From the NCBI GenBank assembly GCA_016929435.1, contig JAFGIV010000026.1, positions 30,097 to 94,096 on the forward strand: a stretch of 64,000 bases of DNA. The letters are read 5' to 3'. This stretch comes from Candidatus Uhrbacteria bacterium (GTDB taxonomy: Bacteria; Patescibacteriota; Patescibacteriia; SG8-24). A program made the translations under genes and the position numbers. Positions 1 through 64,000 of the stretch are shown here, piece by piece. The notes under the pieces are model-generated. The model did no database searches and was not told the origin of the DNA. It saw only the letters and a list, made by a program, of their open reading frames with translations. The number at the start of each line of letters is the position of its first letter. Position 1 is the first letter of the stretch.

Positions 1-44
1 TCCGAAGGGAGACGAATCTCTTTTTCGCTTAACGAACAAGAAAA

Positions 45-1103
45 ATGTTCAGTAAACTTTTAAATAGGTTTTCAAGCGAGTTGGGTATTGACCTGGGAAC
101 GGCCAATACCATGGTTTACTGTAAGGGAAAGGGGACGGTGATCAACGAGCCGTCCGTCGTGGCACTGAACGGTCGGACCGGACAGATCGTTGCCGTTGGC
201 CATGCGGCCAAGGAGATGATAGGCAAGACCCCGGGCCACATCTCCACCGTTCGGCCGCTGGTTTCCGGCATCATTTCCGATTTTGAGGTGACCGAAAAGA
301 TGCTCCGCTATTTCATAGAGAAAATCCACCGCGATTCCTTCCTGTTCACTCCCCGCCCGCGGGTGGTGATCGGCGTGCCGCTTGACCTGACCGAGGTGGA
401 AAGAAAGGCCGTGGAGGATGCGACCCTGAACGCCGGGGCCAGGGAGGTCTTCCTGGTTGAGGAACCAATGGCCTCCGCCATCGGTGCCCGATTGCCGATC
501 ACCGAACCGGTCGGGAACATGGTGGTCGATGTCGGCGGCGGCACGACCGAGATCGCCGTCATTTCCCTGGGGGGAATCGTTACCTGGAAATCCCTGCCGA
601 TCGCCGGCGATATCCTGAACAAGAACATCGTTCAGTTTGCCAGGGACAGCTTTAACCTCCTGCTTGGGGAAAGGGTTGCGGAACAGATAAAGATCCGCAT
701 CGGGTCGGCCTCGTCCCTGGACGAGCCGCTGCAGATGGAGATGCGCGGGAGGGACATGATTTCCGGCCTGCCGAAGGAGATAATCGTCAACGACGGACAG
801 ATACGGACCTCCATGGAGCGCTCGGTCCGAACGATCGTCGAAAGCATCAAGTCCGTCCTGGAGGTGACGCCGCCGGAACTGGTGGCGGACATATACGAGA
901 GGGGGATCGTCCTGACCGGCGGCGGTGCCCTGCTGAAGGGGTTGGATAGGGTCATTTCCAGGGCAACGGAGATTCCCGTCCGGATCGCCGATGACCCCCT
1001 GACCGGCGTGGTTCGGGGAACGGGAATGATCCTGGACGACGCCGATCTCCTGAACGACATTGCCCTCCCGTCCTCCTCGGATGAGAGTGGGGACAAGCGA
1101 TAG
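45..1103 (+). CDS. mreB: Rod shape-determining actin homolog MreB
   Basis: Actin-fold N-terminus (IDLGTANT), DxGGGTT phosphate-2 motif, full-length similarity to MreB. Followed by mreC and mreD. Confidence 0.93.
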   Translation: MFSKLLNRFSSELGIDLGTANTMVYCKGKGTVINEPSVVALNGRTGQIVAVGHAAKEMIGKTPGHISTVRPLVSGIISDFEVTEKMLRYFIEKIHRDSFLFTPRPRVVIGVPLDLTEVERKAVEDATLNAGAREVFLVEEPMASAIGARLPITEPVGNMVVDVGGGTTEIAVISLGGIVTWKSLPIAGDILNKNIVQFARDSFNLLLGERVAEQIKIRIGSASSLDEPLQMEMRGRDMISGLPKEIIVNDGQIRTSMERSVRTIVESIKSVLEVTPPELVADIYERGIVLTGGGALLKGLDRVISRATEIPVRIADDPLTGVVRGTGMILDDADLLNDIALPSSSDESGDKR

Positions 1104-1112
1104 CCCCCTGCC

Positions 1113-1916
1113 GTGTCCCGTCGCCCGGACAGAACGCGATCCCTCGTCCTGACAGCGATAGCGGCCGCTATCGGGCTGTCCCTTTTGGGTTTTTTCGGCA
1201 TTTCCGGAGGCCTGATCCAGAAACTGTCCGTTCGTTTGGCGAAACCCCTTCATGCGATCGGTTCGGCGGCGGCCGGAATCGCCGGTAGGGGCGACTGTGC
1301 GGTTGAGGAGTCGCTGCATAGGCAGGTAGAGTCCCTGACCATAGAGAATTCCCGCCTGAAGGCCCTGGTCCCGGAAAACGAGGCCCTTAAGGCCCTGTTG
1401 GGATTTTCCGAATCCGTCGGCGACCTTTCGGTTGCCGCTCGGGTGGTGTACGAGTATAACGACGGCATTTCCCGGAGTTTCGTGATCGACTGCGGACGGA
1501 ACGACGGCCTGGCGGTCGGGCAACCGGTCGTGGCCGGCGATGGGGTGATTGTCGGAAAGGTCAGTTCCGTGCGGCCGGAAGCCGCCACGGTCATGCCCCT
1601 GGCCGATTCCCGAAGCCGGCTGGCGGTCACGGTCCAGAACAGCCAGGATACCCTGGGAGTCCTGGAGGGCGATCGGGGATTGGGTGTCTCCATGCGACTG
1701 GTGCCGCAGACCGAGACGTTGGCGGTCGGGGATACCGTCATCACTTCCGGTTTGGAGGAGGGCATTCGACGGGGGCTGACCGTCGGTACGATCGACGGGG
1801 TGGACCGCGTGCCGCAGGAACCTTTCCAGTCGGCGTCCGTAGCCCAATTTTCCGCCTGGAGACACCCGCTTTTCGTGTCAGTGCTGGTCAGCGGGGAAAG
1901 GGGGGGTGACGAGTGA
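1113..1916 (+). CDS. mreC: Rod shape-determining protein MreC
   Basis: N-terminal TM segment, coiled-coil segment (ENSRLKALVPENEALKALL) and C-terminal beta domain (GDTVITSGLEEG). Sits directly after mreB. Confidence 0.8.
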   Translation: MSRRPDRTRSLVLTAIAAAIGLSLLGFFGISGGLIQKLSVRLAKPLHAIGSAAAGIAGRGDCAVEESLHRQVESLTIENSRLKALVPENEALKALLGFSESVGDLSVAARVVYEYNDGISRSFVIDCGRNDGLAVGQPVVAGDGVIVGKVSSVRPEAATVMPLADSRSRLAVTVQNSQDTLGVLEGDRGLGVSMRLVPQTETLAVGDTVITSGLEEGIRRGLTVGTIDGVDRVPQEPFQSASVAQFSAWRHPLFVSVLVSGERGGDE

Positions 1917-2458
1917 TGGGGTTACCCGTTCGCCTGGTTGCCGTTGCGGTCGTGGCCGGGTTTCTGGCCGTGTCTTTCGGTGCGTTTGTCAGCGCCTGGC
2001 CGGCACCGTTCGGCCGTCTTGACGTCGGCCTGATCCTGTCCTGCGGTTTGGTGGCAATGTTTCGGCCGACCGAGGCGATGGTTTCGGCCGTATCGGCGGG
2101 TTTGGCCCTGGATGCGATAGGCGCCTCGGTTCCCGGACTGCATCTCCTGACCGGCTTGATGGCGGTTTTTCTGGCCGATACGGTCTTTCGGCGATTTTTG
2201 GCGAATCTTTCCTGGCCGTCTTTCGTGACCCTGAACGCCCTTGCCTTCGTCTTTCGGGAAGCGGCGGTCGGGGCGGTTTCGGCCGTTGGGATTCGCCTGT
2301 CCGGGTTCGTTCCGGCCGTATCCGTCGGGGAGTGGTTCGGCGGCCTGCTGTCCGCCTCTGCCGTCCAGGCCGCAGTTGCCCTCCTGCTGTTGGGGGCGTT
2401 CCGGAGCCTGTCCGCCTGGTTTAACCGTCGCTACCTATATTCCAGAAATGTCCACTGA
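1913..2458 (+). CDS. mreD: MreD-like polytopic membrane protein
   Basis: About 180 aa multi-TM protein. Its start overlaps the mreC stop, the canonical mreBCD position. Confidence 0.55.
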   Translation: MMGLPVRLVAVAVVAGFLAVSFGAFVSAWPAPFGRLDVGLILSCGLVAMFRPTEAMVSAVSAGLALDAIGASVPGLHLLTGLMAVFLADTVFRRFLANLSWPSFVTLNALAFVFREAAVGAVSAVGIRLSGFVPAVSVGEWFGGLLSASAVQAAVALLLLGAFRSLSAWFNRRYLYSRNVH

Positions 2459-4532
2459 ACGATTCGGCCAAAACGATCGGCATGACCGCCTGTTCGTCTC
2501 CCTGGAGGACGGGTCGGGTTTGGGTTCGGTCAATGTCGCCCGGACGGGAATAATCGGCGACGTTCCGGAAGGGGACGGCCAGGACAGCGATTTTTCCCCT
2601 TCCTGGAACTACCTCGGCCTGGCGGTTAGCCGACGGCGGATCACGGTTTTTTTTGCCGTTATTGCCGTGGGATTGATTTTGGCCGCTGCCCGGGTGTTCC
2701 AGATGCAGGTACTGGAGGGAAGTGAATACAGCCGTCGGGCCGAAGGCAATCGCATCAGGACGGAGCTTGTCCCTTCTGAACGGGGGGTGATTTACGACCG
2801 TAACGGCCGGGAACTGGTCCGTAACATTCCGCGATTTGACCTGGCGGTCGTGCCGAACGACCTGCCTTCCTCCGAGCGGGAACGACGGCAGGTGATCCTG
2901 CGGCTTTCGGAGATAACCGGTCTTGGGCCGGTGGAGCTGGAGGACAGAATGGCGGCTGCCGGAGAAACGTACGGAAATCCCGTCACGGTATCCGAGGACC
3001 TGACCCATAGGCAGGCCGTGTTGGTTTCCATTGAGGGATCAAGGGTCGGTGCCGTCCGTTTGGTCATCGGAACCCGCCGGTTCTATGCGGATACGGACGC
3101 CGTACCGTCCCTTTCCCACCTCCTCGGCTATACCGGACGTGTCGATGGCCAGGACGCAAAACTGCTGCCCAAACGGTCCTTGGCCGATGACCGCATCGGG
3201 AAGACGGGCCTGGAGCGGTTCTATGAGGCTGATCTTCGGGGGGAATACGGCCAACGGTTGGTGGAGGTAGATGCCCTGGGGCGGAACGAGGGGATCGTTT
3301 CCGAGGAGGATGGGCATCCGGGAAAGAGCCTCGTCCTGTCCCTTGACCTGGAGGCCCAGGAAGCGGCGGAGGCTTTTTTGCGGGAGGCACTGGAGACCGT
3401 TGGGGCCGAACGCGGCAGCGTGGTCGTCATGAACCCCAAGGACGGTGGAATAGTCGCCATGGTCAGTTGGCCGGCCTTTGACGCCAACCTGTTTTCCCTC
3501 GGAATTTCCCAGGAGGATTACGTTGCCCTGAAGACCGACACCAATACGCCGCTTTTCAACAGGGCAATTGCAGCCTCCCTTCCGTCCGGATCCACCTTCA
3601 AGCCGGTCGTGGCGGCCGCTGCCCTGGAGGAAGGGACGGTGACGAAAAATACCACGGTGATGTCCGTGGGCGGCATCAGCATCGGCCAGTGGAGGTTTCC
3701 GGACTGGAAGGCCGGCGGTCACGGGTTAACGGAAGTCACCAAGGCAATTGCCGAATCGGTCAATACCTATTTTTACGCCATTGGTGGGGGGTGGGGCGGC
3801 ATAGAGGGTTTGGGGGTGGAGAGGATCGTCGACTACGCCGGCCGGTTCGGGTTCGGGAAGGAGACGGGGGTGGACCTGCCCGGGGAAAACGACGGGCTGC
3901 TGCCGTCCAAGGAGTGGAAAGAGGTGATGAAGGGGGAGCCTTGGTACATAGGCGATACCTATCACCTTTCCATAGGCCAGGGGGACCTGCTGGTCACGCC
4001 CCTGCAGGTCGCCGCCATGACCGCGGTCTTCGCCAACGGCGGAAGGTTGGTCAGTCCCAGAATGGTGACGGCCCTAATAGGCGAAAACGGGGACCGACGG
4101 GAAATCCCCCCGAAGATTCGTGACGGTCAGGTGGTTGGGGAGGCGAGCCTGGACATTGTCAGGCAGGGGATGCGCCGGACCGTTACCGACGGCAGCGCCC
4201 GGTCCTTTTCCTGGCTTCCGGTTGAGGTGGCCGCCAAGACCGGTACGGCCCAATGGAACCGCAACCGCCGGACGCATGCCTGGTTCACCTCATTTGCCCC
4301 ATACGACGACCCGGAGCTGGTGGTGACCGTGATCGTTGAGGAGGGCGGCGATGGTTCCGCGGCTGCCGCTCCGGTCGCCAGGCGGTTTTACGAATGGTGG
4401 TATTCCGGACGGCCGCCGATCGGGGATTTTGGGCAGCCGGTTCCGGAATTGCATGCTGGGGAGGACGGGAACGGGGACGTTCCCGATCTTGAGCAGCAGC
4501 CGACCGGGGACGGGGACCTGACGGGCGAATGA
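2448..4532 (+). CDS. mrdA: Penicillin-binding protein 2 (peptidoglycan D,D-transpeptidase)
   Basis: TM anchor, PBP dimerisation domain, transpeptidase motifs STFK (SxxK), SVN and KTGTA. The internal ATG at 2448 is preferred over the track start 2241, which would overlap mreD out of frame. Confidence 0.85.
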   Translation: MSTERFGQNDRHDRLFVSLEDGSGLGSVNVARTGIIGDVPEGDGQDSDFSPSWNYLGLAVSRRRITVFFAVIAVGLILAAARVFQMQVLEGSEYSRRAEGNRIRTELVPSERGVIYDRNGRELVRNIPRFDLAVVPNDLPSSERERRQVILRLSEITGLGPVELEDRMAAAGETYGNPVTVSEDLTHRQAVLVSIEGSRVGAVRLVIGTRRFYADTDAVPSLSHLLGYTGRVDGQDAKLLPKRSLADDRIGKTGLERFYEADLRGEYGQRLVEVDALGRNEGIVSEEDGHPGKSLVLSLDLEAQEAAEAFLREALETVGAERGSVVVMNPKDGGIVAMVSWPAFDANLFSLGISQEDYVALKTDTNTPLFNRAIAASLPSGSTFKPVVAAAALEEGTVTKNTTVMSVGGISIGQWRFPDWKAGGHGLTEVTKAIAESVNTYFYAIGGGWGGIEGLGVERIVDYAGRFGFGKETGVDLPGENDGLLPSKEWKEVMKGEPWYIGDTYHLSIGQGDLLVTPLQVAAMTAVFANGGRLVSPRMVTALIGENGDRREIPPKIRDGQVVGEASLDIVRQGMRRTVTDGSARSFSWLPVEVAAKTGTAQWNRNRRTHAWFTSFAPYDDPELVVTVIVEEGGDGSAAAAPVARRFYEWWYSGRPPIGDFGQPVPELHAGEDGNGDVPDLEQQPTGDGDLTGE

Positions 4533-4625
4533 CCTGCCGGCGCAGTTGCCTTTACGTTCCCGGAACCATATAATTGGACGGTAGGACGGCCTGGCGCTAC
4601 GGCCGATACCCTGTTTTCATTTGAT

Positions 4626-6128
4626 ATGACCTTGAACGAAACGGACACAAGCCCAATCGAGGAGAGATCCACCCGGATTGGCCGCCTGCACGAGATCAGG
4701 GAGGCGGGGCTCGATCCCTACCCGTCATCTTCCGGGGGTTTTAGCCACTCCATCGGGGACGTTCGGTCCAAATTCGATTTTTTAATGGAATCGGGATCGG
4801 AAGTAACGACCGTCGGCCGACTAAAGGCGGTTCGGGGGCATGGCGGAGCCTGCTTTGCCGATCTGGAGGACTCCGGGCACCGTCTTCAGCTGCACCTGAA
4901 GGTCGACGTCTTGGGATCCGAAAAATACGGTCTTTTCACCGAAAGGATCGACCACGGGGATTTTTTGAGGGTGACCGGAAAATGTTTCGTCACCAAACGG
5001 GGGGAGAATTCCCTTGAGGTGTCGGACCTGCGGCTCCTGTCCAAGGCCCTTCGGCCCCTGCCGGCCAAGTGGCACGGGCTGACTGACGTGGAGGTCCGTT
5101 ACCGAAAGCGGTACCTGGACCTTATTGTCAACCCTCAAGTCCGGGACATTTTCGTAAAACGGAGCCTGATCGTCCGGACCATCCGCGATTTTTTCCACAG
5201 TGAGGGTTTCATGGAAGTGGAGACGCCGGTCCTGCAGCCCCTTTACGGTGGGGCGAACGCCACCCCGTTCGTGACCCGCCACAATGCCCTGGACATGGAC
5301 CTTTACCTGCGGATCGCCCCGGAGCTTTATTTGAAGCGCCTGGTGGTCGGCGGATTCAACCGCGTCTTTGAGATCGGACGCTGTTTCCGCAATGAGGGCA
5401 TTGACCACATGCACAATCCGGAATTCACCCAGGTGGAGTTCTACCAGGCCTACGCCGACTACCGTGACCTGATGGACCTGATGGAACGGCTGTTGCCCGA
5501 CCTGGCGATGGGTGTCTGCGGCCGGCTCCAGGTTGGGTATGAGGGGGAAACGGTTGACTTTACGCCGCCCTACCCCCGAGTTACCTTCCGTGACCTGCTG
5601 ATTCAACACGGCCAGTTCGATATCGAGGACTATCCGGATCGTCCGTCTTTGGCCAAGGCGGCCGAGGAGAGGGGGGTAAGGGTGGCGGACAGCGATGACC
5701 GCGGAAAAATCATGGATAACGTCTACAAGAAACTGGTCAGGCCCAATGTCCTTAACCCGGTCTTCATGACTGACGAACCGGTGGAGCTGTCCCCGTTGGC
5801 CAAAAAGAAAAAGGACGACCCCCGCTATGTCGAGCGTTTCCACCTGATTTTGGGGCGGGGAAACGAGCTGTGCAACGCCTTTTCCGAACTGAACGATCCG
5901 ATTGACCAAAGGGAACGGTTTGCCCAACAGGAAAGATCGCACCAGGCCGGCGATACGGAAGCCCAACGCATGGACACGGATTTCATTGAGGCCCTGGAGA
6001 CCGGAATGCCGCCGACCGCCGGATGCGGCATGGGAATAGACAGGCTGACCGCCATACTGACCGATTCCCACAGCCTGAAGGAGGTCATACTGTTCCCGAC
6101 CATGAAACCGGATACGGGAAAGGATTGA
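4626..6128 (+). CDS. lysS: Lysyl-tRNA synthetase, class II
   Basis: OB-fold anticodon-binding N-terminus plus class II core motifs (FRNEG, GMGIDRL). Confidence 0.9.
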   Translation: MTLNETDTSPIEERSTRIGRLHEIREAGLDPYPSSSGGFSHSIGDVRSKFDFLMESGSEVTTVGRLKAVRGHGGACFADLEDSGHRLQLHLKVDVLGSEKYGLFTERIDHGDFLRVTGKCFVTKRGENSLEVSDLRLLSKALRPLPAKWHGLTDVEVRYRKRYLDLIVNPQVRDIFVKRSLIVRTIRDFFHSEGFMEVETPVLQPLYGGANATPFVTRHNALDMDLYLRIAPELYLKRLVVGGFNRVFEIGRCFRNEGIDHMHNPEFTQVEFYQAYADYRDLMDLMERLLPDLAMGVCGRLQVGYEGETVDFTPPYPRVTFRDLLIQHGQFDIEDYPDRPSLAKAAEERGVRVADSDDRGKIMDNVYKKLVRPNVLNPVFMTDEPVELSPLAKKKKDDPRYVERFHLILGRGNELCNAFSELNDPIDQRERFAQQERSHQAGDTEAQRMDTDFIEALETGMPPTAGCGMGIDRLTAILTDSHSLKEVILFPTMKPDTGKD

Positions 6129-6237
6129 AAAAATTAAGGTCATATCCAAGACAACCCATCCGGTTCGGGGCATCCGAACGGCGGCCTGACAAACGGCCGC
6201 CTTATCGGCCCGCCCCTCACCGCATGACATCAAGCCT

Positions 6238-7506
6238 ATGATAGACATCAAGTTCGTCAGGGAAAATCCGGAAGCCGTCAGGGCCGGTCTGGCCGCCAAG
6301 CGGGTTACGGTCGATGTTGACCGTCTCCTGGCCGTCGATGCCGAAAGGCGCGCCAAGATCACCGATTTCGAGCAGCTGCGCGCCAAACAGAACCGGGAAT
6401 CGGAAGCCGTGGCCAAGGAGAGGGATGCCGCCGCCCGACAGGAGAAAATCGTAGCCCTGAAGGCCGTCAAGGATGACCTGAAGGCCCTGGAGCCGGAGAT
6501 CGGTTCCCTGACCGCCGAATACGACACCCTCATGCGGTCCATTCCGAACCTGCCGCGTCCGGATGTCCGGGTCGGCCGCGACGATTCGGAAAACTATACG
6601 ATTCGGACCTTCGGGGAACCGCCCCGGTTTGATTTCGAGGCCAGGGATTACATGACCTTGGGGGAAAGCCTGGACATCATCGATGTCGAACGGGCCGGAA
6701 AGACCTCAGGGTCGCGGTTCGGTTTCCTGAAGGGCGACGGGGCCCGCCTGGAATTCGCCCTGGTTCAGTACGCCCTGGAAAAGCTGATCGGCGACGGCTT
6801 CACGCCGATCGTCCCGCCGGTCATGATCAACGAACGGTCGATGTCGGCCATGGGCTACATGGATCGCGGTCGGGACGAAATCTATAGGGTGGAAGGGGAG
6901 GACCTCTACCTGGTCGGTACTTCCGAGCAGGTCATGGGGGCCATGCATATCGACGAGACCTTTCAGGAAAACGAGTTGCCGCGCCGCTATGTCGGCTTCT
7001 CCACCTGTTTCCGGAAGGAGGCCGGTTCCTACGGGAAGGATGTCCGGGGCATCCTGCGCGTCCACCAGTTCGATAAGCTGGAAATGTTTTCCTATACCGT
7101 ACCGGAAGGTTCCGATGCCGAACACGAACGCATCCTGGCCACGGAAGAGGGCCTGATGCAGGGATTGAACCTGCCGTATCGGGTCCTGGGGATCGTTTCC
7201 GGTGACTTGGGCGATCCGGCGGCCCGTAAGTTCGACATCGAGACCTGGGTGCCGTCCCAGAACACCTACCGGGAAACCCATTCCTGCTCGACATGCACCG
7301 ATTGGCAGGCCCGACGGCTCAATGTCCGTGTCCGGCGAAACAACGGGGAGATGCAGTTCTGCCACACCCTGAACGGCACGGCCTTCGCCGTCGGTCGGAC
7401 AATCATCGCCATCCTGGAAAACTACCAGCGGGCGGACGGATCTGTCGCCATTCCGGAGGTCCTGCGGCCCTACATGGGCGGGAAAACCGCCATTACCAAG
7501 CGATGA
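6238..7506 (+). CDS. serS: Seryl-tRNA synthetase
   Basis: N-terminal coiled-coil tRNA-binding arm plus class II catalytic domain (TCFRKEAGS, GLNLPYRV). Confidence 0.9.
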   Translation: MIDIKFVRENPEAVRAGLAAKRVTVDVDRLLAVDAERRAKITDFEQLRAKQNRESEAVAKERDAAARQEKIVALKAVKDDLKALEPEIGSLTAEYDTLMRSIPNLPRPDVRVGRDDSENYTIRTFGEPPRFDFEARDYMTLGESLDIIDVERAGKTSGSRFGFLKGDGARLEFALVQYALEKLIGDGFTPIVPPVMINERSMSAMGYMDRGRDEIYRVEGEDLYLVGTSEQVMGAMHIDETFQENELPRRYVGFSTCFRKEAGSYGKDVRGILRVHQFDKLEMFSYTVPEGSDAEHERILATEEGLMQGLNLPYRVLGIVSGDLGDPAARKFDIETWVPSQNTYRETHSCSTCTDWQARRLNVRVRRNNGEMQFCHTLNGTAFAVGRTIIAILENYQRADGSVAIPEVLRPYMGGKTAITKR

Positions 7507-7590
7507 CGGGCGGAACGAAAAAGATGTTGCCAATCGATCCCCAATACCGTTATACCGTTCATGCGGCCAGGAAAATCCGCACCTGTTTCG

Positions 7591-7599
7591 TGGTATAAT
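7591..7599 (+). promoter_or_regulatory. Extended -10 element (TGgTATAAT) 5 nt upstream of the ATG at 7604; possible leaderless transcript
   Basis: The sequence tggtataat sits immediately before the start codon; no room for an SD. Confidence 0.3.
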
Positions 7600-7603
7600 C
7601 TAA

Positions 7604-8650
7604 ATGATGTTCAGCCGAAACAAAAAGAGACCCCCTTTTTCCGTGGCCAGGCACTCCCGCCGCATTCCGGCCATCCGTCGCCGGTCGGGCAACCCGTACT
7701 TCAACCGTTCCCGCCGGTCTGTTGGCCCGGAGCTTCCGAGCCTGCGGACGGTATCTTTGGCGGCCGGATGGGTCATCGGGCTGGCTGTTTTTTACTACCT
7801 GATTTGGGGGTCGCCTTTTGCGATACGGGAAATCGGGATAACGGGAGCGTCCCCGGACACGGAACGGTCGATCCGCAGGATAATCGACGAGCAACTGGAG
7901 GGGGGCGGGATCTTTCCGTCCCGCAACATCGTTTTTTTCGATGAGGACAGGGCCATCAGCCGCATCGGTCAGGATTTTCTTCTGGAAAGCCTGGATATCA
8001 GGAAGACACTTCCCGGTTCGCTGGCCATGACGGTAACGGAAAAAACCGTTCGGGGTGCCCTTTTGGCTGACGGCCGTTTTCTTGGCCTGGACGGATCCGG
8101 GTTCGTGGTTCGGGAACTGACCGACGGCGAAGCCGCATCCCTCGGGCCGTTGCCGCCGGAATACGAGCAGGTGCTGGCACCGGAACTGGGGGCGGAAACG
8201 GCGTTCGTCAGCGACGCCGAAGCGGTAGGGGAAGGACAGGACGAAAAGGAATCGGGCACCCCTACCGAAAACAGGCCGTCATTGCCCCTGATATTGCTTG
8301 ACCCCACCCCCAACGACAAGGGAACGGTCCAGGTCGGAGGCCATCCGGTTCCCGCCCCGGTCATGTCCCTGATAACCGTCGCTTTCGAAAAAATGGCGGT
8401 ACGCGTCGGCGAGTCTCCGATTCGTTTTGTCAGCCGCGGACCGGATACCGAATCAGCGGAAATGCTGATGGAAAGCGGCTGGAAGGCGTATTTCGGATCA
8501 GACCAGCCGTTTGATTCCCAGATCGACCGGCTGGTCATGATCCTGCGGGATAAGGTCGGGGAAAGGCGGCCGGAGCTGGAATACGTGGATTTGCGTTATG
8601 GGGAAAGGATATTCTTTAAGTTTCGCGACGCGGATTCGGGATCAGGATAG
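7604..8650 (+). CDS. FtsQ/DivIB-like membrane protein with POTRA domain
   Basis: Basic cytoplasmic N-terminus, a single TM helix, then a POTRA-like segment (IREIGITGASPDTERSIRRIIDEQL) and a beta-rich C-terminus. Confidence 0.45.
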   Translation: MMFSRNKKRPPFSVARHSRRIPAIRRRSGNPYFNRSRRSVGPELPSLRTVSLAAGWVIGLAVFYYLIWGSPFAIREIGITGASPDTERSIRRIIDEQLEGGGIFPSRNIVFFDEDRAISRIGQDFLLESLDIRKTLPGSLAMTVTEKTVRGALLADGRFLGLDGSGFVVRELTDGEAASLGPLPPEYEQVLAPELGAETAFVSDAEAVGEGQDEKESGTPTENRPSLPLILLDPTPNDKGTVQVGGHPVPAPVMSLITVAFEKMAVRVGESPIRFVSRGPDTESAEMLMESGWKAYFGSDQPFDSQIDRLVMILRDKVGERRPELEYVDLRYGERIFFKFRDADSGSG

Positions 8651-8760
8651 CCCAATGGCGTCTTTAGGAAGGCCCGACGGTGTGCGTGCACCGTTTTTTG
8701 GTTCGTATCCGTATTTATGAGGTTATCGCTACGGGGAAAATTACGGAACCACCAAATCAT

Positions 8761-10539
8761 ATGTCGATCAAGTCGTTTTTTGGCCTGGTTAGGGCCCATA
8801 AAATCATATCCCTTCTCATCCTGGCGGGGTTGGTTTGGGGCGGTCTGTCCCTAAGGGGCCGGCTGGTCCCGGAACGGGAGACCGTTTCCTATTCCACCCA
8901 GGCCGTTGAGACCAATACCATTATCATGAGCGTTTCCGGTACCGGACAGATTGCCAACGTGGAACAGGTTGACCTGAAACCCGGCACCTCCGAAACCGTC
9001 ACCCAAGTCAACGTCTCAAACGGCCAGTCGGTCAGGGCCGGAGCCGTTTTGGTTCGTTTGGACGCCAGCGACGTGGCCGAAGGCATCCAGGATGCGGAAA
9101 CCGCCCTGGAAACCGCCAAACTGCAGCTGGAAAGGCTCATGGAGCCGGCGGACGAATACGACATGCTTCAGGCTCAAAATTCCGTCATTCAGGCCAAGGA
9201 ATCGGAATCCGAGGCTGTGATAAGCCTGGGTACCGCCTATGACGATGCCTACGGCGACGTGACGGACGCCTTTCTTTCCCTTCCGAACACCATGTCCAGC
9301 CTGGTCGGGATAATCAACGACAGCGACATCAACGGCTATCAGGCGGACATTGACGCCTACTCCGACATTGCCTACCGTTATGACGATTCCGTTGACTGGA
9401 TAAGGCAATCCGTTCGGGCGGCCTATGACCTGGCGCGGGCGGATTATGACCTGTCCTATGCGGATTACAAGCGATCCGGAAGCGATGCGGACCGCGAAAC
9501 GATCGAACGGCTGCTCGACGAAACCCTGAAGGCGGCCGAGGGAATTTCCGTGACCGCCAAGGAAATGAAGAACCTTATCGATTTCGTTGAGGACATACTG
9601 ACGGTCCGCAACTATCCCGCCCCCCGAACCACCGAATCCGACCAGGAGGCCCTGAACGGACTGATATCATCCCTCAATTCCATGACCCGCAGCCTGAAGG
9701 ACGCCAAATCAACCGTTCGTAGCCGGGCAGACGCCGTCGTTAAGGCCGCTCGAACGGTCGAGGAGCGGGAAATGTCCCTCAATCGCCTGATGGAACCGCC
9801 GGACGAACTGGATATCCGTTCCCAAAGAATAGCCATTCAGCAGAAAGAGAACGCCCTGCGGAAAATAAAGGGCGGCTATTCCGATTACGTGATAACCGCA
9901 CCGTTCGATGGGGTGGTTGCCAACGTTGGGGTCAAGGTGGGGGAGTCGGTCTCGTCCGGCACGGTGGCCGTTACCCTGATTACCGCCCAGAAGGTGGCGG
10001 AAATTTCCCTGAATGAGGTTGACATCACCGGCGTATCCGTCGGCCAGAAAGCCACCATTGAATTCGATTCCATCGACGATTTCAGCATTACGGGAACGGT
10101 CGTGGAAGTGGATGCGATCGGCACCACCTCACAGGGGGTGGTGAGCTACGGCGTAAAGATCAGCCTGGACACCCAGGACGACCGGATAAAGACCGGCATG
10201 AGCGTTTCCGCCGCCATCGTCACCCAGGTCGTTCCCGGTACCCTGACGGTCCCCAATTCGGCGATCAAATCCCAAAACGGCCAGTCTTACGTCGAGATAC
10301 TGGAAAGGGACGGCAGCGGAAAGGACGTGCCTGTCAGGGTTCGGGTGACGGTCGGGACGTCCGATGACGCAAATACGGAAATTTTGGAGGGGCTGGCCGA
10401 AGGGGACATGGTCATAACGAAAACCGTCACTGGTGATGTATCCGGTTCCCAGACGGAAAAAAAATCATCGGGCAGCCTGATGCAGATGATGGGCGGAAGC
10501 GCGGCCGGCGGCCCGCCGGCCGGCGGGATGATGAGATAA
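8761..10539 (+). CDS. HlyD-family periplasmic adaptor (membrane fusion protein) of tripartite ABC efflux system
   Basis: TM anchor, long coiled-coil hairpin, beta-barrel and lipoyl-like domains. Directly precedes the ABC ATPase and FtsX permease. Start taken at the internal ATG (MSIKSFFGL). Confidence 0.7.
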   Translation: MSIKSFFGLVRAHKIISLLILAGLVWGGLSLRGRLVPERETVSYSTQAVETNTIIMSVSGTGQIANVEQVDLKPGTSETVTQVNVSNGQSVRAGAVLVRLDASDVAEGIQDAETALETAKLQLERLMEPADEYDMLQAQNSVIQAKESESEAVISLGTAYDDAYGDVTDAFLSLPNTMSSLVGIINDSDINGYQADIDAYSDIAYRYDDSVDWIRQSVRAAYDLARADYDLSYADYKRSGSDADRETIERLLDETLKAAEGISVTAKEMKNLIDFVEDILTVRNYPAPRTTESDQEALNGLISSLNSMTRSLKDAKSTVRSRADAVVKAARTVEEREMSLNRLMEPPDELDIRSQRIAIQQKENALRKIKGGYSDYVITAPFDGVVANVGVKVGESVSSGTVAVTLITAQKVAEISLNEVDITGVSVGQKATIEFDSIDDFSITGTVVEVDAIGTTSQGVVSYGVKISLDTQDDRIKTGMSVSAAIVTQVVPGTLTVPNSAIKSQNGQSYVEILERDGSGKDVPVRVRVTVGTSDDANTEILEGLAEGDMVITKTVTGDVSGSQTEKKSSGSLMQMMGGSAAGGPPAGGMMR

Positions 10540-10541
10540 GC

Positions 10542-11261
10542 ATGATCGAGATAAGTGACATCCGAAAGGCCTATCGGGTCGGGGACATCGAAACCCTGGC
10601 CCTGGACGGAGTCTCTTTCCGTATCGAGAAGGGGGATTTCGTGGCCATCATGGGCCAGTCCGGATCCGGCAAATCGACCCTGATGCACATTATCGGCTGT
10701 CTGGACTCGCCGACGTCCGGCCGGTATTTCCTCGGCGGCCATGACGTTTCCCGGATGACCGACGACGAGCTGTCGGACGTGCGGCGGGACCAGATCGGTT
10801 TCGTTTTTCAGGCCTTCAACCTCCTGCCGCGGGCCACGGCCATCCGAAACGTGTCCCTACCCCTGATTTACGCCAACGTCCTCCCCGAAGAGCGGGACCG
10901 CCGGGCCGGAGAGGCCCTGTTGGCCGCCGGCCTGCCGGAAGACCGCTGGCACCACCATTCCAACGAGCTGTCCGGCGGCCAGAAACAGCGGGTGGCCATC
11001 GCCCGGGCCCTGGTCAACAGTCCGGCCATCGTCCTGGCCGACGAGCCGACCGGTAACCTCGATTCCAAGACCGGGGAGGTGGTGTTGGAGACCTTCCGGC
11101 ACCTGAACTGCGACCTGGGACACACCATCCTGCTTATTACCCACGAACGTTACGTGGCCGAACACGCCGACCGGATCATCACCCTAAAGGACGGACGGAT
11201 CGTGTCCGACGAGGAGGTCCGGAGCAAGCATCCCTGTCCCGTTGAACGCCAAACGCCATGA
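10542..11261 (+). CDS. ABC transporter ATP-binding protein (MacB/LolD-like)
   Basis: Walker A GQSGSGKST, signature LSGGQKQRVAIARAL, Walker B IVLADEPT, H-loop. Confidence 0.9.
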   Translation: MIEISDIRKAYRVGDIETLALDGVSFRIEKGDFVAIMGQSGSGKSTLMHIIGCLDSPTSGRYFLGGHDVSRMTDDELSDVRRDQIGFVFQAFNLLPRATAIRNVSLPLIYANVLPEERDRRAGEALLAAGLPEDRWHHHSNELSGGQKQRVAIARALVNSPAIVLADEPTGNLDSKTGEVVLETFRHLNCDLGHTILLITHERYVAEHADRIITLKDGRIVSDEEVRSKHPCPVERQTP

Positions 11262-12478
11262 GAATCGCCGATCTCTTCCAGGAAACCTATGACGCCGTTA
11301 CGGTCAACAAGGTCCGTTCCGGCCTGACCATGCTGGGCATCGTCATCGGCATCGGTTCGGTAATCGCCCTCCTGGCCATGGGACAGGGCGCCAAGAACTC
11401 CATTGAATCCAGCATCCAGTCGATCGGCTCCAACCTGCTGATGGTCCGGCCGGGAGCCATGAGGGCCGGCGGCGGCGTCAGTTCCGGACGCGGAAGTGCC
11501 CAAACGCTCACCATGGACGATGTCGAGGCCATTCGGGGACAGGCGACAGCCGTACGGGCCGTGGCTCCGGAAATCAGCGGCCGCTATCAGGTTACGGCCG
11601 CCGGCACCAACACCAACGTTTCGGTGTATGGGGTTACGGAGGAGTACCAATCCGTCAAGAGCCTGACGGTCGAGTCCGGGTCATTCGTCTCCGCCCAGAA
11701 CGAGAAGGGCCGCTCCAAGGTCGCCGTCCTCGGCTCGGCCACCCGGGACGACCTTTTCGGGGAGGGAAACGACCCGGTCGGATCGAAGATCAAGATCAAC
11801 AGGATCGAGTTCAAGGTCATCGGTGTCATGGCCGCCAAGGGCGGTTCCGGGTTTGGCAGTGCCGATGAGGCCATCTACGTTCCGCTTGCCACGGCCCAGC
11901 AATACCTCTCCAGCAGCAGGTACCTGTCGATGATCAACGTCGAGGCCGCAAGTGCCGAGGCCATGGACCTGGCCGAATCCGAGTTGACCGATATCCTGCT
12001 GGCTGCCCACGACATCACCGACCCGACCCTGGCGGACTTCATGGTAATGAGTCAGGCGGATATTGTAGAGACCGCCTCGTCGGTGACGGACACCTTCGTC
12101 ACCCTGTTGGCAGCTATCGCCGCCATCTCGCTCCTGGTCGGCGGTATCGGCATCATGAACATGATGCTGACCACCGTCACCGAAAGGACCCGTGAGATCG
12201 GCCTGCGTAAGGCGATTGGTGCCCGGCGGGAAGACATCGTCCGGCAGTTCCTGATGGAATCCCTGCTGCTGACATTTGTCGGCGGAGCGATCGGCATCGT
12301 CGTCGGCTGGCTGATCGCCCAGGCCGCCATCCGTTTCGCCTCCATCCAGGCCAGCGTCTCCCTATCGGCGGTCGTCATGGCCGTCGGCGTCTCGGTCGGC
12401 ATCGGAGTGATCTTCGGATACTATCCGGCCCAACGCGCCGCCAAGCTCCGGCCGATCGAGGCGCTCCGGTATGAGTAG
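11258..12478 (+). CDS. ABC transporter permease, FtsX/MacB family
   Basis: N-terminal TM helix, large periplasmic MacB_PCD-like domain, C-terminal FtsX four-helix bundle. Start overlaps the ATPase stop. Confidence 0.8.
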   Translation: MRIADLFQETYDAVTVNKVRSGLTMLGIVIGIGSVIALLAMGQGAKNSIESSIQSIGSNLLMVRPGAMRAGGGVSSGRGSAQTLTMDDVEAIRGQATAVRAVAPEISGRYQVTAAGTNTNVSVYGVTEEYQSVKSLTVESGSFVSAQNEKGRSKVAVLGSATRDDLFGEGNDPVGSKIKINRIEFKVIGVMAAKGGSGFGSADEAIYVPLATAQQYLSSSRYLSMINVEAASAEAMDLAESELTDILLAAHDITDPTLADFMVMSQADIVETASSVTDTFVTLLAAIAAISLLVGGIGIMNMMLTTVTERTREIGLRKAIGARREDIVRQFLMESLLLTFVGGAIGIVVGWLIAQAAIRFASIQASVSLSAVVMAVGVSVGIGVIFGYYPAQRAAKLRPIEALRYE

Positions 12479-12538
12479 GGCTTCACCCCTTGATCCCCCG
12501 GAACGGGTATTTAGGAATAATAAGCATAATTTTAAAAT

Positions 12539-13054
12539 ATGACCGATATGCACAGCAAAACAATCATCAGCTATGTCTTGACGGCCGTCATCGCCGCCGG
12601 GATAGGATTCGGCGGGGGAACCATCTACCAGAAAAACCAGGCATCGGCCGGATCGCGGATCGGCGGCAGTTTCGATCCGCAAACCATGATGAACATGCCG
12701 GCTGGCGATCGCCAGGGCCTCCGGGGCGGCCAGGCCGACGGCCTGACCAAAATGCGGGGCGGGGCCGGGATGAGCGCCGGCACGATCAAGGAGAGGACCG
12801 ACACCACCCTGACCGTCACCCTCGGCACGGACGGATCGCAGTTGGTCATAGTGACCGACAAGACGGCCATCTCCAAGCCGGCCGAAATCAGCCTTTCGGA
12901 GTTGAAGGCAGGGGATAACGTCTTCGTCAGCGGCCAGACCAATTCCGACGGCAGCCTGACGGCCGATTCAATCCAGGTTCGGATGGACGGCGAGGGATTT
13001 GGCGGCGGTCCGGGGATGGTGCGCCCGCCGACCGGTGAGGTGCCGGTGCGGTAA
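12539..13054 (+). CDS. Secreted beta-rich hypothetical protein (DUF5666-like)
   Basis: Signal/TM N-terminus, Gly-rich linker, beta-strand-rich C-terminus. Located downstream of the efflux operon. Confidence 0.4.
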   Translation: MTDMHSKTIISYVLTAVIAAGIGFGGGTIYQKNQASAGSRIGGSFDPQTMMNMPAGDRQGLRGGQADGLTKMRGGAGMSAGTIKERTDTTLTVTLGTDGSQLVIVTDKTAISKPAEISLSELKAGDNVFVSGQTNSDGSLTADSIQVRMDGEGFGGGPGMVRPPTGEVPVR

Positions 13055-13468
13055 GGCGGAGACCACCGAGGAAAGGCGGTCGAACTTGTGAGCCGGGGAC
13101 TGTCCCTTGCCTTATCTCCCGCGGACTTTCACTGAAATTAAGCCTATTTGGCGTTGCAAAACGCCTCAAGAAGGGCCTTTCGGCAGGAAAACGAGGGACG
13201 GGTTTGAGCCTAAAAAAGGCACTCTCCGGGCCAAGACCCGGGAGTTTTAGTTGCCAAATAGAGATTTTCTGCGGGCAATTCGCCTCATGTGATAGCCGTG
13301 GCCCGGCATTTTTTGTCTTTATCCACAACCCATCAATTGAGAAACGTGTCAGTTTTTTCTTTTTTTATGCGAAAAAGCCCGTTTTTAGCCAAAAAACCGT
13401 CCTTGACCGCATTTTTCGTTTCTTTAGGGTAGTCGCTGAAGTCCGTTAAAAACAACAAGGAGGTAAGA

Positions 13469-14161
13469 ATGGACAGGGAATCGGTTTTAAGGGAAATGGG
13501 TTTCGTGCGGCTGGAGGGCGGTCCGGTGAGGATGGGGACGGAAACGCCGTTGCCGTGCCGTCTGGAGGGGTACAGGCACAACGAGACGCCTGTTTTCGGG
13601 AGTGTCACGGGTCCTTTCTGGATGGCCCGCACCTGCGTTTCCAACATCGAATACGAGCGCCACGATCGGAGATACCCCAGGCTTCCGATCGCACCGCACG
13701 ATCGGCATCCGGCGGTGAACGTCACCTACCTGAACGCTCTGGACTATTGCCGGAAGCTTTCCGAAAGGGTCGGCCTGCCACTTACCCTTCCGACAGAAGC
13801 GCAATGGGTTTTTGCGGCTGCCCCGTCAGGAACGGAATTCCCCTGGGGAAACCGTCCGGATCGCCGGAAGGCCCTGACGCGGGGCTTCGGCACGGTCGGA
13901 CCGGCGACCGTCGATTCTGACGACCGCTACCTTAACCGGTGCGGCCTGTTCCACATCTGCGGAAACGTCTCCCAGTTCACCTTGGGGGACTATGACGCCC
14001 CGGGACACGGCGGTTTCCTGACCGACGGCCGGTATTGCGTCGTCAGGGGAGGGAACTGGGCACTGTGTCCCTGGTCGGCCGGAGTGCATCGGCGAGGAAT
14101 CGTTGACGTGGCCGCCCGGATGCCGACGGTGGGGTTTCGCCTGGTCTGTAACGGTTGGTAG
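13469..14161 (+). CDS. Formylglycine-generating enzyme (FGE/SUMF1)-like domain protein
   Basis: Motifs typical of the FGE-sulfatase fold (RGGNW...GFRLV at the C-terminus, NxxxYC...GxPLxLPTEAQWxxAA). Strong RBS ggaggtaagaATG. Confidence 0.5.
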   Translation: MDRESVLREMGFVRLEGGPVRMGTETPLPCRLEGYRHNETPVFGSVTGPFWMARTCVSNIEYERHDRRYPRLPIAPHDRHPAVNVTYLNALDYCRKLSERVGLPLTLPTEAQWVFAAAPSGTEFPWGNRPDRRKALTRGFGTVGPATVDSDDRYLNRCGLFHICGNVSQFTLGDYDAPGHGGFLTDGRYCVVRGGNWALCPWSAGVHRRGIVDVAARMPTVGFRLVCNGW

Positions 14162-14223
14162 GATTCTTCTTAAAAAGAGCCTTTTCGGCTCTTTTTTACT
14201 CTCCCGCCCCCGAAATCCCCTGC

Positions 14224-15090
14224 CTACGGAGCCATCCTGGCCACCGTCTCGGCCGTGAAGCGGTGTCCGGGCCGGTACACCTCCACCCTTCCGGCCAGGC
14301 GCAGACCCAACAGGGAAATGTCGCCCAGGAAATCCAGCAGCTTGTGGGTGGCCGGCTCGTTCGGGAACCTGAGGGGAGTCAGGAAACGGCCTTCGGTATA
14401 GGTAATGAGCGGCGATTCGCTCGGGTCTTCCGGCAGGATCGGGTAGATGCTTCGGACCCTTTCCCACTTGTCGCTGTCGCCGTCCGCCAGCGGGGAGGAC
14501 ATGAAGCTCCTGGCCGGGGCAACGGCGTCCGCATAGTTACCGTCACCGGAATCGTATCGAACGGTCGCCTTTCCTATCGGGTCCGGAAAGTCGATGTGGC
14601 ATTCGACCGTCAGGCGGTCGTGCGGGGTGGGGGACAGGATCGCCGTTTCCCCTCCCGGTCCGAAAAACGTCTCCCGCTCGGTGATTTTCGCCAGCCGTCT
14701 CCTTTCCGGCAGTTCCCGCACTCCGGCATGGACGATCAGGCGACAGAACCAGTCGGCGGAGAAGTCCCGGAAGGGGATTCCGCAGCGCTTCAGCTCGATG
14801 GCGGCGTTGTCTATGCCCAAACCGTAGAGGGCGGACAGGAGATGTTCGACCGTCCGGACATGGGCCTCCCCGTTCCGCAGGCTGGTGGTGTGGTGCCTTT
14901 CCTGGCGGCAGAGGTTGGCGATGCAGGCCCGTACCGGCCCCTGCGGGGTCCTGAAGACGATTCCGTGGTTAGCCGGGGCAGGGCGGATTTCGGCCACGCA
15001 ATCCCTGAAGTCGTTGGCTGAAATGCCGCAGAGCCGCACCGGACGGGCAATGGTTGCCTGATTTTGGGAACTGACGATTGTTTCCATCAT
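14224..15090 (-). CDS. lpxC: UDP-3-O-acyl-N-acetylglucosamine deacetylase
   Basis: RPAPANHGIVFR, VRTVEHLLSALYGLGIDN, HKLLDFLGDISLLG and TERETFFG align along the whole length with LpxC signature regions. Confidence 0.85.
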   Translation of the reverse strand: MMETIVSSQNQATIARPVRLCGISANDFRDCVAEIRPAPANHGIVFRTPQGPVRACIANLCRQERHHTTSLRNGEAHVRTVEHLLSALYGLGIDNAAIELKRCGIPFRDFSADWFCRLIVHAGVRELPERRRLAKITERETFFGPGGETAILSPTPHDRLTVECHIDFPDPIGKATVRYDSGDGNYADAVAPARSFMSSPLADGDSDKWERVRSIYPILPEDPSESPLITYTEGRFLTPLRFPNEPATHKLLDFLGDISLLGLRLAGRVEVYRPGHRFTAETVARMAP

Positions 15091-15363
15091 ATTTCGGTTG
15101 GTTTTGATTTATTGTCGCGAAGAACATAGGCCTGAAAACAACCCGTGTCAACATCTATCGGATAAACAAAATTACGCCGTATTTAGCGTAATTTTCCAAT
15201 TCATCCGGTCTGGTTCGGGTATTTTGGGAACGAAAATCGCCTGTTTGCCTGTGGATAATTTCAGGACTTGGATTTCGTCTGGAATAACCTATAATGTTAA
15301 AAGTGATTTGGATGGCATCATTGGCGGACTAAGGAAACACAAAAAAAACTACTCAATAGATGT

Positions 15364-15702
15364 TTGTTTATGAAACGACACGAGATGAAACTGGCGAAAG
15401 TCCCGTTCGACAAGTTGGCGGCCGGGGTGAAGACCGTCGAATCCCGGCTCTACGACGACAAGAGAAGGGGCGTGGCCGTCGGCGACGAGATCGTCTTCAG
15501 GCTCAACGAAAATCCCGAAGTGACGGTAACCAGGAGGGTGGTGTCCCTGCACGTCTATCCGAACTTCAGGTCAATGATGGCCGATCTGCCCGCCGGCCGT
15601 TTCGGCTGGGATACGGCGGAGGAGGCGACGGCGGAAATCGAGCGTCACTATTTCGCGGAAGACCAGGAAAAATTCGGGGTCATCGGCATCGGGTTGGGTT
15701 GA
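15364..15702 (+). CDS. ASCH (PUA-like) domain protein
   Basis: About 110 aa. MKLAKVPFDKLAAGVKTVESRLYDDKRR...VGDEIVF is typical of the ASCH beta-barrel. Confidence 0.6.
   Translation: MFMKRHEMKLAKVPFDKLAAGVKTVESRLYDDKRRGVAVGDEIVFRLNENPEVTVTRRVVSLHVYPNFRSMMADLPAGRFGWDTAEEATAEIERHYFAEDQEKFGVIGIGLG
15670..15702 (+). repeat. Direct repeat copy 1 (33 bp, 32/33 identical to 17299-17331); 3' end of ASCH gene
   Basis: aaattcggggtcatcggcatcgggttgggttga compared with aaattcggggtcatcggcatcgggttggggtga, read directly from the sequence. Confidence 0.85.
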
Positions 15703-15703
15703 A

Positions 15704-15734
15704 AAACCCGCCGGTATATTACCGGCGGGTTTTC
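15704..15734. terminator. Bidirectional rho-independent terminator
   Basis: Perfect inverted repeat aacccgccggt/accggcgggtt flanked by A- and T-runs, between convergent genes. Confidence 0.6.
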
Positions 15735-15742
15735 ACGACACT

Positions 15743-17098
15743 TCACGGAAATGTACGAAATTCAATTACGATTACGCCCAAAGCTTCCTTCTGATCACCG
15801 TAAAACGACTTTAGGATACCGAAAGCTGTTGTGGCAGAATCAGCATCAGGAACTATCTTACCGAAAGGTTCGTTTTTCAATGTCTCTTTGAAACTTGGAT
15901 ATTCTCGTTTGTCTATCACCTTAACGATCAGGGATTCCTCGTACGTCAAGAAACGAATGTTTTCCCCTTTTTTAATTCCTCTGATCGTATCGTAACCGAC
16001 GCGTACTTCAAGCGTTTTCTCGCCGGACTTTATGAAGTCAAAGAATCGTTTTTTTACACGAATTGTTCGTAAGGTATCCTGATTGATATCAAGACTCCAC
16101 TGTTGGGTTACGACATCGGATCGATATGCAGCCGGCAAAATGGCATCGATTTTCCAGCCGTGATGTTGGAGACACACAACCTCAGACGTCGTTGGGGTTA
16201 TGTGCAAATACAATTTACGTCCTCCATAGCCCGACAATTGGAATGGCAAATCGCTCAATAGGGCATTGAAGGCAAGGTCGTTTGAGGCTATCAGGGGCAT
16301 TAATTTGATGAGCGTTCCTTTTTTTGGGATAGCGGCTGCCACCCCTATTACCTTACCCTCGAAATCTGACGCCACAAAGATGAGCTTGTATTTGGAGTTA
16401 ACATCACCGGAGTCTCTGCGCCCGTATCCGGCAAATAGACTCTTAATCCAGACGTCGTCGATTCCGCTGAATGTTTTCGGTAGGGTGCTCAGGATTAATT
16501 GACGCACTTGTCCCATATCCTTGTCCTCTAACGGGAGAACGGAAATGGCTGGTATGTCTTTCTTGATCAGCGCCTCGTTTTCAGACAGTATCTTGTAAAA
16601 CATCAGTTCCCGACTATCCTTTTTGTAGTGACTATATGAACTTCCGGCACACACGAACCCTTGCCGAAGAAAGAAATTCGTGGCCGCCCGATTTTCCTCT
16701 GCTACAGTGCAATACAATTGTCTGGCACTTCGTTTTCGAACATAATTTTCGACATGGGCGTATAGTGCATATCCCAAACCGCACACACCTCGAAATTCTT
16801 CGGAAACTATGAGGGGACTGATTTTATATGTTTGTTGTCGTTTCCCGACCACATGAATCACACCCGCAAGTTGTCCATCGATTTCCCCGACGAACATTCG
16901 TTGTTCGTGAGAGAAGAAACCAATGTGGTCTCGTCCTCCGGCAAGATGCGTACGAATTATCCGCCGGGCACGAGCCTGATGATCGCCATCATAATATGCG
17001 GTCAGAACGCGGACCATGAGATTTGTCACCCAAGTTTCATCGTCGGCTTTTGCCTCTCTAATGTTAATGTACGGTTTTGTTTCCGTTTTCTTTACCAT
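15743..17098 (-). CDS. Tandem GNAT acetyltransferase fused to a C-terminal ASCH domain
   Basis: Two GNAT-like modules (motif A-like VGKRQQ / QGFV, and a second GKVIGVAAA) followed by an ASCH-like C-terminus. GC content is markedly lower than the surrounding genes. Confidence 0.6.
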   Translation of the reverse strand: MVKKTETKPYINIREAKADDETWVTNLMVRVLTAYYDGDHQARARRIIRTHLAGGRDHIGFFSHEQRMFVGEIDGQLAGVIHVVGKRQQTYKISPLIVSEEFRGVCGLGYALYAHVENYVRKRSARQLYCTVAEENRAATNFFLRQGFVCAGSSYSHYKKDSRELMFYKILSENEALIKKDIPAISVLPLEDKDMGQVRQLILSTLPKTFSGIDDVWIKSLFAGYGRRDSGDVNSKYKLIFVASDFEGKVIGVAAAIPKKGTLIKLMPLIASNDLAFNALLSDLPFQLSGYGGRKLYLHITPTTSEVVCLQHHGWKIDAILPAAYRSDVVTQQWSLDINQDTLRTIRVKKRFFDFIKSGEKTLEVRVGYDTIRGIKKGENIRFLTYEESLIVKVIDKREYPSFKETLKNEPFGKIVPDADSATTAFGILKSFYGDQKEALGVIVIEFRTFP

Positions 17099-17298
17099 TT
17101 CTCAACCATCCTTTCTTTCCTCTTTGCTTCTGAACTTTTATGTACTTAAACAAATTTATCTAATTAAGTCAACCCCTCCCCACGTAAAGGGCATAATCAG
17201 AAACGTATGGTATGGCAAAATACACGGATCAGGGCCTCGAATACCGGGTGCTCGGGACCGTCAAGAACGGAATGAAGGTTATCGCCGAGATCAAGATG

Positions 17299-17331
17299 AA
17301 ATTCGGGGTCATCGGCATCGGGTTGGGGTGA
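17299..17331 (+). repeat. Direct repeat copy 2; terminates a 39-aa ORF (17212-17331)
   Basis: Same 33-mer with one substitution. Both copies encode ...KFGVIGIGLG followed by a stop. Confidence 0.85.
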
Positions 17332-17418
17332 GGGTGGGGGTCAGCGGCAACAAAAAGGGCACTTTTGTTTCCGCAAACCGTTTTGCGTCAACAAATATGG
17401 GCGACATTTCGGATTTAT

Positions 17419-20190
17419 TTATTCGTTCAAGATTTCGCTTACTTTTTTGATGGGTGCCCGGAAACGAACGTCTTTGAACTCGGCGAAGTGCCTTTCTCCA
17501 CAAAGCATCTTCATTTGTTCCCTGTCTCGCAGGTTCAAGTCATTTATATCGATCGTTGATTTGGTTTCCGCCACGAAATAGATTTTCTTGTCCCCGTTCA
17601 TCACTATGGCCCAATCCGGGTTGTATTTTCCGATCGGCGTCTCGATCCTGAACCAATAGGGGAGCTTGAAGTAGAACTGGATATCCTCATTTGATTCCAG
17701 GTCTGCGGCAAAACTTTTCTCGATCGCTGAGTCACAGGCAATGTTGTCGAACAGCGTCTTACCGGGATCGGAAACCGAAAAGTTTAGGGGGTCACCCAGA
17801 TAGGCGTAAAGCTCCTCATTTTCGAATTTCTGCATCTCCCATTCCTGTCCGGTAATCTTTTCGTACTTGATCCCGTCTATCATCATCCTGTTTAGGACCG
17901 TGTTGATGGCCGAAACCGCTCCTTCGATGAATTGCTGCGGGTTGACGATGATGTCCGCACCCCGCCCCGACGCCTTGACGATCTCCAGGATGGTGTCCTT
18001 AGTCAGCTTGGTGTGGTCCTGAATTCGGCCCAGGATATCGGGGATCGGCATGGCCCGGGCGTTAAGCCTCTTCGTTTTCGGCTGCCGTTTCATCTTGCCG
18101 ACCACGCCGGTCTCGGCGCTCATCTCCAATGCGGCCCGCCTGGTGACGATGTTCGGGGCCGTCACCGGAATTTCCTTAAGCAATTCGGACGCTTTCCTGA
18201 CCAGTTCTCCGGAATCGTAGTCGACTTGGTAGCGGGTGCGGTGCTTGATGCGGTTCCAGAGATCAAGGAAATTCTGGTCCAGGGCATACCCTTTCCTGAG
18301 TCGGGCGACGACTCGGTTCTGCCGGTTCTTGATTCGGTTGTCGAATCTGACCCCGCTTTCGTCCTCAATTTCCTGCTGGAGCCTTTTTGCGAAATCCTCG
18401 TAGCTTTCGTTGGCCACGACGGTCAGAATGTTTATGCTGTCGTCGAAGATGCGCTGGCCGTCCTGATTGACCGGCAGGCGCATGCCCCGGCCTATCTCCT
18501 GACGTTTCTTCATATCCGATTTCGTCTCGTTCAGGGTGCAGATCTGGAATACGTTAGGATTGTCCCAACCTTCCCGCAGGGCGGAGTGGGAAAAGATGAA
18601 GCGTATCGGTTCGTCCAAAGATAGGAGCCGTTCCTTGTCCTTCATGATCAGGCTGTAGGTATCGTCATCGGCGGCGGTGTTTCCGTTGGTGTCCCTTAGC
18701 CCTTTCTTGTCCACGGAAAAGTACCCGCCGTGGATCTTCTCGGGCGCATGTCCGACCAGTCCGTGGTATTTCGGGTTGGCCTGCATCTTCCGCACGGCAC
18801 CCTCGAACCAGACGGCGATCTTGCCCTTGCCGACCGTCCCGTCTTCTCCGTAGGTGCGGTAGTTGGCCACCCGATCGATGAAGAAAAGGGTCAGGGCCTT
18901 GATGCCCTTGCCCGCCAATTCCAGTTCCTTGTCGAAATGGTTCTCTACGGCCTTAGCCACCTGATAGCGCATCACCTCATCCTTCAGGACATCGTTGTCC
19001 TGTCCGGACCGGAAAACCTGGCCGTTGCTGAAAGTCACGGTTTGGCTATCGACATCGATCTCGTCCACGATGAAGCCGTCCCGGTACAGTTCCCGGCCGT
19101 TTGACAGGCGGAACAGGTCGGAACCGGCCCAAACGGTGACCGTTTTCCGCTCCACCCGCCCCTTACCGCCGCTTTTGTCCGCATCAACGGCAATCTTGGC
19201 CGTAACGACGTTCTTTTTCGACGTTATCGAATCGACCGCCACGAAGGCCTGGTTGATGTCCGCTTCGGCCATCACCGAATCGACCTCGATCCTCTTGACC
19301 AGGCCCAAATCATAGGCCTGGACCGGGTCGAGCCTATACACCTGGTTATAGGGGTTCTTGTGGGTCGCGGAATAGCGGAGGGTGCAGAGGGGATTGAGGT
19401 TCTCGATCGCCTTTCGGCGGATGTCGGTTTCCATGTTCTGCGGTTCGTCCACAATCACGATCGGCCGCACCCCCCTGATGCATTCGATCGGTACGCCCCA
19501 GTCGCTGTCCTGATAGATGATGTTCTGCCCCCGCTTGGACTCGCTGAACTTGGCGAACGAGTCGATGTTGATGACCAGCACCTGTAGGGCGTCGTTCGTG
19601 GCGAAGGCCTTCATCTGCCCCCGTTTTTTCGGGTCATAAACGTGAAAATCGACCTTGGGGCGGCCGTAGATCAGGTCGAAATGGTCCCTGGTGATCTCCA
19701 GGTTCTTCCAGACCCCCTCCTTGACGGCCAAACCGGGAACGACGACGATGAATTTGCGGAAACCGTGCTTCCGGTGAAGTTCATGGATGGTGCGGAGATA
19801 GACGTAGGTCTTCCCGGTGCCGGTTTCCATCTCCACCGTGAAATCTTTCCCCTTCAGCCGGTCCGCCGCCACTAACCCGTTCCGTGCCTGAATCTCCCTC
19901 AGGTTGTTCAACAGAAGCCCCTCATCCAGTCCGGATCCGTTTCCGATGATGAATTCGTTGCAGATCATCATCTGGGCGGTGGGGGACTGAAGCGCCACGC
20001 CGAAATCGTCGTCCCCGAAAGGAACCTGTCCCCGGAACAGGTCGGTCACGGCCTCGATGGCCTTCAGCTGGTATTCCTGTGTGGCGTCGAACTGGAGTTT
20101 CATAGGCTTTTTTAGGGTCGGTGCAAAGAGAATCATCTTATTTTGGCTAAAATTAGCCAAGCATATTTCTCTTTGCATTTGCGTTTGCAA
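17419..20190 (-). CDS. res: Type III restriction-modification system Res subunit (SF2 helicase plus PD-(D/E)xK endonuclease)
   Basis: Walker A ETGTGKT, DEPQ box (IVIVDEPQN), helicase C-terminal motifs, and a C-terminal nuclease motif (YFVAETKS). Confidence 0.85.
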   Translation of the reverse strand: MQTQMQREICLANFSQNKMILFAPTLKKPMKLQFDATQEYQLKAIEAVTDLFRGQVPFGDDDFGVALQSPTAQMMICNEFIIGNGSGLDEGLLLNNLREIQARNGLVAADRLKGKDFTVEMETGTGKTYVYLRTIHELHRKHGFRKFIVVVPGLAVKEGVWKNLEITRDHFDLIYGRPKVDFHVYDPKKRGQMKAFATNDALQVLVINIDSFAKFSESKRGQNIIYQDSDWGVPIECIRGVRPIVIVDEPQNMETDIRRKAIENLNPLCTLRYSATHKNPYNQVYRLDPVQAYDLGLVKRIEVDSVMAEADINQAFVAVDSITSKKNVVTAKIAVDADKSGGKGRVERKTVTVWAGSDLFRLSNGRELYRDGFIVDEIDVDSQTVTFSNGQVFRSGQDNDVLKDEVMRYQVAKAVENHFDKELELAGKGIKALTLFFIDRVANYRTYGEDGTVGKGKIAVWFEGAVRKMQANPKYHGLVGHAPEKIHGGYFSVDKKGLRDTNGNTAADDDTYSLIMKDKERLLSLDEPIRFIFSHSALREGWDNPNVFQICTLNETKSDMKKRQEIGRGMRLPVNQDGQRIFDDSINILTVVANESYEDFAKRLQQEIEDESGVRFDNRIKNRQNRVVARLRKGYALDQNFLDLWNRIKHRTRYQVDYDSGELVRKASELLKEIPVTAPNIVTRRAALEMSAETGVVGKMKRQPKTKRLNARAMPIPDILGRIQDHTKLTKDTILEIVKASGRGADIIVNPQQFIEGAVSAINTVLNRMMIDGIKYEKITGQEWEMQKFENEELYAYLGDPLNFSVSDPGKTLFDNIACDSAIEKSFAADLESNEDIQFYFKLPYWFRIETPIGKYNPDWAIVMNGDKKIYFVAETKSTIDINDLNLRDREQMKMLCGERHFAEFKDVRFRAPIKKVSEILNE

Positions 20191-20202
20191 AGAGGATTTA
20201 TT

Positions 20203-21081
20203 TCAAACGATTTCCGTTCCTATGGGTTTAGGATTGAATATGTAATATTTACAAGCATATTTTAGATATTCCCCAAGTTCATCCAGGTCAATATTTCCTT
20301 TTGTGACATCGTCGGGATAAATGCTGATTATTAGTTTGTCGCATACTGTTTTTTGTTGAACGGCAAATATAAAAGTTCTAATTATGTAATGAACGGAGGT
20401 TTTTCGCGTTAAATTAGTGGCCCTACCATGTCCAGTATTTATTAACGGAATAGTGATGACGTCATCTTTTTCGGCGTCATTCGATAAACTTTCCCACAAT
20501 CCACCGAGGGATGACAAAAAATCATTATTATCAGAAGTACTTCTGTTTTGTAGATTTTTATATGAATTTGCCAATAGATAAAATTTCTTATTTTTTTGTT
20601 CAATTTCTACCATTGACCCAATTGGGTATTTTCCATCGTCACCCCGCAGAAGATCTTTTTTTTGATTTATGTCAGTTATGAGGTGTTCAACTTGCGATGA
20701 ATAGTACCGACAAATAAGTTCATTTAGTATGCTTGGGTTTTTCGCTTTTATAATGTTTCCTCCTTGTGACGGATCAAATTCATTATTGATGGGCACAACA
20801 AGAGCACCTTTATTTTTGTGGGCATTACCAACTTTTATTTCAATCCAAACATCTTTCCCGTCTATTTTAGATCTAAACGTTGATGGAGGCCGTCTGACTA
20901 TTAATACAACAATAAATACGAACACTAAAATAATAACGGTCAAATTTGTATTAATGTTTTTATCTATCCAATCGTGACTTAAATAATTTCCAACGTTAAT
21001 AATCAACCAGATCACGCCTATGGCTGCCAGTGAGGAGTGGGAGATTAATGACAATCTTTTTGACCATCTTTTGCAGTTCAT
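20203..21081 (-). CDS. Membrane-anchored (2 TM) macro-like domain protein; candidate Thoeris-II ThsA-like effector
   Basis: Two N-terminal hydrophobic helices. Downstream the pattern ALVVPINNEF..GGNI (macro Gly-rich loop-like), a central beta strand, then TIPLINTGHGRATN (second phosphate-binding loop-like) matches macro-domain topology. Very AT-rich. A 1-nt gap separates it from the TIR gene. Confidence 0.45.
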   Translation of the reverse strand: MNCKRWSKRLSLISHSSLAAIGVIWLIINVGNYLSHDWIDKNINTNLTVIILVFVFIVVLIVRRPPSTFRSKIDGKDVWIEIKVGNAHKNKGALVVPINNEFDPSQGGNIIKAKNPSILNELICRYYSSQVEHLITDINQKKDLLRGDDGKYPIGSMVEIEQKNKKFYLLANSYKNLQNRSTSDNNDFLSSLGGLWESLSNDAEKDDVITIPLINTGHGRATNLTRKTSVHYIIRTFIFAVQQKTVCDKLIISIYPDDVTKGNIDLDELGEYLKYACKYYIFNPKPIGTEIV

Positions 21082-21082
21082 A

Positions 21083-21586
21083 CTATAGACCTAAACTGCC
21101 ATATACCTGATTTCCATAATAATAGTCTCCGCTTTTTCCTTCAGCTTTGAGTCTGTAATGTTCGTTCACCCAACTATTTATCGCTCGCCCCAGTATTTTT
21201 TGGTTAAAACTAACATGCATGGTCAACACATCGTTTAAGATGGCCGGGCATCTGTCGACGTCTTTGCTCCGTTTCCCATTCAGATTAACCACTACTATCG
21301 GCAAATTTCTATTTATCGCTTGTTCAATTTCCCATCTAACAAATTTATAAAGATATTTTGTGTTTTCTCCGACAAGCAAAACAAAAAGCTTGGCATTATC
21401 AAATCTTTCCCGCAGCTTCGCTTTTATTGTTTCTTCTTGTGAATCGCCCATCAGTTTATTCAAATCATGGGCGTTATGGAAATCGAATGTCGTATTTTCA
21501 CTTTCCTTCCATGCTTGCATCAACCTGTAATAGTGAATATCATTGTCGGCGTCAAAAGCCACGTATGTCTTATTTGCGTAGGCCAT
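21083..21586 (-). CDS. TIR-like domain protein (ThsB/DUF1863-like)
   Basis: N-terminal KTYVAFDADND..YY (FxSxxxxD-like strand A) and LFVLLVGENTKYLYKFVRWEIEQAI (SxW..WEI catalytic-Glu motif) match the bacterial TIR/ThsB pattern. AT-rich. Confidence 0.5.
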   Translation of the reverse strand: MAYANKTYVAFDADNDIHYYRLMQAWKESENTTFDFHNAHDLNKLMGDSQEETIKAKLRERFDNAKLFVLLVGENTKYLYKFVRWEIEQAINRNLPIVVVNLNGKRSKDVDRCPAILNDVLTMHVSFNQKILGRAINSWVNEHYRLKAEGKSGDYYYGNQVYGSLGL

Positions 21587-21643
21587 AGGTATTCTGATGA
21601 GAAATTATTAGCTGATATTCCTGTGCAGAATCTAATCGGCGTT

Positions 21644-23656
21644 TCATAAGTCGTTAATCCGTACCCCAATTTTTTTGGTTTCATCGGTTATAAGTGCGGC
21701 CGTGTTTAGTGCACTGTTTGTTAATCTATCTTTTCTGAGTTTCAGACGGTCATTGATGAAACGATGACGTAATTCAAATTCACTAAAAATCTCGCTCCAT
21801 TTTTTAACGTAAACCTTGTAATTATCGCAATTGAATATAAGACCATTGTGTTTTTCGCCGTGTGGTTTTGCACTCTCCGTTTCTCTTTCGATATATCCTC
21901 TAGAATCAAAAACGGTTCCAATTAGGATAAAGCGCCACATGGACTTTCTGGAATTGAATCTGGGCTCGTTGATTACTACTTCCATGTATCTTTTAATCTG
22001 TGAGACTTCTTTTTCGCCAATTTTTACAGAAGGTTTTTTGAGTTCAATTATAATATTGTCAATAGTATCATCCGTATTATAATTTTGACGACAGAGGAAG
22101 ATGTCCATTTCCTTGTTTTTGTCTGGGTCGTTCATTTTTGAATCGTTGTTATCACTATTGAGCATGTGCTGATAACTCCTAAGGGCAGATTCAAAATCCG
22201 CTTCGGTGGTACATACTAAATTGTACTGTTCTCCGAATAGCCAATAATTGTCGTCTATTATTTTTTGTAGATGATCCCTTTCATTTGCTGATAGAGTTTC
22301 ATTAAAGACGATTTGTTTAAGATATTCCACGGCCGAATAACGATCCGCTACGAGCTTCCCCATTTTGATAATGTTGGAAAGCTCTGTGGCTTCAAGGAGT
22401 TTTTTCAATAGGATTTTATCGTCTCGGTCAAGTTCTAAGACACTGTCTAGAATTGGCAATATCTGCTCTCTTTCATCAGAATCCAGCAACGCATTCAACA
22501 TCCGCATTATTGTCTTTCTTTGACCAGGACTTGCGGCAGTGAACACCTGTGGCTGAATCTTGCAGACGCCCTCAACGACATTTTCTAGATGCTCTTCTCT
22601 TAGCTGGTCCCATGGTGAATCTGAAAAAGTCGGAAATGTACCCTCATCCTTAAGTTTCTTGACGACTTCTGTGGCGTGCTCTACAAGAAACGGTTTTCGT
22701 TTTTTCCGAAGATATTTTCTCATTTCGGACATTAGAAACTTGTATTCGTCATCGTTTCTTGAATGTCCGATAAGTGAGTCTTGGCCTTCAGGCTGGTCGG
22801 GATTGTAACGGAAGTCGTTAAAAAAATCACTTTGTACGTAAATGCTGTGATAGAAACCGTCACCTTTCTTATTTAATTTTGTAGTGTCTTTCCAAACCTC
22901 TTTCGAATGGCTGTTGAGTAGATAATATCTTGAATACTCATTTTGCAACTGTAATGACCACTGTATGTAATTGACTTTGAACCTGGTGCCTGATTCAGCA
23001 TGAACAAAATCAATACAATCCCTATCATTAATTACTTCATCGTATTTGAGCGCCTCGCCGTTAATATAGATTTTGAAATCCTTTGATTTGTAGAGTTCCA
23101 AGAACCAGCCGAACTCTTGCTTTAGGTATCTCTCTGTCTCTTCCGGAGAGAAATTAAAAATTGAATCAAACGTTACCGTGGTGCCTTTGGGCGCAGTCGT
23201 CTTTTTGGACTTTGTCTTCCCGCCCAAGTATTGGTTAGTTTTGTCATCCTCAATTTCTATTTCATATTCATAAACACCGTCCTGCTTTTCATATCTAGTT
23301 AGCCAGCGTGCTTTAGCAGAAAACGAAACAAAGGACAGTCTGCCTATGCCATTTTTACCATGAGTCAACGTTTTGTGCTGATCATCCCTGTTCTTTTTCT
23401 CAGATTCGTAAAACGGTTTAAATTTATGAGAAAGCTCTTCTTGGGGAATGCCGTTACCATTATCTGATATCATGATTCTACTTATATTTCCGATAATATT
23501 TACCCCCTCATAATTTATGTGGACTTCTGAGGCATTGGCGTCAAATCCATTCCAAATGTATTCCGCGATCGCTTGATACGGTTTAAATTTACCGACGATC
23601 TCCTTTACGCCCTTATCGCCAATCTCAATTGTCTCAAAATCTGCTGATAATGGCAT
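21644..23656 (-). CDS. GHKL-family ATPase (MORC/HATPase_c_3-like) with C-terminal restriction-endonuclease-like region
   Basis: Bergerat-fold motifs: N-box EYIWNGFDANASE (ExxxNxxDA), G1 ISDNGNGIP, G2 HGKNGIGRLS. The C-terminal third carries a D...E-L-K arrangement (MDIFLC...IIIELKKP). The start at 23656 lies 4 nt after the mod stop; the track's alternative start at 23710 would overlap mod. Confidence 0.7.
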   Translation of the reverse strand: MPLSADFETIEIGDKGVKEIVGKFKPYQAIAEYIWNGFDANASEVHINYEGVNIIGNISRIMISDNGNGIPQEELSHKFKPFYESEKKNRDDQHKTLTHGKNGIGRLSFVSFSAKARWLTRYEKQDGVYEYEIEIEDDKTNQYLGGKTKSKKTTAPKGTTVTFDSIFNFSPEETERYLKQEFGWFLELYKSKDFKIYINGEALKYDEVINDRDCIDFVHAESGTRFKVNYIQWSLQLQNEYSRYYLLNSHSKEVWKDTTKLNKKGDGFYHSIYVQSDFFNDFRYNPDQPEGQDSLIGHSRNDDEYKFLMSEMRKYLRKKRKPFLVEHATEVVKKLKDEGTFPTFSDSPWDQLREEHLENVVEGVCKIQPQVFTAASPGQRKTIMRMLNALLDSDEREQILPILDSVLELDRDDKILLKKLLEATELSNIIKMGKLVADRYSAVEYLKQIVFNETLSANERDHLQKIIDDNYWLFGEQYNLVCTTEADFESALRSYQHMLNSDNNDSKMNDPDKNKEMDIFLCRQNYNTDDTIDNIIIELKKPSVKIGEKEVSQIKRYMEVVINEPRFNSRKSMWRFILIGTVFDSRGYIERETESAKPHGEKHNGLIFNCDNYKVYVKKWSEIFSEFELRHRFINDRLKLRKDRLTNSALNTAALITDETKKIGVRINDL

Positions 23657-23660
23657 ATCC

Positions 23661-25556
23661 CTACACGCACTCCACCCCCACCCCAACCGATTCCGCCTGG
23701 AGTAGGGCATTGGTCTTTAGCTGGTCATCGCCGCCGAAGGCGGTGTCCAGGCAGATGATCTTTTCCGGCTTGGCGGCTAGGATCTCGTCGAACATCTTCT
23801 TGGTAATCTTATCCGCCAAGCAGACGGCCAGCTTGCCGCCGTCAACGGAATAGTAGTCGATCCTGTCGGCCTTTTTCCTCTCGATCGGCACGTTCAGGTC
23901 CAGGCCGGATTTCAGGATCAGCTCGTAGAGGACATTCTCCTGGGTTGCGCCCTTCTCAAGGTTGTCCCTGAATATCTCCATCTGTTCCAGCAGTTCCTCC
24001 TCCGTCCGGATATCCTGGTTCCAGATCTTGAAGTTGCTTTTCTCCAGCCGGAAAGCCTTAAACCCGATATCCAGCCTCTTCCCGGTCTCCTTATCCGCCA
24101 GCTCACTGACCACCTTCTTCCCGGCCCGCCGAATCCGCTCCTTGGTGATGTCGGCTATCGTCCTGAACCCGGCCTTATGGGCCTCACTGCTCTCGTCCGT
24201 CTCTTCCGGCAGCTGAATGGAGATGCACTTGCGGTTCCCGCCGTCCTCGGCGTTCAGGGCTATGACGGCATGGGCGGTCGTGCCCGATCCGGCGAAGAAG
24301 TCGAGAATCGTATCGTCTTGTTTGCAAGCCAGCTGAATCGCTTTTTTGATAATGCCAGTTGGTTTAGGATTATCAAAAATTCCTTTTCCCACAATGTCCG
24401 CCAATTCTTCGTTGGAAGCATGGGTGTGTCCGACCTCATCAAAACTCCAAACATCTCCAGCGACACGCTCGTCTGGGAGTTCGGCCAAATAAGTTTTTAC
24501 AGATGGGGTTGTTTTCAAGTCTTTTCCAAACCAAAGTCTATTTTCTTCTTCCAGCCTCTTTAGCGTATTTTGACTATAGCGGGGAAATCTCCCCTGGGGT
24601 GCTTTCCAAGTAACTCCATTTTTGAATCTAAAAACATAGCTCTGACCATGACCACTTTTTGCGTGCAGTGGGGTTGCTTTCCATGGACCACGAGTATCAT
24701 CGTCTGGGTTTGTATATCTGTCATTCATTTCTGCGGTTCTTGGTAATCTCAAATCACGAAGATCATCCTTATTTTTGGCAAACAACAAAACATACTCATG
24801 TTGTTTAGATAAATACTTAGTATCATTCGCTACCGTATATTTACTATGCCAGACTATTTCCGTCACAAAATTATTTTCTCCAAACACTTCATTCATCGCC
24901 ATCCTCAAATTGTGAACCTCATGATCATCGATACTCACGAAAATAACCCCATCCTGCCGCAGAAGGTTCCGGGCCAGGAAGAGGCGGGGATAGATCATGT
25001 TCAGCCAGTCGGAATGGTAATGCCCGCGATCGGCGGTGTTGCGGAACAGGCCGTCGGAGCGGCGATTGCCCTCCTCGTCCCTGATTCCGGCTTCCTTCTC
25101 ATATTCGGCCTTGTCCTGCCGGAAACTGTCGTTGTAGATGAAATCGTTCCCGGTGTTGTAGGGCGGATCGATGTAGATCATCTTCACCTTCCCGTAGTAG
25201 GACTTCTGCATGACCTTCAGGGCCTCCAGGTTGTCCCCCTCGATGAAGACGTTCCCGGTCTTGTCGAAATCGACCGATTCCTTCCGGTTCGGCTTGAGGG
25301 TGGCGGCGGTGGAGGACTGGATGGCCCGGAAGCAGCCGGTCTTGCCGTGCCAACTCAGGCCGTATCGCTCCGGTCCGGTTTCGGCCAAATCGCCCAGAGT
25401 CTTCTTCAGGCGGTCGCAATCCACCTGACCTTCGGTGAAAATTTCCGGGAATCGGGACTTGAGGGTTCCCAAAAGGTCGGCTTGGGGGTTCAGGGACCGG
25501 CTATCGATCTTTTTGATATTCTTGGCTTTCTTAAGCGGTTTTCTGGCGATGGTCAT
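23661..25556 (-). CDS. mod: Type III restriction-modification system Mod subunit (N6-adenine/N4-cytosine DNA methyltransferase)
   Basis: Motif IV IYIDPPYNTGNDF and motif I LDFFAGSGTTAHA in beta-class order, with a target-recognition region between them. Confidence 0.85.
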   Translation of the reverse strand: MTIARKPLKKAKNIKKIDSRSLNPQADLLGTLKSRFPEIFTEGQVDCDRLKKTLGDLAETGPERYGLSWHGKTGCFRAIQSSTAATLKPNRKESVDFDKTGNVFIEGDNLEALKVMQKSYYGKVKMIYIDPPYNTGNDFIYNDSFRQDKAEYEKEAGIRDEEGNRRSDGLFRNTADRGHYHSDWLNMIYPRLFLARNLLRQDGVIFVSIDDHEVHNLRMAMNEVFGENNFVTEIVWHSKYTVANDTKYLSKQHEYVLLFAKNKDDLRDLRLPRTAEMNDRYTNPDDDTRGPWKATPLHAKSGHGQSYVFRFKNGVTWKAPQGRFPRYSQNTLKRLEEENRLWFGKDLKTTPSVKTYLAELPDERVAGDVWSFDEVGHTHASNEELADIVGKGIFDNPKPTGIIKKAIQLACKQDDTILDFFAGSGTTAHAVIALNAEDGGNRKCISIQLPEETDESSEAHKAGFRTIADITKERIRRAGKKVVSELADKETGKRLDIGFKAFRLEKSNFKIWNQDIRTEEELLEQMEIFRDNLEKGATQENVLYELILKSGLDLNVPIERKKADRIDYYSVDGGKLAVCLADKITKKMFDEILAAKPEKIICLDTAFGGDDQLKTNALLQAESVGVGVECV

Positions 25557-25704
25557 AGGTGAGGCGGTTTTTAGGAGGGTGGGGGATTGGCAGATAATTT
25601 TACGATGCCTGTATTCTATCGATTTTTAGGCGCAAAAACAAGGGTGAAATTTGAGGAAAAATAGGGTGGATTGTTTACGGAAAATGGGGTAAGATTTTGA
25701 TGTT

Positions 25705-26082
25705 ATGACCTCAAAAACACCGAAACAACTGATGGCACTTCTCAAAGATAAACATTTCCTCCTTTTTGCGCTGGCAATGTTATTTATGATTTTACCCGGC
25801 ATTCCTGCATTTTATTTGTTCCACCGGGAGGAGTTTATGACGATAGATTGGATAAAATTGAGTCTCTTGTCTGCGGCACTTGAGTTACCTATGGTATTTT
25901 TGGGAATATTTATAATGCCGATTTTTTTTGACAACCAGACCGAAAAATCCAAAAAAGACGATTTCTTCTTTGAAGTCGCCTTTTCTGCCTTAAAGAATTT
26001 TTCGGCTTCAAAGAAATTTACTGTTTTGCCACCATCTGCATGGCAGCCATGGCGGTTTTCGCCGCCATCAAATCGTCTATAA
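25705..26082 (+). CDS. Small AT-rich membrane protein (hypothetical)
   Basis: 125 aa with 2-3 predicted TM helices. Its low GC matches the inserted cassette. Confidence 0.3.
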   Translation: MTSKTPKQLMALLKDKHFLLFALAMLFMILPGIPAFYLFHREEFMTIDWIKLSLLSAALELPMVFLGIFIMPIFFDNQTEKSKKDDFFFEVAFSALKNFSASKKFTVLPPSAWQPWRFSPPSNRL

Positions 26083-26153
26083 ATAAAAAAAATAGAATAA
26101 GCCCCATCCCTAATTCCAAACTTTGGAATCAAGAAACGAAGAGTGCCTAATTT

Positions 26154-26843
26154 ATGTCCTCCTTCAAATCCGTTGCCGTCCGTGTCTTGAAAAGGGCGGG
26201 GAAACCGCTGCACAGCAAGAAAATTACCGAGATTGCCCTCGGGAACGGCTGGCTGAAATCGAGCGGCGCTACGCCGTGGGCCACGATGAACGCCCTCCTG
26301 GTTACCGACGTGAATGCCCGAAAGGACAAATCGCCGTTTACCAAAATCGGACCGTCGATTTTCGGACTTAACGCCGAGTTTGTTACCGAGAAACCCGCCA
26401 AAAAATCGGCCTCGGCTCCGATGGACGAGGAATTCGTCAAGCACTCGATCATCAAGTACATCTCCTGCAAGGGGTGGGGCTCGTTCCAGTATGGCGGGTT
26501 GCACGAACACGGTGTCGATATCCGGGCCAAGCAGCAGCGGTATTCCCGATACCTGAACATCGAGACGAAGGGGACATCGGGAAAGGGCTCGGCCAACGAG
26601 ACGGGTTTCGTCTATGGTTTGGGTCAGATTGTCACCCGGATCAGGGACACCGGCAAGACCCGAAACTACTACGGTATCGGCCTGCCGGAATCCTCCGCCC
26701 GAATCGCCCGGCGCCGTTTGCCGTGGCAGGTGGCCAAGAAGCTGCTCCTGTTCGTCTATTCCGTTTCTGCCGACGGCGCGGTGGAGGAGTATTCGTGGAA
26801 AGAATTGAGGAACTCACAGAAGGAGAAAAAGTCCATCTTTTGA
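26154..26843 (+). CDS. HARE-HTH domain plus PD-(D/E)xK nuclease-fold protein (restriction-endonuclease-like)
   Basis: N-terminus KKITEIALGNGWLKSSGATPWATMNALLVTD resembles the HARE-HTH winged helix. A central HGVDIRA...YLNIETKG gives a D-x(n)-E-x-K nuclease motif. Confidence 0.5.
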   Translation: MSSFKSVAVRVLKRAGKPLHSKKITEIALGNGWLKSSGATPWATMNALLVTDVNARKDKSPFTKIGPSIFGLNAEFVTEKPAKKSASAPMDEEFVKHSIIKYISCKGWGSFQYGGLHEHGVDIRAKQQRYSRYLNIETKGTSGKGSANETGFVYGLGQIVTRIRDTGKTRNYYGIGLPESSARIARRRLPWQVAKKLLLFVYSVSADGAVEEYSWKELRNSQKEKKSIF

Positions 26844-26881
26844 AAATAGAACAAAAAAAAACGCCACCTCACTAAACCGAC

Positions 26882-26915
26882 AAAAAAACCACCCGACAGC
26901 GCGGGTGGTTTTTGA
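26882..26915. terminator. Bidirectional rho-independent terminator
   Basis: Inverted repeat accacccg(acagcg)cgggtggt followed by ttttt and preceded by an A-run, between convergent genes. Confidence 0.5.
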
Positions 26916-26932
26916 AAGACCTCCTTTCCACT

Positions 26933-27361
26933 CTACTTATTCAGTTTCAGTAGAGCTTCGCCAAAATAACTTCCGGTATCCCGGGCCTCTTCCCAAGACA
27001 CGTATTTTGTGCGGCCGGTAATACGGATCTTATCCGTCGCTACCCGATACGCCCAGTTTCCGGCCGAAATCTCTTTGGTGAATACCTGAATTTCCTTGTC
27101 GCCAAGGCTCAATTCAAACTCCCACCCCTCGTCTTGAGCCAGTATGACTCCGCGCTCACGGGCCGTCGGCTCGTCGGGCATGTCGTCAAGGATGGTGGTT
27201 ACGATTCCGTCATCCACCACCACCCTCCAGAGTCCGTTTTCCTGTCTGCTTGTGGAAATCAAAGGTTTCACGGGTTCAACCCCTCCATCTCTCCTCCTTT
27301 TGGGTTTTGATTGGAAAAGTCCAATTACCACCTTTTTACCATGTTTTATAAGGACGGTCAA
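26933..27361 (-). CDS. Hypothetical protein
   Basis: 142-aa ORF with plausible globular composition. No recognisable motifs. Confidence 0.35.
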   Translation of the reverse strand: MTVLIKHGKKVVIGLFQSKPKRRRDGGVEPVKPLISTSRQENGLWRVVVDDGIVTTILDDMPDEPTARERGVILAQDEGWEFELSLGDKEIQVFTKEISAGNWAYRVATDKIRITGRTKYVSWEEARDTGSYFGEALLKLNK

Positions 27362-27665
27362 GAATTGACATTGAAATTTTGGCTAAAATGAGCTAAAATA
27401 TTGACTTTAATTGCTATATCACACGTGGGGAACAGGAATAAGAATATTGGGGGGTGTTTCAACCACGCAAAACCGTTATGGGGACTCGTAAGGGACCAAA
27501 AGTCACGGATCACATGATTTAAGCCGGTCGGATAAAACTGTGGTGGCCACAATCTGAAACTACGGGATTCTATAAGTGATGGCCAGGACAACCATCCCGA
27601 GCGATATACCCAACTGACCCCAAAACCCCCGCTTAAGGCCGACAGGCTTATTAAGTGTCGTCTAA

Positions 27666-27680
27666 GGTGTAATGTGCGAC
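27666..27680 (+). repeat. 15-bp direct repeat ggtgtaatgtgcgac (left boundary of the putative integrated element; att/dif-like)
   Basis: Exact 15-mer recurs at 33849-33863. Flanking bases are partly similar (cgtctaa vs cgtaaac). Confidence 0.6.
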
Positions 27681-27778
27681 GCATGAGACACGTACGGTAA
27701 GGTTCCCCTCCCGTTCCGGCCTCCGGCCGGCGGGAAGATAAATTTTTAACCGCCGGGCGCCAGCCCGGAACAAGGGAT

Positions 27779-28027
27779 ATGGGATGTGCGGAAATCAAGA
27801 TATGGAGCTCGAGGGTTCGGGCCTTCCCCCTAGGGCAAAAGGTCTTCGTCAAGGGGTCGTCCTATACCGGCGAGCCGGTCGAGGTGGTCAGCAATCCGTT
27901 CCGGCTATCCGGGGACGACAGGATGAGGGCGTTTGTCCTCATTTCCAACCCGGAGGGCTATTCCGCCGTTGCCGTCCCCTGCTCCGGGCTGGAGCCGGTG
28001 GACTGGATCCCTTCCGGATCCTTATGA
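27779..28027 (+). CDS. Small hypothetical protein in element (possible ssDNA-binding, pV-like size)
   Basis: 82 aa, beta-rich composition. First gene after the left repeat. Confidence 0.2.
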   Translation: MGCAEIKIWSSRVRAFPLGQKVFVKGSSYTGEPVEVVSNPFRLSGDDRMRAFVLISNPEGYSAVAVPCSGLEPVDWIPSGSL

Positions 28028-28440
28028 TATGGCCGAACCGCTAAAGATATCCGAACCGTCCCCGATCACCGCCTCCACGCTATCGCTCCTCGTCCGAAGG
28101 CTCTCGGCGGCCGTGTCGGATAAGCACGGAATCTTTGAGGTGGATATCGATTCGGGAAACGGACAGTGGAAAATAATCTTTCAGAGGATAATCAAGTGAA
28201 ACGTATGGACATATCAGGCTATCAGATCCCCAACCTGAACAACGCTCCCCTTTCGGAGACGGCGGCCTTGGCGCGTGAGATAGCGTGCGCCTTCGGCGAG
28301 CCCCATAGGGTCGGGATGTACGTCGCCGCCGTCCGGCGGATGGGCGGGCCGGCCGAGGCGAGACGGCACTACCGGGAGATCTGCGCCGACGGGGCGAGGG
28401 ACTGCGCCAAAGTTTTCATGTGGCGGTCGAGGAAAAACAG

Positions 28441-28570
28441 ATGAATATGGAATGGACACCGCAACTCACGGAGTTCACCAAAGCAGACCTGTTGGCGGCC
28501 TTGATCTGGCTGTCGGGCTTCGTCATGTATGCCCTGATAGGCCTTTGGCCCGGACACGAATCTAGATAAG
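28441..28570 (+). CDS. Small membrane protein (43 aa), paralog of 32912-33052
   Basis: MNMEWTPQLTEFTKADL... followed by a TM helix. The N-terminus is shared with MMQWAPKLTEFTHVD... at 32912. Confidence 0.3.
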
Positions 28571-28676
28571 CGTATGTTCGACTCCGGAATGGTGATCATG
28601 GCGATCGGAATAAAGATAGCCGGGATATGGTGGTCGTTTCAGGTGATTTGGGCCCTGGTTCGGGGCGCCTTCTGAT

Positions 28677-28991
28677 ATGGTCTTCCTCCTCCTGGTCGCC
28701 GCCGGGGTCGCGCTGCTGTCCTTCGCGATAGGGCTGTTTCCCTGCGGGGTGGTCGATACGGCCGCGGGCTGCGAAACCGCCTTCCTCCCGCTGCCCGACG
28801 CGATATTGGAGGGGCTGGAATCGGTCGCCGGTACCGTGAAATGGCTGGTTTCGCTCTCCGGACAGGGCATATCCGGGGCCCTAATCGGGGCGATATCGGC
28901 TTCCGTGACGCTGGCGACCGTCCTGCTCATCTGGAAGGCCCTTTCGAGGGCCGATAAAAACATCCCGATAATCCGAAGATGGATCAAATGA
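28677..28991 (+). CDS. Small polytopic membrane protein (element-encoded)
   Basis: 104 aa with three hydrophobic helices. Confidence 0.35.
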   Translation: MVFLLLVAAGVALLSFAIGLFPCGVVDTAAGCETAFLPLPDAILEGLESVAGTVKWLVSLSGQGISGALIGAISASVTLATVLLIWKALSRADKNIPIIRRWIK

Positions 28992-29268
28992 AAGCCTATG
29001 ACGACATTGGAGATAATAGAGCTGTGCCCCGCATGGTGGGCCGTATGCGCCGTGATGGGGTTGCTCCTAAGGATGGTCTGCGGCGGCGGCCGGTGGCTAT
29101 GTAGGCTGTCGCACCGCAGATAGGGACCTCCCGCGGGAGGCCCCCCGTCCCGCGCCCCCTTCGGGCGCAAGCCCGGAGGCGCGGGACGGGGACGACACGG
29201 CACCCGGGACTTGGTCATCCCGCTTTCCGGCCCCTAAATTAAGCCTTAACCGAAAAAGACCAACCACG

Positions 29269-37265: not shown

Positions 37266-38059
37266 TTATTATATCCGAATTTCGCCTTAAAAATCAAGAG
37301 CGGAAAAACGACCGTAGCCCTAAATATCCGTTTCCATCGGCAGGGTTGGATAAACAGCCGCCAAAGCCACTCCAGGCCCATTTTACGCATTGACTCCGGG
37401 GCCCGGCTGATCTTTCCCCCCAGAAACTCAAAAGTTCCGCCTACCCCCATGGCCAAACCGAGCCAGGGCATCCGCGACAGGTTCTGCCGCAGCCACTTCT
37501 CCTGCCCGCCAAAAACCAGACCGACCAACAGAATGTCCGGCTTGGCCCGATGCAGCCGTTCCCGGGTCGCATCGTCAAGACGCCATTTTCCGTCTTGGCC
37601 GGAATAAAACCTGCCGCCCCTTTCGGCCCCGACTATTTTCAGCCCCGGAAAGGAGGCCTTCAGGGATTCGGCTGATTTTTCGGCCATACCCGGATCACCA
37701 CCCAGCAGATAGACCGTTTTCCCGAGTTCAGCGGCCAAACGGCAAATATCGACCGTCAAATCAGCGCCAGTCACCCGTTCCGGAAGGGGCTGACCCTGAA
37801 ATTTGGCGGCCCAAAGCAGACCTATCCCATCCGGGACGGAAAGGTCGGCCTGGTTGAGGACATCCATGAATTCCCGGTCCTTTTGGGCCCTAACGACAAA
37901 TTCCGGATTTGGGGTAACGACAAAAAACGGCTTGTTTCCCGACAGTAAGGCCGTTCTCACCCTTTCGACGGCCTGTTGTCCGGTAACCGCATCTACCGGC
38001 ACCCCCAAAATATTGGTCCGCATGGGTTCATGATAGCGGTAAAGGGGGTTGGTTGCCAA
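37262..38059 (-). CDS. WecB/TagA/CpsF family glycosyltransferase
   Basis: Full-length similarity to UDP-ManNAc-type transferases (NILGVPVDAVT ... VVTPNPEF ... ADLSVPDGIGL). Confidence 0.8.
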   Translation of the reverse strand: MATNPLYRYHEPMRTNILGVPVDAVTGQQAVERVRTALLSGNKPFFVVTPNPEFVVRAQKDREFMDVLNQADLSVPDGIGLLWAAKFQGQPLPERVTGADLTVDICRLAAELGKTVYLLGGDPGMAEKSAESLKASFPGLKIVGAERGGRFYSGQDGKWRLDDATRERLHRAKPDILLVGLVFGGQEKWLRQNLSRMPWLGLAMGVGGTFEFLGGKISRAPESMRKMGLEWLWRLFIQPCRWKRIFRATVVFPLLIFKAKFGYNK

Positions 38060-38188
38060 TTTTTAGGCCCCACGGAAAGAACCCGTGATCCGCAGGCTTG
38101 ACTATCCCCCAAAATAATCTATTATATAGACATAACGAATTAGCACTCCATCACATAGAGTGCCAATCGTCTAACGAACTAAGGCGAT

Positions 38189-40855
38189 ATGTTACCTCAA
38201 AATTTCACCACAAAATCACGGGAGGCCCTGGAACAAGCCCAGTCCCTTGCCTCTGAGGCCGACAATCCGGAAGTCAATGACCTTCACCTGCTGAAGGCCC
38301 TTTTGGGGCAGGCGGACGGGATCGTGGTGGCCGTTTTCCGGAAGCTGGAGGTTGACCTTACGGCCATTCTCCGTGAGACAGAGTCGGCAATCGGGAGGTT
38401 GCCAACGGCCGGGAGCGGCGGACTGGCGCAGATGTCCGTATCCCCCACTCTCGTAAGGACCCTGCGTCAGGCGGAAAAGGAGGCCAAACGGATCGGTGAC
38501 GAATACATATCAACCGAACATTTCCTTCTCGGCCTGCTGCAGTCCCCCACCGAATCCAAGACGATCCTGGAGGGATCCGGGGTGGATTACGACAGGGCCC
38601 TGAAGGTCCTGGCCGATATCCGCGGCAACCAGAAGGTCGATTCCCCGGAACCGGAACAGAAATACCGGGCCTTGGAGAAATATTCCCGTAACCTGACCGA
38701 CCTGGCCCGAGAGGAAAAGCTTGATCCGGTAATTGGCCGGGATGAGGAGATCCGCCGGCTGATGCAGGTCCTGACACGACGGACAAAGAACAACCCGGTC
38801 CTGATCGGGGAGGCCGGCACGGGGAAGACGGCGATCGTCGAGGGCCTGGCCCAGCGGATCGTCCAGGGGGATGTCCCCGAATCGCTCCGGGACCGTGAGA
38901 TTGCCTCGTTGGACATCGGATCGATGCTGGCCGGATCCAAGTTCCGTGGCGAATTCGAGGAACGGCTGAAAGCGGTGATCAAGGAGGTGGAAAAATCGGA
39001 CGGAAAGACCATCCTGTTCATCGACGAGCTGCATACCCTGGTCGGGGCCGGGGTCGGCGGGGACGGATCGTCTCTCGATGCCGCCAACATGCTGAAACCC
39101 GCCTTGGCCCGAGGGGAAATCAAGGTGATCGGCGCCACCACCGTACGCGAATACCAGAAACACATCGAGAAGGACCAGGCCCTGGAACGGCGCTTCCAGC
39201 CGGTCATGGTCAACGAGCCCAACGAGGAGGACGCCATTGCCGTCATGCGCGGCATCAAGGACCGCTATGAGCTGCATCATGGGGTCCGCATCACCGATCC
39301 GGCGGTCGTGGCCTCGGTCCGGCTGTCGTCCCGCTACATCCAGGACCGTTTCCTGCCCGACAAGGCCGTGGACTGCATTGACGAGGCGGCCTCCGCCCTG
39401 CGGCTGCAGATCGATTCCGAACCGGTTGAGCTGGACCGGTTGCGCCGGGAGGTAATGCGTCGGGAAATCGAAAAACGGGCCCTACAGAAGGAAAAGGACC
39501 GGGAATCGACCGAACGGCTCAAGGAACTGGAAAGGGAGCTGGCCGAGCTGAAGGAAAAACTTTCGGCCCTTGAGCTGTCATGGAAGAACGAGAAGGACGC
39601 AATCGGGATAATCAACGATTCCAAGAAGGCCATTGAGGACCTGAAGCAAAAGGCGGAAATCGCCGAACGCCAGGCGGACCTGAATCGGGTGGCCGAAATC
39701 CGCTACGGCCTGATTCCGGAGGCTGACAGGTCGCTGCGGGAAGCGGAAAGCAGGCTCAAGAACCTCCAGGCTGACGGCCGCCGCCTGAAGGAGGAGGTAA
39801 CGGAGGAGGATATTGCCCAAGTCATCTCCCGCTGGTCCGGAGTGCCGGTCAGCAAGATGCTGCAGGCCGAGGCCGTCAAGCTGTCCAGGATGGAGGACGG
39901 CTTGGGGCGACGGGTCATCGGGCAGGAGGAGGCCATCCGGGCCGTAGCCAATGCCGTCCGCCGGTCTCGGGCAGGGATCGCCGAGGAGAACCGGCCGATC
40001 GGATCCTTCATGTTCCTGGGTCCGACCGGGGTGGGAAAGACCGAATTGGCCAAAGCCCTGGCCGAATTCATGTTCGACGACGAAAACGCCATGATCCGGC
40101 TGGACATGTCCGAATACGGAGAGAGGCATACGGTTTCCCGAATGCTCGGGTCCCCGCCCGGATACGTAGGCCATGATGAGGGCGGACAGCTGACCGAAGC
40201 GGTGCGCCGCAAGCCATATTCGGTTGTCCTGTTCGACGAGGTGGAAAAGGCCCATCCCGACGTCTGGAACACCCTGCTCCAGATACTGGACGACGGTCGC
40301 CTGACCGACTCCAAGGGACGGCGGGTCAATTTCAAGAATACGGTCATCATCATGACCTCCAACATCGGTTCGGAGGCAATCCTGGAATCCGGAAGGCGTC
40401 TCGGATCGATTGGTTTCGACTCGGAAACCGGGGCGAAAACCCGAAAAAACGCCGACCGTGACCGGACGGACATTCGAAACAAAATCATGGAAATGCTGCG
40501 GGAGCGGTTCAAGCCGGAATTCCTGAACCGCCTGGACGAGATAATCGTATTCCGGTCCCTGACCGAAAGCGAAATCGGCCGGATAGTCGAACTGCAGCTG
40601 GCACGGGTGACGAACCGCCTCAAATCCAAGAGGGTCAACCTCAAGGTAACCGCCAAGGCCAAGGCCATCCTTGCCAAAAAGGGATACGATCCGACCTTTG
40701 GGGCCAGGCCGCTGAAGCGAACCCTCCAGCAGGAGATTCTTGATCCCCTGGCCCTGATGCTGATTGACGGGAAGGTCGGTGACGGGGAAACCGTCACAGC
40801 CGACGCCAAATCCAGCCTGAAGAACGGCGAGAGGATAACTTTAAGGGTTGGATGA
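38189..40855 (+). CDS. clpB: ATP-dependent chaperone ClpB (Hsp100 disaggregase)
   Basis: Clp N-domain repeats, two AAA+ modules (GEAGTGKT; GPTGVGKT), and the long middle coiled coil typical of ClpB. Confidence 0.92.
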
Positions 40856-40863
40856 AAATGGGC

Positions 40864-40910
40864 AAGAAAGAAACCCCAGGGACTATCCCGGGGTTTCTTT
40901 CTTGTTTTTG
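40864..40910 (+). terminator. Rho-independent terminator downstream of clpB
   Basis: Stem agaaagaaacccc...ggggtttctttct followed by tgttttt. Confidence 0.6.
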
Positions 40911-41092
40911 GTTAAGGAATCAACACGTCCATCAGGGACCCGAACAGCTGACGGTAGAATGCCTTGATTTTCCGTTTGGACATAGACTTTTGCCTGTTAA
41001 CGTGCCATAATCGGAACGCCACCCAATCAGTGGTTCCGATTAAACGCCGTTCCGCTCTCCCACGGGAGCGGCGTTTTTTAATTAGTAACGAG

Positions 41093-41725
41093 TCAAACCG
41101 GCTGATGGGCCCCAAAATCACGCATCAGCCCCCGGACCACCCCCTGTACCACGACCTCCCGGACATAAATCGGCTTGAGGCGGCTATTGGCCGGCTGAAG
41201 GCGGACCCGTCCCGGTTCGCGGTAAAACCGCTTGAGGGTAGCGTACATGTTGTCCAGGAGAGCCACGACGATATCCCCGTTTTTGGGGGACGGATTCCGT
41301 TCCACCACAACGTAATCTCCGGAAAGGATCCCGTCTTCAATCATCGAATCCCCCCTTACCTTCAGGACAAAGGTGTCTTCCGGCTTGGCCACCATGGAGG
41401 CCGGGACGTCAATCCCCTCGTCGGACTGGATGGCCTCAATCGGTTCGCCGGCCGTAATGACCCCGGCCAAGGGAACGGTGATGGCTTGGGCCATCCTGGT
41501 GATGGTCGGCTCGACCTCAATGGTCCGGCTCCCCTCCCCCCCGTCAGCCAGATAGCCTTTGGTCTCCAGGTTTTTGACATGCTCATGAACCGTGGCGGTC
41601 GAACTCATCCCCAACTCCGAGGCGATTTCCCTATAGGAAGGGGCATACCCCCGTTCCCGGACATAATCGACTATGAAGTTAAATATTTCGGTCTGGCGTT
41701 TGGTCAGTTTGTTTTTGGATATCAT
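41093..41725 (-). CDS. lexA: LexA repressor (S24 autopeptidase)
   Basis: N-terminal winged HTH, catalytic Ser in RGDSM and Lys in ATLKRF. Confidence 0.9.
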   Translation of the reverse strand: MISKNKLTKRQTEIFNFIVDYVRERGYAPSYREIASELGMSSTATVHEHVKNLETKGYLADGGEGSRTIEVEPTITRMAQAITVPLAGVITAGEPIEAIQSDEGIDVPASMVAKPEDTFVLKVRGDSMIEDGILSGDYVVVERNPSPKNGDIVVALLDNMYATLKRFYREPGRVRLQPANSRLKPIYVREVVVQGVVRGLMRDFGAHQPV

Positions 41726-41764
41726 AGTTATCCACAGTTATTGTCTAACGCCTTAATTATACCC

Positions 41765-41779
41765 GAACAAAAACCGAAC
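41765..41779. promoter_or_regulatory. Candidate SOS box, direct-repeat type GAAC-N7-GAAC (GTTC-N7-GTTC on the lexA strand), abutting a TATAAT -10
   Basis: gaacaaaaaccgaac lies immediately upstream of tataat (lexA strand), in the 107-bp lexA/MEMO-like divergent intergenic region. Confidence 0.4.
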
Positions 41780-41832
41780 AGCAAGAGACTCCCCACCGAC
41801 TGTCCCTTCCCATTTCAAAATCAGCGGGCTAC

Positions 41833-42660
41833 ATGATAAAATATCTGCATATTAATCACGAACCCATGTCTTTAGCATTCTCCTGCATCGTAGCCCACAC
41901 CCCGCTCCTGATGCCGACCATCGGAAGGGACAGCATTGGCCTGATAGCCAAGACCAGGGATGCCATGCTCCGTTTGGAGCAGGAACTCTACCTGTCCCAA
42001 CCGGAAACCGTAATCGTCGTGTCGCCGCACGGACAGGGCCTGCCGGATTCCGTAACCATCGACTGCAGCCCGGAATTCACGGCTGATTTCGAGGAGTTCG
42101 GGGACCTGGTCACAAAAAACCGCTGGCGCGGGGATGTCTTGCTGATCGACCGAATTAGGGAAGACTTCAACGCCAAGCACCTCCCCCTTTCGCTAAGCAG
42201 CGTCAGTACCCTGGACTACGGCTGTACCGTACCCCTCTGGTACCTGACCCAACACCTCCCGAAGGTCAAGGTCGTTCCCGTATTCACGTCCGGTCTGGAC
42301 GCCAAAAACCATTACGAAATCGGCAGGCAGATGAAGGACGAGATCCTCAACGCCACCAAACGGGTGGCAGTGGTGGCCTCCGCCGACCTGTCGCACAGGG
42401 TCGGGGAAAATTCCCCGCAGGGACTGTCCCCCCGTGGGGTAGCCTATGACGAAAAGGTCCAGGAGCTTGTCCGGAACCGTGACCTGGTGGGCCTGACCGA
42501 TATCGACGAGAGCTGGGCCAATGAGGCCTCGGCCTGCGGGGACAAGGTTTTGGCCGTTCTGGCGGGAATCATGGACGAGGTTCAGCACGAACCGGAAATC
42601 CTTTCCTACGAAAAACCGTTGGGTGTCGGATACCTGGTGGCCAACCTGAAGATGGCCTGA
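41833..42660 (+). CDS. MEMO1/LigB-family (class III extradiol dioxygenase-like; AmmeMemoRadiSam protein B-like) protein
   Basis: About 275 aa with a VVSPHGQG motif and conserved His/Asp positions of the LigB fold. Divergent from lexA. Confidence 0.5.
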   Translation: MIKYLHINHEPMSLAFSCIVAHTPLLMPTIGRDSIGLIAKTRDAMLRLEQELYLSQPETVIVVSPHGQGLPDSVTIDCSPEFTADFEEFGDLVTKNRWRGDVLLIDRIREDFNAKHLPLSLSSVSTLDYGCTVPLWYLTQHLPKVKVVPVFTSGLDAKNHYEIGRQMKDEILNATKRVAVVASADLSHRVGENSPQGLSPRGVAYDEKVQELVRNRDLVGLTDIDESWANEASACGDKVLAVLAGIMDEVQHEPEILSYEKPLGVGYLVANLKMA

Positions 42661-42677
42661 CGCCCATAACCGAGCCG

Positions 42678-44546
42678 ATGATCGCCAAAGTCGTCCCTGC
42701 CGTCAGGTTACCCCGTCCAATGGGTGTTTTCGATTACCTGGTCGGGGACGAATCGGGCATCCGCAGGGGATCTTTGGTGACGGTTCCCTGGAGAAACCGG
42801 GGGGTCGTCGGGCTGGTTGTCGGAACGGAAGACAGGAGCGATATCCCGCCCAAGAGGCTTAAGGCGGTTACGGGAAAATTTTCCGCCAATCGCCTGCCTG
42901 AAGACGCCGTGAGGGCGATGGAATGGGCGGCGAACCGCTACCTGGCATCTCCGGGGACAATAGTCCGGTGTTTCATTCCGACTCCCCCAAAACGCCGTCC
43001 GACCCCTGTCCCCACCGATACGGCCGACGCCGGGGAAAAGGGTCCCGATTCCCGCCCGCAAAAAAGCACGGGAAGAATTTTCGTCTACGGCAGTCCCGAG
43101 GAAAAAAGGGCGGTCATGTCGGCGGCGGTCGGAAAGTGCCTTGAATCGGGGAAATCCGCCATTGTCCTGGCCCCGCACAGGGAGGACATCAGGGAAACCG
43201 TCGCTGTCCTGGCCGATTCGGCCAACGGGGGGCTGGCGGAAATTCACGGTCAACTTCCGGCCGGGATTCTTTGGGCCAATTGGGAGCGTTGCCTAAACGG
43301 GCAGGCGACAGTGGCGGTCGGCAGCCGAATGGCCGTAATGGCCCCTATAAATCGATTGGGCCTAATCGTGATTCTGGAGGGAGACAGTCCGGACCACAAG
43401 CAGTATGACCAAAATCCCCGCTACGATGCCCGGGCCCTGGCAAAAGTCAGGACCGATACGGCTGGGGCCGAACTCCTGATAATGACCCAGTCGCTCCGGG
43501 TGGAGGAAATCGTCATGGCCAGGAACGGCTTCCGCCTGGAAAACGGCTCTGTCCGGCCGGCACCGGTAGTCCTGGCGGACATCTCGTCTTGGGGAAAGGA
43601 GTGGTCCGGACCGCTGGCTCCGGCCTCCGTCGACCGAATCGTTGGGTCTTTACAGGACGGAAAGAATGCGCTAATATACCATGATCGCCAGGGGACGGCC
43701 GGGGCCTTGGCCTGCGCCGATTGCCGCCAGGTCTCCCGTTGCCCAAAATGCTCCCTGGCGATGCCGATACGCAGGGAAACGCTCTATTGCCCCCGTTGCG
43801 GACAGGCCGTACCGCTACCGACCGCCTGTCCGACCTGCGGCGGGAACCGTCTCCGGACGATCGGTTGGGGAACGGCGGCCGTTGAGTCTTTTTTGAAAAA
43901 AACGATCCCCGGGACATCCGTACAGCGGATCGATGCCGAAACGGGAAGGGTCGGAAGCGGCCAAAACGCCCGGGTACTGATCGGTTCCCGCGGGCTGGTG
44001 CACGACCTTTCCGAACTGCATGGGGGAAATTTCGGAACGGTCATCGTCACCGCAGCCGAAGACCTGCTCCGGCGACCCGGATTCCGGACGACAGAGGAGG
44101 CCTGGGGCCTGATCCAAAAACTCCGTTACCTGGCGGCCCGCAGTCAGGCCGACCTGGTCATCCAAACCCTCAATACGGAAGACCCGAAAGTTCGCTCCCT
44201 GGCCGAGGACGCAAAAACCTTCCTGGACAGGGAACTGGCCATGCGTCGGGAAACCAGCTACCCGCCAGCCGGAAGGTTGGTGTTGGTGGTTTCCCGGGGA
44301 CAAACGGAACGCGAGGCAACCTCCCGTTCCGAGTGGGTCCGGAGGCGACTTCTGCCGGCCTGCCGGGCCAACGGACCGAAAACCGTCCTGTCCCAGCCGT
44401 TTCGCCCGTCACGGCCGGTCCGCAATGGCCAATGGAGACAGGCCATAGCCATCAAGACCCCAGAAATCGGACCGGGCCTGGACCGGGCACTGCGGTCCCT
44501 GCCGGAGGAGCATTCCATCGAACCCGATCCGGAAACCCCAATTTAG
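42678..44546 (+). CDS. priA: Primosomal protein N' (PriA)-like with degenerate helicase motifs
   Basis: N-terminal 3'-DNA-binding domain (VFDYLVGDESGIRRGSLVTVPW.RNRGVVGLVVG) and Cys-rich Zn region (CADCRQVSRCPKCSLAM...CPRCG...CPTCG). Walker A is replaced by GSPEEKRA and DEEH by LEGDS. Confidence 0.7.
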   Translation: MIAKVVPAVRLPRPMGVFDYLVGDESGIRRGSLVTVPWRNRGVVGLVVGTEDRSDIPPKRLKAVTGKFSANRLPEDAVRAMEWAANRYLASPGTIVRCFIPTPPKRRPTPVPTDTADAGEKGPDSRPQKSTGRIFVYGSPEEKRAVMSAAVGKCLESGKSAIVLAPHREDIRETVAVLADSANGGLAEIHGQLPAGILWANWERCLNGQATVAVGSRMAVMAPINRLGLIVILEGDSPDHKQYDQNPRYDARALAKVRTDTAGAELLIMTQSLRVEEIVMARNGFRLENGSVRPAPVVLADISSWGKEWSGPLAPASVDRIVGSLQDGKNALIYHDRQGTAGALACADCRQVSRCPKCSLAMPIRRETLYCPRCGQAVPLPTACPTCGGNRLRTIGWGTAAVESFLKKTIPGTSVQRIDAETGRVGSGQNARVLIGSRGLVHDLSELHGGNFGTVIVTAAEDLLRRPGFRTTEEAWGLIQKLRYLAARSQADLVIQTLNTEDPKVRSLAEDAKTFLDRELAMRRETSYPPAGRLVLVVSRGQTEREATSRSEWVRRRLLPACRANGPKTVLSQPFRPSRPVRNGQWRQAIAIKTPEIGPGLDRALRSLPEEHSIEPDPETPI

Positions 44547-44567
44547 AAACCTTAGACACTCCATAAA

Positions 44568-45014
44568 ATGACCAGAAAAATAACGATTGCCGGCAAGGAC
44601 GCTGTCCTGCGGCAAAAAGCGAAAGAGGTCAGGCCGGAGGAGTTCGGTACCGACGAGCTCCGCCGTTTGGCTTCGGATATGGCGGAAACCATGTCCAAAA
44701 ACGACGGCGTGGGCATTGCCGCCCCGCAGGTCGGGGAATCGATCCGTGTCTTTGTGGTGGAAACCCCAGACGGACCGGCTGCCCTGGCCAACCCGACCGT
44801 CATCCCCAAAACGGAAAAGATGGACGGGGATGTTGAGGGCTGCCTGTCCTGTCCGGGCGAAGCCGTTCGCGTCAGGCGTTTCCGAAAAATAGAGGTTCGG
44901 GCCATGACAATCGACGGGGAACCGCTCAACTTCCGAGCCGAAGGTTTCCTTGCCCGCGTCATCCAGCACGAGAACGACCACCTGGACGGCATCCTGATCA
45001 TAGACAAGAAATGA
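44568..45014 (+). CDS. def: Peptide deformylase
   Basis: GVGIAAPQVG, EGCLS and QHENDHLDG (HExxH) motifs. Confidence 0.9.
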   Translation: MTRKITIAGKDAVLRQKAKEVRPEEFGTDELRRLASDMAETMSKNDGVGIAAPQVGESIRVFVVETPDGPAALANPTVIPKTEKMDGDVEGCLSCPGEAVRVRRFRKIEVRAMTIDGEPLNFRAEGFLARVIQHENDHLDGILIIDKK

Positions 45015-45991
45015 CGGGCATGCTGAAAGTCGCATATTTCGGCAGCGGACATTTTGCCGTAGAGCCGCTCCAGGCCATGCTTAACGACCCGGATGTCCAG
45101 GTGTTGGCCGTCATCTGCCGACCGGATCGCCCAGTCGGCCGAAGGCAGGAGACGGAACCGTGTCCGGTCGGACACATGGTCAGCCGTTCTTCCCGCATGT
45201 CCGACGGCGGTATCCGCATATTAAAACCCGAAAGGGTCCGCAATAACCCTGAACTGATCGCCGAATTGAGGGGAATGAACCTGGACGTGGCAATCGTGGC
45301 GTCATACGGGCAGATATTGCCGCAGGAACTCCTGGATATCCCAAGGCTCGGTTTCCTTAACCTCCACGGGTCGATCCTGCCGAAATGGCGCGGGGCCTCC
45401 CCCATTCAGTCCTCCATCCTGGCCGGGGATGCCGAAACCGGAGTCACCCTAATGGTCATGGACGCCAAAATGGACCACGGTCCAATTTTGGGTACGGCGG
45501 AAACCGCCATAGGCCCCCATGACACGTACCGGACCATGGAAACGAAACTGTCGAAATCCGCAGCCGATCTCCTGTCCGGCAAACTCCGGAAATTCGCTGA
45601 CGGCCAAATCGTTCCTCAAAGGCAGGACCACGATGCGGCCTCGTTCTGCGGGATGATAGGCAAGGGGGACGGCCTGGTCGACTGGCGGAAAGAGACGGCC
45701 GACCTGATCGGGCGCAAACTCCGGGCCTACACCCCCTGGCCGGGAATATACTCGAACTGGAACCGTAATGGCCGCCTGTTGCGGATAAAAATACTGGAGG
45801 CGAAAATCGGAAAGGAACCGGTTCCCGGGGTCTTGCCCGGCACGATCGTTGAGTCGGAAGGCAAACCGTCCGTCATTGCCGCCGATCACCGCCCGGTAAC
45901 GATCGAGATGTGCCAGGTGGAAGGGAAGAAACCATGTTCCGGACAGGACCTGTTGCGCGGATACCGGGATCTGGCCGGTAAGGTCATCTGA
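45011..45991 (+). CDS. fmt: Methionyl-tRNA formyltransferase
   Basis: Formyl-transferase N-domain (NLHGSILPKWRGASPIQ) and C-terminal beta-barrel. Follows def. Confidence 0.88.
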   Translation: MTGMLKVAYFGSGHFAVEPLQAMLNDPDVQVLAVICRPDRPVGRRQETEPCPVGHMVSRSSRMSDGGIRILKPERVRNNPELIAELRGMNLDVAIVASYGQILPQELLDIPRLGFLNLHGSILPKWRGASPIQSSILAGDAETGVTLMVMDAKMDHGPILGTAETAIGPHDTYRTMETKLSKSAADLLSGKLRKFADGQIVPQRQDHDAASFCGMIGKGDGLVDWRKETADLIGRKLRAYTPWPGIYSNWNRNGRLLRIKILEAKIGKEPVPGVLPGTIVESEGKPSVIAADHRPVTIEMCQVEGKKPCSGQDLLRGYRDLAGKVI

Positions 45992-46020
45992 AAAAACAGG
46001 CCAAAAAGGCCTGTTTTTTG
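45991..46020. terminator. Bidirectional rho-independent terminator
   Basis: aaaaaacaggcc(aaaaa)ggcctgtttttt between convergent genes. Confidence 0.6.
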
Positions 46021-46042
46021 GTTTGCTCCCCACACTCTCCGG

Positions 46043-47596
46043 TCATGATTTCTGCATTCGGCCGTTCCATCCCGCCAACATGGCCAAGGTGCCTATCCCT
46101 AGCGGATGGTTCAGGTACGGGCTGAAGACGTTCGTGGCCAAAAGGGCAACGGTTGCGGCCAATACGCCTAAAGCGACCACGGCCTGCGGATCAACAGCCG
46201 CATTTTGGACGGTTCCGTACGACAGCCGGGAACGGCGGACAATCGCCAAAACCGGACGGATCAGGGCATGGACAAGCCAACCGTAAGCGATCAGGCCAAC
46301 CAGGCCCAGCTTCAGCCAAAGGTCGCTGTAGCCCCACTCGAAGGCATAGGTGGAGTACATGCCGTTCGGGTAATCCGCCAATAGCCGGGGATCGCTCGTC
46401 CGGTATTCGACCCTGGTTCCGAAACCCGAACCGAGAAACGGGTGCCGGAGGGCTGCCCTGTTCAGGATCGGCAAAAGGGACCAGCGGCTGACGGCAGCGT
46501 CGTCCACCAATGAGGTGGCCCTGCCGCCAAGCATCCCGGAAAAGGATATCCAGGTCCCCCTCTTCGGGAAGGGAATGGCGTAAATCCCCATGATGGCCGC
46601 CACGGCAACCGTGGCGGCCAAGATCCCCGAAACCGCCATCCGTTTCCAGACAGCCGTCTCGGCCTTGGCCCAAACCAATACGGCCATTACGGATAGGGCC
46701 CCAAAAAAAAGGCCGAACCAAAAGCTGCGCGAAAGCCCCAAAACCAGGGCAACGGCCGCCAGGCTGACCGCCGCCAAGGCGCAGCGGAAGCGGCGAGACC
46801 GGACGGAAGCGGCATAAGCCGCCAAAACCGTCCCGATCAGGGCCAAAAACATCCCAAACAGGTGAGACTGGAAAAATACCCGGTGGAAATCCCCCACATG
46901 AATGGCGATCTCCCCCACCCGGGTATCCCTGACCCAAACGTAAAGCGGAGAGGCAATGGCCTGAATGCGATGGGAAAAGACATAGAAAACAAAGACGGCC
47001 TTCAGGACGGATGAGGACACGGCCGCCAAGGCAACGCCAACGAACCGAGACGGGTCCAACCGCAGAAAACCGGAGACAACGGCGGGAAGAATGGCGAAAA
47101 AGGCATAGCCGTTGGCGTCAAAAAACATGTCCGCAAACCCATTGGCCGACAGGCCCCGAACGGCAGCCACGGAAAAGACGGCAAGCAGGGCCAGGTACGG
47201 CCACAGCATTCCGGTTTTCCGCATTGCGGACAGCCAGTCCAAACCCTCCCCGCGAAGAAGTGCCCTGGAGGATTGGACGGCCCAGGCGCAAAAGATCGCC
47301 AGGAACATCCCCATCCGCAGGGACAGGCCCAATCCCCCCTCCGAACCGAGGGAAAAAAGGTATCCGCCCTGCGACCCGATGAACAGCTCGGCCAGAAACG
47401 CCAGGATCGCCAGATCATAACGGACGAAAGCCAAAACCAAGACCGTCAGGCAGGTAATGACCGTTGCGACCGACGAGAACGCCGGGAACACGAAACCGAA
47501 AAAAGAAAGCGTCTCGGCCAGGACAATCAGCAGCAGGGCCGTTCGAAACGACCGGGTGGCCTTTTTCGGTTCGATTTTAGGCAGGCTGTCGGTCAT
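46043..47596 (-). CDS. Polytopic membrane protein, O-antigen ligase/polymerase-like
   Basis: About 12 TM helices with a large periplasmic loop. Located in an operon with the GT4 and flippase genes. Confidence 0.4.
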   Translation of the reverse strand: MTDSLPKIEPKKATRSFRTALLLIVLAETLSFFGFVFPAFSSVATVITCLTVLVLAFVRYDLAILAFLAELFIGSQGGYLFSLGSEGGLGLSLRMGMFLAIFCAWAVQSSRALLRGEGLDWLSAMRKTGMLWPYLALLAVFSVAAVRGLSANGFADMFFDANGYAFFAILPAVVSGFLRLDPSRFVGVALAAVSSSVLKAVFVFYVFSHRIQAIASPLYVWVRDTRVGEIAIHVGDFHRVFFQSHLFGMFLALIGTVLAAYAASVRSRRFRCALAAVSLAAVALVLGLSRSFWFGLFFGALSVMAVLVWAKAETAVWKRMAVSGILAATVAVAAIMGIYAIPFPKRGTWISFSGMLGGRATSLVDDAAVSRWSLLPILNRAALRHPFLGSGFGTRVEYRTSDPRLLADYPNGMYSTYAFEWGYSDLWLKLGLVGLIAYGWLVHALIRPVLAIVRRSRLSYGTVQNAAVDPQAVVALGVLAATVALLATNVFSPYLNHPLGIGTLAMLAGWNGRMQKS

Positions 47597-48762
47597 CTTG
47601 CGGAAATGTTCAGCATCGCCTTAACCAAGGGACGGAACTGCTCGTTCCAGTCGAATTCACGGATCACCCGTTCCCGACCGGCCTGCCCCAACCTTTCACC
47701 CAACCCCCGATCGAATACGAACCGACCGATGGCCGACGCCAGTTCGTCCGGACGACCCGGATTTACCAACAGCCCGGTCTCTCCGTGAATGACGGCATCC
47801 GGCACCCCGCCGGATCTGGTTCCGATGACCGGCTTGCCGAAAAGGTTTGCCTCCAGATAGACGATCCCGAATCCCTCGATGTCCGGACCGTTCGACTTGG
47901 GAACCATGACGAACAGGTCAGCGGACGAGTAGGCGGCCGCCAAGTCCTCCGGCGGCAAAACTCCGGCAAAGACCGTCTGTCCGCCTATCCCCCGTTCGTT
48001 GGCCAGCCTTTCCAGGCGTAACCGGTCCGGACCCTCTCCGACCACCAAATACCGGAAACCAACGCCTTTTGAGGCCAGTTTGGATAGGGCAATGATCACG
48101 TCGTCAAAGCCCTTTCGGCGAACCAGTCGTCCGGCGGACATTACCGTAAGGATCCGGTCCGACAGGCCGAACCTCTCCCTCAACCTGGCGACAGCCCCCT
48201 CACTCGGGCGGTAATCCACCGGAAACCCCGATGGGGGGTGAATAATCATGGTTTTGGACCTGTCGGCGCCCAGCGACCCGGCCAAACCAGCCGTCAGTCG
48301 GCTGTTGACAACGACCAAATCGGCACCCCTAAGGACAGCGGATGCCTGACGTCGCTTTAGGCCGCGGGACTTAAGGGCCAAGGCCGCATCCATCCCGTGC
48401 AGGATGACGCAATACGGAATTCCCCTAAGACGCTTCAGGCGCCAGGCCGGCAACCCCATGGGCAAGAGGTGGCTAACGATGACGGCGGGGGGAAACCCTG
48501 CCTTCCGCCCGAAACGCTCCGTGTGGAATATGCCTGAAAACCAACGGGGACGGACCCAATCGGACAGGAGGCTGCGGCGGTATATGGGAATCGGCGACTC
48601 CATATCCGCCTTATGCGTCTCGATCTCCAGTTCCCTGGGCGGTTTCTGGGCCATGACCTGAATCGTTCCTTCAGGGAAACATCCGGCCAGCCGGGAAAGG
48701 TACGTGGCGATGCCGCCTATCTGTGGCGGATATTCCAGGGTCAAGAGCAGGATTGGCGTCAT
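47593..48762 (-). CDS. GT4 family glycosyltransferase (glycosyl transferase group 1)
   Basis: C-terminal EGFGIVYLEANLFGKPVIGTRSGGVPDAV...GETGLLV motif. Confidence 0.85.
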   Translation of the reverse strand: MTPILLLTLEYPPQIGGIATYLSRLAGCFPEGTIQVMAQKPPRELEIETHKADMESPIPIYRRSLLSDWVRPRWFSGIFHTERFGRKAGFPPAVIVSHLLPMGLPAWRLKRLRGIPYCVILHGMDAALALKSRGLKRRQASAVLRGADLVVVNSRLTAGLAGSLGADRSKTMIIHPPSGFPVDYRPSEGAVARLRERFGLSDRILTVMSAGRLVRRKGFDDVIIALSKLASKGVGFRYLVVGEGPDRLRLERLANERGIGGQTVFAGVLPPEDLAAAYSSADLFVMVPKSNGPDIEGFGIVYLEANLFGKPVIGTRSGGVPDAVIHGETGLLVNPGRPDELASAIGRFVFDRGLGERLGQAGRERVIREFDWNEQFRPLVKAMLNISAR

Positions 48763-50309
48763 ATCGGCAGGTCACTTACCGCTTTTCCGCGGTGCCCAAG
48801 GACAGAGACCAGTGACCTGGCCTCCCTCCAGGTCACTGCCCGAAGGGCCAGGATGGCCGACGGGTAGGCGGCCACGCCGATGGCGACCAGGGCCGGCAGC
48901 GGCAGATGTCCCTCTCCCAAACGCACCAAACCGCCCATCAGAACCGAGGCAGCGACTATTCTCCAGGCGCTGTTCAGTATCCTGAGCGTTTCTACCGGCA
49001 CTACCCGGTATCCGGAAACGGTTAGGGCGGCGAAAAACAGCAGGGCATTACTGGCCACCGAAGCCCAAGCCGCCCCGACTGCCCCCAAATCCGGCAGGAG
49101 TATGGCGTTCAGCGCCACGTTCAGGACCATGGTTGCCCCCATGACGGCCGTATTCTCCCTTTGCCGATCGGCGGCGTTCAGGAGCGAACCGACCGGCCAG
49201 TACAGGAAGGCGAAAACCAGGGAAAAAATCAGGACCTGAAGCGGCCGAATCGCCCCGTCAAAACCCGGACCGTAAATCGTCCGGATGAGCGGTCCGGCCA
49301 GGACGAAAATTCCGGTAACGATCGGGGCCGCAACCAACAGCAGGTATTTCACGGAAGCGGTCAACAGGCCGGGGAGACGGTCCCTTTCCCTGACGCAGGC
49401 GGCGCTCATGGCCGGATACATGGCGGCGGCAAAGGCCATGGCCAGACACTGGAAGGAGAAGGTGATCTTGTACCCCACACCGTAGGACCCGACCGCCGCG
49501 TCGTCCGCCAGCTTGGAAAGCATGATCGAATCGATGTATGAATATACCCGGGCAAAGATTCCGGCCAAGGCGAACGGAATGGTGACGCCCCAGAAAAAAC
49601 GCAGTACCTGCCGATCCCAACTGAAACGCAGGGGCTCAAGGCCAAAATGCCTCTTCAGGTTAACGAATGCCCAAATTCCATTCCAGACGGTATTCAACAG
49701 GAGGGCCACCACCAGCCACGGCAGGGACATCCCCATGAGAACGAACATCCCCCCAAAAGCCAAGGATACCGCCTGACCCACGACAACCCCAACGGCCTCG
49801 TATTTCAGGTTCTGCCGCCCGCGCATCACCCCATACCAAGCCAAATTCAGCGTGTCGACCGACATGACCAGTGAGGCAATCAGGATCATGAGCCTGGTTT
49901 CCCCGGGATAGGCCATGACCCAGGCAATGCCGTTGGTCAGGGCAAAGACGATTCCCGACATGGCGGCCTTTACCCCCATGGCCACGGCCAGGAGCTTTTG
50001 GGCGTCTTCCGGCCGCTTGGCCGTTTCCCGGATAATGACGTTGGACAGTCCCAAATCCAGAAATACGGCAAAAACGGTGGCGAACGAGACGGCCAAAAAA
50101 TACCGGCCAGCCCCCTCCACCCCAAACGACCTGGCCACAATCGCAAAATACACGAAGGCCAACACCTTCTGTCCGATGAAGGCGGTCATCAGGTAAGCGG
50201 TATTCTTGGCGACTTTATGTTCGGACATTTGGGGTAGGATACGGGACATCGCTATGTCATGTATTGTAAGGCCTATTTTCCACTCTGGCAATCGGGTATC
50301 CGCAAACAA
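48759..50309 (-). CDS. Polysaccharide/oligosaccharide flippase (MOP superfamily, Wzx-like)
   Basis: About 14 TM helices with the Wzx-like length and hydropathy pattern. Start overlaps the GT4 gene. Confidence 0.7.
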   Translation of the reverse strand: MFADTRLPEWKIGLTIHDIAMSRILPQMSEHKVAKNTAYLMTAFIGQKVLAFVYFAIVARSFGVEGAGRYFLAVSFATVFAVFLDLGLSNVIIRETAKRPEDAQKLLAVAMGVKAAMSGIVFALTNGIAWVMAYPGETRLMILIASLVMSVDTLNLAWYGVMRGRQNLKYEAVGVVVGQAVSLAFGGMFVLMGMSLPWLVVALLLNTVWNGIWAFVNLKRHFGLEPLRFSWDRQVLRFFWGVTIPFALAGIFARVYSYIDSIMLSKLADDAAVGSYGVGYKITFSFQCLAMAFAAAMYPAMSAACVRERDRLPGLLTASVKYLLLVAAPIVTGIFVLAGPLIRTIYGPGFDGAIRPLQVLIFSLVFAFLYWPVGSLLNAADRQRENTAVMGATMVLNVALNAILLPDLGAVGAAWASVASNALLFFAALTVSGYRVVPVETLRILNSAWRIVAASVLMGGLVRLGEGHLPLPALVAIGVAAYPSAILALRAVTWREARSLVSVLGHRGKAVSDLPI

Positions 50310-50357
50310 AGGACCGCCCCGTTTCCGGGACGGCCCTCATGTGCCTGAATCGACGGC

Positions 50358-50870
50358 CTACCGTTTTGCCCACTGCGGGGCGCGACGGGCACGCTTGAGA
50401 CCCGGCTTCTTCCTTTCCTTTTCCCGGGCGTCCCGGGTCAGGAACCCCAGCTTCTTGATGGCCTTGCGGAGCTCCGGATCCAGCTTGATCAGGGCCCGGG
50501 ACAGCCCCATGCGGGCCGCTTCAGACTGTCCCGTCAGGCCACCTCCGGCAATCCGGAAATCGACATCCACCTTACCGTCCAGACCGGCCGATTTCAGGGG
50601 ATCAACCAGGCAGCTGCACTGTTCACTGGTCACGAAATACTGGTCATGTTTCTTCCCGTTGACCGTCAGCTCCCCTTTTCCGGACGGATACAGGCGGGTC
50701 TGGGCCGAAGATCGCTTGCGTCTCCCAAGGGCATAGATGTAATTACCCGGGCGAATCCCGATCTCCGCCTTTTCCTTTACGGACTTTTTCGTTGCCTTTG
50801 GCTTGGGCTCAACCTTCCGGACCGGCTTTTTGGTCTCGTTGGTATCGGCTGTATTGTTCGTAACCGTCAT
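50358..50870 (-). CDS. rpsI: 30S ribosomal protein S9 with N-terminal Lys/Thr-rich extension
   Basis: C-terminal GGGLTGQSEAARMGLSRALI...RDAREKERKKPGLKRARRAPQWAKR. Confidence 0.92.
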   Translation of the reverse strand: MTVTNNTADTNETKKPVRKVEPKPKATKKSVKEKAEIGIRPGNYIYALGRRKRSSAQTRLYPSGKGELTVNGKKHDQYFVTSEQCSCLVDPLKSAGLDGKVDVDFRIAGGGLTGQSEAARMGLSRALIKLDPELRKAIKKLGFLTRDAREKERKKPGLKRARRAPQWAKR

Positions 50871-50871
50871 A

Positions 50872-51240
50872 TCAGTCCTTGTGTATGATGAGTCTCTTCA
50901 TCCGTCCCTGACGGAGTCGGTTTTCCGGCAGCATGCTCCTGACGGCCCTTCGCAGGGCCTCCCCCGGATCCTTGGCGATCACGTCCTTCAGGGCGGTCTT
51001 CCTCATGCCGCCCGGGTAGCCGCTGTACCGGTAATAAAACTTGCCTTCCAGCTTGTTGCCGGTAACCTTCATCCTGGCCGAATTTCTGATCTCGACAAAA
51101 TCTCCGTGATCAACGTTCGGTTCGTATGTCGGCTTGCTCTTTCCCTGCAGGATGGAGGCCACCTCACTGGCCAACCGGCCAATCGGCCGGTCTGCCCCGT
51201 CGATAACCTTCCTGTCCCTGATGATTTTGGTCTTCGTCAT
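50872..51240 (-). CDS. rplM: 50S ribosomal protein L13
   Basis: KTKIIRDRKVIDGADRPIGRLASEVASILQGK... Confidence 0.92.
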   Translation of the reverse strand: MTKTKIIRDRKVIDGADRPIGRLASEVASILQGKSKPTYEPNVDHGDFVEIRNSARMKVTGNKLEGKFYYRYSGYPGGMRKTALKDVIAKDPGEALRRAVRSMLPENRLRQGRMKRLIIHKD

Positions 51241-51251
51241 AGGAATCGAAT

Positions 51252-51602
51252 TTAGACCAACTCAAGCTGAACCATCACGGCCCCATCCCCCTGTCGCTGA
51301 CCCAACTTGGTTATCCTGGTATAGCCCCCCTGACGATTCTTGTAACGGGGTCCGACTTCCTCAATCAGCTTACGGACGGCGTTTTCGCCGTAGGTCCTGG
51401 AGGACAGGCGACGCCTGTCAGTGACCGTGCCGCCCTTACTGACGGTAATCAGCCGCTCCACGATCGGGCGGACGGCCTTGGCCTTGGCCTCGGTGGTCCG
51501 AACCTTCTCGTATAAGATGACGCTGGTAGCCAAACCCCGCAGCAGCGCCTCTCGCGGCGCCTTTTTCCGGTCTAGAATCTTGCCGGTCTTACGGTGACGC
51601 AT
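51252..51602 (-). CDS. rplQ: 50S ribosomal protein L17
   Basis: MRHRKTGKILDRKKAPREALLRGL... TEAKAKAVRP. Confidence 0.92.
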   Translation of the reverse strand: MRHRKTGKILDRKKAPREALLRGLATSVILYEKVRTTEAKAKAVRPIVERLITVSKGGTVTDRRRLSSRTYGENAVRKLIEEVGPRYKNRQGGYTRITKLGQRQGDGAVMVQLELV

Positions 51603-51651
51603 ACGGGTTCAATCATTTAGATCGATTATCTGTAAATTGATGGAATTGCGA

Positions 51652-52524
51652 CTATTTGGTTTTTTTTGCGGATGACTTGGCTGTCGCGGCCTTTCGTCCC
51701 CGCTTCTTTGGGGCTTCCTCCCCTGCCCCATCCGCCTCATCCGAATCACCAACCGTCGTTTCCTCGTTTTCCGCTGTCCCATCCTCGGACGGGACATCGA
51801 AAGTCCGGGTGCCGCCGCGGGTCAGGACGGAATTGAACTGGTCCAAAAGTATCTGGACAGAACTGTCCACGGCCTCAACCGGGCTGACGGTTCCGTCGGT
51901 CGTGATGTCCATGATCAGGCGGTCGTAATTGGTGATCCGACCGACACGGGTATTCTCCACCCGATACCCCACCTCCTTCACCGGGGAGTACAGGGCATCA
52001 ATGGCAATCAGGCCGAGTTCGGACTTGTCCCGATCGCGTTCCTCGGTAGTGACGTAACCGCGACCGGTCCCGACCACCAACTCCATCTCCAGCTCGCCTT
52101 TCTTGTCGGTAACGGTGGCGATCACCAGATCCGGATTGGTTATCTCGATATCGGAATTCGGCTCGATGTCCGAGGCCCTGACCGGACCCTCACCCTTGGC
52201 CGTAAGCCTGAGGCGAACCGGTTCCGCACTGTGGCAACGGAGACGAAGCTGCTTGAGGTTAAGGATTATGTCCAGAACGTCCTCCTGGACATTCGGGACG
52301 GACATGAACTCGTGCTGAACCCCCTTGATCTTTACGGCCGTCACCGCCGCTCCCGGCAGGGAGGACAGGAGAACCCGCCGCAAGGCATTCCCCAAGGTGG
52401 TGCCGTATCCGTACCAACACGGTTCAATGACCAGGGTGGCGTGACGGTCGTCCTTACCGGGGATGATTTCTATTTTGTCGGGAAGAAGGATGCCTTCCAT
52501 ATTTTTTATGGCGACGGATGCCAC
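51652..52524 (-). CDS. rpoA: DNA-directed RNA polymerase alpha subunit (N-terminal domain only; acidic/basic tail in place of the alpha-CTD)
   Basis: The NTD dimerisation and beta/beta'-binding region is conserved. The last ~60 aa are Asp/Glu-rich then Lys-rich, with no helix-hairpin-helix CTD signature. Confidence 0.85.
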   Translation of the reverse strand: MASVAIKNMEGILLPDKIEIIPGKDDRHATLVIEPCWYGYGTTLGNALRRVLLSSLPGAAVTAVKIKGVQHEFMSVPNVQEDVLDIILNLKQLRLRCHSAEPVRLRLTAKGEGPVRASDIEPNSDIEITNPDLVIATVTDKKGELEMELVVGTGRGYVTTEERDRDKSELGLIAIDALYSPVKEVGYRVENTRVGRITNYDRLIMDITTDGTVSPVEAVDSSVQILLDQFNSVLTRGGTRTFDVPSEDGTAENEETTVGDSDEADGAGEEAPKKRGRKAATAKSSAKKTK

Positions 52525-52569
52525 TACGGCCGCCGACGCGATAACGTTTCTTATCTCGAATCCATTGAC

Positions 52570-53202
52570 TTATCTCGAATAGAACTCGACGATCAGGGTC
52601 GGGTCAAAATTCCGCTTAAGGTCATCCCCCTGGGGACGGTTAAGGACCTTTCCTGTCCGTTCCTGGGCATCCAAAAGAAGCCATGACGGCGCCTGGTGCC
52701 TAACGAGACGACCAGTCTCCTCTTCCGACAAAATCTTGGACTTCGCCGCCCGATCGGACAGGCTGATCAGGCTACCCGGCTTGACCTGACAGGAGGCAAT
52801 GTTGACCTTCCGTCCATTGACTCGAATAAGGCCGTGACTGACCATCTGCCGGGCCTTCGGGCGGGAAATGGCCAACCCTAACCGATAGACGATGTTGTCA
52901 AGGCGCATCTCCAGCATTTCCACCAGGCGGGCGGCCGTATTGCCGCGGGAACGTTTGGCCTTGTCGAAATAGATGCGGAACTGCCTTTCCTGGACACCGT
53001 AGGTCTCCTTGGCCTTCTGCTTCTCCCGAAGCTGCTTTCCGTAGGACGTCTGGCGGACCCGGGAATTCGGACCGTGGACACCGGGACGGTAGCTGCGCTT
53101 GAGGAAGGGACATTTTGCGGTCGAGCACTTGTCGCCCTTGCGGAAAAGCTTTTCCCCCTCCCGGCGACAGGCCTTGCATTTCGATTCTGTTCTGATTGAC
53201 AT
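52570..53202 (-). CDS. rpsD: 30S ribosomal protein S4
   Basis: N-terminal Zn-ribbon Cys pattern (CKACRREGEKLF..KCSTAKC) and an S4 domain. Confidence 0.92.
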   Translation of the reverse strand: MSIRTESKCKACRREGEKLFRKGDKCSTAKCPFLKRSYRPGVHGPNSRVRQTSYGKQLREKQKAKETYGVQERQFRIYFDKAKRSRGNTAARLVEMLEMRLDNIVYRLGLAISRPKARQMVSHGLIRVNGRKVNIASCQVKPGSLISLSDRAAKSKILSEEETGRLVRHQAPSWLLLDAQERTGKVLNRPQGDDLKRNFDPTLIVEFYSR

Positions 53203-53214
53203 AGTCTTTCCGGT

Positions 53215-53733
53215 CTAGATTCGCCGCGGTTTAGGCGGGCGGCAACCGTTATGGGGAATCGGGGTAACGTCCTTGATGGCCATGACGCTGATCCCGTTGG
53301 CGTGCAGGGCCCGGACCGCCGCCTCCCGCCCGGAACCGATACCGCTGACAAAGGCGTTAACCTCCCGCAATCCGGTCGGACGGACCTTATCAACCGCATC
53401 CTTGACGATCATGCCGGCCGCATAGGGAGTGGATTTTTTAGGGCCCTTGAATCCCACCGCCCCGGCGCTGGACCAGGACAGGACATTGCCGTTCTGGTCG
53501 GTCAGGGTAACGATGGTGTTGTTGTAGGTGGCGTGGACATAGACCCGTCCAACGGACACCTGTCGGACGCTCTTGCCCTTTTTTCCCCGACCCTTGGTTC
53601 CGGCGGAACGGGCTCCCGGCTTCTTGGCCGCAACGGCCGCCGGTTTTGGGGCTTTTTCCGAAACAGCGGATTCCCCGCCGCCTACGGTCATCTCCTTATC
53701 CTTATCCTTATCCTTGTCGCTCTCGTTTGCCAT
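53215..53733 (-). CDS. rpsK: 30S ribosomal protein S11 with N-terminal extension
   Basis: [30 protein letters not shown] ... core. Confidence 0.9.
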
Positions 53734-53734
53734 A

Positions 53735-54118
53735 TTAGGTCTTGGTCAGCTTGGTGCGCCCGGACCCCATGGTTCGTCGAACGTTGCCGCGAACGGTCCG
53801 GGAGTTTGTCTTTGTCCTCTGGCCGCGCGACGGCAAGCCCCGGGCGTGGCGATACCCGCGATAGGAATTGATCTCCTTCAGACGCTTGACGTTGGCCTGA
53901 ATGTCGCGACGAAGTTCCCCCTCGATGCGGTAGTTCTTTTCTATCTCTTCCCTAAGGGAGTTGACTTCGGCTGCCGAGAGGTCATTGGATTTGGTGTCCT
54001 TGCCTATTCCGACCTTATCCAGGATTTTGTTGGCGCGGGCGCGCCCGATCCCGTGGACGTAGGTCAAAGCGATCTCAATGCGCTTGTTGGGCAAGTTGAT
54101 GCCTGCGATACGAGCCAT
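53735..54118 (-). CDS. rpsM: 30S ribosomal protein S13
   Basis: [29 protein letters not shown]... Confidence 0.92.
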
Positions 54119-54123
54119 AGTCT

Positions 54124-54237
54124 TTAGCCTTGACGCTGCTTATGCTTGGGATTGCTGCAGATCACGCGCACGCGATTGAAACGCCGCACGACCTTGCAGT
54201 TCCGGCAGATTTTCTTTACGGAAGCCCTGACTTTCAT
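54124..54237 (-). CDS. rpmJ: 50S ribosomal protein L36
   Basis: Translated by hand: [37 protein letters not shown]. Absent from the track because it is 37 aa. Confidence 0.85.
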
Positions 54238-54376
54238 GTTATTCGACGGACGCCGGGCGGGCGCCTGATTACTGCTTAGTTTATTTCCTTGCCGTCATTG
54301 GGCTGACGGCAGCGGGCAACAACCGGGGGGATTTGTCCGCTACCCAAGCCCATGGAAGGCATCTGACGCGATTCAG

Positions 54377-54673
54377 TCAGTAACGATACACGATTCGGCC
54401 CTTGGTCAGGTCATAGGGGGTCAACTCCACCTTAATCTCATCCCCTGGAAGCAGCCGAATCCTGTTCATCCGCATCCGACCGGACAGGTGTCCTATGATC
54501 TCCTGACCGTTCTCCAGCTTGATGCGGAAACTTGTGGCCGGAAGGCATTCCTGGACCACCCCGCCGATCTCAATTACCGTCTTGGAGGCGTCTTCGACCA
54601 CCGGTGCGGTTTCGGTCTTGTGTTTTTTCTTCTTGTTGTGGGTCCAAACCTTGTTTCGGTACCGTGCGACCAT
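54377..54673 (-). CDS. infA: Translation initiation factor IF-1
   Basis: S1-like OB fold ([66 protein letters not shown]). Has an N-terminal basic extension; the true start may be internal. Confidence 0.85.
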
Positions 54674-54775
54674 GTGATTGGATGGGTTACTTGGCCTTTA
54701 CAACGCAATAAATACGGCCAAAGCCGATTGCCTTATTTTTAGCGCATATTACCGAACTTGTCAAATCCGCCGGTC

Positions 54776-56659
54776 TCATCCGATTTCCGCCTTAATCCTC
54801 CGAACCCCCGATGATGAGGCTTCCTCCTTTTTTAGGCGAAAACTGCCGATTTCCGCGGTGTTTTTGACATGGGGGCCGGAACAGATCTCACGGGAGAAAT
54901 AGTCGTCGTCCGACCGACCGATCGTATAGACCTTCACCTGGTTGCCCAATTCGGCATACTTATCCGCAAACAGCCCGATGGCCCCGCTGGCCCTGGCCTC
55001 ATCAACGTCCATCATCCGAAAGCTGACCGGCAGACCGGCCTGAATCTGCCCGTTCACCAGGTCCTCCACCCTTTTTTTCTGCTCCTCGGTCATCTTTTCG
55101 GGGTGGGAGAAATCGAACCGCAACCGTTCGGCCGTGATGTTCGACCCCTTCTGTTCGACATGGTTTCCCAAAACCTGCCGCAGGGCCTGGTGCAGGAGAT
55201 GCGTGGCCGTATGCAGCCTGATCACCCGTTCGGAATGGTCGGCCAGCCCGCTGCCGAACTTCCGATCCGCCCCGGCCCGCGATGTCTCTTGGTGCCGCCT
55301 CATCTCCGCATCCCATTCCTCTCTATTCACTTTCCGTCCCGTAACCTCCTCCGTCATTTCCATCGGGAAACCGAAAGATTCGTAATAATAGAACGCGTCT
55401 CGGCCGGAAATTTCGCCTTCAACTTTCAGAAACTCGTAAAGGCCGTATTTCCTGCCTATTTCTTTCAGTCCCCTTTCCAGCGTTTGGGCGAACTTTTCCT
55501 CTTCGGCCTTCAGTCCATTCAGAATCCGGCTGCTGTTGACCTCCAGCTCCGGATATTGCGACGAATACGATTCAATGACCGTCTCTGCCAAACCCCCGAG
55601 AAAACCGCCTGAAATGCCTATTTTCTTCCCATACTGCACGGCCCGACGGATAAGCCGGCGCACGACATAGCCTTGCTCAACATTGGACGGCATCACCCCG
55701 CGCTGATCGCCCATGATGAAAGTCGCGGCACGGATGTGGTCAGAGATAATCCTCATGGCGCGCTGCGTATGGTTGTTGGGAAGAGATGATCTCGGAAAAT
55801 CATTACCATACGACTTGCCGGAAAACTCTTCGATTTTTTCAATGATGGGACTGAACAAGTCGGTCTCAAAAACGGTTTTGGCACCCTGCATCACCATGGC
55901 AATCCTCTCCAATCCCATGCCGGTATCGACATTTCGCTGCTTCAGTGGCTCAAAGCGTCCGTCAGCGGTCTTACCGTATTGCATGAAGACGTTGTTCCAT
56001 ATCTCGACGTAACGGCCGCAGGAACAGGACGGTTGACAGTCCCCTTCCCGGAGACCGTCGCCCAAATGCCTTTTCGGATCGTCGTATCCGGCGATGTCGT
56101 AATAAATCTCCGTATCCGGTCCGCAGGGGCCGGTCTGGCCTGCCGGGCCCCACCAGTTGTCCTTCTTGCCGTAAGGAAAGATTCGTTCGTTGATTTTTGC
56201 CTCGATTCCGGACCGGGCAAACTGTTCGGACCAAATCTTGATGGCCTCCCCGTCTTGGGGGGCATCAGCGTCACCGGCAAAGACGGTAACGCGTATCCTC
56301 TTCGGATCCAAGCCAAGCCATTTCTCGTCGGTCAGAAACTCCCAGCTCCAGGCGATCGCCTCCTTCTTGAAATAATCCCCCAAAGACCAGTTGCCGAGCA
56401 TCTCGAAAAAGGTCAGGTGGCGGTTGTCCCCGACATCGTCTATGTCCCCGGTCCGAATGCATTTCTGGACACCGGTCAGGCGATTTCCTGACGGGTGCGG
56501 CTCACCCAAAAGATACGGCACGAGCGAATGCATGCCGGCGGTCGTGAACAGCACGGTCGGGTCGTTTTCCGGAATCAAAGAAGCGGAGGGAATCTCGATA
56601 TGGCCTTTCGAGACGAAAAACTCGACGTATTTTTTCCGAATTTCTGATGAGGTAATCAT
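54776..56659 (-). CDS. alaS: Alanyl-tRNA synthetase, short form (catalytic, tRNA-recognition and editing domains; no C-Ala domain)
   Basis: Class II AlaRS core, editing-domain HxxxH (HTATHLLHQAL) ... CSGPH. Length is 627 aa. Confidence 0.85.
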   Translation of the reverse strand: MITSSEIRKKYVEFFVSKGHIEIPSASLIPENDPTVLFTTAGMHSLVPYLLGEPHPSGNRLTGVQKCIRTGDIDDVGDNRHLTFFEMLGNWSLGDYFKKEAIAWSWEFLTDEKWLGLDPKRIRVTVFAGDADAPQDGEAIKIWSEQFARSGIEAKINERIFPYGKKDNWWGPAGQTGPCGPDTEIYYDIAGYDDPKRHLGDGLREGDCQPSCSCGRYVEIWNNVFMQYGKTADGRFEPLKQRNVDTGMGLERIAMVMQGAKTVFETDLFSPIIEKIEEFSGKSYGNDFPRSSLPNNHTQRAMRIISDHIRAATFIMGDQRGVMPSNVEQGYVVRRLIRRAVQYGKKIGISGGFLGGLAETVIESYSSQYPELEVNSSRILNGLKAEEEKFAQTLERGLKEIGRKYGLYEFLKVEGEISGRDAFYYYESFGFPMEMTEEVTGRKVNREEWDAEMRRHQETSRAGADRKFGSGLADHSERVIRLHTATHLLHQALRQVLGNHVEQKGSNITAERLRFDFSHPEKMTEEQKKRVEDLVNGQIQAGLPVSFRMMDVDEARASGAIGLFADKYAELGNQVKVYTIGRSDDDYFSREICSGPHVKNTAEIGSFRLKKEEASSSGVRRIKAEIG

Positions 56660-56693
56660 AGTGCCGAAAGGATTCCGGCGGACTGAACGTTGT

Positions 56694-57371
56694 CTATTTG
56701 CACAGCCCGGTCTGATTGCCGAAACAGCGCCAGGCCGAATCCGAATCGTTCAGGATAACCGTGAAGTTCGGCTCAAAATAGCGGATTGTCTCCTCGATCT
56801 GGGCCCTGATCCGCGGATCATCGCAGGTTCCGGCGGACATGACGCTTCCCTCCATCCTTATCTCCACCCCGGCCGAACCGGTGGTATAGGCCCTGTCGGA
56901 AACCTTAAGGGTGGATTCGGCCAGGGAGTTATGGAGTCCGCCGTAGGTGGCGTCGTTCAGGCCAAACAGGGTATTCAGCGCATCGATGACCACCTGTCCC
57001 GAATCGGTCAGGCGACTGACCTTGATGAAGGCGACGCGATCGTTACAGCCTATGGTCGGTCCGAGCGTCACGCCGTCAGGCACCGCCGACCCCTCCGTCA
57101 CGATCATGGCAACGGTAACGTAGTTGCTTTCCGCCTCTTCCTCACGGTGCTGGCGGGCCTGCTCGCCGTCAGTCAACCGTACGGCCTGCTCATAGGCACC
57201 GATCGGGATGCCGATCGTCCGGTCGACCGTGGATTGGATGTCCTCGTCAACCTCCCTGATGCAGCCGCCGCCGGTCAGGATTACCGCAATCGCCACGGAA
57301 GGCAGCAGGAAAAAATGTCTTTTGCTCATCGTCATATACGGAATGATAGCGCAAGGGCATGACTTTGGCAA
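56694..57371 (-). CDS. Secreted/lipoprotein-like hypothetical protein
   Basis: Signal peptide with Cys after LTGGG. No catalytic motifs recognised. Confidence 0.35.
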   Translation of the reverse strand: MPKSCPCAIIPYMTMSKRHFFLLPSVAIAVILTGGGCIREVDEDIQSTVDRTIGIPIGAYEQAVRLTDGEQARQHREEEAESNYVTVAMIVTEGSAVPDGVTLGPTIGCNDRVAFIKVSRLTDSGQVVIDALNTLFGLNDATYGGLHNSLAESTLKVSDRAYTTGSAGVEIRMEGSVMSAGTCDDPRIRAQIEETIRYFEPNFTVILNDSDSAWRCFGNQTGLCK

Positions 57372-57419
57372 CAGAAAACCGGGTCCCGTGACCCGGTATT
57401 AGACCTGACAAGAACGAAC

Positions 57420-57692
57420 TCACTTCCTCTTTTTCCTTGCCGTTCTCCCTGCCACCGCAAACATGTAAAGGGAAGCGACAATTGACAGTCCAGCCACAGA
57501 CCAACAAGACAAAAAGATCTCGAAACGAACTGCGGCATTGGCAATCGCAGCCATAATGGCCGCGAACAGCAGTCCGCACCATGACCAGTATCCGAAACTC
57601 CTTTCCAGTCTCCCCGGATATTGGCTGAGGTATTTCCCCCAAAAAATCGTGGCCGCTACAAAAAAAACCAACGCATTCAACGCATTCACCAT
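57420..57692 (-). CDS. Small membrane protein (hypothetical)
   Basis: 90 aa with three TM helices. Confidence 0.3.
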   Translation of the reverse strand: MVNALNALVFFVAATIFWGKYLSQYPGRLERSFGYWSWCGLLFAAIMAAIANAAVRFEIFLSCWSVAGLSIVASLYMFAVAGRTARKKRK

Positions 57693-57779
57693 TTTACTTC
57701 CCCCTTTTCTTTCTTTTCTCTCTTTGGTTTTCGGGAAACACGGCTAAAGGATAGCGCATTCTTGACGAACGGTCAAGAC

Positions 57780-58880
57780 CTAAAGCCGGTTGCGAATGAC
57801 CCCTCCCCCCAAACAATTTTCACCGTCATAGAATACGATGAACTGCCCCGGAGTCATGGCCCGCTGTTTCCGGACGAATTCGGCGACCCAAGATCCCCGT
57901 TCCCCTTTCCGGGTGACGGTCACGGCCTGAAGCGGCTGGCGGTAACGGATGCGGGCCCGACATTTGAGCGGCAAAATCGGCGGATGCCCGGCGATCCAGT
58001 GAACCGGACCGAAGGCCAGGCTTTTGGAATAAAGGGCCTTTTTCTCGTCCCTGGCTTGAGCCACGATCAGCCGGTTGTTTTTCAGGTCCTTGTCGACCAC
58101 GAACCACGGCCCGCCGGCCATCCCCAACCCGTGCCTCTGTCCGACGGTGTAATGGACAAGGCCGGAATGCTTCCCGACTTCACGGCCCCGAACGTCAATG
58201 ACGGTTCCGGATCGGCTTTCGATCCGTTGGCCCAGGAAATCACCCAATTTGACCTTGCCGATAAAGCAGATGCCCTGACTGTCCTTCTTTTCCGCCACCG
58301 GCAACCCGAATTTCCGGGCCAACTCCCGGACTTTCGGTTTCCTGAAGTGGCCGATCGGAAACAGCACCCGGCTCAACTGCCTTTGGGTAATCTGATTCAG
58401 AAAATACGATTGGTCCTTGTTCCTGTCCAAACCGGCCAGGAGCCGGTACTCCCCCGTTTGTGACCTTTCCGTCCGGCAATAATGCCCGGTGGCGATCATG
58501 TCCGCCCCCAGGCGCCTGGCCTCCCCCATGAACAGGTCAAACTTTATGTCCCGGTTGCATAGGACATCCGGGTTTGGGGTGCGTCCGGCAGCGTATTCCC
58601 TGACCATGTAACCGACCACCGCTTCCCGATACTCCTTTTCGAAATCAAAAACCACGAACGGGATGCCGAGACGGACGGCCACCCGTTCGGCATCGTGCTT
58701 CTCCCTGCGCCAGGCACAGCCGCCGGTCACCGGATCCTTGGTGTCGGACCAGTTCTTCATGAAGGCTCCGACAACCGTATATCCCTGTTCCTGGAGAAGT
58801 GCGGCGGCGACTGCGGAATCCACCCCGCCGGACAGGCCGACAAAGACGGTCTTTCCGCTTTTTGCGGTTTTTTCCGTCAT
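57780..58880 (-). CDS. mnmA: tRNA-specific 2-thiouridylase MnmA
   Basis: PP-loop SGGVDS and conserved catalytic Cys residues. Full-length match. Confidence 0.9.
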   Translation of the reverse strand: MTEKTAKSGKTVFVGLSGGVDSAVAAALLQEQGYTVVGAFMKNWSDTKDPVTGGCAWRREKHDAERVAVRLGIPFVVFDFEKEYREAVVGYMVREYAAGRTPNPDVLCNRDIKFDLFMGEARRLGADMIATGHYCRTERSQTGEYRLLAGLDRNKDQSYFLNQITQRQLSRVLFPIGHFRKPKVRELARKFGLPVAEKKDSQGICFIGKVKLGDFLGQRIESRSGTVIDVRGREVGKHSGLVHYTVGQRHGLGMAGGPWFVVDKDLKNNRLIVAQARDEKKALYSKSLAFGPVHWIAGHPPILPLKCRARIRYRQPLQAVTVTRKGERGSWVAEFVRKQRAMTPGQFIVFYDGENCLGGGVIRNRL

Positions 58881-58901
58881 ACCGAAACTTGGTTTTCCCC
58901 G

Positions 58902-59600
58902 TCAAACCGCCCGTTCCGGAACCATGTCCGAAATCCATCCGGCCAGTTCCGCCATGAACTCCGGATTTGTCCCGAACAGTTCCGTCCCGTGGCCGGCCCC
59001 CTCGAATTCCCTGACCGTGGCCTCCGGCCTGATTCCCGAAAGCTCCCGGACGGCCGCAATTGACCGGTCGTCCTCCCGACTGGCCGCCAGGAACAGTTTC
59101 TGGCCAGCACCCATCATCCGAACCCTGTCCTCCGTCGTCAGGCCGTGGTAGTTGAGACCGGGCGAAAGGGCCGCAACCGCCGGCAATTCCGGATGGGTAC
59201 CGGCATAGGCGATGGCCAGGTTGGCCCCGATGGAGGCCCCGACCAACCCAATGTTTTTCAGGGTGATCCCGGCCTCTTCGGACAGCCAACCCACCGCCGC
59301 CTTTACGTCCCGAATCTTGGCCATGTGTTCCTCGTCACCGAAAAGGCGGTAATCGAGAGCCTGTCCGTTCGGCCCGGAAACGCTCTGGCCGTGTCCGCGC
59401 AGGTCAATCGTCAAAACGCCAAAACCCGCTTCGATCAGGTATGGCTCGAACGACATCCAGCTCTCCTTGGCGGCCGGCATCATGTGAAGCAGGACGGCCC
59501 CCCGCCTTCCCCGACGATCCGGCCTCCCGACGTCGCTGACGCTGTATGCGCCGCAAACGGTCACCCCGTCCTGCGTGATGAAACTTACAGATTTTTTCAT
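58902..59600 (-). CDS. Alpha/beta-fold hydrolase (dienelactone hydrolase-like)
   Basis: Nucleophile elbow GASIGA (GxSxG) with His and Asp downstream. Confidence 0.65.
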   Translation of the reverse strand: MKKSVSFITQDGVTVCGAYSVSDVGRPDRRGRRGAVLLHMMPAAKESWMSFEPYLIEAGFGVLTIDLRGHGQSVSGPNGQALDYRLFGDEEHMAKIRDVKAAVGWLSEEAGITLKNIGLVGASIGANLAIAYAGTHPELPAVAALSPGLNYHGLTTEDRVRMMGAGQKLFLAASREDDRSIAAVRELSGIRPEATVREFEGAGHGTELFGTNPEFMAELAGWISDMVPERAV

Positions 59601-59611
59601 ATGGTAAATGC

Positions 59612-60586
59612 CTATTCGCCGCCGTCAACGGTCAAAAGATCACGGGAGTAGAAATCGGAAAGAAAGCGGTCAACCACGTCCGCCCCGATCAGGTATCCCA
59701 GGCTGCCGCCGATCTTCCCCCTGATGGCCGCCGTCGGCACGCCGATGAACAGGCCGTTGGCGTCGAAAGCCGCCCCTCCGGAGGTTCCGGAATCGATCAG
59801 GGCCGAGGTCTTTATCAGCCCGTCACCCACCCGCCCGCTCACCACCCCCTCCGTGAAGGTAAACGTTTCGGCTCCGACTCCCGGATACCCGCCGATAAAG
59901 ACGGCATCGCCCAACTTCAGTGAATTGGCCGCCTCGGACTGTCCGGCGACCGGCAGGGCGACAAACCCGCCGCCTATGGGTTTGCCGTCAAGCCTCTCCG
60001 TCACCTTCAGTATCGCCAGGTCGTCCCGCCCGTGAACCGCCACGGCCTTGGCCAGGTATTCCGGCTTGGGGGGCTGGCGCTCGTCGACCGTGAACCCGAT
60101 GCCGCAATGGCGGATGTAGCTTCCGTCCTCGCTGGTCATGGCGTGCCGATTCGTCAGGATATGCCCCTCCGAATCGATGACCGTCCCGGAAGCCGTGTAG
60201 TAAACCCCCTGATCCCCGTTGTCAATGCAGAAAACCTCGACTATGGACGGCAGCAGCGATTCGGCCGAAAACGGCGGTTGCCCGCCTCTCCTTTCGGATT
60301 CCTCCTGCCTGACGAAAAGGTCGTTCAGCCGTTCGGAAAGCGCTGTCTTGGATTGGAGATCCTGACGGACCAGGCGATTCAGCCGGGCTGCCAGCCATGC
60401 CTGATCCGCACGGATAACCGACTCGTTCGCCTGCCGGACCATGTTTTCCGTCCGCCGCTCGATCAGTCTCCAACAGCCGGCCAGGACCGTCACCGTCAGG
60501 CTGGCGGTCAGGGCAGCGGCCAGGACCGGACGCATCCGGCCCATGAAAGGCGGCTTGAATCGAATGGGATGCGGTTCCCCTTCCAT
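59612..60586 (-). CDS. Trypsin-like serine protease (S1 family), membrane-anchored
   Basis: N-terminal TM. Catalytic-triad motifs TNRHA (His), D (Asp), DSGTSGGA (Ser). Confidence 0.75.
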   Translation of the reverse strand: MEGEPHPIRFKPPFMGRMRPVLAAALTASLTVTVLAGCWRLIERRTENMVRQANESVIRADQAWLAARLNRLVRQDLQSKTALSERLNDLFVRQEESERRGGQPPFSAESLLPSIVEVFCIDNGDQGVYYTASGTVIDSEGHILTNRHAMTSEDGSYIRHCGIGFTVDERQPPKPEYLAKAVAVHGRDDLAILKVTERLDGKPIGGGFVALPVAGQSEAANSLKLGDAVFIGGYPGVGAETFTFTEGVVSGRVGDGLIKTSALIDSGTSGGAAFDANGLFIGVPTAAIRGKIGGSLGYLIGADVVDRFLSDFYSRDLLTVDGGE

Positions 60587-60587
60587 A

Positions 60588-62876
60588 TCAAAACCTTATT
60601 ACCTGACCGGGCTTGAGGGATTTTTCCCCGTCACCGGCTTTCTTGTCCGATTCCCCGAGTCCCGCATCCGGACCGCCCGATGGTTTTGGCGGTTCCTTCG
60701 GGATTTCAGGAACCGAACCGGCCTTTTCGCCCCCCACCGTCCCCGAAACCGGACGGACCGGCGAACCTTCCCTGGCCGCCGGTTGGGGAACCAGGGCCGA
60801 AAGGCTGATGGCGGGAACCGAAGCGACCGGGACACCGGTCACTGGATTGGCCTGGCCGATCGGCGGCGGTTTAGGGGGCGTCTCGGCCCTAACGGGCGTC
60901 GGGCGGACAGGCGGGCGGACCGGATCCCCTGCCGGACGGACAGCCGCCCTGTTCGAATTGCCGGGGGAAATAACCACCCGCGGGTGACGGACCGGCGGCG
61001 AAACAGGACGGACAACGGCCGGACGAATGGGCGGAATTGGGGACTTGGGTGGCGATTGGGGTTGCGGTTGGGAACGACTGGCCAAAACGGAAAGGCCGAC
61101 TGCCTTCGGCAATGACGGTGAAGGGACCGGGGGTATTCCGGAACCGGTTGGCGGGTTGGGCGGACGGATCGGCGGGTTGGGCGGACTAATCTGAGACGGG
61201 ACGGACGGCGGAACGGTTCCGGCCATGATCTGGCTGGTCGGCAACGGGGCGGGAACGCGAATAGCCGCCGGCCCCATCCTCTGCCGTTCCTCCAGGTGTT
61301 CCTTGCAGAACCAGGGACGGGAACGGTCTGGCTCGAAATTCAGCTTGGATACCTTCCCGCAAACCGAACACGGCATCTCGAATTGGGGCTTGGATTTCTT
61401 TCCCTTGGATCCGGCCAGTTCCGGAATGTTGGGGGAGGAGGCCTGGAGCACCTTGACCTTTTCCTCTATCACCTTCTCCTCGTCATCCATTTTCTCGACC
61501 GGTTCCTCCCCTGCCTCCTGTTCCTCCTCGGTCATTATGACGCCACCGGCATCAACGGTCCCCATGCCGCTCCACCGAAGGACCTTGCCCTCGATCTTTT
61601 CCCGCGGAACGGCATAGCGCTCCCTCGTGACCCTAATGACCTTACCGTAACTGCCGGTTCGGGTGGCGATCGGCGGCAGGGTATTGGCGGAAAACGGTTC
61701 CGATGAGGCGCCGTCGATCATCAGCTTCAGGTAAATCTCGTATTTCCCCAAACCCACCAGGTCCTCCTCCGTAAACCGCGGGGTGAATTCCTTGACCAGC
61801 TCCTCGGCATCCGGCGAGCCGACCCTGAAGGTGATCATGGTCCCCACGTTGCCGAAAACGGCCGGCTTGACCGTCTCGTCCAGCTGTTCGATGTATTGGT
61901 GGGCAACGGTCAGGGCCAGACGGTACTTGCGGGCCTCGGACAGGATGGTGGCGAACGATTCGGTGGCGAAATTCTGGAACTCGTCAACGAACAGGTAGAA
62001 ATCCTGGCGGTCCCTCTCCGGCATGTCCACCCGCTCCATGGCCGCCAACTGCAGGCGGGAAATTATCATCGCCCCGAGCAGGCGAGAATTCTCCTCCCCG
62101 ATCAGGCCCTTGGAAAGGTTGAGGATCAGGATCTTCCTGGTGTCCATTATCTCCCGCAGGTTCATGGTCGAATTCACCTGGGCCACGATGTTCCGGATGA
62201 CGGAGGATGAGACGAACTGGCCGACCTTGTTCTGGACCGGAGCGACCGCCTCGGTCCGGTATTTCTCCGAAAAGGCCGCAAACTCCTTGACCCAGAAGGT
62301 CTTGACCACCGGGTCCTGGATCATGGAAACCACCCGTTTCCGGTATTCCTCGTCGGAAAGCAGCCGGTTGATCCCCAAAAGCGTCGAACCCGGCGCATCC
62401 AAGAGTGCCAGGACCGTATTCAGCAGGATGTATTCCATCCGGGACGACCACATGCCTTCCCAGATCTTCTTGAAGACGGACATCAGACCGCCGGCCACCA
62501 GGTTCTTCTGGGACGGGTCAGACAGCTCGAAGATGTTGAAACCGATCGGAAAATCGACGTCCGAGGGGTCGAAATAGACCACGTCGTTGATCCGGCTGGG
62601 GGGTATGAAATCGATCAGGTTCTGGGCCGTATCCCCGTGTGGATCGACATAACAGCAACCGTGGCCGGAATTGACGTCGTGCAGGAACATGTTCTCCAGA
62701 AGGACCGACTTGCCCATGCCGGTCTTTCCGATCACGTACACGTGGCGGCGGCGGTCATCGGTCTTGATGCCGAACTTCCGGTGCTGGTTGCGAAAATTGG
62801 TGACGGCGAAGGGCATCACCTCATTCTCGTGGTCATGGTCGTACGGCGGCGGAGTCTTATATGGCGGCATAGGCAC
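60588..62876 (-). CDS. FtsK/HerA-superfamily P-loop ATPase of TraD/VirD4 (type IV coupling protein)-like type, without TM anchor, with a ~300-aa proline-rich C-terminal tail
   Basis: Walker A VIGKTGMGKS, a YVDPHGD motif (T4CP-like), Walker B FYLFVDEFQNF, sensor AHQ. The tail is low-complexity PPxRP-rich; a Cys-containing segment (CSVCGK...FCKEH) precedes it. Confidence 0.6.
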   Translation of the reverse strand: MPMPPYKTPPPYDHDHENEVMPFAVTNFRNQHRKFGIKTDDRRRHVYVIGKTGMGKSVLLENMFLHDVNSGHGCCYVDPHGDTAQNLIDFIPPSRINDVVYFDPSDVDFPIGFNIFELSDPSQKNLVAGGLMSVFKKIWEGMWSSRMEYILLNTVLALLDAPGSTLLGINRLLSDEEYRKRVVSMIQDPVVKTFWVKEFAAFSEKYRTEAVAPVQNKVGQFVSSSVIRNIVAQVNSTMNLREIMDTRKILILNLSKGLIGEENSRLLGAMIISRLQLAAMERVDMPERDRQDFYLFVDEFQNFATESFATILSEARKYRLALTVAHQYIEQLDETVKPAVFGNVGTMITFRVGSPDAEELVKEFTPRFTEEDLVGLGKYEIYLKLMIDGASSEPFSANTLPPIATRTGSYGKVIRVTRERYAVPREKIEGKVLRWSGMGTVDAGGVIMTEEEQEAGEEPVEKMDDEEKVIEEKVKVLQASSPNIPELAGSKGKKSKPQFEMPCSVCGKVSKLNFEPDRSRPWFCKEHLEERQRMGPAAIRVPAPLPTSQIMAGTVPPSVPSQISPPNPPIRPPNPPTGSGIPPVPSPSLPKAVGLSVLASRSQPQPQSPPKSPIPPIRPAVVRPVSPPVRHPRVVISPGNSNRAAVRPAGDPVRPPVRPTPVRAETPPKPPPIGQANPVTGVPVASVPAISLSALVPQPAAREGSPVRPVSGTVGGEKAGSVPEIPKEPPKPSGGPDAGLGESDKKAGDGEKSLKPGQVIRF

Positions 62877-64000
62877 TAACCCTCACCCTCCTCGTCATCG
62901 TCCTGAACGGTAGGGATGGCAGACGGCGGCGGAACCGACGGCCTGGAACCGACCTCCGTAAACGGGGTCAGGGACTGTCCGGAAACGGCAAAGGGAAGCC
63001 CCGGCGGCGGTTCGGCACGTTTGGCGTCCGTCTTCTTGACCGACGGGGCCTTGGTGAACTTGAACGGGAAGTGGTAAAGGGTGGCCAGTTCCTCAATGTT
63101 GAGTATGAAGTGGGTCGCCCCGGCGGACATGCTGCGAGACCGGAAATTGCGGACAATGGCGTTCCGTAACCGCCTCATCTTCGGCCGCTGCCAGGGGTAG
63201 GTGGCCTTGGGCATGACCTTGGTGTACCAGCGGATGCCGTTGGAATCAAGGGTGGTCAAAACGCTAAGGGAACTGCCCACGCCGCCGACCAGCTTCATCT
63301 TGGAGAAACTCTCCTTACGAGCGACGTAACAGACGCGAATCTTGCAGTCCAAACCCGGCTTGGAGGCCTTGGCCTGGACCGCATCAAGCAGGTTCCGATC
63401 GTGGGTGGTCATTTCCATGATCTTGGGCCCCGTCTTGTCGTCCTTCTTCGGCGGCTCCGATTCCGTCCCCAAAACCTGGTCCGCGAACAGTCTCGGCCAT
63501 TCCATCAGCCCGGCGATCGGATCGGCCTTGGCTGCCGGCTTCTTCTTTCCGATCGCCTCGTCGACAACTTCCTTGCTGGCCTTCTTCCAGCTGCCGTCAT
63601 TTGGCCTGACCAGGAACTGCAGCCAAAGCTGTTCACCCGGACCGGCCGAACCCATCACCTCCAACAGTCCGGCCATCGGATCCTTGAAGTATTCCTCGGA
63701 CAGGCTGTGCTCGTATTCAATGTGGGTCCGGATCGGAAAGGCGCTGGGCCGACTCAATATGAACTCCAGCCCAAAGGCGTCATGGGTCTCGTTCGGGTAG
63801 GTTCCCGGAACCGTGGCGGCATAGTCCTCGATTTCGACTATCTCGGCATCCGGGTATTGGGAATAGATGGCCGCTTCCAGGGTATTGCGGGCCGAACTCG
63901 GCGTCCGAACCAGGAACTGGACATAGCCCTCAATGGAGACAATCTCGAAACTGTAGGTGTTCTGGACGATCCCCAGCCACCACCTGTCCCGAAAATCGGT
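62876..64000 (-). CDS. Hypothetical protein, 5'-partial (reading frame open to the window end); partner of the T4CP-like ATPase
   Basis: Frame verified open from 63757 up to 64000 with no stop. Its stop overlaps the ATPase start. No motifs recognised. Confidence 0.4.
   Translation of the reverse strand, partial: TDFRDRWWLGIVQNTYSFEIVSIEGYVQFLVRTPSSARNTLEAAIYSQYPDAEIVEIEDYAATVPGTYPNETHDAFGLEFILSRPSAFPIRTHIEYEHSLSEEYFKDPMAGLLEVMGSAGPGEQLWLQFLVRPNDGSWKKASKEVVDEAIGKKKPAAKADPIAGLMEWPRLFADQVLGTESEPPKKDDKTGPKIMEMTTHDRNLLDAVQAKASKPGLDCKIRVCYVARKESFSKMKLVGGVGSSLSVLTTLDSNGIRWYTKVMPKATYPWQRPKMRRLRNAIVRNFRSRSMSAGATHFILNIEELATLYHFPFKFTKAPSVKKTDAKRAEPPPGLPFAVSGQSLTPFTEVGSRPSVPPPSAIPTVQDDDEEGEG

What the first reader, a model, noticed from the sequence alone, without database searches (positions are those of the whole stretch)
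17419..25556. Type III R-M operon with three AT-rich defence-like genes (GHKL ATPase, TIR, TM-macro) inserted between mod and res
Five genes sit head-to-tail on the minus strand with gaps of 1-57 nt: mod, then a GHKL/MORC-like ATPase with a nuclease-like C-terminus, then a TIR-like protein, then a 2TM-macro-like protein, then res. In canonical Type III systems mod and res are adjacent and translationally coupled. Here about 3.4 kb of much lower-GC DNA separates them. The inserted genes look like defence modules: a MORC-type GHKL ATPase, a class previously noted near R-M loci, and a TIR/macro pair resembling NAD-derived-signal immunity. A tightly coupled mod-GHKL-TIR-macro-res operon is not a described architecture as far as I know. 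It could be a hybrid or co-regulated multi-layer defence locus, or a new R-M-linked abortive-infection system.
Basis: partly seen in the sequence, partly recalled or inferred. Interest (0 to 1): 0.85.

Follow-up and report, generated by a model that had tools for sequence, protein, structure and literature searches.

The report
Two defence modules nested in Type III restriction operon
A Type III restriction-modification operon carries two already-known anti-phage modules, a GHKL-ATPase nuclease and a type II Thoeris TIR/Macro pair, inserted as foreign low-GC DNA exactly between its mod and res genes, which is a clear example of the known habit of defence genes nesting inside restriction operons rather than a new kind of system.

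Summary
Five intact, co-oriented minus-strand genes occupy 17419-25556, and all five domain calls are confirmed by profile searches. A 3,557-nt low-GC block (20104-23660; GC 0.34-0.39, against 0.52-0.56 for mod and res) starts right after the mod stop codon and ends at the res start codon.

The interpretation as a new R-M-linked system is not supported. The TIR and TM-Macro genes are a textbook type II Thoeris pair (ThsB/ThsA). The GHKL protein fits the paraMORC3 family (GHKL, transducer, C-terminal PD-(D/E)xK nuclease) described in R-M operons in 2008. It has the same layout as VcSduA, a validated single-gene defence.

In other genomes the two cargos occur independently of each other:
- All six closest GHKL relatives examined sit inside Type I, Type III or Type IIG-like R-M operons. 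About 40% of 81 more distant relatives stand alone.
- About a third of informative ThsB-ThsA loci lie inside Type I operons.
- 17 of 74 related Type III systems carry other cargo between mod and res.

The exact five-gene order was not found elsewhere. I read it as a nested, probably co-transcribed, three-layer defence locus: a new example of the known "embedded defence systems" phenomenon.

The parts
23661..25556 (-). mod: Type III DNA methyltransferase (631 aa), first gene of the operon
   Evidence: N6_N4_Mtase 9e-42. PADLOC MTase_III PDLC03634 1.9e-206, aligned over residues 16-626 of 631. DPPY and FAGSGTT motifs are visible in the translation. GC3 is 0.81-0.83 in the conserved N- and C-terminal parts.
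24252..24989 (-). Low-GC central segment of mod, probably a swapped target-recognition domain
   Evidence: GC 0.44 and GC3 0.41, against 0.81-0.83 in the flanking parts of the same gene. That this segment is the target-recognition domain is inferred from its position between the conserved methyltransferase blocks. It was not tested.
21644..23656 (-). GHKL ATPase, transducer-like middle domain and C-terminal PD-(D/E)xK nuclease (670 aa); paraMORC3-type; cargo 1
   Evidence: HATPase_c_3 1.5e-18 and HSDR_N_2; both families hit in 20 of 20 family members. Invariant E32xxxN36xxD39, D65xGxG69, and D518...E538xK540 across 78 homologues. AlphaFold2 model, mean pLDDT 83. Foldseek matches to MutL LN40, MLH1, MORC3/4, GyrB and Hsp90. 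The ATG lies 4 nt after the mod stop codon.
21083..21586 (-). thsB: TIR-like sensor/signal synthase of type II Thoeris (167 aa); cargo 2
   Evidence: ThsB_TIR 2.3e-20. PADLOC ThsB PDLC00429 6.9e-75 over 1-167 of 167. Matches PDB 8V6T at 2.6e-31, full length. WxxxE (W26-E30) and E86 are present in the sequence.
20203..21081 (-). thsA: effector of type II Thoeris with two N-terminal hydrophobic (predicted transmembrane) segments and a C-terminal Macro domain (292 aa); cargo 2
   Evidence: ThsA_Macro 8.5e-28 at residues 80-255. PADLOC ThsA 2.4e-42. A profile of the family matches the ThsA Macro structures 8V6Q and 8R66. Two hydrophobic segments at about aa 10-32 and 41-69. Its start is 1 nt after the thsB stop.
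20104..20202 (-). 99-nt AT-rich structured spacer between thsA and res, with a nested stem-loop at 20122-20177 and a small hairpin at 20179-20191
   Evidence: RNA fold -26 kcal/mol, z = -4.2 against 200 shuffles. Contains the inverted repeat TTGGCTAA/TTAGCCAA and the 11-bp outer stem TGCAAAGAGAA/TTCTCTTTGCA. No U-tract follows, so it does not look like an intrinsic terminator. It is not conserved in relatives, where the next R-M gene starts 2-6 nt after thsA. Its function is unknown.
17419..20103 (-). res: Type III restriction subunit (894 aa), SF2 helicase-like ATPase plus C-terminal PD-(D/E)xK endonuclease; last gene of the operon
   Evidence: ResIII 9e-13 and RE_endonuc 6e-35. PADLOC REase_III 4.7e-277. 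NCBIfam type III endonuclease 1.6e-99. TGTGKT, DEPQ and PD...ExK motifs are visible in the translation. The 894-aa form is 100% identical to a protein in the public collection. GC3 0.77.
20104..23660 (.). The whole low-GC cargo block inserted between the mod stop codon and the res start codon
   Evidence: GC 0.34-0.39 against 0.52-0.56. GC steps from 0.42 to 0.60 at 23660 and from 0.58 to 0.38 at 20103, each within 60 nt.

Best explanation
The locus is a nested defence island made of three separable, already-known kinds of anti-phage module.

1. The host is a Type III R-M system. Mod methylates its asymmetric site on host DNA. The Mod-Res complex uses Res, an SF2 ATPase with a PD-(D/E)xK nuclease, to cut unmethylated invading DNA.

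2. Directly after mod sits a paraMORC3-type protein. A GHKL ATPase with a transducer domain is presumed to gate a C-terminal PD-(D/E)xK nuclease. By analogy with VcSduA it would act as a stand-alone, direct DNA-targeting defence. It could additionally cooperate with the R-M enzyme.

3. Next comes a type II Thoeris pair. ThsB (TIR) senses infection and makes a histidine-ADP-ribose signal from NAD+. The Macro domain of ThsA binds the signal, and its two predicted transmembrane helices then cause growth arrest or cell death.

The two cargos arrived by horizontal transfer from low-GC donors into the mod|res junction, which is a recurrent insertion slot in this Type III clade. They are probably transcribed together with mod and res from the promoter upstream of mod.

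Shown here: gene identities, intact catalytic motifs, foreign composition with exact boundaries, independence of the cargos in other genomes, and recurrence of embedding.

Inferred, not shown: the biochemical activities, co-transcription, and the benefit. The likely benefits are layered immunity and linked inheritance.
For: Identities of the genes:
- Pfam, PADLOC and NCBIfam hits for all five proteins.
- ThsB and ThsA match solved macro-Thoeris structures.
- The GHKL model matches MutL, MORC, GyrB and Hsp90, and the D-ExK motif is invariant in 78 homologues.

Foreign origin of the cargo:
- GC and GC3 steps fall exactly at the mod stop codon and the res ATG.

Independence of the two cargos:
- None of 81 GHKL loci has a ThsA or ThsB homologue within about 10 kb.
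- None of 73 ThsA loci has a GHKL protein or a Type III mod/res.

GHKL recurs inside R-M operons:
- L001 mod-GHKL-res; L002 and L158 hsdR-GHKL-hsdM; L156 and L157 hsdM-GHKL-hsdS; one locus with a PLD-helicase, an MmeI-like methyltransferase and GHKL.
- At least 11 of 81 loci lie inside Type I operons, and 33 of 81 stand alone.

This ThsB-ThsA clade recurs inside Type I R-M:
- L085, L090, L103, L118, L119, L121, L123, L135, L136 and others.

The mod|res junction is a cargo slot:
- 17 of 74 IMG/VR (viral contig collection) Type III relatives have at least 300 nt between mod and res. Inserted genes include RhuM, YhcG nuclease, Fic/DOC, Bro-N, PLD and Abi_C.
- The closest Res relative has mod, a 74-aa ORF, an SDH_protease gene and then res. 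Another has mod, an AAA_15 ATPase, res, a DUF4357 gene and then GHKL.

Co-transcription is plausible:
- All five genes are co-oriented with gaps of 4, 57, 1 and 99 nt, and no terminator-like site was found on the minus strand.

Literature:
- paraMORC3 in R-M systems (PMC2292703).
- VcSduA works alone and needs both its ATPase and its nuclease (PMC12137116).
- 602 Shedu genes lie within Type I-IV R-M loci (bioRxiv 10.1101/2023.08.10.552793).
- Embedded defence systems are co-oriented with their host in 96.7% of cases (bioRxiv 10.1101/2024.01.29.577857).
- His-ADPR signalling in type II Thoeris (bioRxiv 10.1101/2024.01.03.573942).
Against: - No expression or activity data exist for this locus.
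- Promoter-like hits are not enriched over shuffled sequence (16 found, 13.2 +/- 2.9 expected), so the transcript structure is open.
- The 99-nt structured spacer before res (z = -4.2) could be a regulatory or processing element. It could uncouple res from the upstream genes.
- The GHKL family is not recognised by PADLOC v2, even at E <= 10.
- The nuclease domain is called HSDR_N_2, not DUF4263, by Pfam. Equating this protein with the validated VcSduA/Shedu therefore rests on shared architecture, not on demonstrated homology.
- All six closest GHKL relatives examined are R-M-embedded with tight or overlapping gene junctions. That equally fits a role as an accessory R-M subunit.
- The donor of the cargo, and a matching empty mod-res site, were not found. 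The closest Res is only 61% identical.
Confidence: 0.72

Rival explanations
1. Only Thoeris is cargo. The GHKL-nuclease is an integral accessory subunit of this Type III enzyme, as Iyer et al. proposed for paraMORCs: an ATP-driven clamp or looping factor that links recognition and cleavage. On this view mod-GHKL-res is the functional unit.
For: - mod-GHKL-res without Thoeris exists in L001, and all three proteins are similarly diverged from the window's (50%, 52% and 55% identity).
- The GHKL ATG is 4 nt after the mod stop.
- All six closest GHKL relatives examined lie inside R-M operons, often with overlapping or near-abutting gene ends.
- Iyer et al. 2008 proposed exactly this role (PMC2292703).
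Against: - GHKL has cargo-like GC3 (0.40) while mod and res have 0.77-0.83, so it has not shared their history in this genome.
- The same family sits in Type I, Type III and Type IIG-like operons at different positions. It also stands alone in 33 of 81 loci, some next to serine recombinases on mobile elements.
- 57 of 74 related Type III systems have mod and res directly adjacent, so they do without it.
- The architecturally equivalent VcSduA defends on its own (PMC12137116).
Confidence: 0.18
2. Guard (PrrC-like) wiring. The embedded Thoeris pair, the GHKL nuclease or both are held silent by, or monitor, the Mod/Res complex. They fire when a phage anti-restriction protein disables it.
For: - Both cargo families are embedded in R-M operons unusually often. 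About 13 of roughly 40 informative ThsB-ThsA loci lie inside Type I operons, at different junctions. All six closest GHKL relatives examined are embedded.
- There is a precedent in PrrC within EcoprrI, discussed in bioRxiv 10.1101/2024.01.29.577857.
Against: - Both families also occur commonly with no R-M neighbour.
- Type II Thoeris systems work when cloned alone in heterologous hosts (bioRxiv 10.1101/2024.01.03.573942; 10.64898/2026.01.22.701046).
- The host R-M types differ (I and III), so a specific protein-protein guard interface is unlikely.
- The metagenome sample is biased toward small genomes with compact defence loci.
Confidence: 0.1
3. A single new five-gene R-M-linked abortive-infection system whose parts depend on one another.
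For: Tight co-oriented spacing and the absence of predicted terminators on the coding strand. The exact arrangement is not described in the papers read.
Against: - The arrangement is not conserved. No second instance appeared among 442 GHKL relatives in 185,579 species genomes (best 80 inspected), 69 metagenomic ThsA loci, or 80 IMG/VR Type III loci.
- Every part has a complete, self-sufficient family assignment.
- The composition shows the parts have different histories.
Confidence: 0.04
4. Assembly chimera. The low-GC block was mis-joined into a high-GC contig during metagenome assembly.
For: Abrupt GC steps of about 0.2 within 60 nt at both ends. The sequence appears to come from a metagenome-assembled genome: proteins identical to the window's are labelled Candidatus Uhrbacteria and come from a 97,620-bp contig.
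Against: - Both junctions fall exactly at gene boundaries, 4 nt after the mod stop and at the res ATG. All five ORFs stay intact and in one orientation.
- The flanks are the two matching halves of one Type III system.
- The same kind of arrangement is seen in independent assemblies (L001, L159/L160, L161/L162).
Confidence: 0.03

Closest known systems
Defence systems 'embedded' within other defence operons (Payne, Hughes, Fineran & Jackson 2024, bioRxiv 10.1101/2024.01.29.577857). The classical case is prrC inside the EcoprrI Type I R-M operon.
   Same: Cargo genes lie between the genes of a multi-gene host system and in the same orientation. The cargos are known defence systems that also occur non-embedded elsewhere. 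The host operon stays intact.
   Different: That study surveyed Hma, BREX, DISARM and Type I R-M, not Type III. Here two unrelated cargos sit in one junction. Thoeris was not found as embedded cargo in the text or in the held (truncated) supplement files.
paraMORC3 family of GHKL ATPases in R-M systems (Iyer, Abhiman & Aravind 2008, PMC2292703)
   Same: N-terminal GHKL domain with intact ATP-binding motifs, a middle transducer (S5-like) domain, and a C-terminal restriction-endonuclease-fold domain with a D-ExK motif. Distribution is sporadic, either in R-M operons or standalone in Bacteroidota and Proteobacteria.
   Different: No reference paraMORC3 sequence was available for direct comparison. 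The assignment rests on matching all the described features.
VcSduA / Shedu type I-D (GHKL N-terminal domain plus PD-(D/E)xK nuclease; PMC12137116; bioRxiv 10.1101/2023.08.10.552793)
   Same: Same domain order and similar size. The catalytic Glu lies in the first GHKL motif (E32 here, E27 in VcSduA) and the nuclease Lys near residue 540-557 (K540 here, K557 there). Shedu genes are reported inside Type I, II, III and IV R-M loci.
   Different: Pfam calls the nuclease domain HSDR_N_2, not DUF4263, in 20 of 20 family members. PADLOC's models (v2.0.0), which should include Shedu, do not hit. A domain-only structure search gave only weak, generic PD-(D/E)xK matches and no Shedu.
Type II Thoeris (ThsB TIR plus ThsA TM-Macro; Sabonis et al., bioRxiv 10.1101/2024.01.03.573942; structures 8V6Q-8V6T, PMC11204291)
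   Same: Full-length matches to ThsB and ThsA profiles and to the solved structures. The two genes are adjacent, ThsA has two N-terminal hydrophobic segments, and ThsB has the WxxxE motif.
   Different: It is located inside an R-M operon. It is only 39-48% (ThsA) and 56-74% (ThsB) identical to its nearest relatives. The signal molecule and the outcome (cell death or growth arrest) are untested.
Canonical Type III R-M systems (EcoP1I/EcoP15I type)
   Same: mod lies upstream of res on one strand. Mod has the N6-adenine methyltransferase motifs, and Res has an SF2 ATPase and a C-terminal PD-(D/E)xK nuclease.
   Different: mod and res are separated by 3.56 kb of cargo instead of being adjacent. 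res is preceded by a structured 99-nt leader.

Membership tests
Type III restriction-modification system | Mod subunit: an N6_N4-family DNA methyltransferase with the DPPY and FxGxG motifs | tested here: met
   PF01555 9e-42; PADLOC MTase_III 1.9e-206, full length. 'IDPPYNTG' and 'FFAGSGTT' are present in the translation.
Type III restriction-modification system | Res subunit: an SF2 helicase-like ATPase plus a PD-(D/E)xK endonuclease domain | tested here: met
   ResIII, DEAD and RE_endonuc. PADLOC REase_III 4.7e-277. NCBIfam PRK15483 1.6e-99, which is below that model's equivalog cut-off.
Type III restriction-modification system | mod immediately upstream of res (adjacent or coupled genes) | tested here: not met
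   The genes are separated by 3,557 nt holding three genes. Adjacency is usual but not universal: 17 of 74 related loci also have at least 300 nt between mod and res, and 16 of these hold co-oriented ORFs.
Type III restriction-modification system | Hemimethylation of an asymmetric site and ATP-dependent cleavage | not testable with these tools
   Needs methylome sequencing and biochemistry.
Type II Thoeris | ThsB: a TIR-like protein (PF08937) with conserved catalytic features | tested here: met
   ThsB_TIR 2.3e-20; PADLOC ThsB 6.9e-75 over the whole protein. Matches PDB 8V6T at 2.6e-31. W26xxxE30 and E86 are present. The WxxxE motif was shown to be essential in an E. coli ThsB2 (bioRxiv 10.64898/2026.01.22.701046).
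Type II Thoeris | ThsA: N-terminal transmembrane helices plus a C-terminal ThsA-type Macro domain | tested here: met
   PF20016 8.5e-28 at residues 80-255. A profile of the family matches the ThsA Macro structures 8V6Q and 8R66. Two hydrophobic segments at about aa 10-32 and 41-69.
Type II Thoeris | thsB and thsA are adjacent and co-oriented | tested here: met
   1-nt gap. The pair is kept together in essentially all related loci.
Type II Thoeris | Infection-triggered His-ADPR signal activates ThsA | not testable with these tools
   Known for the Bacillus systems (bioRxiv 10.1101/2024.01.03.573942); inferred here.
paraMORC3 (Iyer et al. 2008) | N-terminal GHKL domain with conserved ATP-binding motifs | tested here: met
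   HATPase_c_3 in 20 of 20 members. E32xxxN36xxD39, D65xGxG69 and G100-G105 are invariant in 78 sequences.
paraMORC3 (Iyer et al. 2008) | S5/transducer domain after the GHKL domain | tested here: met
   The model (mean pLDDT 83) aligns over 300-334 columns with MutL LN40 and MLH1 N-terminal fragments, which hold the GHKL and transducer domains, and with MORC3/4 and GyrB43. TM-scores are modest (0.41-0.46, normalised to target length).
paraMORC3 (Iyer et al. 2008) | Conserved C-terminal restriction-endonuclease-fold domain with E-D-ExK | tested here: met
   HSDR_N_2 in 20 of 20 members. D518, E538 and K540 are invariant; E476 and E485 are nearly invariant.
paraMORC3 (Iyer et al. 2008) | Sporadic distribution: in R-M operons, or standalone in Bacteroidota and Proteobacteria | tested here: met
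Shedu (type I-D, VcSduA-like) | Shedu nuclease domain DUF4263 (PF14082) | tested here: not met
   No DUF4263 hit at E <= 10 on the C-terminal domain, nor at E <= 0.1 in 20 family members. No PADLOC hit to any defence model relevant to a nuclease or ATPase at E <= 10; the only hit was a weak DRT-associated model, E 0.038, on the C-terminal fragment. The domain-only model (mean pLDDT 67) gave only weak, generic PD-(D/E)xK matches and no Shedu, so the structural side is inconclusive.
Shedu (type I-D, VcSduA-like) | N-terminal GHKL ATPase plus Hsp90/MORC-like middle domain that regulates the nuclease | tested here: met
   The regulatory role itself is inferred.
Eukaryote-type MORC family proper | The MORC-specific sequence motif that unites MORCs and is absent from paraMORCs (PMC2292703) | not tested
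Only fold-level similarity to MORC3/4 was seen, among many GHKL proteins.
Embedded defence system (Payne et al. 2024) | Cargo lies between genes of an otherwise complete host defence system, in the same orientation | tested here: met
Embedded defence system (Payne et al. 2024) | Cargo families also occur non-embedded, so they are capable of independent function | tested here: met
   GHKL stands alone in 33 of 81 loci. ThsB-ThsA occurs without R-M neighbours in many loci.
PrrC-like guard of an R-M system | Cargo activity is repressed by the host R-M complex and triggered when that complex is inhibited | not testable with these tools
   Only contextual enrichment is available.

The most novel reading that the evidence does not exclude
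The cargos are not just passengers. The mod|res junction of this Type III clade, and the hsd junctions of Type I systems, act as a dedicated slot. There, a particular clade of type II Thoeris and the paraMORC3 nuclease are functionally wired to the restriction enzyme. One form of this would be PrrC-like back-ups that fire when phage anti-restriction proteins disable Mod/Res. The structured 99-nt leader would set res expression relative to the cargo.
Probability: 0.1. Interest if true: 0.65.

Novelty: new member of a known kind. Interest (0 to 1): 0.3.

Why it matters
The locus is a clean, well-bounded natural example of three immune layers packed into one operon: DNA restriction, an ATPase-gated nuclease, and TIR signalling with a membrane effector.

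Three side results may be useful to people cataloguing defence systems:
- About a fifth to a quarter of related Type III systems carry cargo between mod and res. This host type was not covered by the published "guilt-by-embedding" survey.
- A Thoeris II clade is embedded in R-M operons unusually often.
- The widespread paraMORC3 GHKL-nuclease family is not recognised by PADLOC v2.

Mining mod|res junctions could therefore yield further defence candidates. The locus itself does not reveal a new mechanism.

Tried and rejected
1. A second copy of the five-gene order. I looked among GHKL relatives in 185,579 species genomes (442 hits, best 80 inspected), ThsA relatives in JGI metagenomes (69 loci) and Res relatives in IMG/VR (80 loci). 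None was found.

2. The donor, or an empty mod-res site. The closest relatives are only 53% (GHKL), 48% (ThsA) and 61% (Res) identical. blastn of the cargo against plasmids and phages gave only one 309-nt TIR match at 68.5% identity.

3. Shedu membership of the GHKL protein. Pfam and PADLOC were negative. The domain-only AlphaFold model was of low confidence (mean pLDDT 67) and its Foldseek hits were weak. I could not obtain the VcSduA sequence for a direct comparison.

4. A conserved motif or recombination site downstream of thsA across relatives. None was found; in embedded relatives the next gene starts 2-6 nt after thsA.

5. Rfam families in 17.0-26.5 kb. The only hit was a Histone3 stem-loop below the gathering threshold, which I take as chance.

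6. Promoter and terminator scans. Counts were not above shuffled expectation, so they do not settle the transcript structure.

7. A GHKL-TIR functional link like paraMORC4. Rejected: none of 73 ThsB-ThsA loci has a GHKL neighbour.

8. The Payne et al. supplement, searched for Thoeris and HATPase_c_3. Nothing appeared in the held, truncated files.

It was repeated on the 20-sequence alignment A1.

Full report
**Observation**

Five ORFs lie head-to-tail on the minus strand at exactly the reported coordinates.
- Profile searches confirm all five domain calls. mod is N6_N4_Mtase and PADLOC MTase_III (1.9e-206). The second gene is HATPase_c_3 with a weak C-terminal HSDR_N_2 hit. The third is ThsB_TIR and PADLOC ThsB (6.9e-75, end to end). 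The fourth is ThsA_Macro and PADLOC ThsA (2.4e-42). res is ResIII plus RE_endonuc and PADLOC REase_III (4.7e-277).
- The homology-supported starts are ATG 23656 for GHKL and ATG 20103 for res. They give the 670-aa and 894-aa proteins that are 100% identical to proteins in the public collection (sources NCBI/nr).
- With those starts the gaps are 4, 57, 1 and 99 nt.
- Catalytic motifs are intact in all five proteins.

**Composition**

- The block 20104-23660 (3,557 nt) has GC 0.34-0.39 and GC3 (third-codon-position GC) 0.30-0.41.
- res has GC 0.555 and GC3 0.77. The conserved N- and C-terminal parts of mod have GC3 0.81-0.83. Unrelated genes elsewhere in the window have GC3 0.70-0.77.
- The change happens within one 60-nt window at each end. 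One step is right after the mod stop codon and the other is at the res ATG.
- So mod and res look native or long-resident, and the three middle genes are recent imports.
- The middle of mod (24252-24989; GC3 0.41) is also foreign-looking. This is what a swapped target-recognition domain would look like; that reading is an inference.

**The TIR/Macro pair**

- ThsB matches the solved macro-Thoeris ThsB structure 8V6T (2.6e-31, full length). A profile of ThsA relatives matches the ThsA Macro structures 8V6Q and 8R66.
- ThsA has two N-terminal hydrophobic segments.
- This is a type II Thoeris system. In that system the TIR protein makes His-ADPR, which binds the ThsA Macro domain (bioRxiv 10.1101/2024.01.03.573942).
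- The downstream effect depends on the transmembrane helices. It has been described either as abortive infection or as growth arrest (bioRxiv 10.64898/2026.01.22.701046).

**The GHKL protein**

- It has 1,816 homologues (E <= 1e-5) of uniform length, about 660-690 aa, across many phyla.
- In 78 of them the GHKL motifs (E32xxxN36xxD39, D65xGxG69, G100-G105) and a C-terminal D518...E538xK540 are invariant.
- All 20 members scanned hit both HATPase_c_3 and HSDR_N_2.
- A full-length AlphaFold2 model (mean pLDDT 83) matches MutL LN40, MLH1, MORC3/4, GyrB43 and Hsp90. That means a GHKL domain plus a transducer domain.
- This fits, feature by feature, the paraMORC3 family that Iyer, Abhiman and Aravind described in R-M operons, and as standalone genes, in 2008 (PMC2292703).
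- Proteins of this layout were recently tied to Shedu type I-D. One of them, VcSduA, is a validated single-gene, non-abortive defence that needs both its ATPase Glu and its nuclease Lys (PMC12137116; bioRxiv 10.1101/2023.08.10.552793).
- I could not show that the window's protein has the Shedu DUF4263 domain. Pfam and PADLOC are negative. A domain-only model was of low confidence and gave only weak, generic PD-(D/E)xK matches.
- I therefore file it as paraMORC3-type and "works like VcSduA", with Shedu membership unproven.

**Are the three inserted genes a unit? No.**

- Among 81 GHKL loci, none has a ThsA or ThsB homologue within about 10 kb.
- Among 73 ThsA loci, none has a GHKL protein or a Type III mod/res.

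Contexts of GHKL:
- All six of its closest relatives that I examined (50-53% identity) sit inside R-M operons. These are mod-GHKL-res (L001), hsdR-GHKL-hsdM(-hsdS) (L002, L158), hsdM-GHKL-hsdS-Fic-hsdR (L156), hsdM-GHKL-hsdS plus a Panacea toxin-antitoxin module (L157), and a PLD-helicase with an MmeI-like methyltransferase and GHKL.
- Among the 81 more distant loci, at least 11 are inside Type I operons, often with further embedded genes.
- 33 of the 81 are solitary, several next to serine recombinases.

Contexts of ThsB-ThsA:
- About 13 distinct loci lie inside Type I operons, at different junctions (hsdM|hsdS, hsdS|hsdR, hsdM|hsdR). The next hsd gene often starts 2-6 nt after thsA.
- Many other loci have no R-M neighbour.

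**Is cargo between mod and res unusual? Only moderately.**

- The closest Res relative (60% identity, L161) has mod, a 74-aa ORF, an SDH_protease gene and then res.
- Another (L159/L160) has mod, an AAA_15 ATPase, res, a DUF4357 gene, GHKL and a small Macro gene.
- In 74 IMG/VR (viral contig collection) loci with a resolvable mod upstream of a related res, 57 pairs are adjacent. The other 17 (23%) have at least 300 nt between them, and 16 of those contain co-oriented ORFs.
- The inserted genes are diverse and defence- or toxin-like: RhuM (four loci), a YhcG/DUF1016 nuclease, Fic/DOC, Bro-N, PLD-like and Abi_C (two loci).
- IMG/VR is a biased sample, and some of these loci are near-duplicates.

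**Mechanism**

The best-supported reading is a nested locus with three layers:
1. Type III restriction of unmethylated DNA.
2. An ATPase-gated PD-(D/E)xK nuclease acting on its own, or possibly alongside the R-M enzyme.
3. Thoeris II signalling that leads to membrane-linked arrest or death.

- All five genes are co-oriented and no terminator-like site lies on the coding strand. A single transcript from upstream of mod is therefore plausible but unproven, and promoter-like hits are not enriched.
- The 99-nt spacer before res folds into a nested stem-loop. The fold energy is -26 kcal/mol with z = -4.2, and no U-tract follows. The element is specific to this locus. Its role is unknown.
- Published ideas for why embedding persists are linked inheritance, co-regulation and back-up immunity (bioRxiv 10.1101/2024.01.29.577857).

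**Rivals**

- GHKL as a true accessory subunit of the R-M enzyme (0.18). Its tight coupling and the L001 trio support this. Its cargo-like GC3, its promiscuous contexts and its standalone copies argue against.
- A PrrC-like guard relationship (0.10). Only contextual enrichment supports it.
- A new interdependent five-gene system (0.04). The arrangement is not conserved anywhere I looked.
- An assembly chimera (0.03). The junctions fall exactly at gene boundaries and analogous loci exist in independent assemblies.

**Novelty and score**

- Every component belongs to a described family.
- Nesting of defence genes in defence operons is described. This includes Shedu-type nucleases inside Type III R-M loci and paraMORCs in R-M operons.
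- I did not find this particular combination, two unrelated cargos in the mod|res junction, elsewhere or in the papers read.
- That makes it a new member of a known kind.
- Interest is 0.3. It is a neat example with some useful by-products for defence-system cataloguing, but not a surprise to a specialist.

Noticed in passing
window 15653-15702 and 17282-17331: Two 50-nt imperfect direct repeats (82% identical, both ending in TGA) bracket the GNAT+ASCH gene (15743-17098, minus strand) just downstream of res. The arrangement looks like a duplicated gene end left by the insertion of a 1.6-kb cassette.
   Followed up: partly
window 26154-26843 (+), with a small ORF at 25705-26082 (+): A HARE-HTH protein (PF05066, 1e-16) is encoded divergently about 600 nt upstream of mod. 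This is a DNA-binding domain often linked to restriction and DNA-modification loci. It could be a regulator of the operon or another island gene.
   Followed up: no
window 20140-20160 and 27376-27396: The 21-nt sequence that contains the TTGGCTAA/TTAGCCAA inverted repeat of the thsA-res spacer recurs at 90% identity, 7.2 kb away. The second copy lies at the junction of two unannotated minus-strand ORFs. This may be chance or a shared operator.
   Followed up: no
window about 15000-28000: The operon sits in a larger region of lowered and patchy GC (0.39-0.58, against 0.60-0.68 in the flanks). The region holds several ORFs with no Pfam or PADLOC hit, no tRNA gene and no integrase. It is probably a genomic island with unclear borders.
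   Followed up: partly
whole window: Proteins identical to the window's are labelled 'Candidatus Uhrbacteria bacterium' (97,620-bp contig). The window also encodes a MacB-type ABC exporter, an RND-type periplasmic adaptor and a protein with a cysteine-rich repeat named for myxobacteria. Its flanks have GC around 0.63. The taxonomic bin may deserve a check.
   Followed up: no
L085 4970-12957; also L090, L103, L118, L119, L121, L123, L135, L136: The same ThsB-ThsA clade is repeatedly embedded inside Type I R-M operons in Patescibacteria and groundwater-type metagenomes. It sits at different hsd junctions, sometimes together with a Bro-N gene. This is roughly a third of the informative loci, which seems high for a known defence system.
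   Followed up: partly
L159 5668-15137 (and L160): A related Type III operon reads mod, AAA_15 ATPase, res, DUF4357, GHKL (paraMORC3-type) and a 148-aa stand-alone Macro protein (PF01661), all tightly spaced. A Macro gene next to the GHKL gene echoes the window's GHKL followed by TIR and TM-Macro, but with a different Macro family.
   Followed up: no
GHKL family (P0001-P0120; L003-L082): This widespread GHKL-nuclease family has 1,816 homologues, and 442 relatives were found among 185,579 species genomes. Annotators label it only 'ATP-binding protein', and it gets no hit in PADLOC-DB v2.0.0 even though it is often embedded in R-M operons.
   Followed up: partly
Type I R-M loci with GHKL (L009, L010, L035, L066, L037, L069): A protein of about 500 aa recurs next to the GHKL gene, both inside and outside Type I operons. 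By eye it resembles the AlbA_2/HATPase_c_4 'RecG-like' putative DNA-binding proteins that are among the top embedded families in the Payne et al. supplement.
   Followed up: no

What the first reader, a model, noticed from the sequence alone, without database searches (positions are those of the whole stretch)
20203..21586. TIR-like plus 2TM-macro-like gene pair resembling type II Thoeris (ThsB/ThsA-macro)
The 167-aa protein carries ThsB/DUF1863-type TIR hallmarks: FDADND near the N-terminus and a WEIEQAI catalytic-Glu motif. The adjacent 292-aa protein, separated by a 1-nt gap, has two N-terminal TM helices. Its soluble domain follows macro-domain loop patterns (VVPINNE..GGN and PLINTGHGRATN). 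In type II Thoeris a TIR protein makes an ADP-ribose-derived signal, and a macro/TM protein senses it and kills the cell through membrane damage. If the match is real, this is a Thoeris-II-like module nested inside an R-M operon.
Basis: partly seen in the sequence, partly recalled or inferred. Interest (0 to 1): 0.7.

Follow-up and report, generated by a model that had tools for sequence, protein, structure and literature searches.

The report
Type II Thoeris nested in restriction operon
The two genes are a genuine but ordinary copy of a known anti-phage alarm system (type II Thoeris), picked up from another organism and slotted between the two genes of a restriction-modification operon, a junction where related operons often hold other defence genes.

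Summary
The 167-aa protein (21083-21586, minus strand) is a ThsB TIR-like protein (Pfam PF08937 2.3e-20; PADLOC ThsB 6.9e-75). Its model matches the E. coli ThsB2 crystal structure (TM 0.87) and keeps the Tyr8/Glu86 active-site pair. The 292-aa protein (20203-21081) has two N-terminal membrane helices and a ThsA Macro domain (PF20016 8.5e-28). Its model matches solved ThsA Macro domains best, including the His-ADPR complex, and it keeps the Arg that holds the histidine carboxylate.

The pair lies in a 3.45-kb low-GC insert (34-39% GC) between the mod and res genes (52-55% GC) of an intact type III R-M operon, next to an unrelated GHKL-ATPase gene.

Two points are new. A 39-nt relic of a res start codon region sits between the GHKL gene and thsB, so the two cargoes were stacked separately. 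About half of related type III operons (33 of 64) carry other defence cargo at the same junction, and three show similar relics. About 30% of related Thoeris pairs sit inside type I R-M operons.

Verdict: a new member of a known kind. The embedding of defence genes in R-M operons is already described in general.

The parts
21083..21586 (-). thsB: a 167-aa TIR-like (DUF1863/PF08937) sensor and signal synthase. Key residues are Y8, the W26xxxE30 motif, the catalytic E86, and a C-terminal tail with Y157/Y162.
   Evidence: Pfam 2.3e-20. PADLOC ThsB 6.9e-75 over 1-167. PDB 8v6t 2.6e-31 by sequence and TM 0.87 by fold. Y8, W26, E86 and Y162 are invariant in 30 homologues.
20203..21081 (-). thsA: a 292-aa effector with two transmembrane helices followed by a Macro domain.
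   Evidence: Pfam PF20016 8.5e-28. PADLOC ThsA 2.4e-42. AlphaFold2 pLDDT 88.5. Top Foldseek hits are solved ThsA Macro domains. A profile search against the PDB gives 3.4e-12 to EcThsA and 7.3e-11 to BaThsA.
20980..21054 (-). ThsA transmembrane helix 1 (residues about 10-34).
   Evidence: Kyte-Doolittle peak 1.99. Model helix 10-34.
20896..20949 (-). ThsA transmembrane helix 2 (residues about 45-62).
   Evidence: Kyte-Doolittle peak 2.74. Model helix 45-62.
20317..20844 (-). ThsA Macro domain (residues 80-255). Ligand-pocket residues are N86, S173, R220 and Y255.
   Evidence: The Pfam match covers 80-255. The alignment to BaThsA (8r66) places S194, R240 and Y277 on S173, R220 and Y255, and D100 on N86.
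21610..21648 (-). Relic of a res 5' end (ATG plus 12 codons, MKRRLDSAQEYQL) in the spacer between the GHKL gene and thsB. Its ATG overlaps the GHKL stop codon. It marks the boundary between two separately acquired cargoes.
   Evidence: It is a direct repeat of the true res start at 20066-20104, identical at 30 of 39 positions. The next best match of that 39-mer anywhere in the 64-kb window, on either strand, is 23 of 39.
21644..23656 (-). Co-embedded 670-aa GHKL (MutL/MORC-like) ATPase with a weak C-terminal match to a nuclease domain. It is a separate cargo gene, not a Thoeris component.
   Evidence: HATPase_c_3 1.5e-18 and HSDR_N_2 3.3e-5 (24.4 bits, just under the 25-bit cut-off). No PADLOC hit. 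More than 1800 homologues. In three other contexts it stands alone beside RM-like systems with no Thoeris genes.
23661..25556 (-). Type III R-M methyltransferase (mod), the upstream flank of the insert.
   Evidence: N6_N4_Mtase 9e-42. PADLOC MTase_III 1.9e-206. GC is 52%, and it drops to 37-40% immediately after the mod stop codon.
17419..20103 (-). Type III R-M restriction subunit (res), the downstream flank. The likely start is the ATG at 20103 (the longest ORF starts at a TTG at 20190).
   Evidence: ResIII and RE_endonuc domains. PADLOC REase_III 4.7e-277, starting at residue 30 of the long ORF. The N-terminus MKLQFDATQEYQ matches 70 relatives.
20104..20202 (-). Structured 99-nt spacer between thsA and res, with nested hairpins.
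   Evidence: RNA fold of 20095-20215: -26.7 kcal/mol, z = -3.66, and 0 of 200 shuffles fold as well. Its function is not tested.

Best explanation

Mechanism, inferred from characterised homologues: ThsB senses infection and uses its Tyr8/Glu86 TIR active site to convert NAD+ into a histidine-ADP-ribose (His-ADPR) signal. The signal binds the pocket of the ThsA Macro domain (R220, S173, Y255, N86). Ligand-bound Macro domains oligomerise and cluster the two N-terminal membrane helices. This impairs the membrane and stops growth of the infected cell before phage are released.

Origin, shown directly by the sequence: the module is horizontally acquired, low-GC cargo. It was stacked independently of a neighbouring GHKL-ATPase gene at the mod-res junction of an intact type III R-M operon. 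It is co-directional with that operon, so it is probably co-transcribed and co-transferred with it. It most likely acts as an independent second defence layer rather than as a part of the R-M enzyme.
For: Shown here:
- Family membership of both proteins by Pfam and PADLOC.
- Confident models whose best PDB matches are EcThsB2 and the ThsA Macro domains.
- The ThsB active-site Tyr8 and Glu86, the W26xxxE motif and the C-terminal tail tyrosines are invariant or nearly so in the family. They match the 'subfamily 9' ThsB that occurs only with TM-macro ThsA (PMC11204291).
- ThsA keeps the BaThsA ligand residues S194, R240 and Y277 as S173, R220 and Y255. R240 contacts the histidine carboxylate of His-ADPR.
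- Two transmembrane helices.
- thsB lies directly upstream of thsA in the window and all but two related loci examined, 26 of them genome loci (exceptions: L039, no ThsB detected; Carnobacterium plasmid, order reversed).
- GC steps from 52-55% to 34-39% exactly at the mod stop and the res start.
- The res-5' relic between the GHKL gene and thsB.
- Mod and Res are full length.

From the literature:
- BaThsB makes His-ADPR, which activates BaThsA through its Macro domain (10.1101/2024.01.03.573942).
- Nucleotide-induced Macro oligomerisation clusters the TM domains (PMC11204291).
- E. coli thsA plus thsB2 defends against T4. Defence needs both TM helices and the WxxxE Trp (10.64898/2026.01.22.701046; ThsB2 is the closest solved homologue).
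Against: - Nothing was measured: neither activity, nor signal, nor phage resistance.
- The adenine-N6-binding Asp (BaThsA D100, at least 90% conserved in this ThsA family) is Asn here. This variant occurs in only 2 of the 34 homologues aligned.
- The equivalents of BaThsA N133 and Q135 could not be placed with confidence.
- ThsA lacks about 9 C-terminal residues that most homologues have.
- Purified EcThsB2 showed no NADase activity in vitro (PMC11204291), so the chemistry of this ThsB subfamily is proven only indirectly.
- For the E. coli homologue, growth arrest without markers of cell death was reported, so 'membrane killing' may be too strong.
Confidence: 0.85

Rival explanations
1. The embedded Thoeris pair is functionally wired to the host R-M enzyme, as the anticodon nuclease PrrC is wired to EcoprrI. 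It would be held silent by, or would monitor, the type III Mod/Res complex, and would fire when a phage anti-restriction protein disables it.
For: The pair lies strictly inside the operon and is co-directional with it. The same Thoeris clade recurs inside type I R-M operons in 8 of 27 species-level genome loci and in further metagenome and plasmid loci. PrrC sets the precedent (discussed in 10.1101/2024.01.29.577857).
Against: Most relatives of the pair (19 of 27 genome loci) lie outside any R-M system detected, for example next to ribonucleotide reductase or PPDK genes, or on a Synechococcus plasmid. The R-M partners differ in type (I versus III). The junction cargo in related type III operons is highly diverse, which fits a passive hotspot. 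Characterised type II Thoeris systems work without any R-M system (10.1101/2024.01.03.573942; 10.64898/2026.01.22.701046).
Confidence: 0.06
2. The module is a decaying passenger that is no longer functional, carried along only because it sits inside a selected R-M operon.
For: The D-to-N change at the adenine-binding position and the shortened ThsA C-terminus. Decay of embedded copies does occur: thsA is split into two ORFs in L032, L037 and apparently L030.
Against: Both ORFs are intact with the canonical tight 1-nt coupling. All invariant ThsB residues and nearly all invariant ThsA residues are retained. Asn at position 86 is also found in two other full-length homologues, P0007 and P0008. 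Models are confident. Several homologues also have short C-termini.
Confidence: 0.08
3. The architecture is the same, but ThsB makes a signal other than His-ADPR. Candidates are imidazole adenine dinucleotide, plain ADPR, or a deoxynucleotide-derived product, given that the Tyr-Glu site resembles nucleoside 2'-deoxyribosyltransferases.
For: The ThsB model also resembles NDT/DNPH1 enzymes, though weakly. EcThsB2 was inactive on NAD+ in vitro, and ThsA macro domains bind IAD and ADPR (PMC11204291). ThsA here is only about 20% identical to the ThsA proteins with solved ligand complexes.
Against: The Arg that reads the histidine carboxylate is nearly invariant in this family and present here (R220). 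According to PMC11204291, BaThsB, which makes His-ADPR, also has the active-site Tyr. LC-MS detection of His-ADPR is listed among the methods of a study of a P. aeruginosa type II system (10.64898/2026.06.04.730250).
Confidence: 0.12

Closest known systems
Type II Thoeris of Bacillus amyloliquefaciens Y2 (BaThsB / BaThsA; PDB 8r66, 9uuz)
   Same: Two-gene module of a TIR-like ThsB and a 2TM + Macro ThsA. It has the macro fold and the pocket residues S194, R240 and Y277, which correspond to S173, R220 and Y255 here.
   Different: About 22% identity in the Macro domain. D100 is Asn here. ThsB matches only weakly PDB 9uv0, a ThsB chain presumed (not verified) to be BaThsB (7e-10 over residues 10-114). 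Here the pair is embedded in an R-M operon.
E. coli type II Thoeris (EcThsA, EcThsB2; PDB 8v6q/8v6r, 8v6t)
   Same: [quoted passage not shown] EcThsA is the best structural and profile match for ThsA. thsA plus thsB2 is sufficient for defence.
   Different: The E. coli locus has a second ThsB (ThsB1), its thsB2 is oriented opposite to the other two Thoeris genes, and it is not inside an R-M operon. The ThsA proteins are only about 21% identical.
Defence genes embedded in multi-gene DNA-modification systems ('guilt by embedding', Payne et al. 2024; TgvAB in the V. cholerae type I R-M; PrrC in EcoprrI)
   Same: Co-directional defence cargo sits between the genes of an R-M operon. The cargo is diverse and exchangeable.
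   Different: Those studies covered Hma, BREX, DISARM and type I R-M systems. Type III mod-res junctions and Thoeris cargo do not appear in the text or the held supplements. No res-5' relics or any other mechanism of embedding were described there.
Type I Thoeris (SIR2-SLOG ThsA, gcADPR signal)
   Same: A TIR sensor/synthase paired with a signal-activated effector.
   Different: The effector here has no SIR2 or SLOG domain. The signal and the killing mechanism differ.

Membership tests
Type II Thoeris | ThsB: a TIR-like domain (PF08937/DUF1863 or PF13676) with the catalytic glutamate. | tested here: met
   PF08937 at 73.3 bits against a cut-off of 21.2. E86 aligns with EcThsB2 E89 and is invariant in 30 homologues. 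The fold match to 8v6t has TM 0.87.
Type II Thoeris | The ThsB class specific to TM-macro systems: an active-site Tyr next to the Glu, and a C-terminal tail of about 20 residues ('subfamily 9'). | tested here: met
   Y8 is invariant. The tail tyrosines Y157 and Y162 align with EcThsB2 Y159 and Y164. The definition is from PMC11204291.
Type II Thoeris | ThsA: a C-terminal Macro domain of the ThsA type. | tested here: met
   PF20016 at 97.8 bits against a cut-off of 25. The top eight Foldseek hits are ThsA Macro structures. The profile search against the PDB gives 3.4e-12.
Type II Thoeris | ThsA: two N-terminal transmembrane helices. | tested here: met
   Hydropathy peaks 1.99 and 2.74. Model helices 10-34 and 45-62.
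Type II Thoeris | thsB and thsA are adjacent and co-oriented as one module. | tested here: met
   A 1-nt spacer. thsB lies directly upstream of thsA in 26 of 27 genome loci and in the metagenome loci; no ThsB was detected in L039.
Type II Thoeris | The His-ADPR binding pocket (BaThsA D100, N133, Q135, S194, R240, Y277). | tested here: inconclusive
   S173, R220 and Y255 are conserved. D100 is replaced by N86, where the family consensus is D. The N133 and Q135 equivalents are ambiguous in the alignment.
Type II Thoeris | ThsB produces His-ADPR on infection, and the pair protects against phage. | not testable with these tools
   This needs LC-MS and plaque assays. Homologues have been shown to do so (10.1101/2024.01.03.573942; 10.64898/2026.01.22.701046).
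Type I Thoeris | ThsA with SIR2 and SLOG domains. | tested here: not met
   Only ThsA_Macro is detected.
Type III restriction-modification operon (the host of the insert) | A Mod methyltransferase plus a Res subunit with helicase and endonuclease domains, co-directional. | tested here: met
   PADLOC MTase_III 1.9e-206 and REase_III 4.7e-277. Pfam N6_N4_Mtase, ResIII and RE_endonuc.
Embedded defence cargo (sensu Payne et al. 2024) | Genes lying between the genes of a multi-gene defence system, in the same orientation. | tested here: met
   The order is mod, GHKL gene, thsB, thsA, res, all on the minus strand. 33 of 64 related type III operons carry at least 600 bp of cargo at the same junction.

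The most novel reading that the evidence does not exclude
The mod-res junction of this type III R-M lineage may be a dedicated capture site for defence cassettes. New modules would enter by recombination within the conserved first 13 to 43 codons of res and leave res-5' relics at cassette boundaries. Relics are seen here between the GHKL gene and thsB, and in loci L079, L092 and L093. Cassettes such as Thoeris II, CBASS-like cyclases, SIR2-HerA and OLD nucleases would then be stacked, swapped and co-expressed with the R-M genes. This would amount to an integron-like organisation of immunity built on an R-M operon.
Probability: 0.3. Interest if true: 0.55.

Novelty: new member of a known kind. 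Interest (0 to 1): 0.3.

Why it matters
As a Thoeris system it adds little. It is one more divergent member (at most 48% ThsA identity to anything in the databases searched) of a family that already has structures, a known signal and proven function. Its value lies in the context.

It shows a signalling, growth-arresting system placed inside a type III R-M operon. That junction turns out to be occupied by varied defence cargo in about half of related operons. A sequence scar (a duplicated res start) shows that cargoes were added one at a time.

This extends the 'embedded defence' idea to type III R-M systems and hints at how embedding happens. It could guide the discovery of new defence genes at that junction, including the uncharacterised GHKL-ATPase next door.

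Tried and rejected
- NCBIfam has no model for either protein.
- A single-sequence search of the PDB with ThsA was weak (about 3e-4). A family profile was needed to reach 3e-12.
- The look-up of the closest ThsA homologue, P0003, found no contig. Its locus was recovered later as L013.
- Promoter and terminator consensus scans of 17000-26200 were not above the shuffle expectation (16 found versus 13.2 expected, and 11 versus 11.9). They say nothing about transcription units.
- There are no tRNA genes in the window, so no tRNA-linked island boundary.
- Phage genomes hold almost no relatives of this ThsB (one weak hit). Phage carriage was therefore dropped, although the L006 context looks prophage-like.
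- I considered the GHKL ATPase as a third Thoeris component and rejected it. It has no Thoeris neighbours in three other contexts, no other ThsBA locus carries it, and the res relic separates it from thsB.
- A protein-level HMM of the Res N-terminus did not recover the window's 13-codon relic at E < 0.05. The evidence for it is at nucleotide level (30 of 39 against a background maximum of 23).
- Searches of the Payne et al. main text and 11 supplements for Thoeris or type III R-M found nothing.
- The equivalents of BaThsA N133 and Q135 could not be assigned without model coordinates.

Full report
**What is there.** On the minus strand the window carries a tight, co-directional gene row:
- mod, 23661-25556
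- a 670-aa GHKL ATPase, 21644-23656. Its likely ATG lies 4 nt after the mod stop codon.
- a 167-aa ORF, 21083-21586
- a 292-aa ORF, 20203-21081
- res, 17419-20103 or 17419-20190 depending on the start chosen

They are separated by one nucleotide (TAG-T-ATG), and all the quoted motifs are present.

**Identity of the 167-aa protein.** It matches Pfam ThsB_TIR (PF08937, 2.3e-20). It also matches a PADLOC ThsB model end to end (6.9e-75). By sequence its closest solved relative is E. coli ThsB2 (PDB 8v6t, 2.6e-31). Its AlphaFold2 model (pLDDT 80) superposes on that structure with TM 0.87 and rmsd 2.3 A.

The paper that solved 8v6t defines a ThsB class found only with TM-macro ThsA effectors. [quoted passage not shown] Here the corresponding residues are Y8, E86, Y157 and Y162. 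Y8, E86 and Y162 are invariant, and Y157 nearly invariant, in an alignment of 30 homologues that are 60-68% identical. The WxxxE tryptophan, whose mutation abolishes defence in E. coli thsB2 (10.64898/2026.01.22.701046), is W26 here.

**Identity of the 292-aa protein.** It matches Pfam ThsA_Macro (PF20016, 8.5e-28). It also matches PADLOC ThsA models over nearly its whole length (2.4e-42). Hydropathy and the AlphaFold2 model (pLDDT 88.5, pTM 0.83) agree on two N-terminal helices, at residues 10-34 and 45-62, followed by an alpha/beta domain.

Foldseek against the PDB returns the ThsA Macro structures as the top eight hits: EcThsA free and with ADPR (8v6q, 8v6r), BaThsA with its signal (8r66), and PcThsA with IAD (8v6s). 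Generic macro domains come after them. A family profile finds the same chains by sequence, at 3.4e-12 to 7e-7.

I mapped the His-ADPR contacts described for BaThsA onto the alignments:
- S194, R240 and Y277 correspond to S173, R220 and Y255 and are conserved. R240 is the residue that reads the histidine carboxylate, and R220 is nearly invariant in the family.
- The adenine-N6 Asp (D100) is Asn here (N86). The family consensus is Asp, and Asn also occurs in two other homologues.
- The equivalents of N133 and Q135 cannot be fixed from sequence.
- ThsA also ends about 9 residues earlier than most homologues.

The family is sizeable and diverse. A search of 1.84 billion cluster representatives found 712 at E <= 1e-3. 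This protein is its own 50%-identity cluster, and its closest relative is 48% identical.

**How it most likely works.** By homology, ThsB converts NAD+ to His-ADPR on infection. ThsA binds the signal in its Macro pocket, oligomerises and clusters its membrane helices. The outcome is membrane impairment or growth arrest (10.1101/2024.01.03.573942; PMC11204291; 10.64898/2026.01.22.701046; 10.64898/2025.12.03.692087). Domain identity, the key residues and gene coupling are shown here. The signal, the trigger and the outcome are inferred.

**Context: an insert in a type III R-M operon.** Mod and Res are full-length type III subunits (PADLOC 1.9e-206 and 4.7e-277). GC content is 52% in mod and 55% in res, but 39%, 39% and 34% in the GHKL gene, thsB and thsA. 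The steps fall exactly at the mod stop and the res start, and the surrounding genome is about 60% GC. The three middle genes are therefore foreign cargo.

The GHKL ATPase (HATPase_c_3 plus a weak match to an HSDR_N_2-type nuclease domain) belongs to a large family of more than 1800 hits. In three other contexts examined it sits alone beside type I or MmeI/SNF2-type R-M-like systems, with no Thoeris genes nearby. It has no PADLOC model.

**A scar that separates the two cargoes.** The first 39 nt of res (ATG at 20103, MKLQFDATQEYQL) are repeated at 21610-21648 with 30 of 39 identities (MKRRLDSAQEYQL). This copy lies in the 57-nt spacer between the GHKL gene and thsB, and its ATG overlaps the GHKL stop codon. 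No other position in the 64-kb window, on either strand, exceeds 23 of 39. The simplest reading is an earlier mod-GHKL-res arrangement into which thsBA was later placed just after codon 13 of res. So thsBA is a module of its own.

**Is the nesting a one-off?** It is not.
- I examined 27 species-level genome loci that encode relatives of this ThsA. In eight of them the pair lies inside, or directly within the gene row of, a type I R-M operon: L013, L015, L017, L018, L024, L027, L028 and L032. L013 ends just upstream of thsA, so only the downstream hsdR is seen, and L027 is RM-like.
- The same holds in metagenome loci L004 and L011. A Carnobacterium plasmid has macro-TIR directly upstream of hsdM-hsdS.
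- The remaining loci are solo or in other contexts.

Looking from the R-M side, 80 relatives of this Res were retrieved (38-59% identity). Of these, 64 have mod upstream on the same strand. In 33 of the 64, at least 600 bp (up to 4.9 kb) of almost always co-directional cargo lies between mod and res, while 28 have gaps of 50 nt or less.

The cargo falls into more than 40 sequence clusters. It includes SIR2 + HerA, a SMODS/AGS_C cyclase, OLD-family and AAA_15/21 ATPases, Schlafen-AlbA2, AAA + subtilase, RhuM, a YhcG nuclease, and a 5mC methylase with another GHKL ATPase. None of these loci has a Thoeris pair. Res-5' relics at cargo boundaries recur in L079, L092 and L093.

**Comparison with what is known.** Embedding of defence genes in Hma, BREX, DISARM and type I R-M systems has been described and exploited for discovery (10.1101/2024.01.29.577857). 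TgvAB in a type I R-M operon and PrrC in EcoprrI are worked examples. Type III junctions, Thoeris cargo and boundary relics are not mentioned there. They are modest extensions of a known principle.

**Verdict.** The finding is a new, divergent member of a well-characterised system, in a known kind of genomic arrangement. Interest is low to moderate. The most interesting residue is the evidence that the type III mod-res junction is a recurrent site where cargo is added one piece at a time.

Noticed in passing
window 21610-21648 and 20066-20104: A 39-nt relic of a res start (30 of 39 identical to the real res 5' end; background maximum 23 of 39) lies between the GHKL gene and thsB. Its ATG overlaps the GHKL stop codon. 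It implies stepwise stacking of cargo at the res 5' end.
   Followed up: yes
L043-L122 (relatives of the type III Res); relics at L079:7870, L092:5704, L093:2790/3325/4103: 33 of 64 related type III operons carry 0.6-4.9 kb of co-directional cargo between mod and res. The cargo includes SIR2+HerA, a SMODS cyclase, OLD nucleases, Schlafen-AlbA2, RhuM and a YhcG nuclease. Three of these loci also have duplicated res-5' fragments at cargo boundaries.
   Followed up: partly
window 21644-23656 (minus strand): A 670-aa GHKL/MutL-like ATPase with a weak C-terminal match to an HSDR_N_2-type nuclease domain. Its family has more than 1800 members, and in three other contexts it sits alone beside R-M-like systems. 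It has no PADLOC model. Its best NCBIfam hit is a BbrUII/HgiDII-type restriction enzyme, far below the cut-off. It is a candidate uncharacterised defence gene.
   Followed up: partly
window 20104-20202 (minus strand): The thsA-res spacer folds into nested hairpins (-26.7 kcal/mol, z = -3.66 for 20095-20215). It could be an attenuator or a processing site in front of res.
   Followed up: no
window 24400-25000: There is a low-GC patch (39-46%) inside mod, which is otherwise 52-63% GC. It may be an exchanged target-recognition domain.
   Followed up: no
window 14224-15090 and the whole window: NCBI labels the contig Candidatus Uhrbacteria (a CPR lineage), yet it is about 60% GC and encodes LpxC and an FGE-sulfatase protein. 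It may be mis-binned.
   Followed up: no
window 15364-17098 and 26154-26843: The R-M/Thoeris block is flanked by further moderately low-GC genes: a GNAT+ASCH fusion (451 aa), a small ASCH protein, and a HARE-HTH protein (229 aa). The region from about 15 to 28 kb looks like a larger acquired island.
   Followed up: no
L032:3856-4688, L037:9956-10797, L030:9986-12217: In some related loci thsA is split into two ORFs or interrupted, so embedded or solo copies do decay. In L093 the res gene itself appears frameshifted.
   Followed up: no
ThsB is much more conserved than its partner. There are 1695 ThsB hits, many at 60-68% identity, against 36 ThsA hits at 48% identity or less. The sensor/synthase appears constrained while the effector diverges quickly.
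   Followed up: no

What the first reader, a model, noticed from the sequence alone, without database searches (positions are those of the whole stretch)
21644..23656. GHKL (MORC-like) ATPase with a C-terminal PD-(D/E)xK-like region, coupled 4 nt after the mod stop
All three Bergerat-fold motifs are clearly visible: ExxxNxxDA, DNGNGIP and GKNGIGR. The last ~200 aa contain a D...ExK arrangement suggestive of a restriction-endonuclease fold, similar to DUF3883-like nuclease modules. GHKL-nuclease fusions in defence islands are poorly characterised. This one is embedded in an R-M operon and immediately upstream of a TIR gene.
Basis: partly seen in the sequence, partly recalled or inferred. Interest (0 to 1): 0.55.

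Follow-up and report, generated by a model that had tools for sequence, protein, structure and literature searches.

The report
ATPase-nuclease defence gene inside restriction operon
A 670-residue protein joining a MutL/MORC-type ATPase to a DNA-cutting domain sits between the two genes of a type III restriction system. It belongs to an already described class of anti-phage nucleases (paraMORC3 / GHKL-type Shedu), so the finding is real but not a new kind of thing.

Summary
On the minus strand, 21644-23656 encodes a 670-aa protein whose ATG lies 4 nt after the type III mod stop. It has all GHKL motifs: E32xxxN36xxD39A40, D65NGNGIP, G100KNGIGR. It also has a C-terminal E476 / D518 / E538-x-K540 / Q553xxxY557 nuclease core. 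These residues are invariant in 41 close homologs and in relatives at 23-26% identity.

Fold searches match the N-terminal half to Hsp90/MutL/MORC. They match the C-terminal domain, weakly but only, to PD-(D/E)xK nucleases, including E. coli SduA.

The architecture is the published paraMORC3 class (Iyer 2008), also called GHKL-type Shedu (Gu 2023). VcSduA (Adams 2025) is an experimentally validated example of that class. It is not MORC proper and not DUF3883-like.

What I add is context. All 10 nearest relatives sit inside or at the end of R-M operons (type I, type III, PLD-helicase/MmeI-like methylase), on the same strand with gaps or overlaps of 1-27 nt. One of them is mod-GHKL-res. In the window, a 39-nt fossil of a res 5' end overlaps the GHKL stop as ATGA. 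This shows that the neighbouring TIR gene (a complete type II Thoeris, thsB-thsA) was inserted later.

Verdict: a new member of a known kind, with moderate-to-low interest.

The parts
21644..23656 (-). GHKL-nuclease gene (670 aa), paraMORC3 / GHKL-Shedu-like
   Evidence: ORF and start codon. HATPase_c_3 1.4e-18 and HSDR_N_2 3.1e-5. 1816 homologs. AF2 model pLDDT 80.
23162..23584 (-). GHKL (Bergerat-fold) ATPase domain, residues about 25-165. Motifs: I E32/N36/D39, II D65-G67-G69, III G100-G103-G105-R106, IV G158-T159.
   Evidence: Invariant columns. Foldseek matches to TRAP1/Hsp90, MutL, MLH1, MORC3/4 and GyrB at E 1e-12 to 1e-9.
22757..23149 (-). Second (S5/transducer-like) domain, residues about 170-300, with invariant K256, T259, N262, D266, H270, S271
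   Evidence: Foldseek alignments of 313-430 columns extend beyond the ATP-binding domain into the middle domain of MutL, TRAP1 and MORC. Invariant columns. Which Lys contacts ATP was not determined.
22304..22750 (-). All-helical linker, residues about 303-451
   Evidence: DSSP of the model gives helices 303-337, 348-367, 377-392, 396-407 and 411-451. In the members inspected individually, the weak PADLOC SduA hits map to residues about 390-477; such hits occur in 19 of 41 members.
21707..22294 (-). PD-(D/E)xK nuclease domain, residues about 455-650: E476 (FGE), D518, E538-x-K540, Q553xxxY557
   Evidence: These residues are invariant in close and distant homologs. Domain model pLDDT 90. Top Foldseek hits: EcoO109I, EndoMS/NucS (prob 0.99), E. 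coli SduA 8ps5, EcoRI, McrC, Can2, HamA, Cap4. HSDR_N_2 matches 40 of 41 members.
23661..25556 (-). Type III mod methyltransferase (DPPY and FxGxG motifs present)
   Evidence: N6_N4_Mtase 9e-42. PADLOC MTase_III 1.9e-206.
21610..21648 (-). Fossil 5' end of a type III res gene (MKRRLDSAQEYQL...). Its ATG overlaps the GHKL stop as ATGA. Homology ends 20 nt before the thsB ATG.
   Evidence: 39-nt direct repeat, 30/39 identical to the true res start at 20066-20104. Sequence and translation. It is the only match of >=24/39 in the whole window; the best of 300 shuffles was 24.
21083..21586 (-). thsB (TIR) of a type II Thoeris; a secondary insertion
   Evidence: ThsB_TIR 2.3e-20. PADLOC ThsB 6.9e-75. 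No homolog in 80 related loci.
20203..21081 (-). thsA (N-terminal hydrophobic, putative TM, segments + Macro) of a type II Thoeris; a secondary insertion
   Evidence: ThsA_Macro 8.5e-28. PADLOC ThsA 2.4e-42.
17419..20103 (-). Type III res (helicase + C-terminal endonuclease). The likely true start is the ATG at 20103, not the TTG at 20190.
   Evidence: ResIII and RE_endonuc 6.2e-35. The PADLOC REase_III match (4.7e-277) starts at residue 30 of the long ORF. Sequence.

Best explanation
The gene encodes an ATP-gated DNA nuclease of the paraMORC3 / GHKL-type Shedu class.

Shown here: an intact GHKL ATPase plus a second (S5/transducer-like) domain; a roughly 150-residue helical linker; and an intact RecB/Shedu-like PD-(D/E)xK nuclease (E-D-ExK-QxxxY). 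The gene is carried as the middle gene of a type III mod-res operon.

Inferred by analogy with MutL, MORC and topoisomerase VI-B, and with the genetically validated VcSduA: two copies dimerise through their ATPase heads when ATP binds and form a clamp around DNA. ATP binding or hydrolysis then licenses the C-terminal nuclease to cut invading DNA without killing the host.

Inferred from context: the gene is co-transcribed and translationally coupled with the R-M genes. It probably acts as a second layer on DNA that the ATP-dependent R-M enzyme has already engaged or cut, for example on free ends, which canonical Shedu is reported to sense.

The ancestral order was mod-GHKL-res. The type II Thoeris pair thsB-thsA was later inserted 13 codons into a res copy.
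For: ATPase half:
- HATPase_c_3 E=1.4e-18.
- Motifs I-IV are invariant in 41 homologs and in relatives at 23-26% identity.
- Foldseek matches TRAP1, MutL, MLH1, MORC3/4 and GyrB over 313-430 columns.

Nuclease half:
- E476, D518, E538-x-K540, Q553 and Y557 are invariant.
- The domain model has pLDDT 90.
- Its top 20 Foldseek hits are all PD-(D/E)xK nucleases, including E. coli SduA at rank 4.
- Pfam HSDR_N_2 matches 40 of 41 members.
- PADLOC SduA models match 19 and 7 of 41 members, best E 3.9e-5 and 2.2e-5.

Literature:
- paraMORC3 is defined as GHKL + S5 + a RecB-like E-D-ExK nuclease found in R-M neighbourhoods (PMC2292703).
- Shedu homologs with HATPase_c_3 plus an Hsp90/MORC-like middle domain exist, and 602 of 5,499 Shedu genes lie inside R-M loci (10.1101/2023.08.10.552793).
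- In VcSduA, E27A and K557A both abolish defence, and protection holds at all MOIs tested (PMC12137116).

Context:
- All 10 nearest relatives (48-53% identity) are in R-M operons, on the same strand, with junction gaps or overlaps of 1-27 nt.
- L091 is mod-GHKL-res, with mod, GHKL and res 50, 52 and 55% identical to the window's.
- Among 80 more distant genome loci, at least 15 have an R-M gene as immediate neighbour and 8 are flanked by R-M genes on both sides.
- The res fossil overlaps the GHKL stop.
- GHKL, thsB and thsA form a low-GC block (GC3 0.30-0.41) between mod (0.66) and res (0.77).
Against: - No experiment exists for this protein or its close clade.
- The window protein itself matches no Shedu model in Pfam or PADLOC.
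- Pfam SduA_C matches only 1 of 41 members.
- hhalign against a type 2 Shedu alignment gives 1.2% probability, although it does align the D/ExK core.
- Foldseek E-values for the nuclease domain are weak, at best 6e-3.
- I could not obtain the VcSduA sequence, so direct homology to the validated protein is untested. A search seeded with proteobacterial relatives did not list it among the 120 best hits.
- Nesting in R-M operons in all 10 nearest relatives argues that this clade may not be autonomous.
- Dimerisation, clamp formation and end-sensing are inferred, not shown.
Confidence: 0.7

Rival explanations
1. It is an integral accessory subunit of ATP-dependent R-M enzymes, not an autonomous system. 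It would be a MutL-like matchmaker or clamp that is loaded by sliding or translocating Mod/Res, HsdR or type ISP complexes. It would then supply looping, second-strand cleavage or processive cleavage. This is Iyer, Abhiman and Aravind's proposal for paraMORCs.
For: All 10 nearest relatives are nested in or appended to R-M operons with start/stop overlaps. Arrangements include hsdM-GHKL-hsdS and hsdR-GHKL-hsdM-hsdS. mod, GHKL and res diverge to a similar degree between the window and L091. The fossil shows ATGA coupling to a res gene. The MutS-MutL analogy is drawn in PMC2292703.
Against: The partner systems are heterogeneous: type I, type III, type ISP, PLD-helicase/MmeI-like methylase, and dcm/type II. 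This makes a specific protein-protein interface unlikely. With my seed set, at least 57 of 80 more distant loci have no detected R-M gene within 7 kb. Res keeps its own intact endonuclease domain. VcSduA, which has the same architecture, defends on its own in E. coli (PMC12137116).
Confidence: 0.18
2. It is a guard or back-up for the R-M system, latent while the R-M enzyme is intact and unleashed when a phage anti-restriction factor inhibits it. The precedent is the anticodon nuclease PrrC, nested in the type Ic EcoprrI operon. That precedent is from my own knowledge and was not checked here.
For: The position inside R-M operons is the same as for PrrC. Other conflict genes (Fic, Schlafen/AlbA_2) recur in the same type I operons.
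Against: No evidence of a physical link. The partners are heterogeneous. The VcSduA phenotype is direct protection rather than abortive infection.
Confidence: 0.06
3. It is a type IV (modification-dependent) restriction enzyme placed next to a methylating system to catch phages with modified DNA.
For: Type IV enzymes commonly sit in the same islands. VcSduA lies beside the GmrSD-like GrwAB. GHKL-containing restriction enzymes exist: NCBIfam BbrUII/HgiDII matches the N-terminal part at E=7e-20.
Against: No modified-base reader domain (SRA, EVE/PUA, DUF262 or similar) appears in Pfam, PADLOC or the model. The BbrUII/HgiDII score is 71 against a cutoff of 550 and covers only the ATPase.
Confidence: 0.04
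4. It is a housekeeping DNA-repair factor (a MutL-like nicking endonuclease), not a defence gene.
For: The overall MutL-like layout: N-terminal GHKL+S5, a linker, and a C-terminal endonuclease.
Against: Distribution is sporadic across phyla and archaea. It occurs on plasmids, conjugative elements and phages. It lies in a low-GC island. Its neighbours are R-M genes, TA genes and recombinases.
Confidence: 0.02

Closest known systems
paraMORC3 family (Iyer, Abhiman & Aravind 2008, Biol Direct 3:8; PMC2292703)
   Same: N-terminal GHKL with intact motifs, a second S5-type domain, and a conserved C-terminal RecB-like restriction-endonuclease-fold domain with E-D-ExK. Sporadic, laterally mobile distribution, including Bacteroidetes and Proteobacteria. 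Occurs in R-M neighbourhoods, including type III.
   Different: The 2008 paper notes that many nuclease-bearing paraMORC3 genes are standalone. The clade nearest this gene is nested in R-M operons in all 10 cases examined. I could not compare with the paper's own sequence lists because the supplement is not held.
VcSduA, Vibrio cholerae type I-D Shedu with a GHKL N-terminal domain (Adams et al. 2025; PMC12137116)
   Same: Same architecture and similar catalytic positions (VcSduA E27 and K557; here E32 and K540). It also lies in a defence island next to a restriction system.
   Different: The VcSduA nuclease domain is reported as DUF4263; the window protein does not reach any DUF4263 model. VcSduA is a standalone gene that works alone in E. 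coli.
Canonical Shedu SduA (B. cereus, E. coli; DUF4263/PF14082; Gu et al. 2023, Loeff et al. 2023)
   Same: A PD-(D/E)xK nuclease preceded by a helical linker. PADLOC SduA models match 19 of 41 family members weakly. E. coli SduA (8ps5) is Foldseek rank 4. Shedu genes are often found inside R-M loci.
   Different: A different N-terminal sensor: GHKL+S5 here, against sPC4/Whirly-type or other domains. Tetramer/octamer regulation is not known to apply. Profile-profile comparison with a type 2 Shedu subfamily is insignificant.
MutL (mismatch-repair endonuclease)
   Same: GHKL+S5 ATPase, a linker, then a C-terminal endonuclease. MutL is an ATP-driven dimeric clamp that licenses DNA incision. MutL and MLH1 are among the best sequence and fold matches.
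   Different: The MutL endonuclease is a different, metal-binding fold, not PD-(D/E)xK. MutL is a vertically inherited housekeeping gene. NCBIfam MutL scores here are 37 bits or less, against cutoffs of 180 or more.
BbrUII/HgiDII family restriction enzymes (NCBIfam NF050001)
   Same: A restriction enzyme family with a related N-terminal GHKL domain; it is the best NCBIfam hit. Related PADLOC REase_II models match family members.
   Different: Only residues 30-207 match. The score is 71 against a cutoff of 550.
PrrC/EcoprrI (a defence nuclease nested in a type Ic R-M operon; from my own knowledge)
   Same: An independent nuclease gene nested between R-M subunit genes.
   Different: No sequence or fold relation. 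PrrC is an ABC-type ATPase anticodon nuclease that targets tRNA.

Membership tests
GHKL ATPase superfamily | Bergerat-fold motifs I (ExxxNxxD), II (DxGxG), III (GxxGxG) and IV (T) | tested here: met
   E32/N36/D39, D65/G67/G69, G100/G103/G105 and T159 are invariant. HATPase_c_3 scores 67.7 bits against a cutoff of 25.
GHKL ATPase superfamily | Fold similarity to solved GHKL+transducer modules | tested here: met
   Foldseek matches TRAP1, MutL, MLH1, MORC3/4 and GyrB at E 1e-12 to 1e-9.
MORC proper (Iyer 2008) | GhXhhpXXRhl motif in the S5 domain | tested here: not met
   A regular-expression search for the motif finds it in 0 of 41 family members.
paraMORC3 (Iyer 2008) | GHKL with intact motifs plus a second S5-type domain | tested here: met
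paraMORC3 (Iyer 2008) | Conserved C-terminal globular domain of the restriction-endonuclease fold with E-D-ExK, RecB-like | tested here: met
   E476, D518, E538-x-K540 and Q553xxxY557 are invariant. PD-(D/E)xK fold hits. HSDR_N_2 matches 40 of 41 members.
paraMORC3 (Iyer 2008) | Direct sequence match to the paper's listed members | not testable with these tools
   The supplement is held only as a 770-character stub. A Flavobacterium johnsoniae homolog exists (L037), but its identity with the paper's Fjoh gene is unknown.
Shedu (SduA, DUF4263 / PF14082) | Significant match of the nuclease domain to DUF4263 models | tested here: inconclusive
   The window protein has no hit. Family level: Pfam SduA_C matches 1 of 41 members (1.2e-3); PADLOC SduA matches 19 and 7 of 41, best 3.9e-5 and 2.2e-5. 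Foldseek to 8ps5: E 1.6e-2, prob 0.69. hhalign against type 2 Shedu: prob 1.2%.
Shedu (SduA, DUF4263 / PF14082) | Nuclease-domain-mediated homotetramer | not testable with these tools
   No multimer prediction was available.
VcSduA-type (type I-D Shedu, GHKL N-terminal domain) | GHKL catalytic Glu and nuclease Lys present | tested here: met
   E32 and K540 are invariant. They correspond to E27 and K557 of VcSduA only by motif, not by alignment.
VcSduA-type (type I-D Shedu, GHKL N-terminal domain) | Sequence homology to VcSduA (A1552VC_00276) | not testable with these tools
   The sequence table is truncated in the held supplement. VcSduA was not among the 120 best hits of a profile of proteobacterial relatives.
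BbrUII/HgiDII restriction enzyme (NF050001) | Full-length match above the curated cutoff | tested here: not met
   71.1 bits against a cutoff of 550; only residues 30-207 match.
DUF3883-type nuclease module | Match to Pfam DUF3883 | tested here: not met
   DUF3883 is not among the families listed for the window protein at E<=0.01, nor among the 25 most frequent families for the 41 members at E<=1.
Type III R-M (the host operon) | Mod (N6_N4 MTase) plus Res (SF2 helicase + C-terminal endonuclease) | tested here: met
Type II Thoeris (the inserted neighbours) | ThsB TIR plus ThsA with a Macro domain and N-terminal hydrophobic (putative TM) segments | tested here: met
   ThsB_TIR 2.3e-20 and ThsA_Macro 8.5e-28. 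PADLOC 6.9e-75 and 2.4e-42. The TM segments were read from the sequence, not predicted with a tool.

The most novel reading that the evidence does not exclude
The R-M-nested clade of GHKL-nucleases is not an autonomous Shedu. It would be a MutL-like third component shared by ATP-dependent R-M systems (types I, III, ISP and PLD-helicase/MmeI). Sliding or translocating R-M complexes, or the DNA ends they create, would load or activate it, turning a rare R-M cut into complete destruction of the invading DNA.
Probability: 0.2. Interest if true: 0.65.

Novelty: new member of a known kind. Interest (0 to 1): 0.33.

Why it matters
The gene itself adds little: the architecture has been described since 2008 and one example was validated in 2025.

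What may be useful is the context. In the clade closest to this gene, all 10 members examined are translationally coupled to R-M genes of unrelated types. The window also preserves a molecular fossil showing mod-GHKL-res as the ancestral unit, with Thoeris inserted later. The result is three layers of defence in one transcription unit, in a candidate-phyla-radiation bacterium (Candidatus Uhrbacteria).

This gives a concrete, compact test case (mod-GHKL-res, as in L091) for a question the Shedu literature raises but has not tested: do Shedu-type nucleases cooperate mechanistically with R-M enzymes?

Tried and rejected
- DUF3883-like nuclease: no Pfam signal.
- MORC proper: the S5 motif is absent in 41 of 41 members.
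- BbrUII/HgiDII, MutL, Topo VI-B and MzaB membership: only the ATPase part matches, far below the cutoffs.
- Functional link to the TIR gene, as in paraMORC4-TIR: rejected. No ThsA or ThsB homolog occurs in 80 related loci or next to any of the 10 nearest relatives. The res fossil also shows that Thoeris is an insertion.
- PDB sequence searches with the nuclease profile and with a member's C-terminus: nothing useful.
- An HMM of the nuclease domain did not detect a canonical Shedu gene in locus L045.
- hhalign against a type 2 Shedu alignment was insignificant.
- VcSduA sequence: the supplement table is truncated. The Gu et al. supplement is not held. VcSduA was not among the hits of a profile of proteobacterial relatives.
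- Promoter and terminator scans across 15.5-27 kb were not above shuffled expectation.
- No tRNA genes in the window.
Full report
**What is there.** The reported coordinates hold a minus-strand gene, 21644-23656, of 670 codons. The mechanical ORF extends to 23710, but that part overlaps the upstream gene. The ATG at 23656 follows the upstream stop (TAG, 23663-23661) by 4 nt.

The minus-strand gene order is:
- type III mod, 23661-25556 (PADLOC MTase_III 1.9e-206)
- the GHKL gene
- thsB, 21083-21586 (ThsB 6.9e-75)
- thsA, 20203-21081 (Macro domain, 8.5e-28, plus N-terminal hydrophobic segments)
- type III res, 17419-20103 (REase_III 4.7e-277; helicase plus RE_endonuc 6.2e-35)
- a GNAT-ASCH fusion, 15743-17098

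An identical protein is deposited as 'ATP-binding protein [Candidatus Uhrbacteria bacterium]'. A 100% identical copy of the whole operon occurs in an independent sample (L090).

**The protein.** Pfam HATPase_c_3 matches at 1.4e-18.

In an alignment with 40 full-length homologs (40-53% identity), all GHKL motif residues are invariant. So is a set in the second domain (K256, T259, N262, D266, H270, S271). So are, in the C-terminal part, E476 (FGE), D518 (EMD), E538-L-K540, Q553 and Y557, which is a RecB-type E-D-ExK-QxxxY pattern. The same residues remain invariant when relatives at 23-26% identity are added from Salmonella, Psychrobacter, Phaeobacter, Sinorhizobium and Streptomyces plasmids.

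The full-length AlphaFold model (pLDDT 80) matches Hsp90/TRAP1, MutL, MLH1, MORC3/4 and GyrB over 313-430 columns. That coverage includes the ATP-binding domain and the transducer-type second domain.

Residues 440-650, modelled separately (pLDDT 90), retrieve PD-(D/E)xK nucleases throughout the top 20 hits: EcoO109I, EndoMS/NucS (probability 0.99), E. coli SduA, EcoRI, McrC, Can2, Avs3, HamA, Cap4 and MspJI. The E-values are weak, at best 6e-3. Pfam's PD-(D/E)xK family HSDR_N_2 matches 40 of 41 members just below its cutoff.

**What it is called.** The MORC-defining S5 motif is absent in all 41 members, and no DUF3883 match is seen.

The architecture is that of paraMORC3 in Iyer, Abhiman and Aravind (2008): GHKL + S5 + a C-terminal RecB-like E-D-ExK nuclease, found in R-M neighbourhoods (PMC2292703). 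Gu et al. [quoted passage not shown] They also report 602 of 5,499 Shedu genes inside R-M loci. Adams et al. (2025) showed that VcSduA, which has this architecture, protects E. coli and V. cholerae, that E27A and K557A abolish protection, and that protection holds at all MOIs tested.

Whether the window's nuclease is a bona fide DUF4263 domain is unresolved:
- The window protein reaches no Shedu model.
- Pfam SduA_C matches 1 of 41 members.
- PADLOC SduA models match 19 and 7 of 41 members, best E 3.9e-5 and 2.2e-5.
- hhalign against a type 2 Shedu subfamily aligns the D/ExK core but is insignificant.

I could not obtain the VcSduA sequence.

The family is large and uniform: 1816 word-indexed hits, and 792 cluster representatives (50% identity) at E<=1e-30, nearly all 650-690 aa. 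A pattern scan confirmed relatives in 483 stretches of the one-genome-per-species collection, including archaea. Relatives also occur on 46 plasmids and in two Pasteurella phages.

**Context.** I looked up or reconstructed the neighbourhoods of the 10 nearest relatives (48-53% identity). All are in R-M operons, on the same strand, with junctions of 1-27 nt or overlaps:
- type III mod-GHKL-res (L091)
- type III res-mod-GHKL, on a conjugative element (L095)
- hsdM-GHKL-hsdS (two cases)
- hsdR-GHKL-hsdM-hsdS (three cases)
- GHKL-hsdM-hsdS, on a locus where the upstream gene is cut off by the contig end
- PLD-SNF2 helicase, then an MmeI-like methylase, then GHKL
- the 100% identical copy of the window operon (L090)

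Among 80 more distant genome loci (38-47% identity), a seed-limited search finds an R-M gene within 7 kb in at least 23. It finds one as immediate neighbour in 15, and on both sides in 8. Pfam counts over the 45 tightly coupled neighbours are dominated by HsdR, HsdS and methylases. Distant relatives on plasmids abut a type ISP enzyme (overlapping stop and start) and a dcm/LlaMI pair.

None of these loci has Thoeris genes.

**History of this locus.** GHKL, thsB and thsA form a sharply bounded low-GC block (GC3 0.40, 0.41 and 0.30) between mod (0.66) and res (0.77).

A 39-nt sequence at 21610-21648 is 30/39 identical to the true 5' end of res (20066-20104). It encodes MKRRLDSAQEYQL, against MKLQFDATQEYQL for res. 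Its ATG overlaps the GHKL stop as ATGA, and the homology ends 20 nt before the thsB start. It is the only match of >=24/39 in the 64-kb window, and 300 shuffles of the block never exceed 24.

So the GHKL gene was once followed directly by, and coupled to, a res gene. That is exactly the arrangement in L091, whose mod, GHKL and res are 50, 52 and 55% identical to the window's. Thoeris was inserted afterwards.

**Mechanism.**

*Shown:* intact ATPase and nuclease catalytic residues under strong conservation; a MutL-like domain order; operon coupling to R-M genes.

*Inferred:* ATP-driven dimerisation of the GHKL heads into a DNA clamp that licenses the nuclease, as in MutL, MORC and topoisomerase VI-B, and as proposed for VcSduA.

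*Further inferred from context:* action downstream of the R-M enzyme, for example on DNA ends, which canonical Shedu is reported to sense (10.1101/2023.08.10.552762; abstract).

The main rival is that this clade is a true accessory subunit of ATP-dependent R-M enzymes (Iyer's model). The 10-of-10 nesting favours it. The heterogeneity of partner systems, the many R-M-free relatives and the autonomy of VcSduA count against it.

**Verdict.** The finding is real and correctly read, but it belongs to a known class. Novelty: a new member of a known kind. Interest is moderate-to-low. The R-M-nested clade and the fossil junction are the only parts a specialist might want to follow up.

Noticed in passing
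window 21610-21648: A 39-nt fossil of a type III res 5' end (30/39 identical to 20066-20104). Its ATG overlaps the GHKL stop as ATGA. It marks the point where thsB-thsA was inserted.
   Followed up: yes
window 20104-23660: A sharply bounded low-GC block (GHKL, thsB, thsA; GC3 0.30-0.41) between mod (0.66) and res (0.77), in a window of 57% GC. This suggests acquisition from a low-GC donor.
   Followed up: partly
window 20203-21586: A complete type II Thoeris (ThsB TIR + ThsA Macro with N-terminal hydrophobic segments) nested inside the type III R-M operon. No ThsA or ThsB homolog was found in 80 related GHKL loci, and Thoeris genes flank none of the other nearest relatives.
   Followed up: partly
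window 15743-17098; L007 10630-12635: A GNAT-ASCH fusion protein lies directly downstream of res and is conserved in the identical copy L090. In a Sinorhizobium plasmid, separate ASCH and GNAT genes sit next to a distant GHKL-nuclease homolog. This may be a recurrent defence-island module. The only PADLOC hit is weak (PDC-M11A, 5.5e-4).
   Followed up: no
window 26154-26843 (+): A HARE-HTH protein (E=1e-16) is transcribed divergently from mod. Its C-terminal 150 residues match no Pfam family or PDB sequence. The segment 'DIRAK...IETKG' looks like a possible D...ExK.
   Followed up: partly
window 24500-24999: GC drops to 0.41 inside mod, against 0.52-0.59 on either side. This might be a swapped target-recognition domain.
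   Followed up: no
window 20142-20196: Two adjacent hairpins (8 and 11 pairs) lie in the 99-nt spacer between the thsA stop and the res start. Overall, terminator-like sites in the region are not above shuffled expectation.
   Followed up: no
window 17419-20190: The res ORF as listed starts at a TTG at 20190. The PADLOC model match and the fossil repeat both point to the ATG at 20103 as the real start.
   Followed up: partly
L045 11946-12869: In a Saccharicrinis genome, a canonical type 2 Shedu gene (SduA_C 1.7e-19) begins within or immediately after the 3' end of a GHKL-nuclease homolog (tblastn match 10001-11917). Two Shedu-like nucleases therefore sit in tandem.
   Followed up: partly
L011 3639-12037: In a Candidatus Moranbacteria contig, close homologs of this window's mod and res lie upstream of a GHKL homolog (order mod-X-res-X-GHKL). 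Both mod and res appear split into two ORFs each, possibly by frameshifts.
   Followed up: no
L074 14026-15555 and 5-6 other loci; L092 4843-5997; L097 10494-11372: Schlafen/AlbA_2 + HATPase_c_4 genes and Fic genes recur in the same type I R-M operons that carry the GHKL-nuclease.
   Followed up: no
Phage records OR544134.1 8027-9874 and OR544131.1 13818-15665: Two Pasteurella phages encode full-length distant homologs (24.5% identity), annotated as hypothetical proteins.
   Followed up: no
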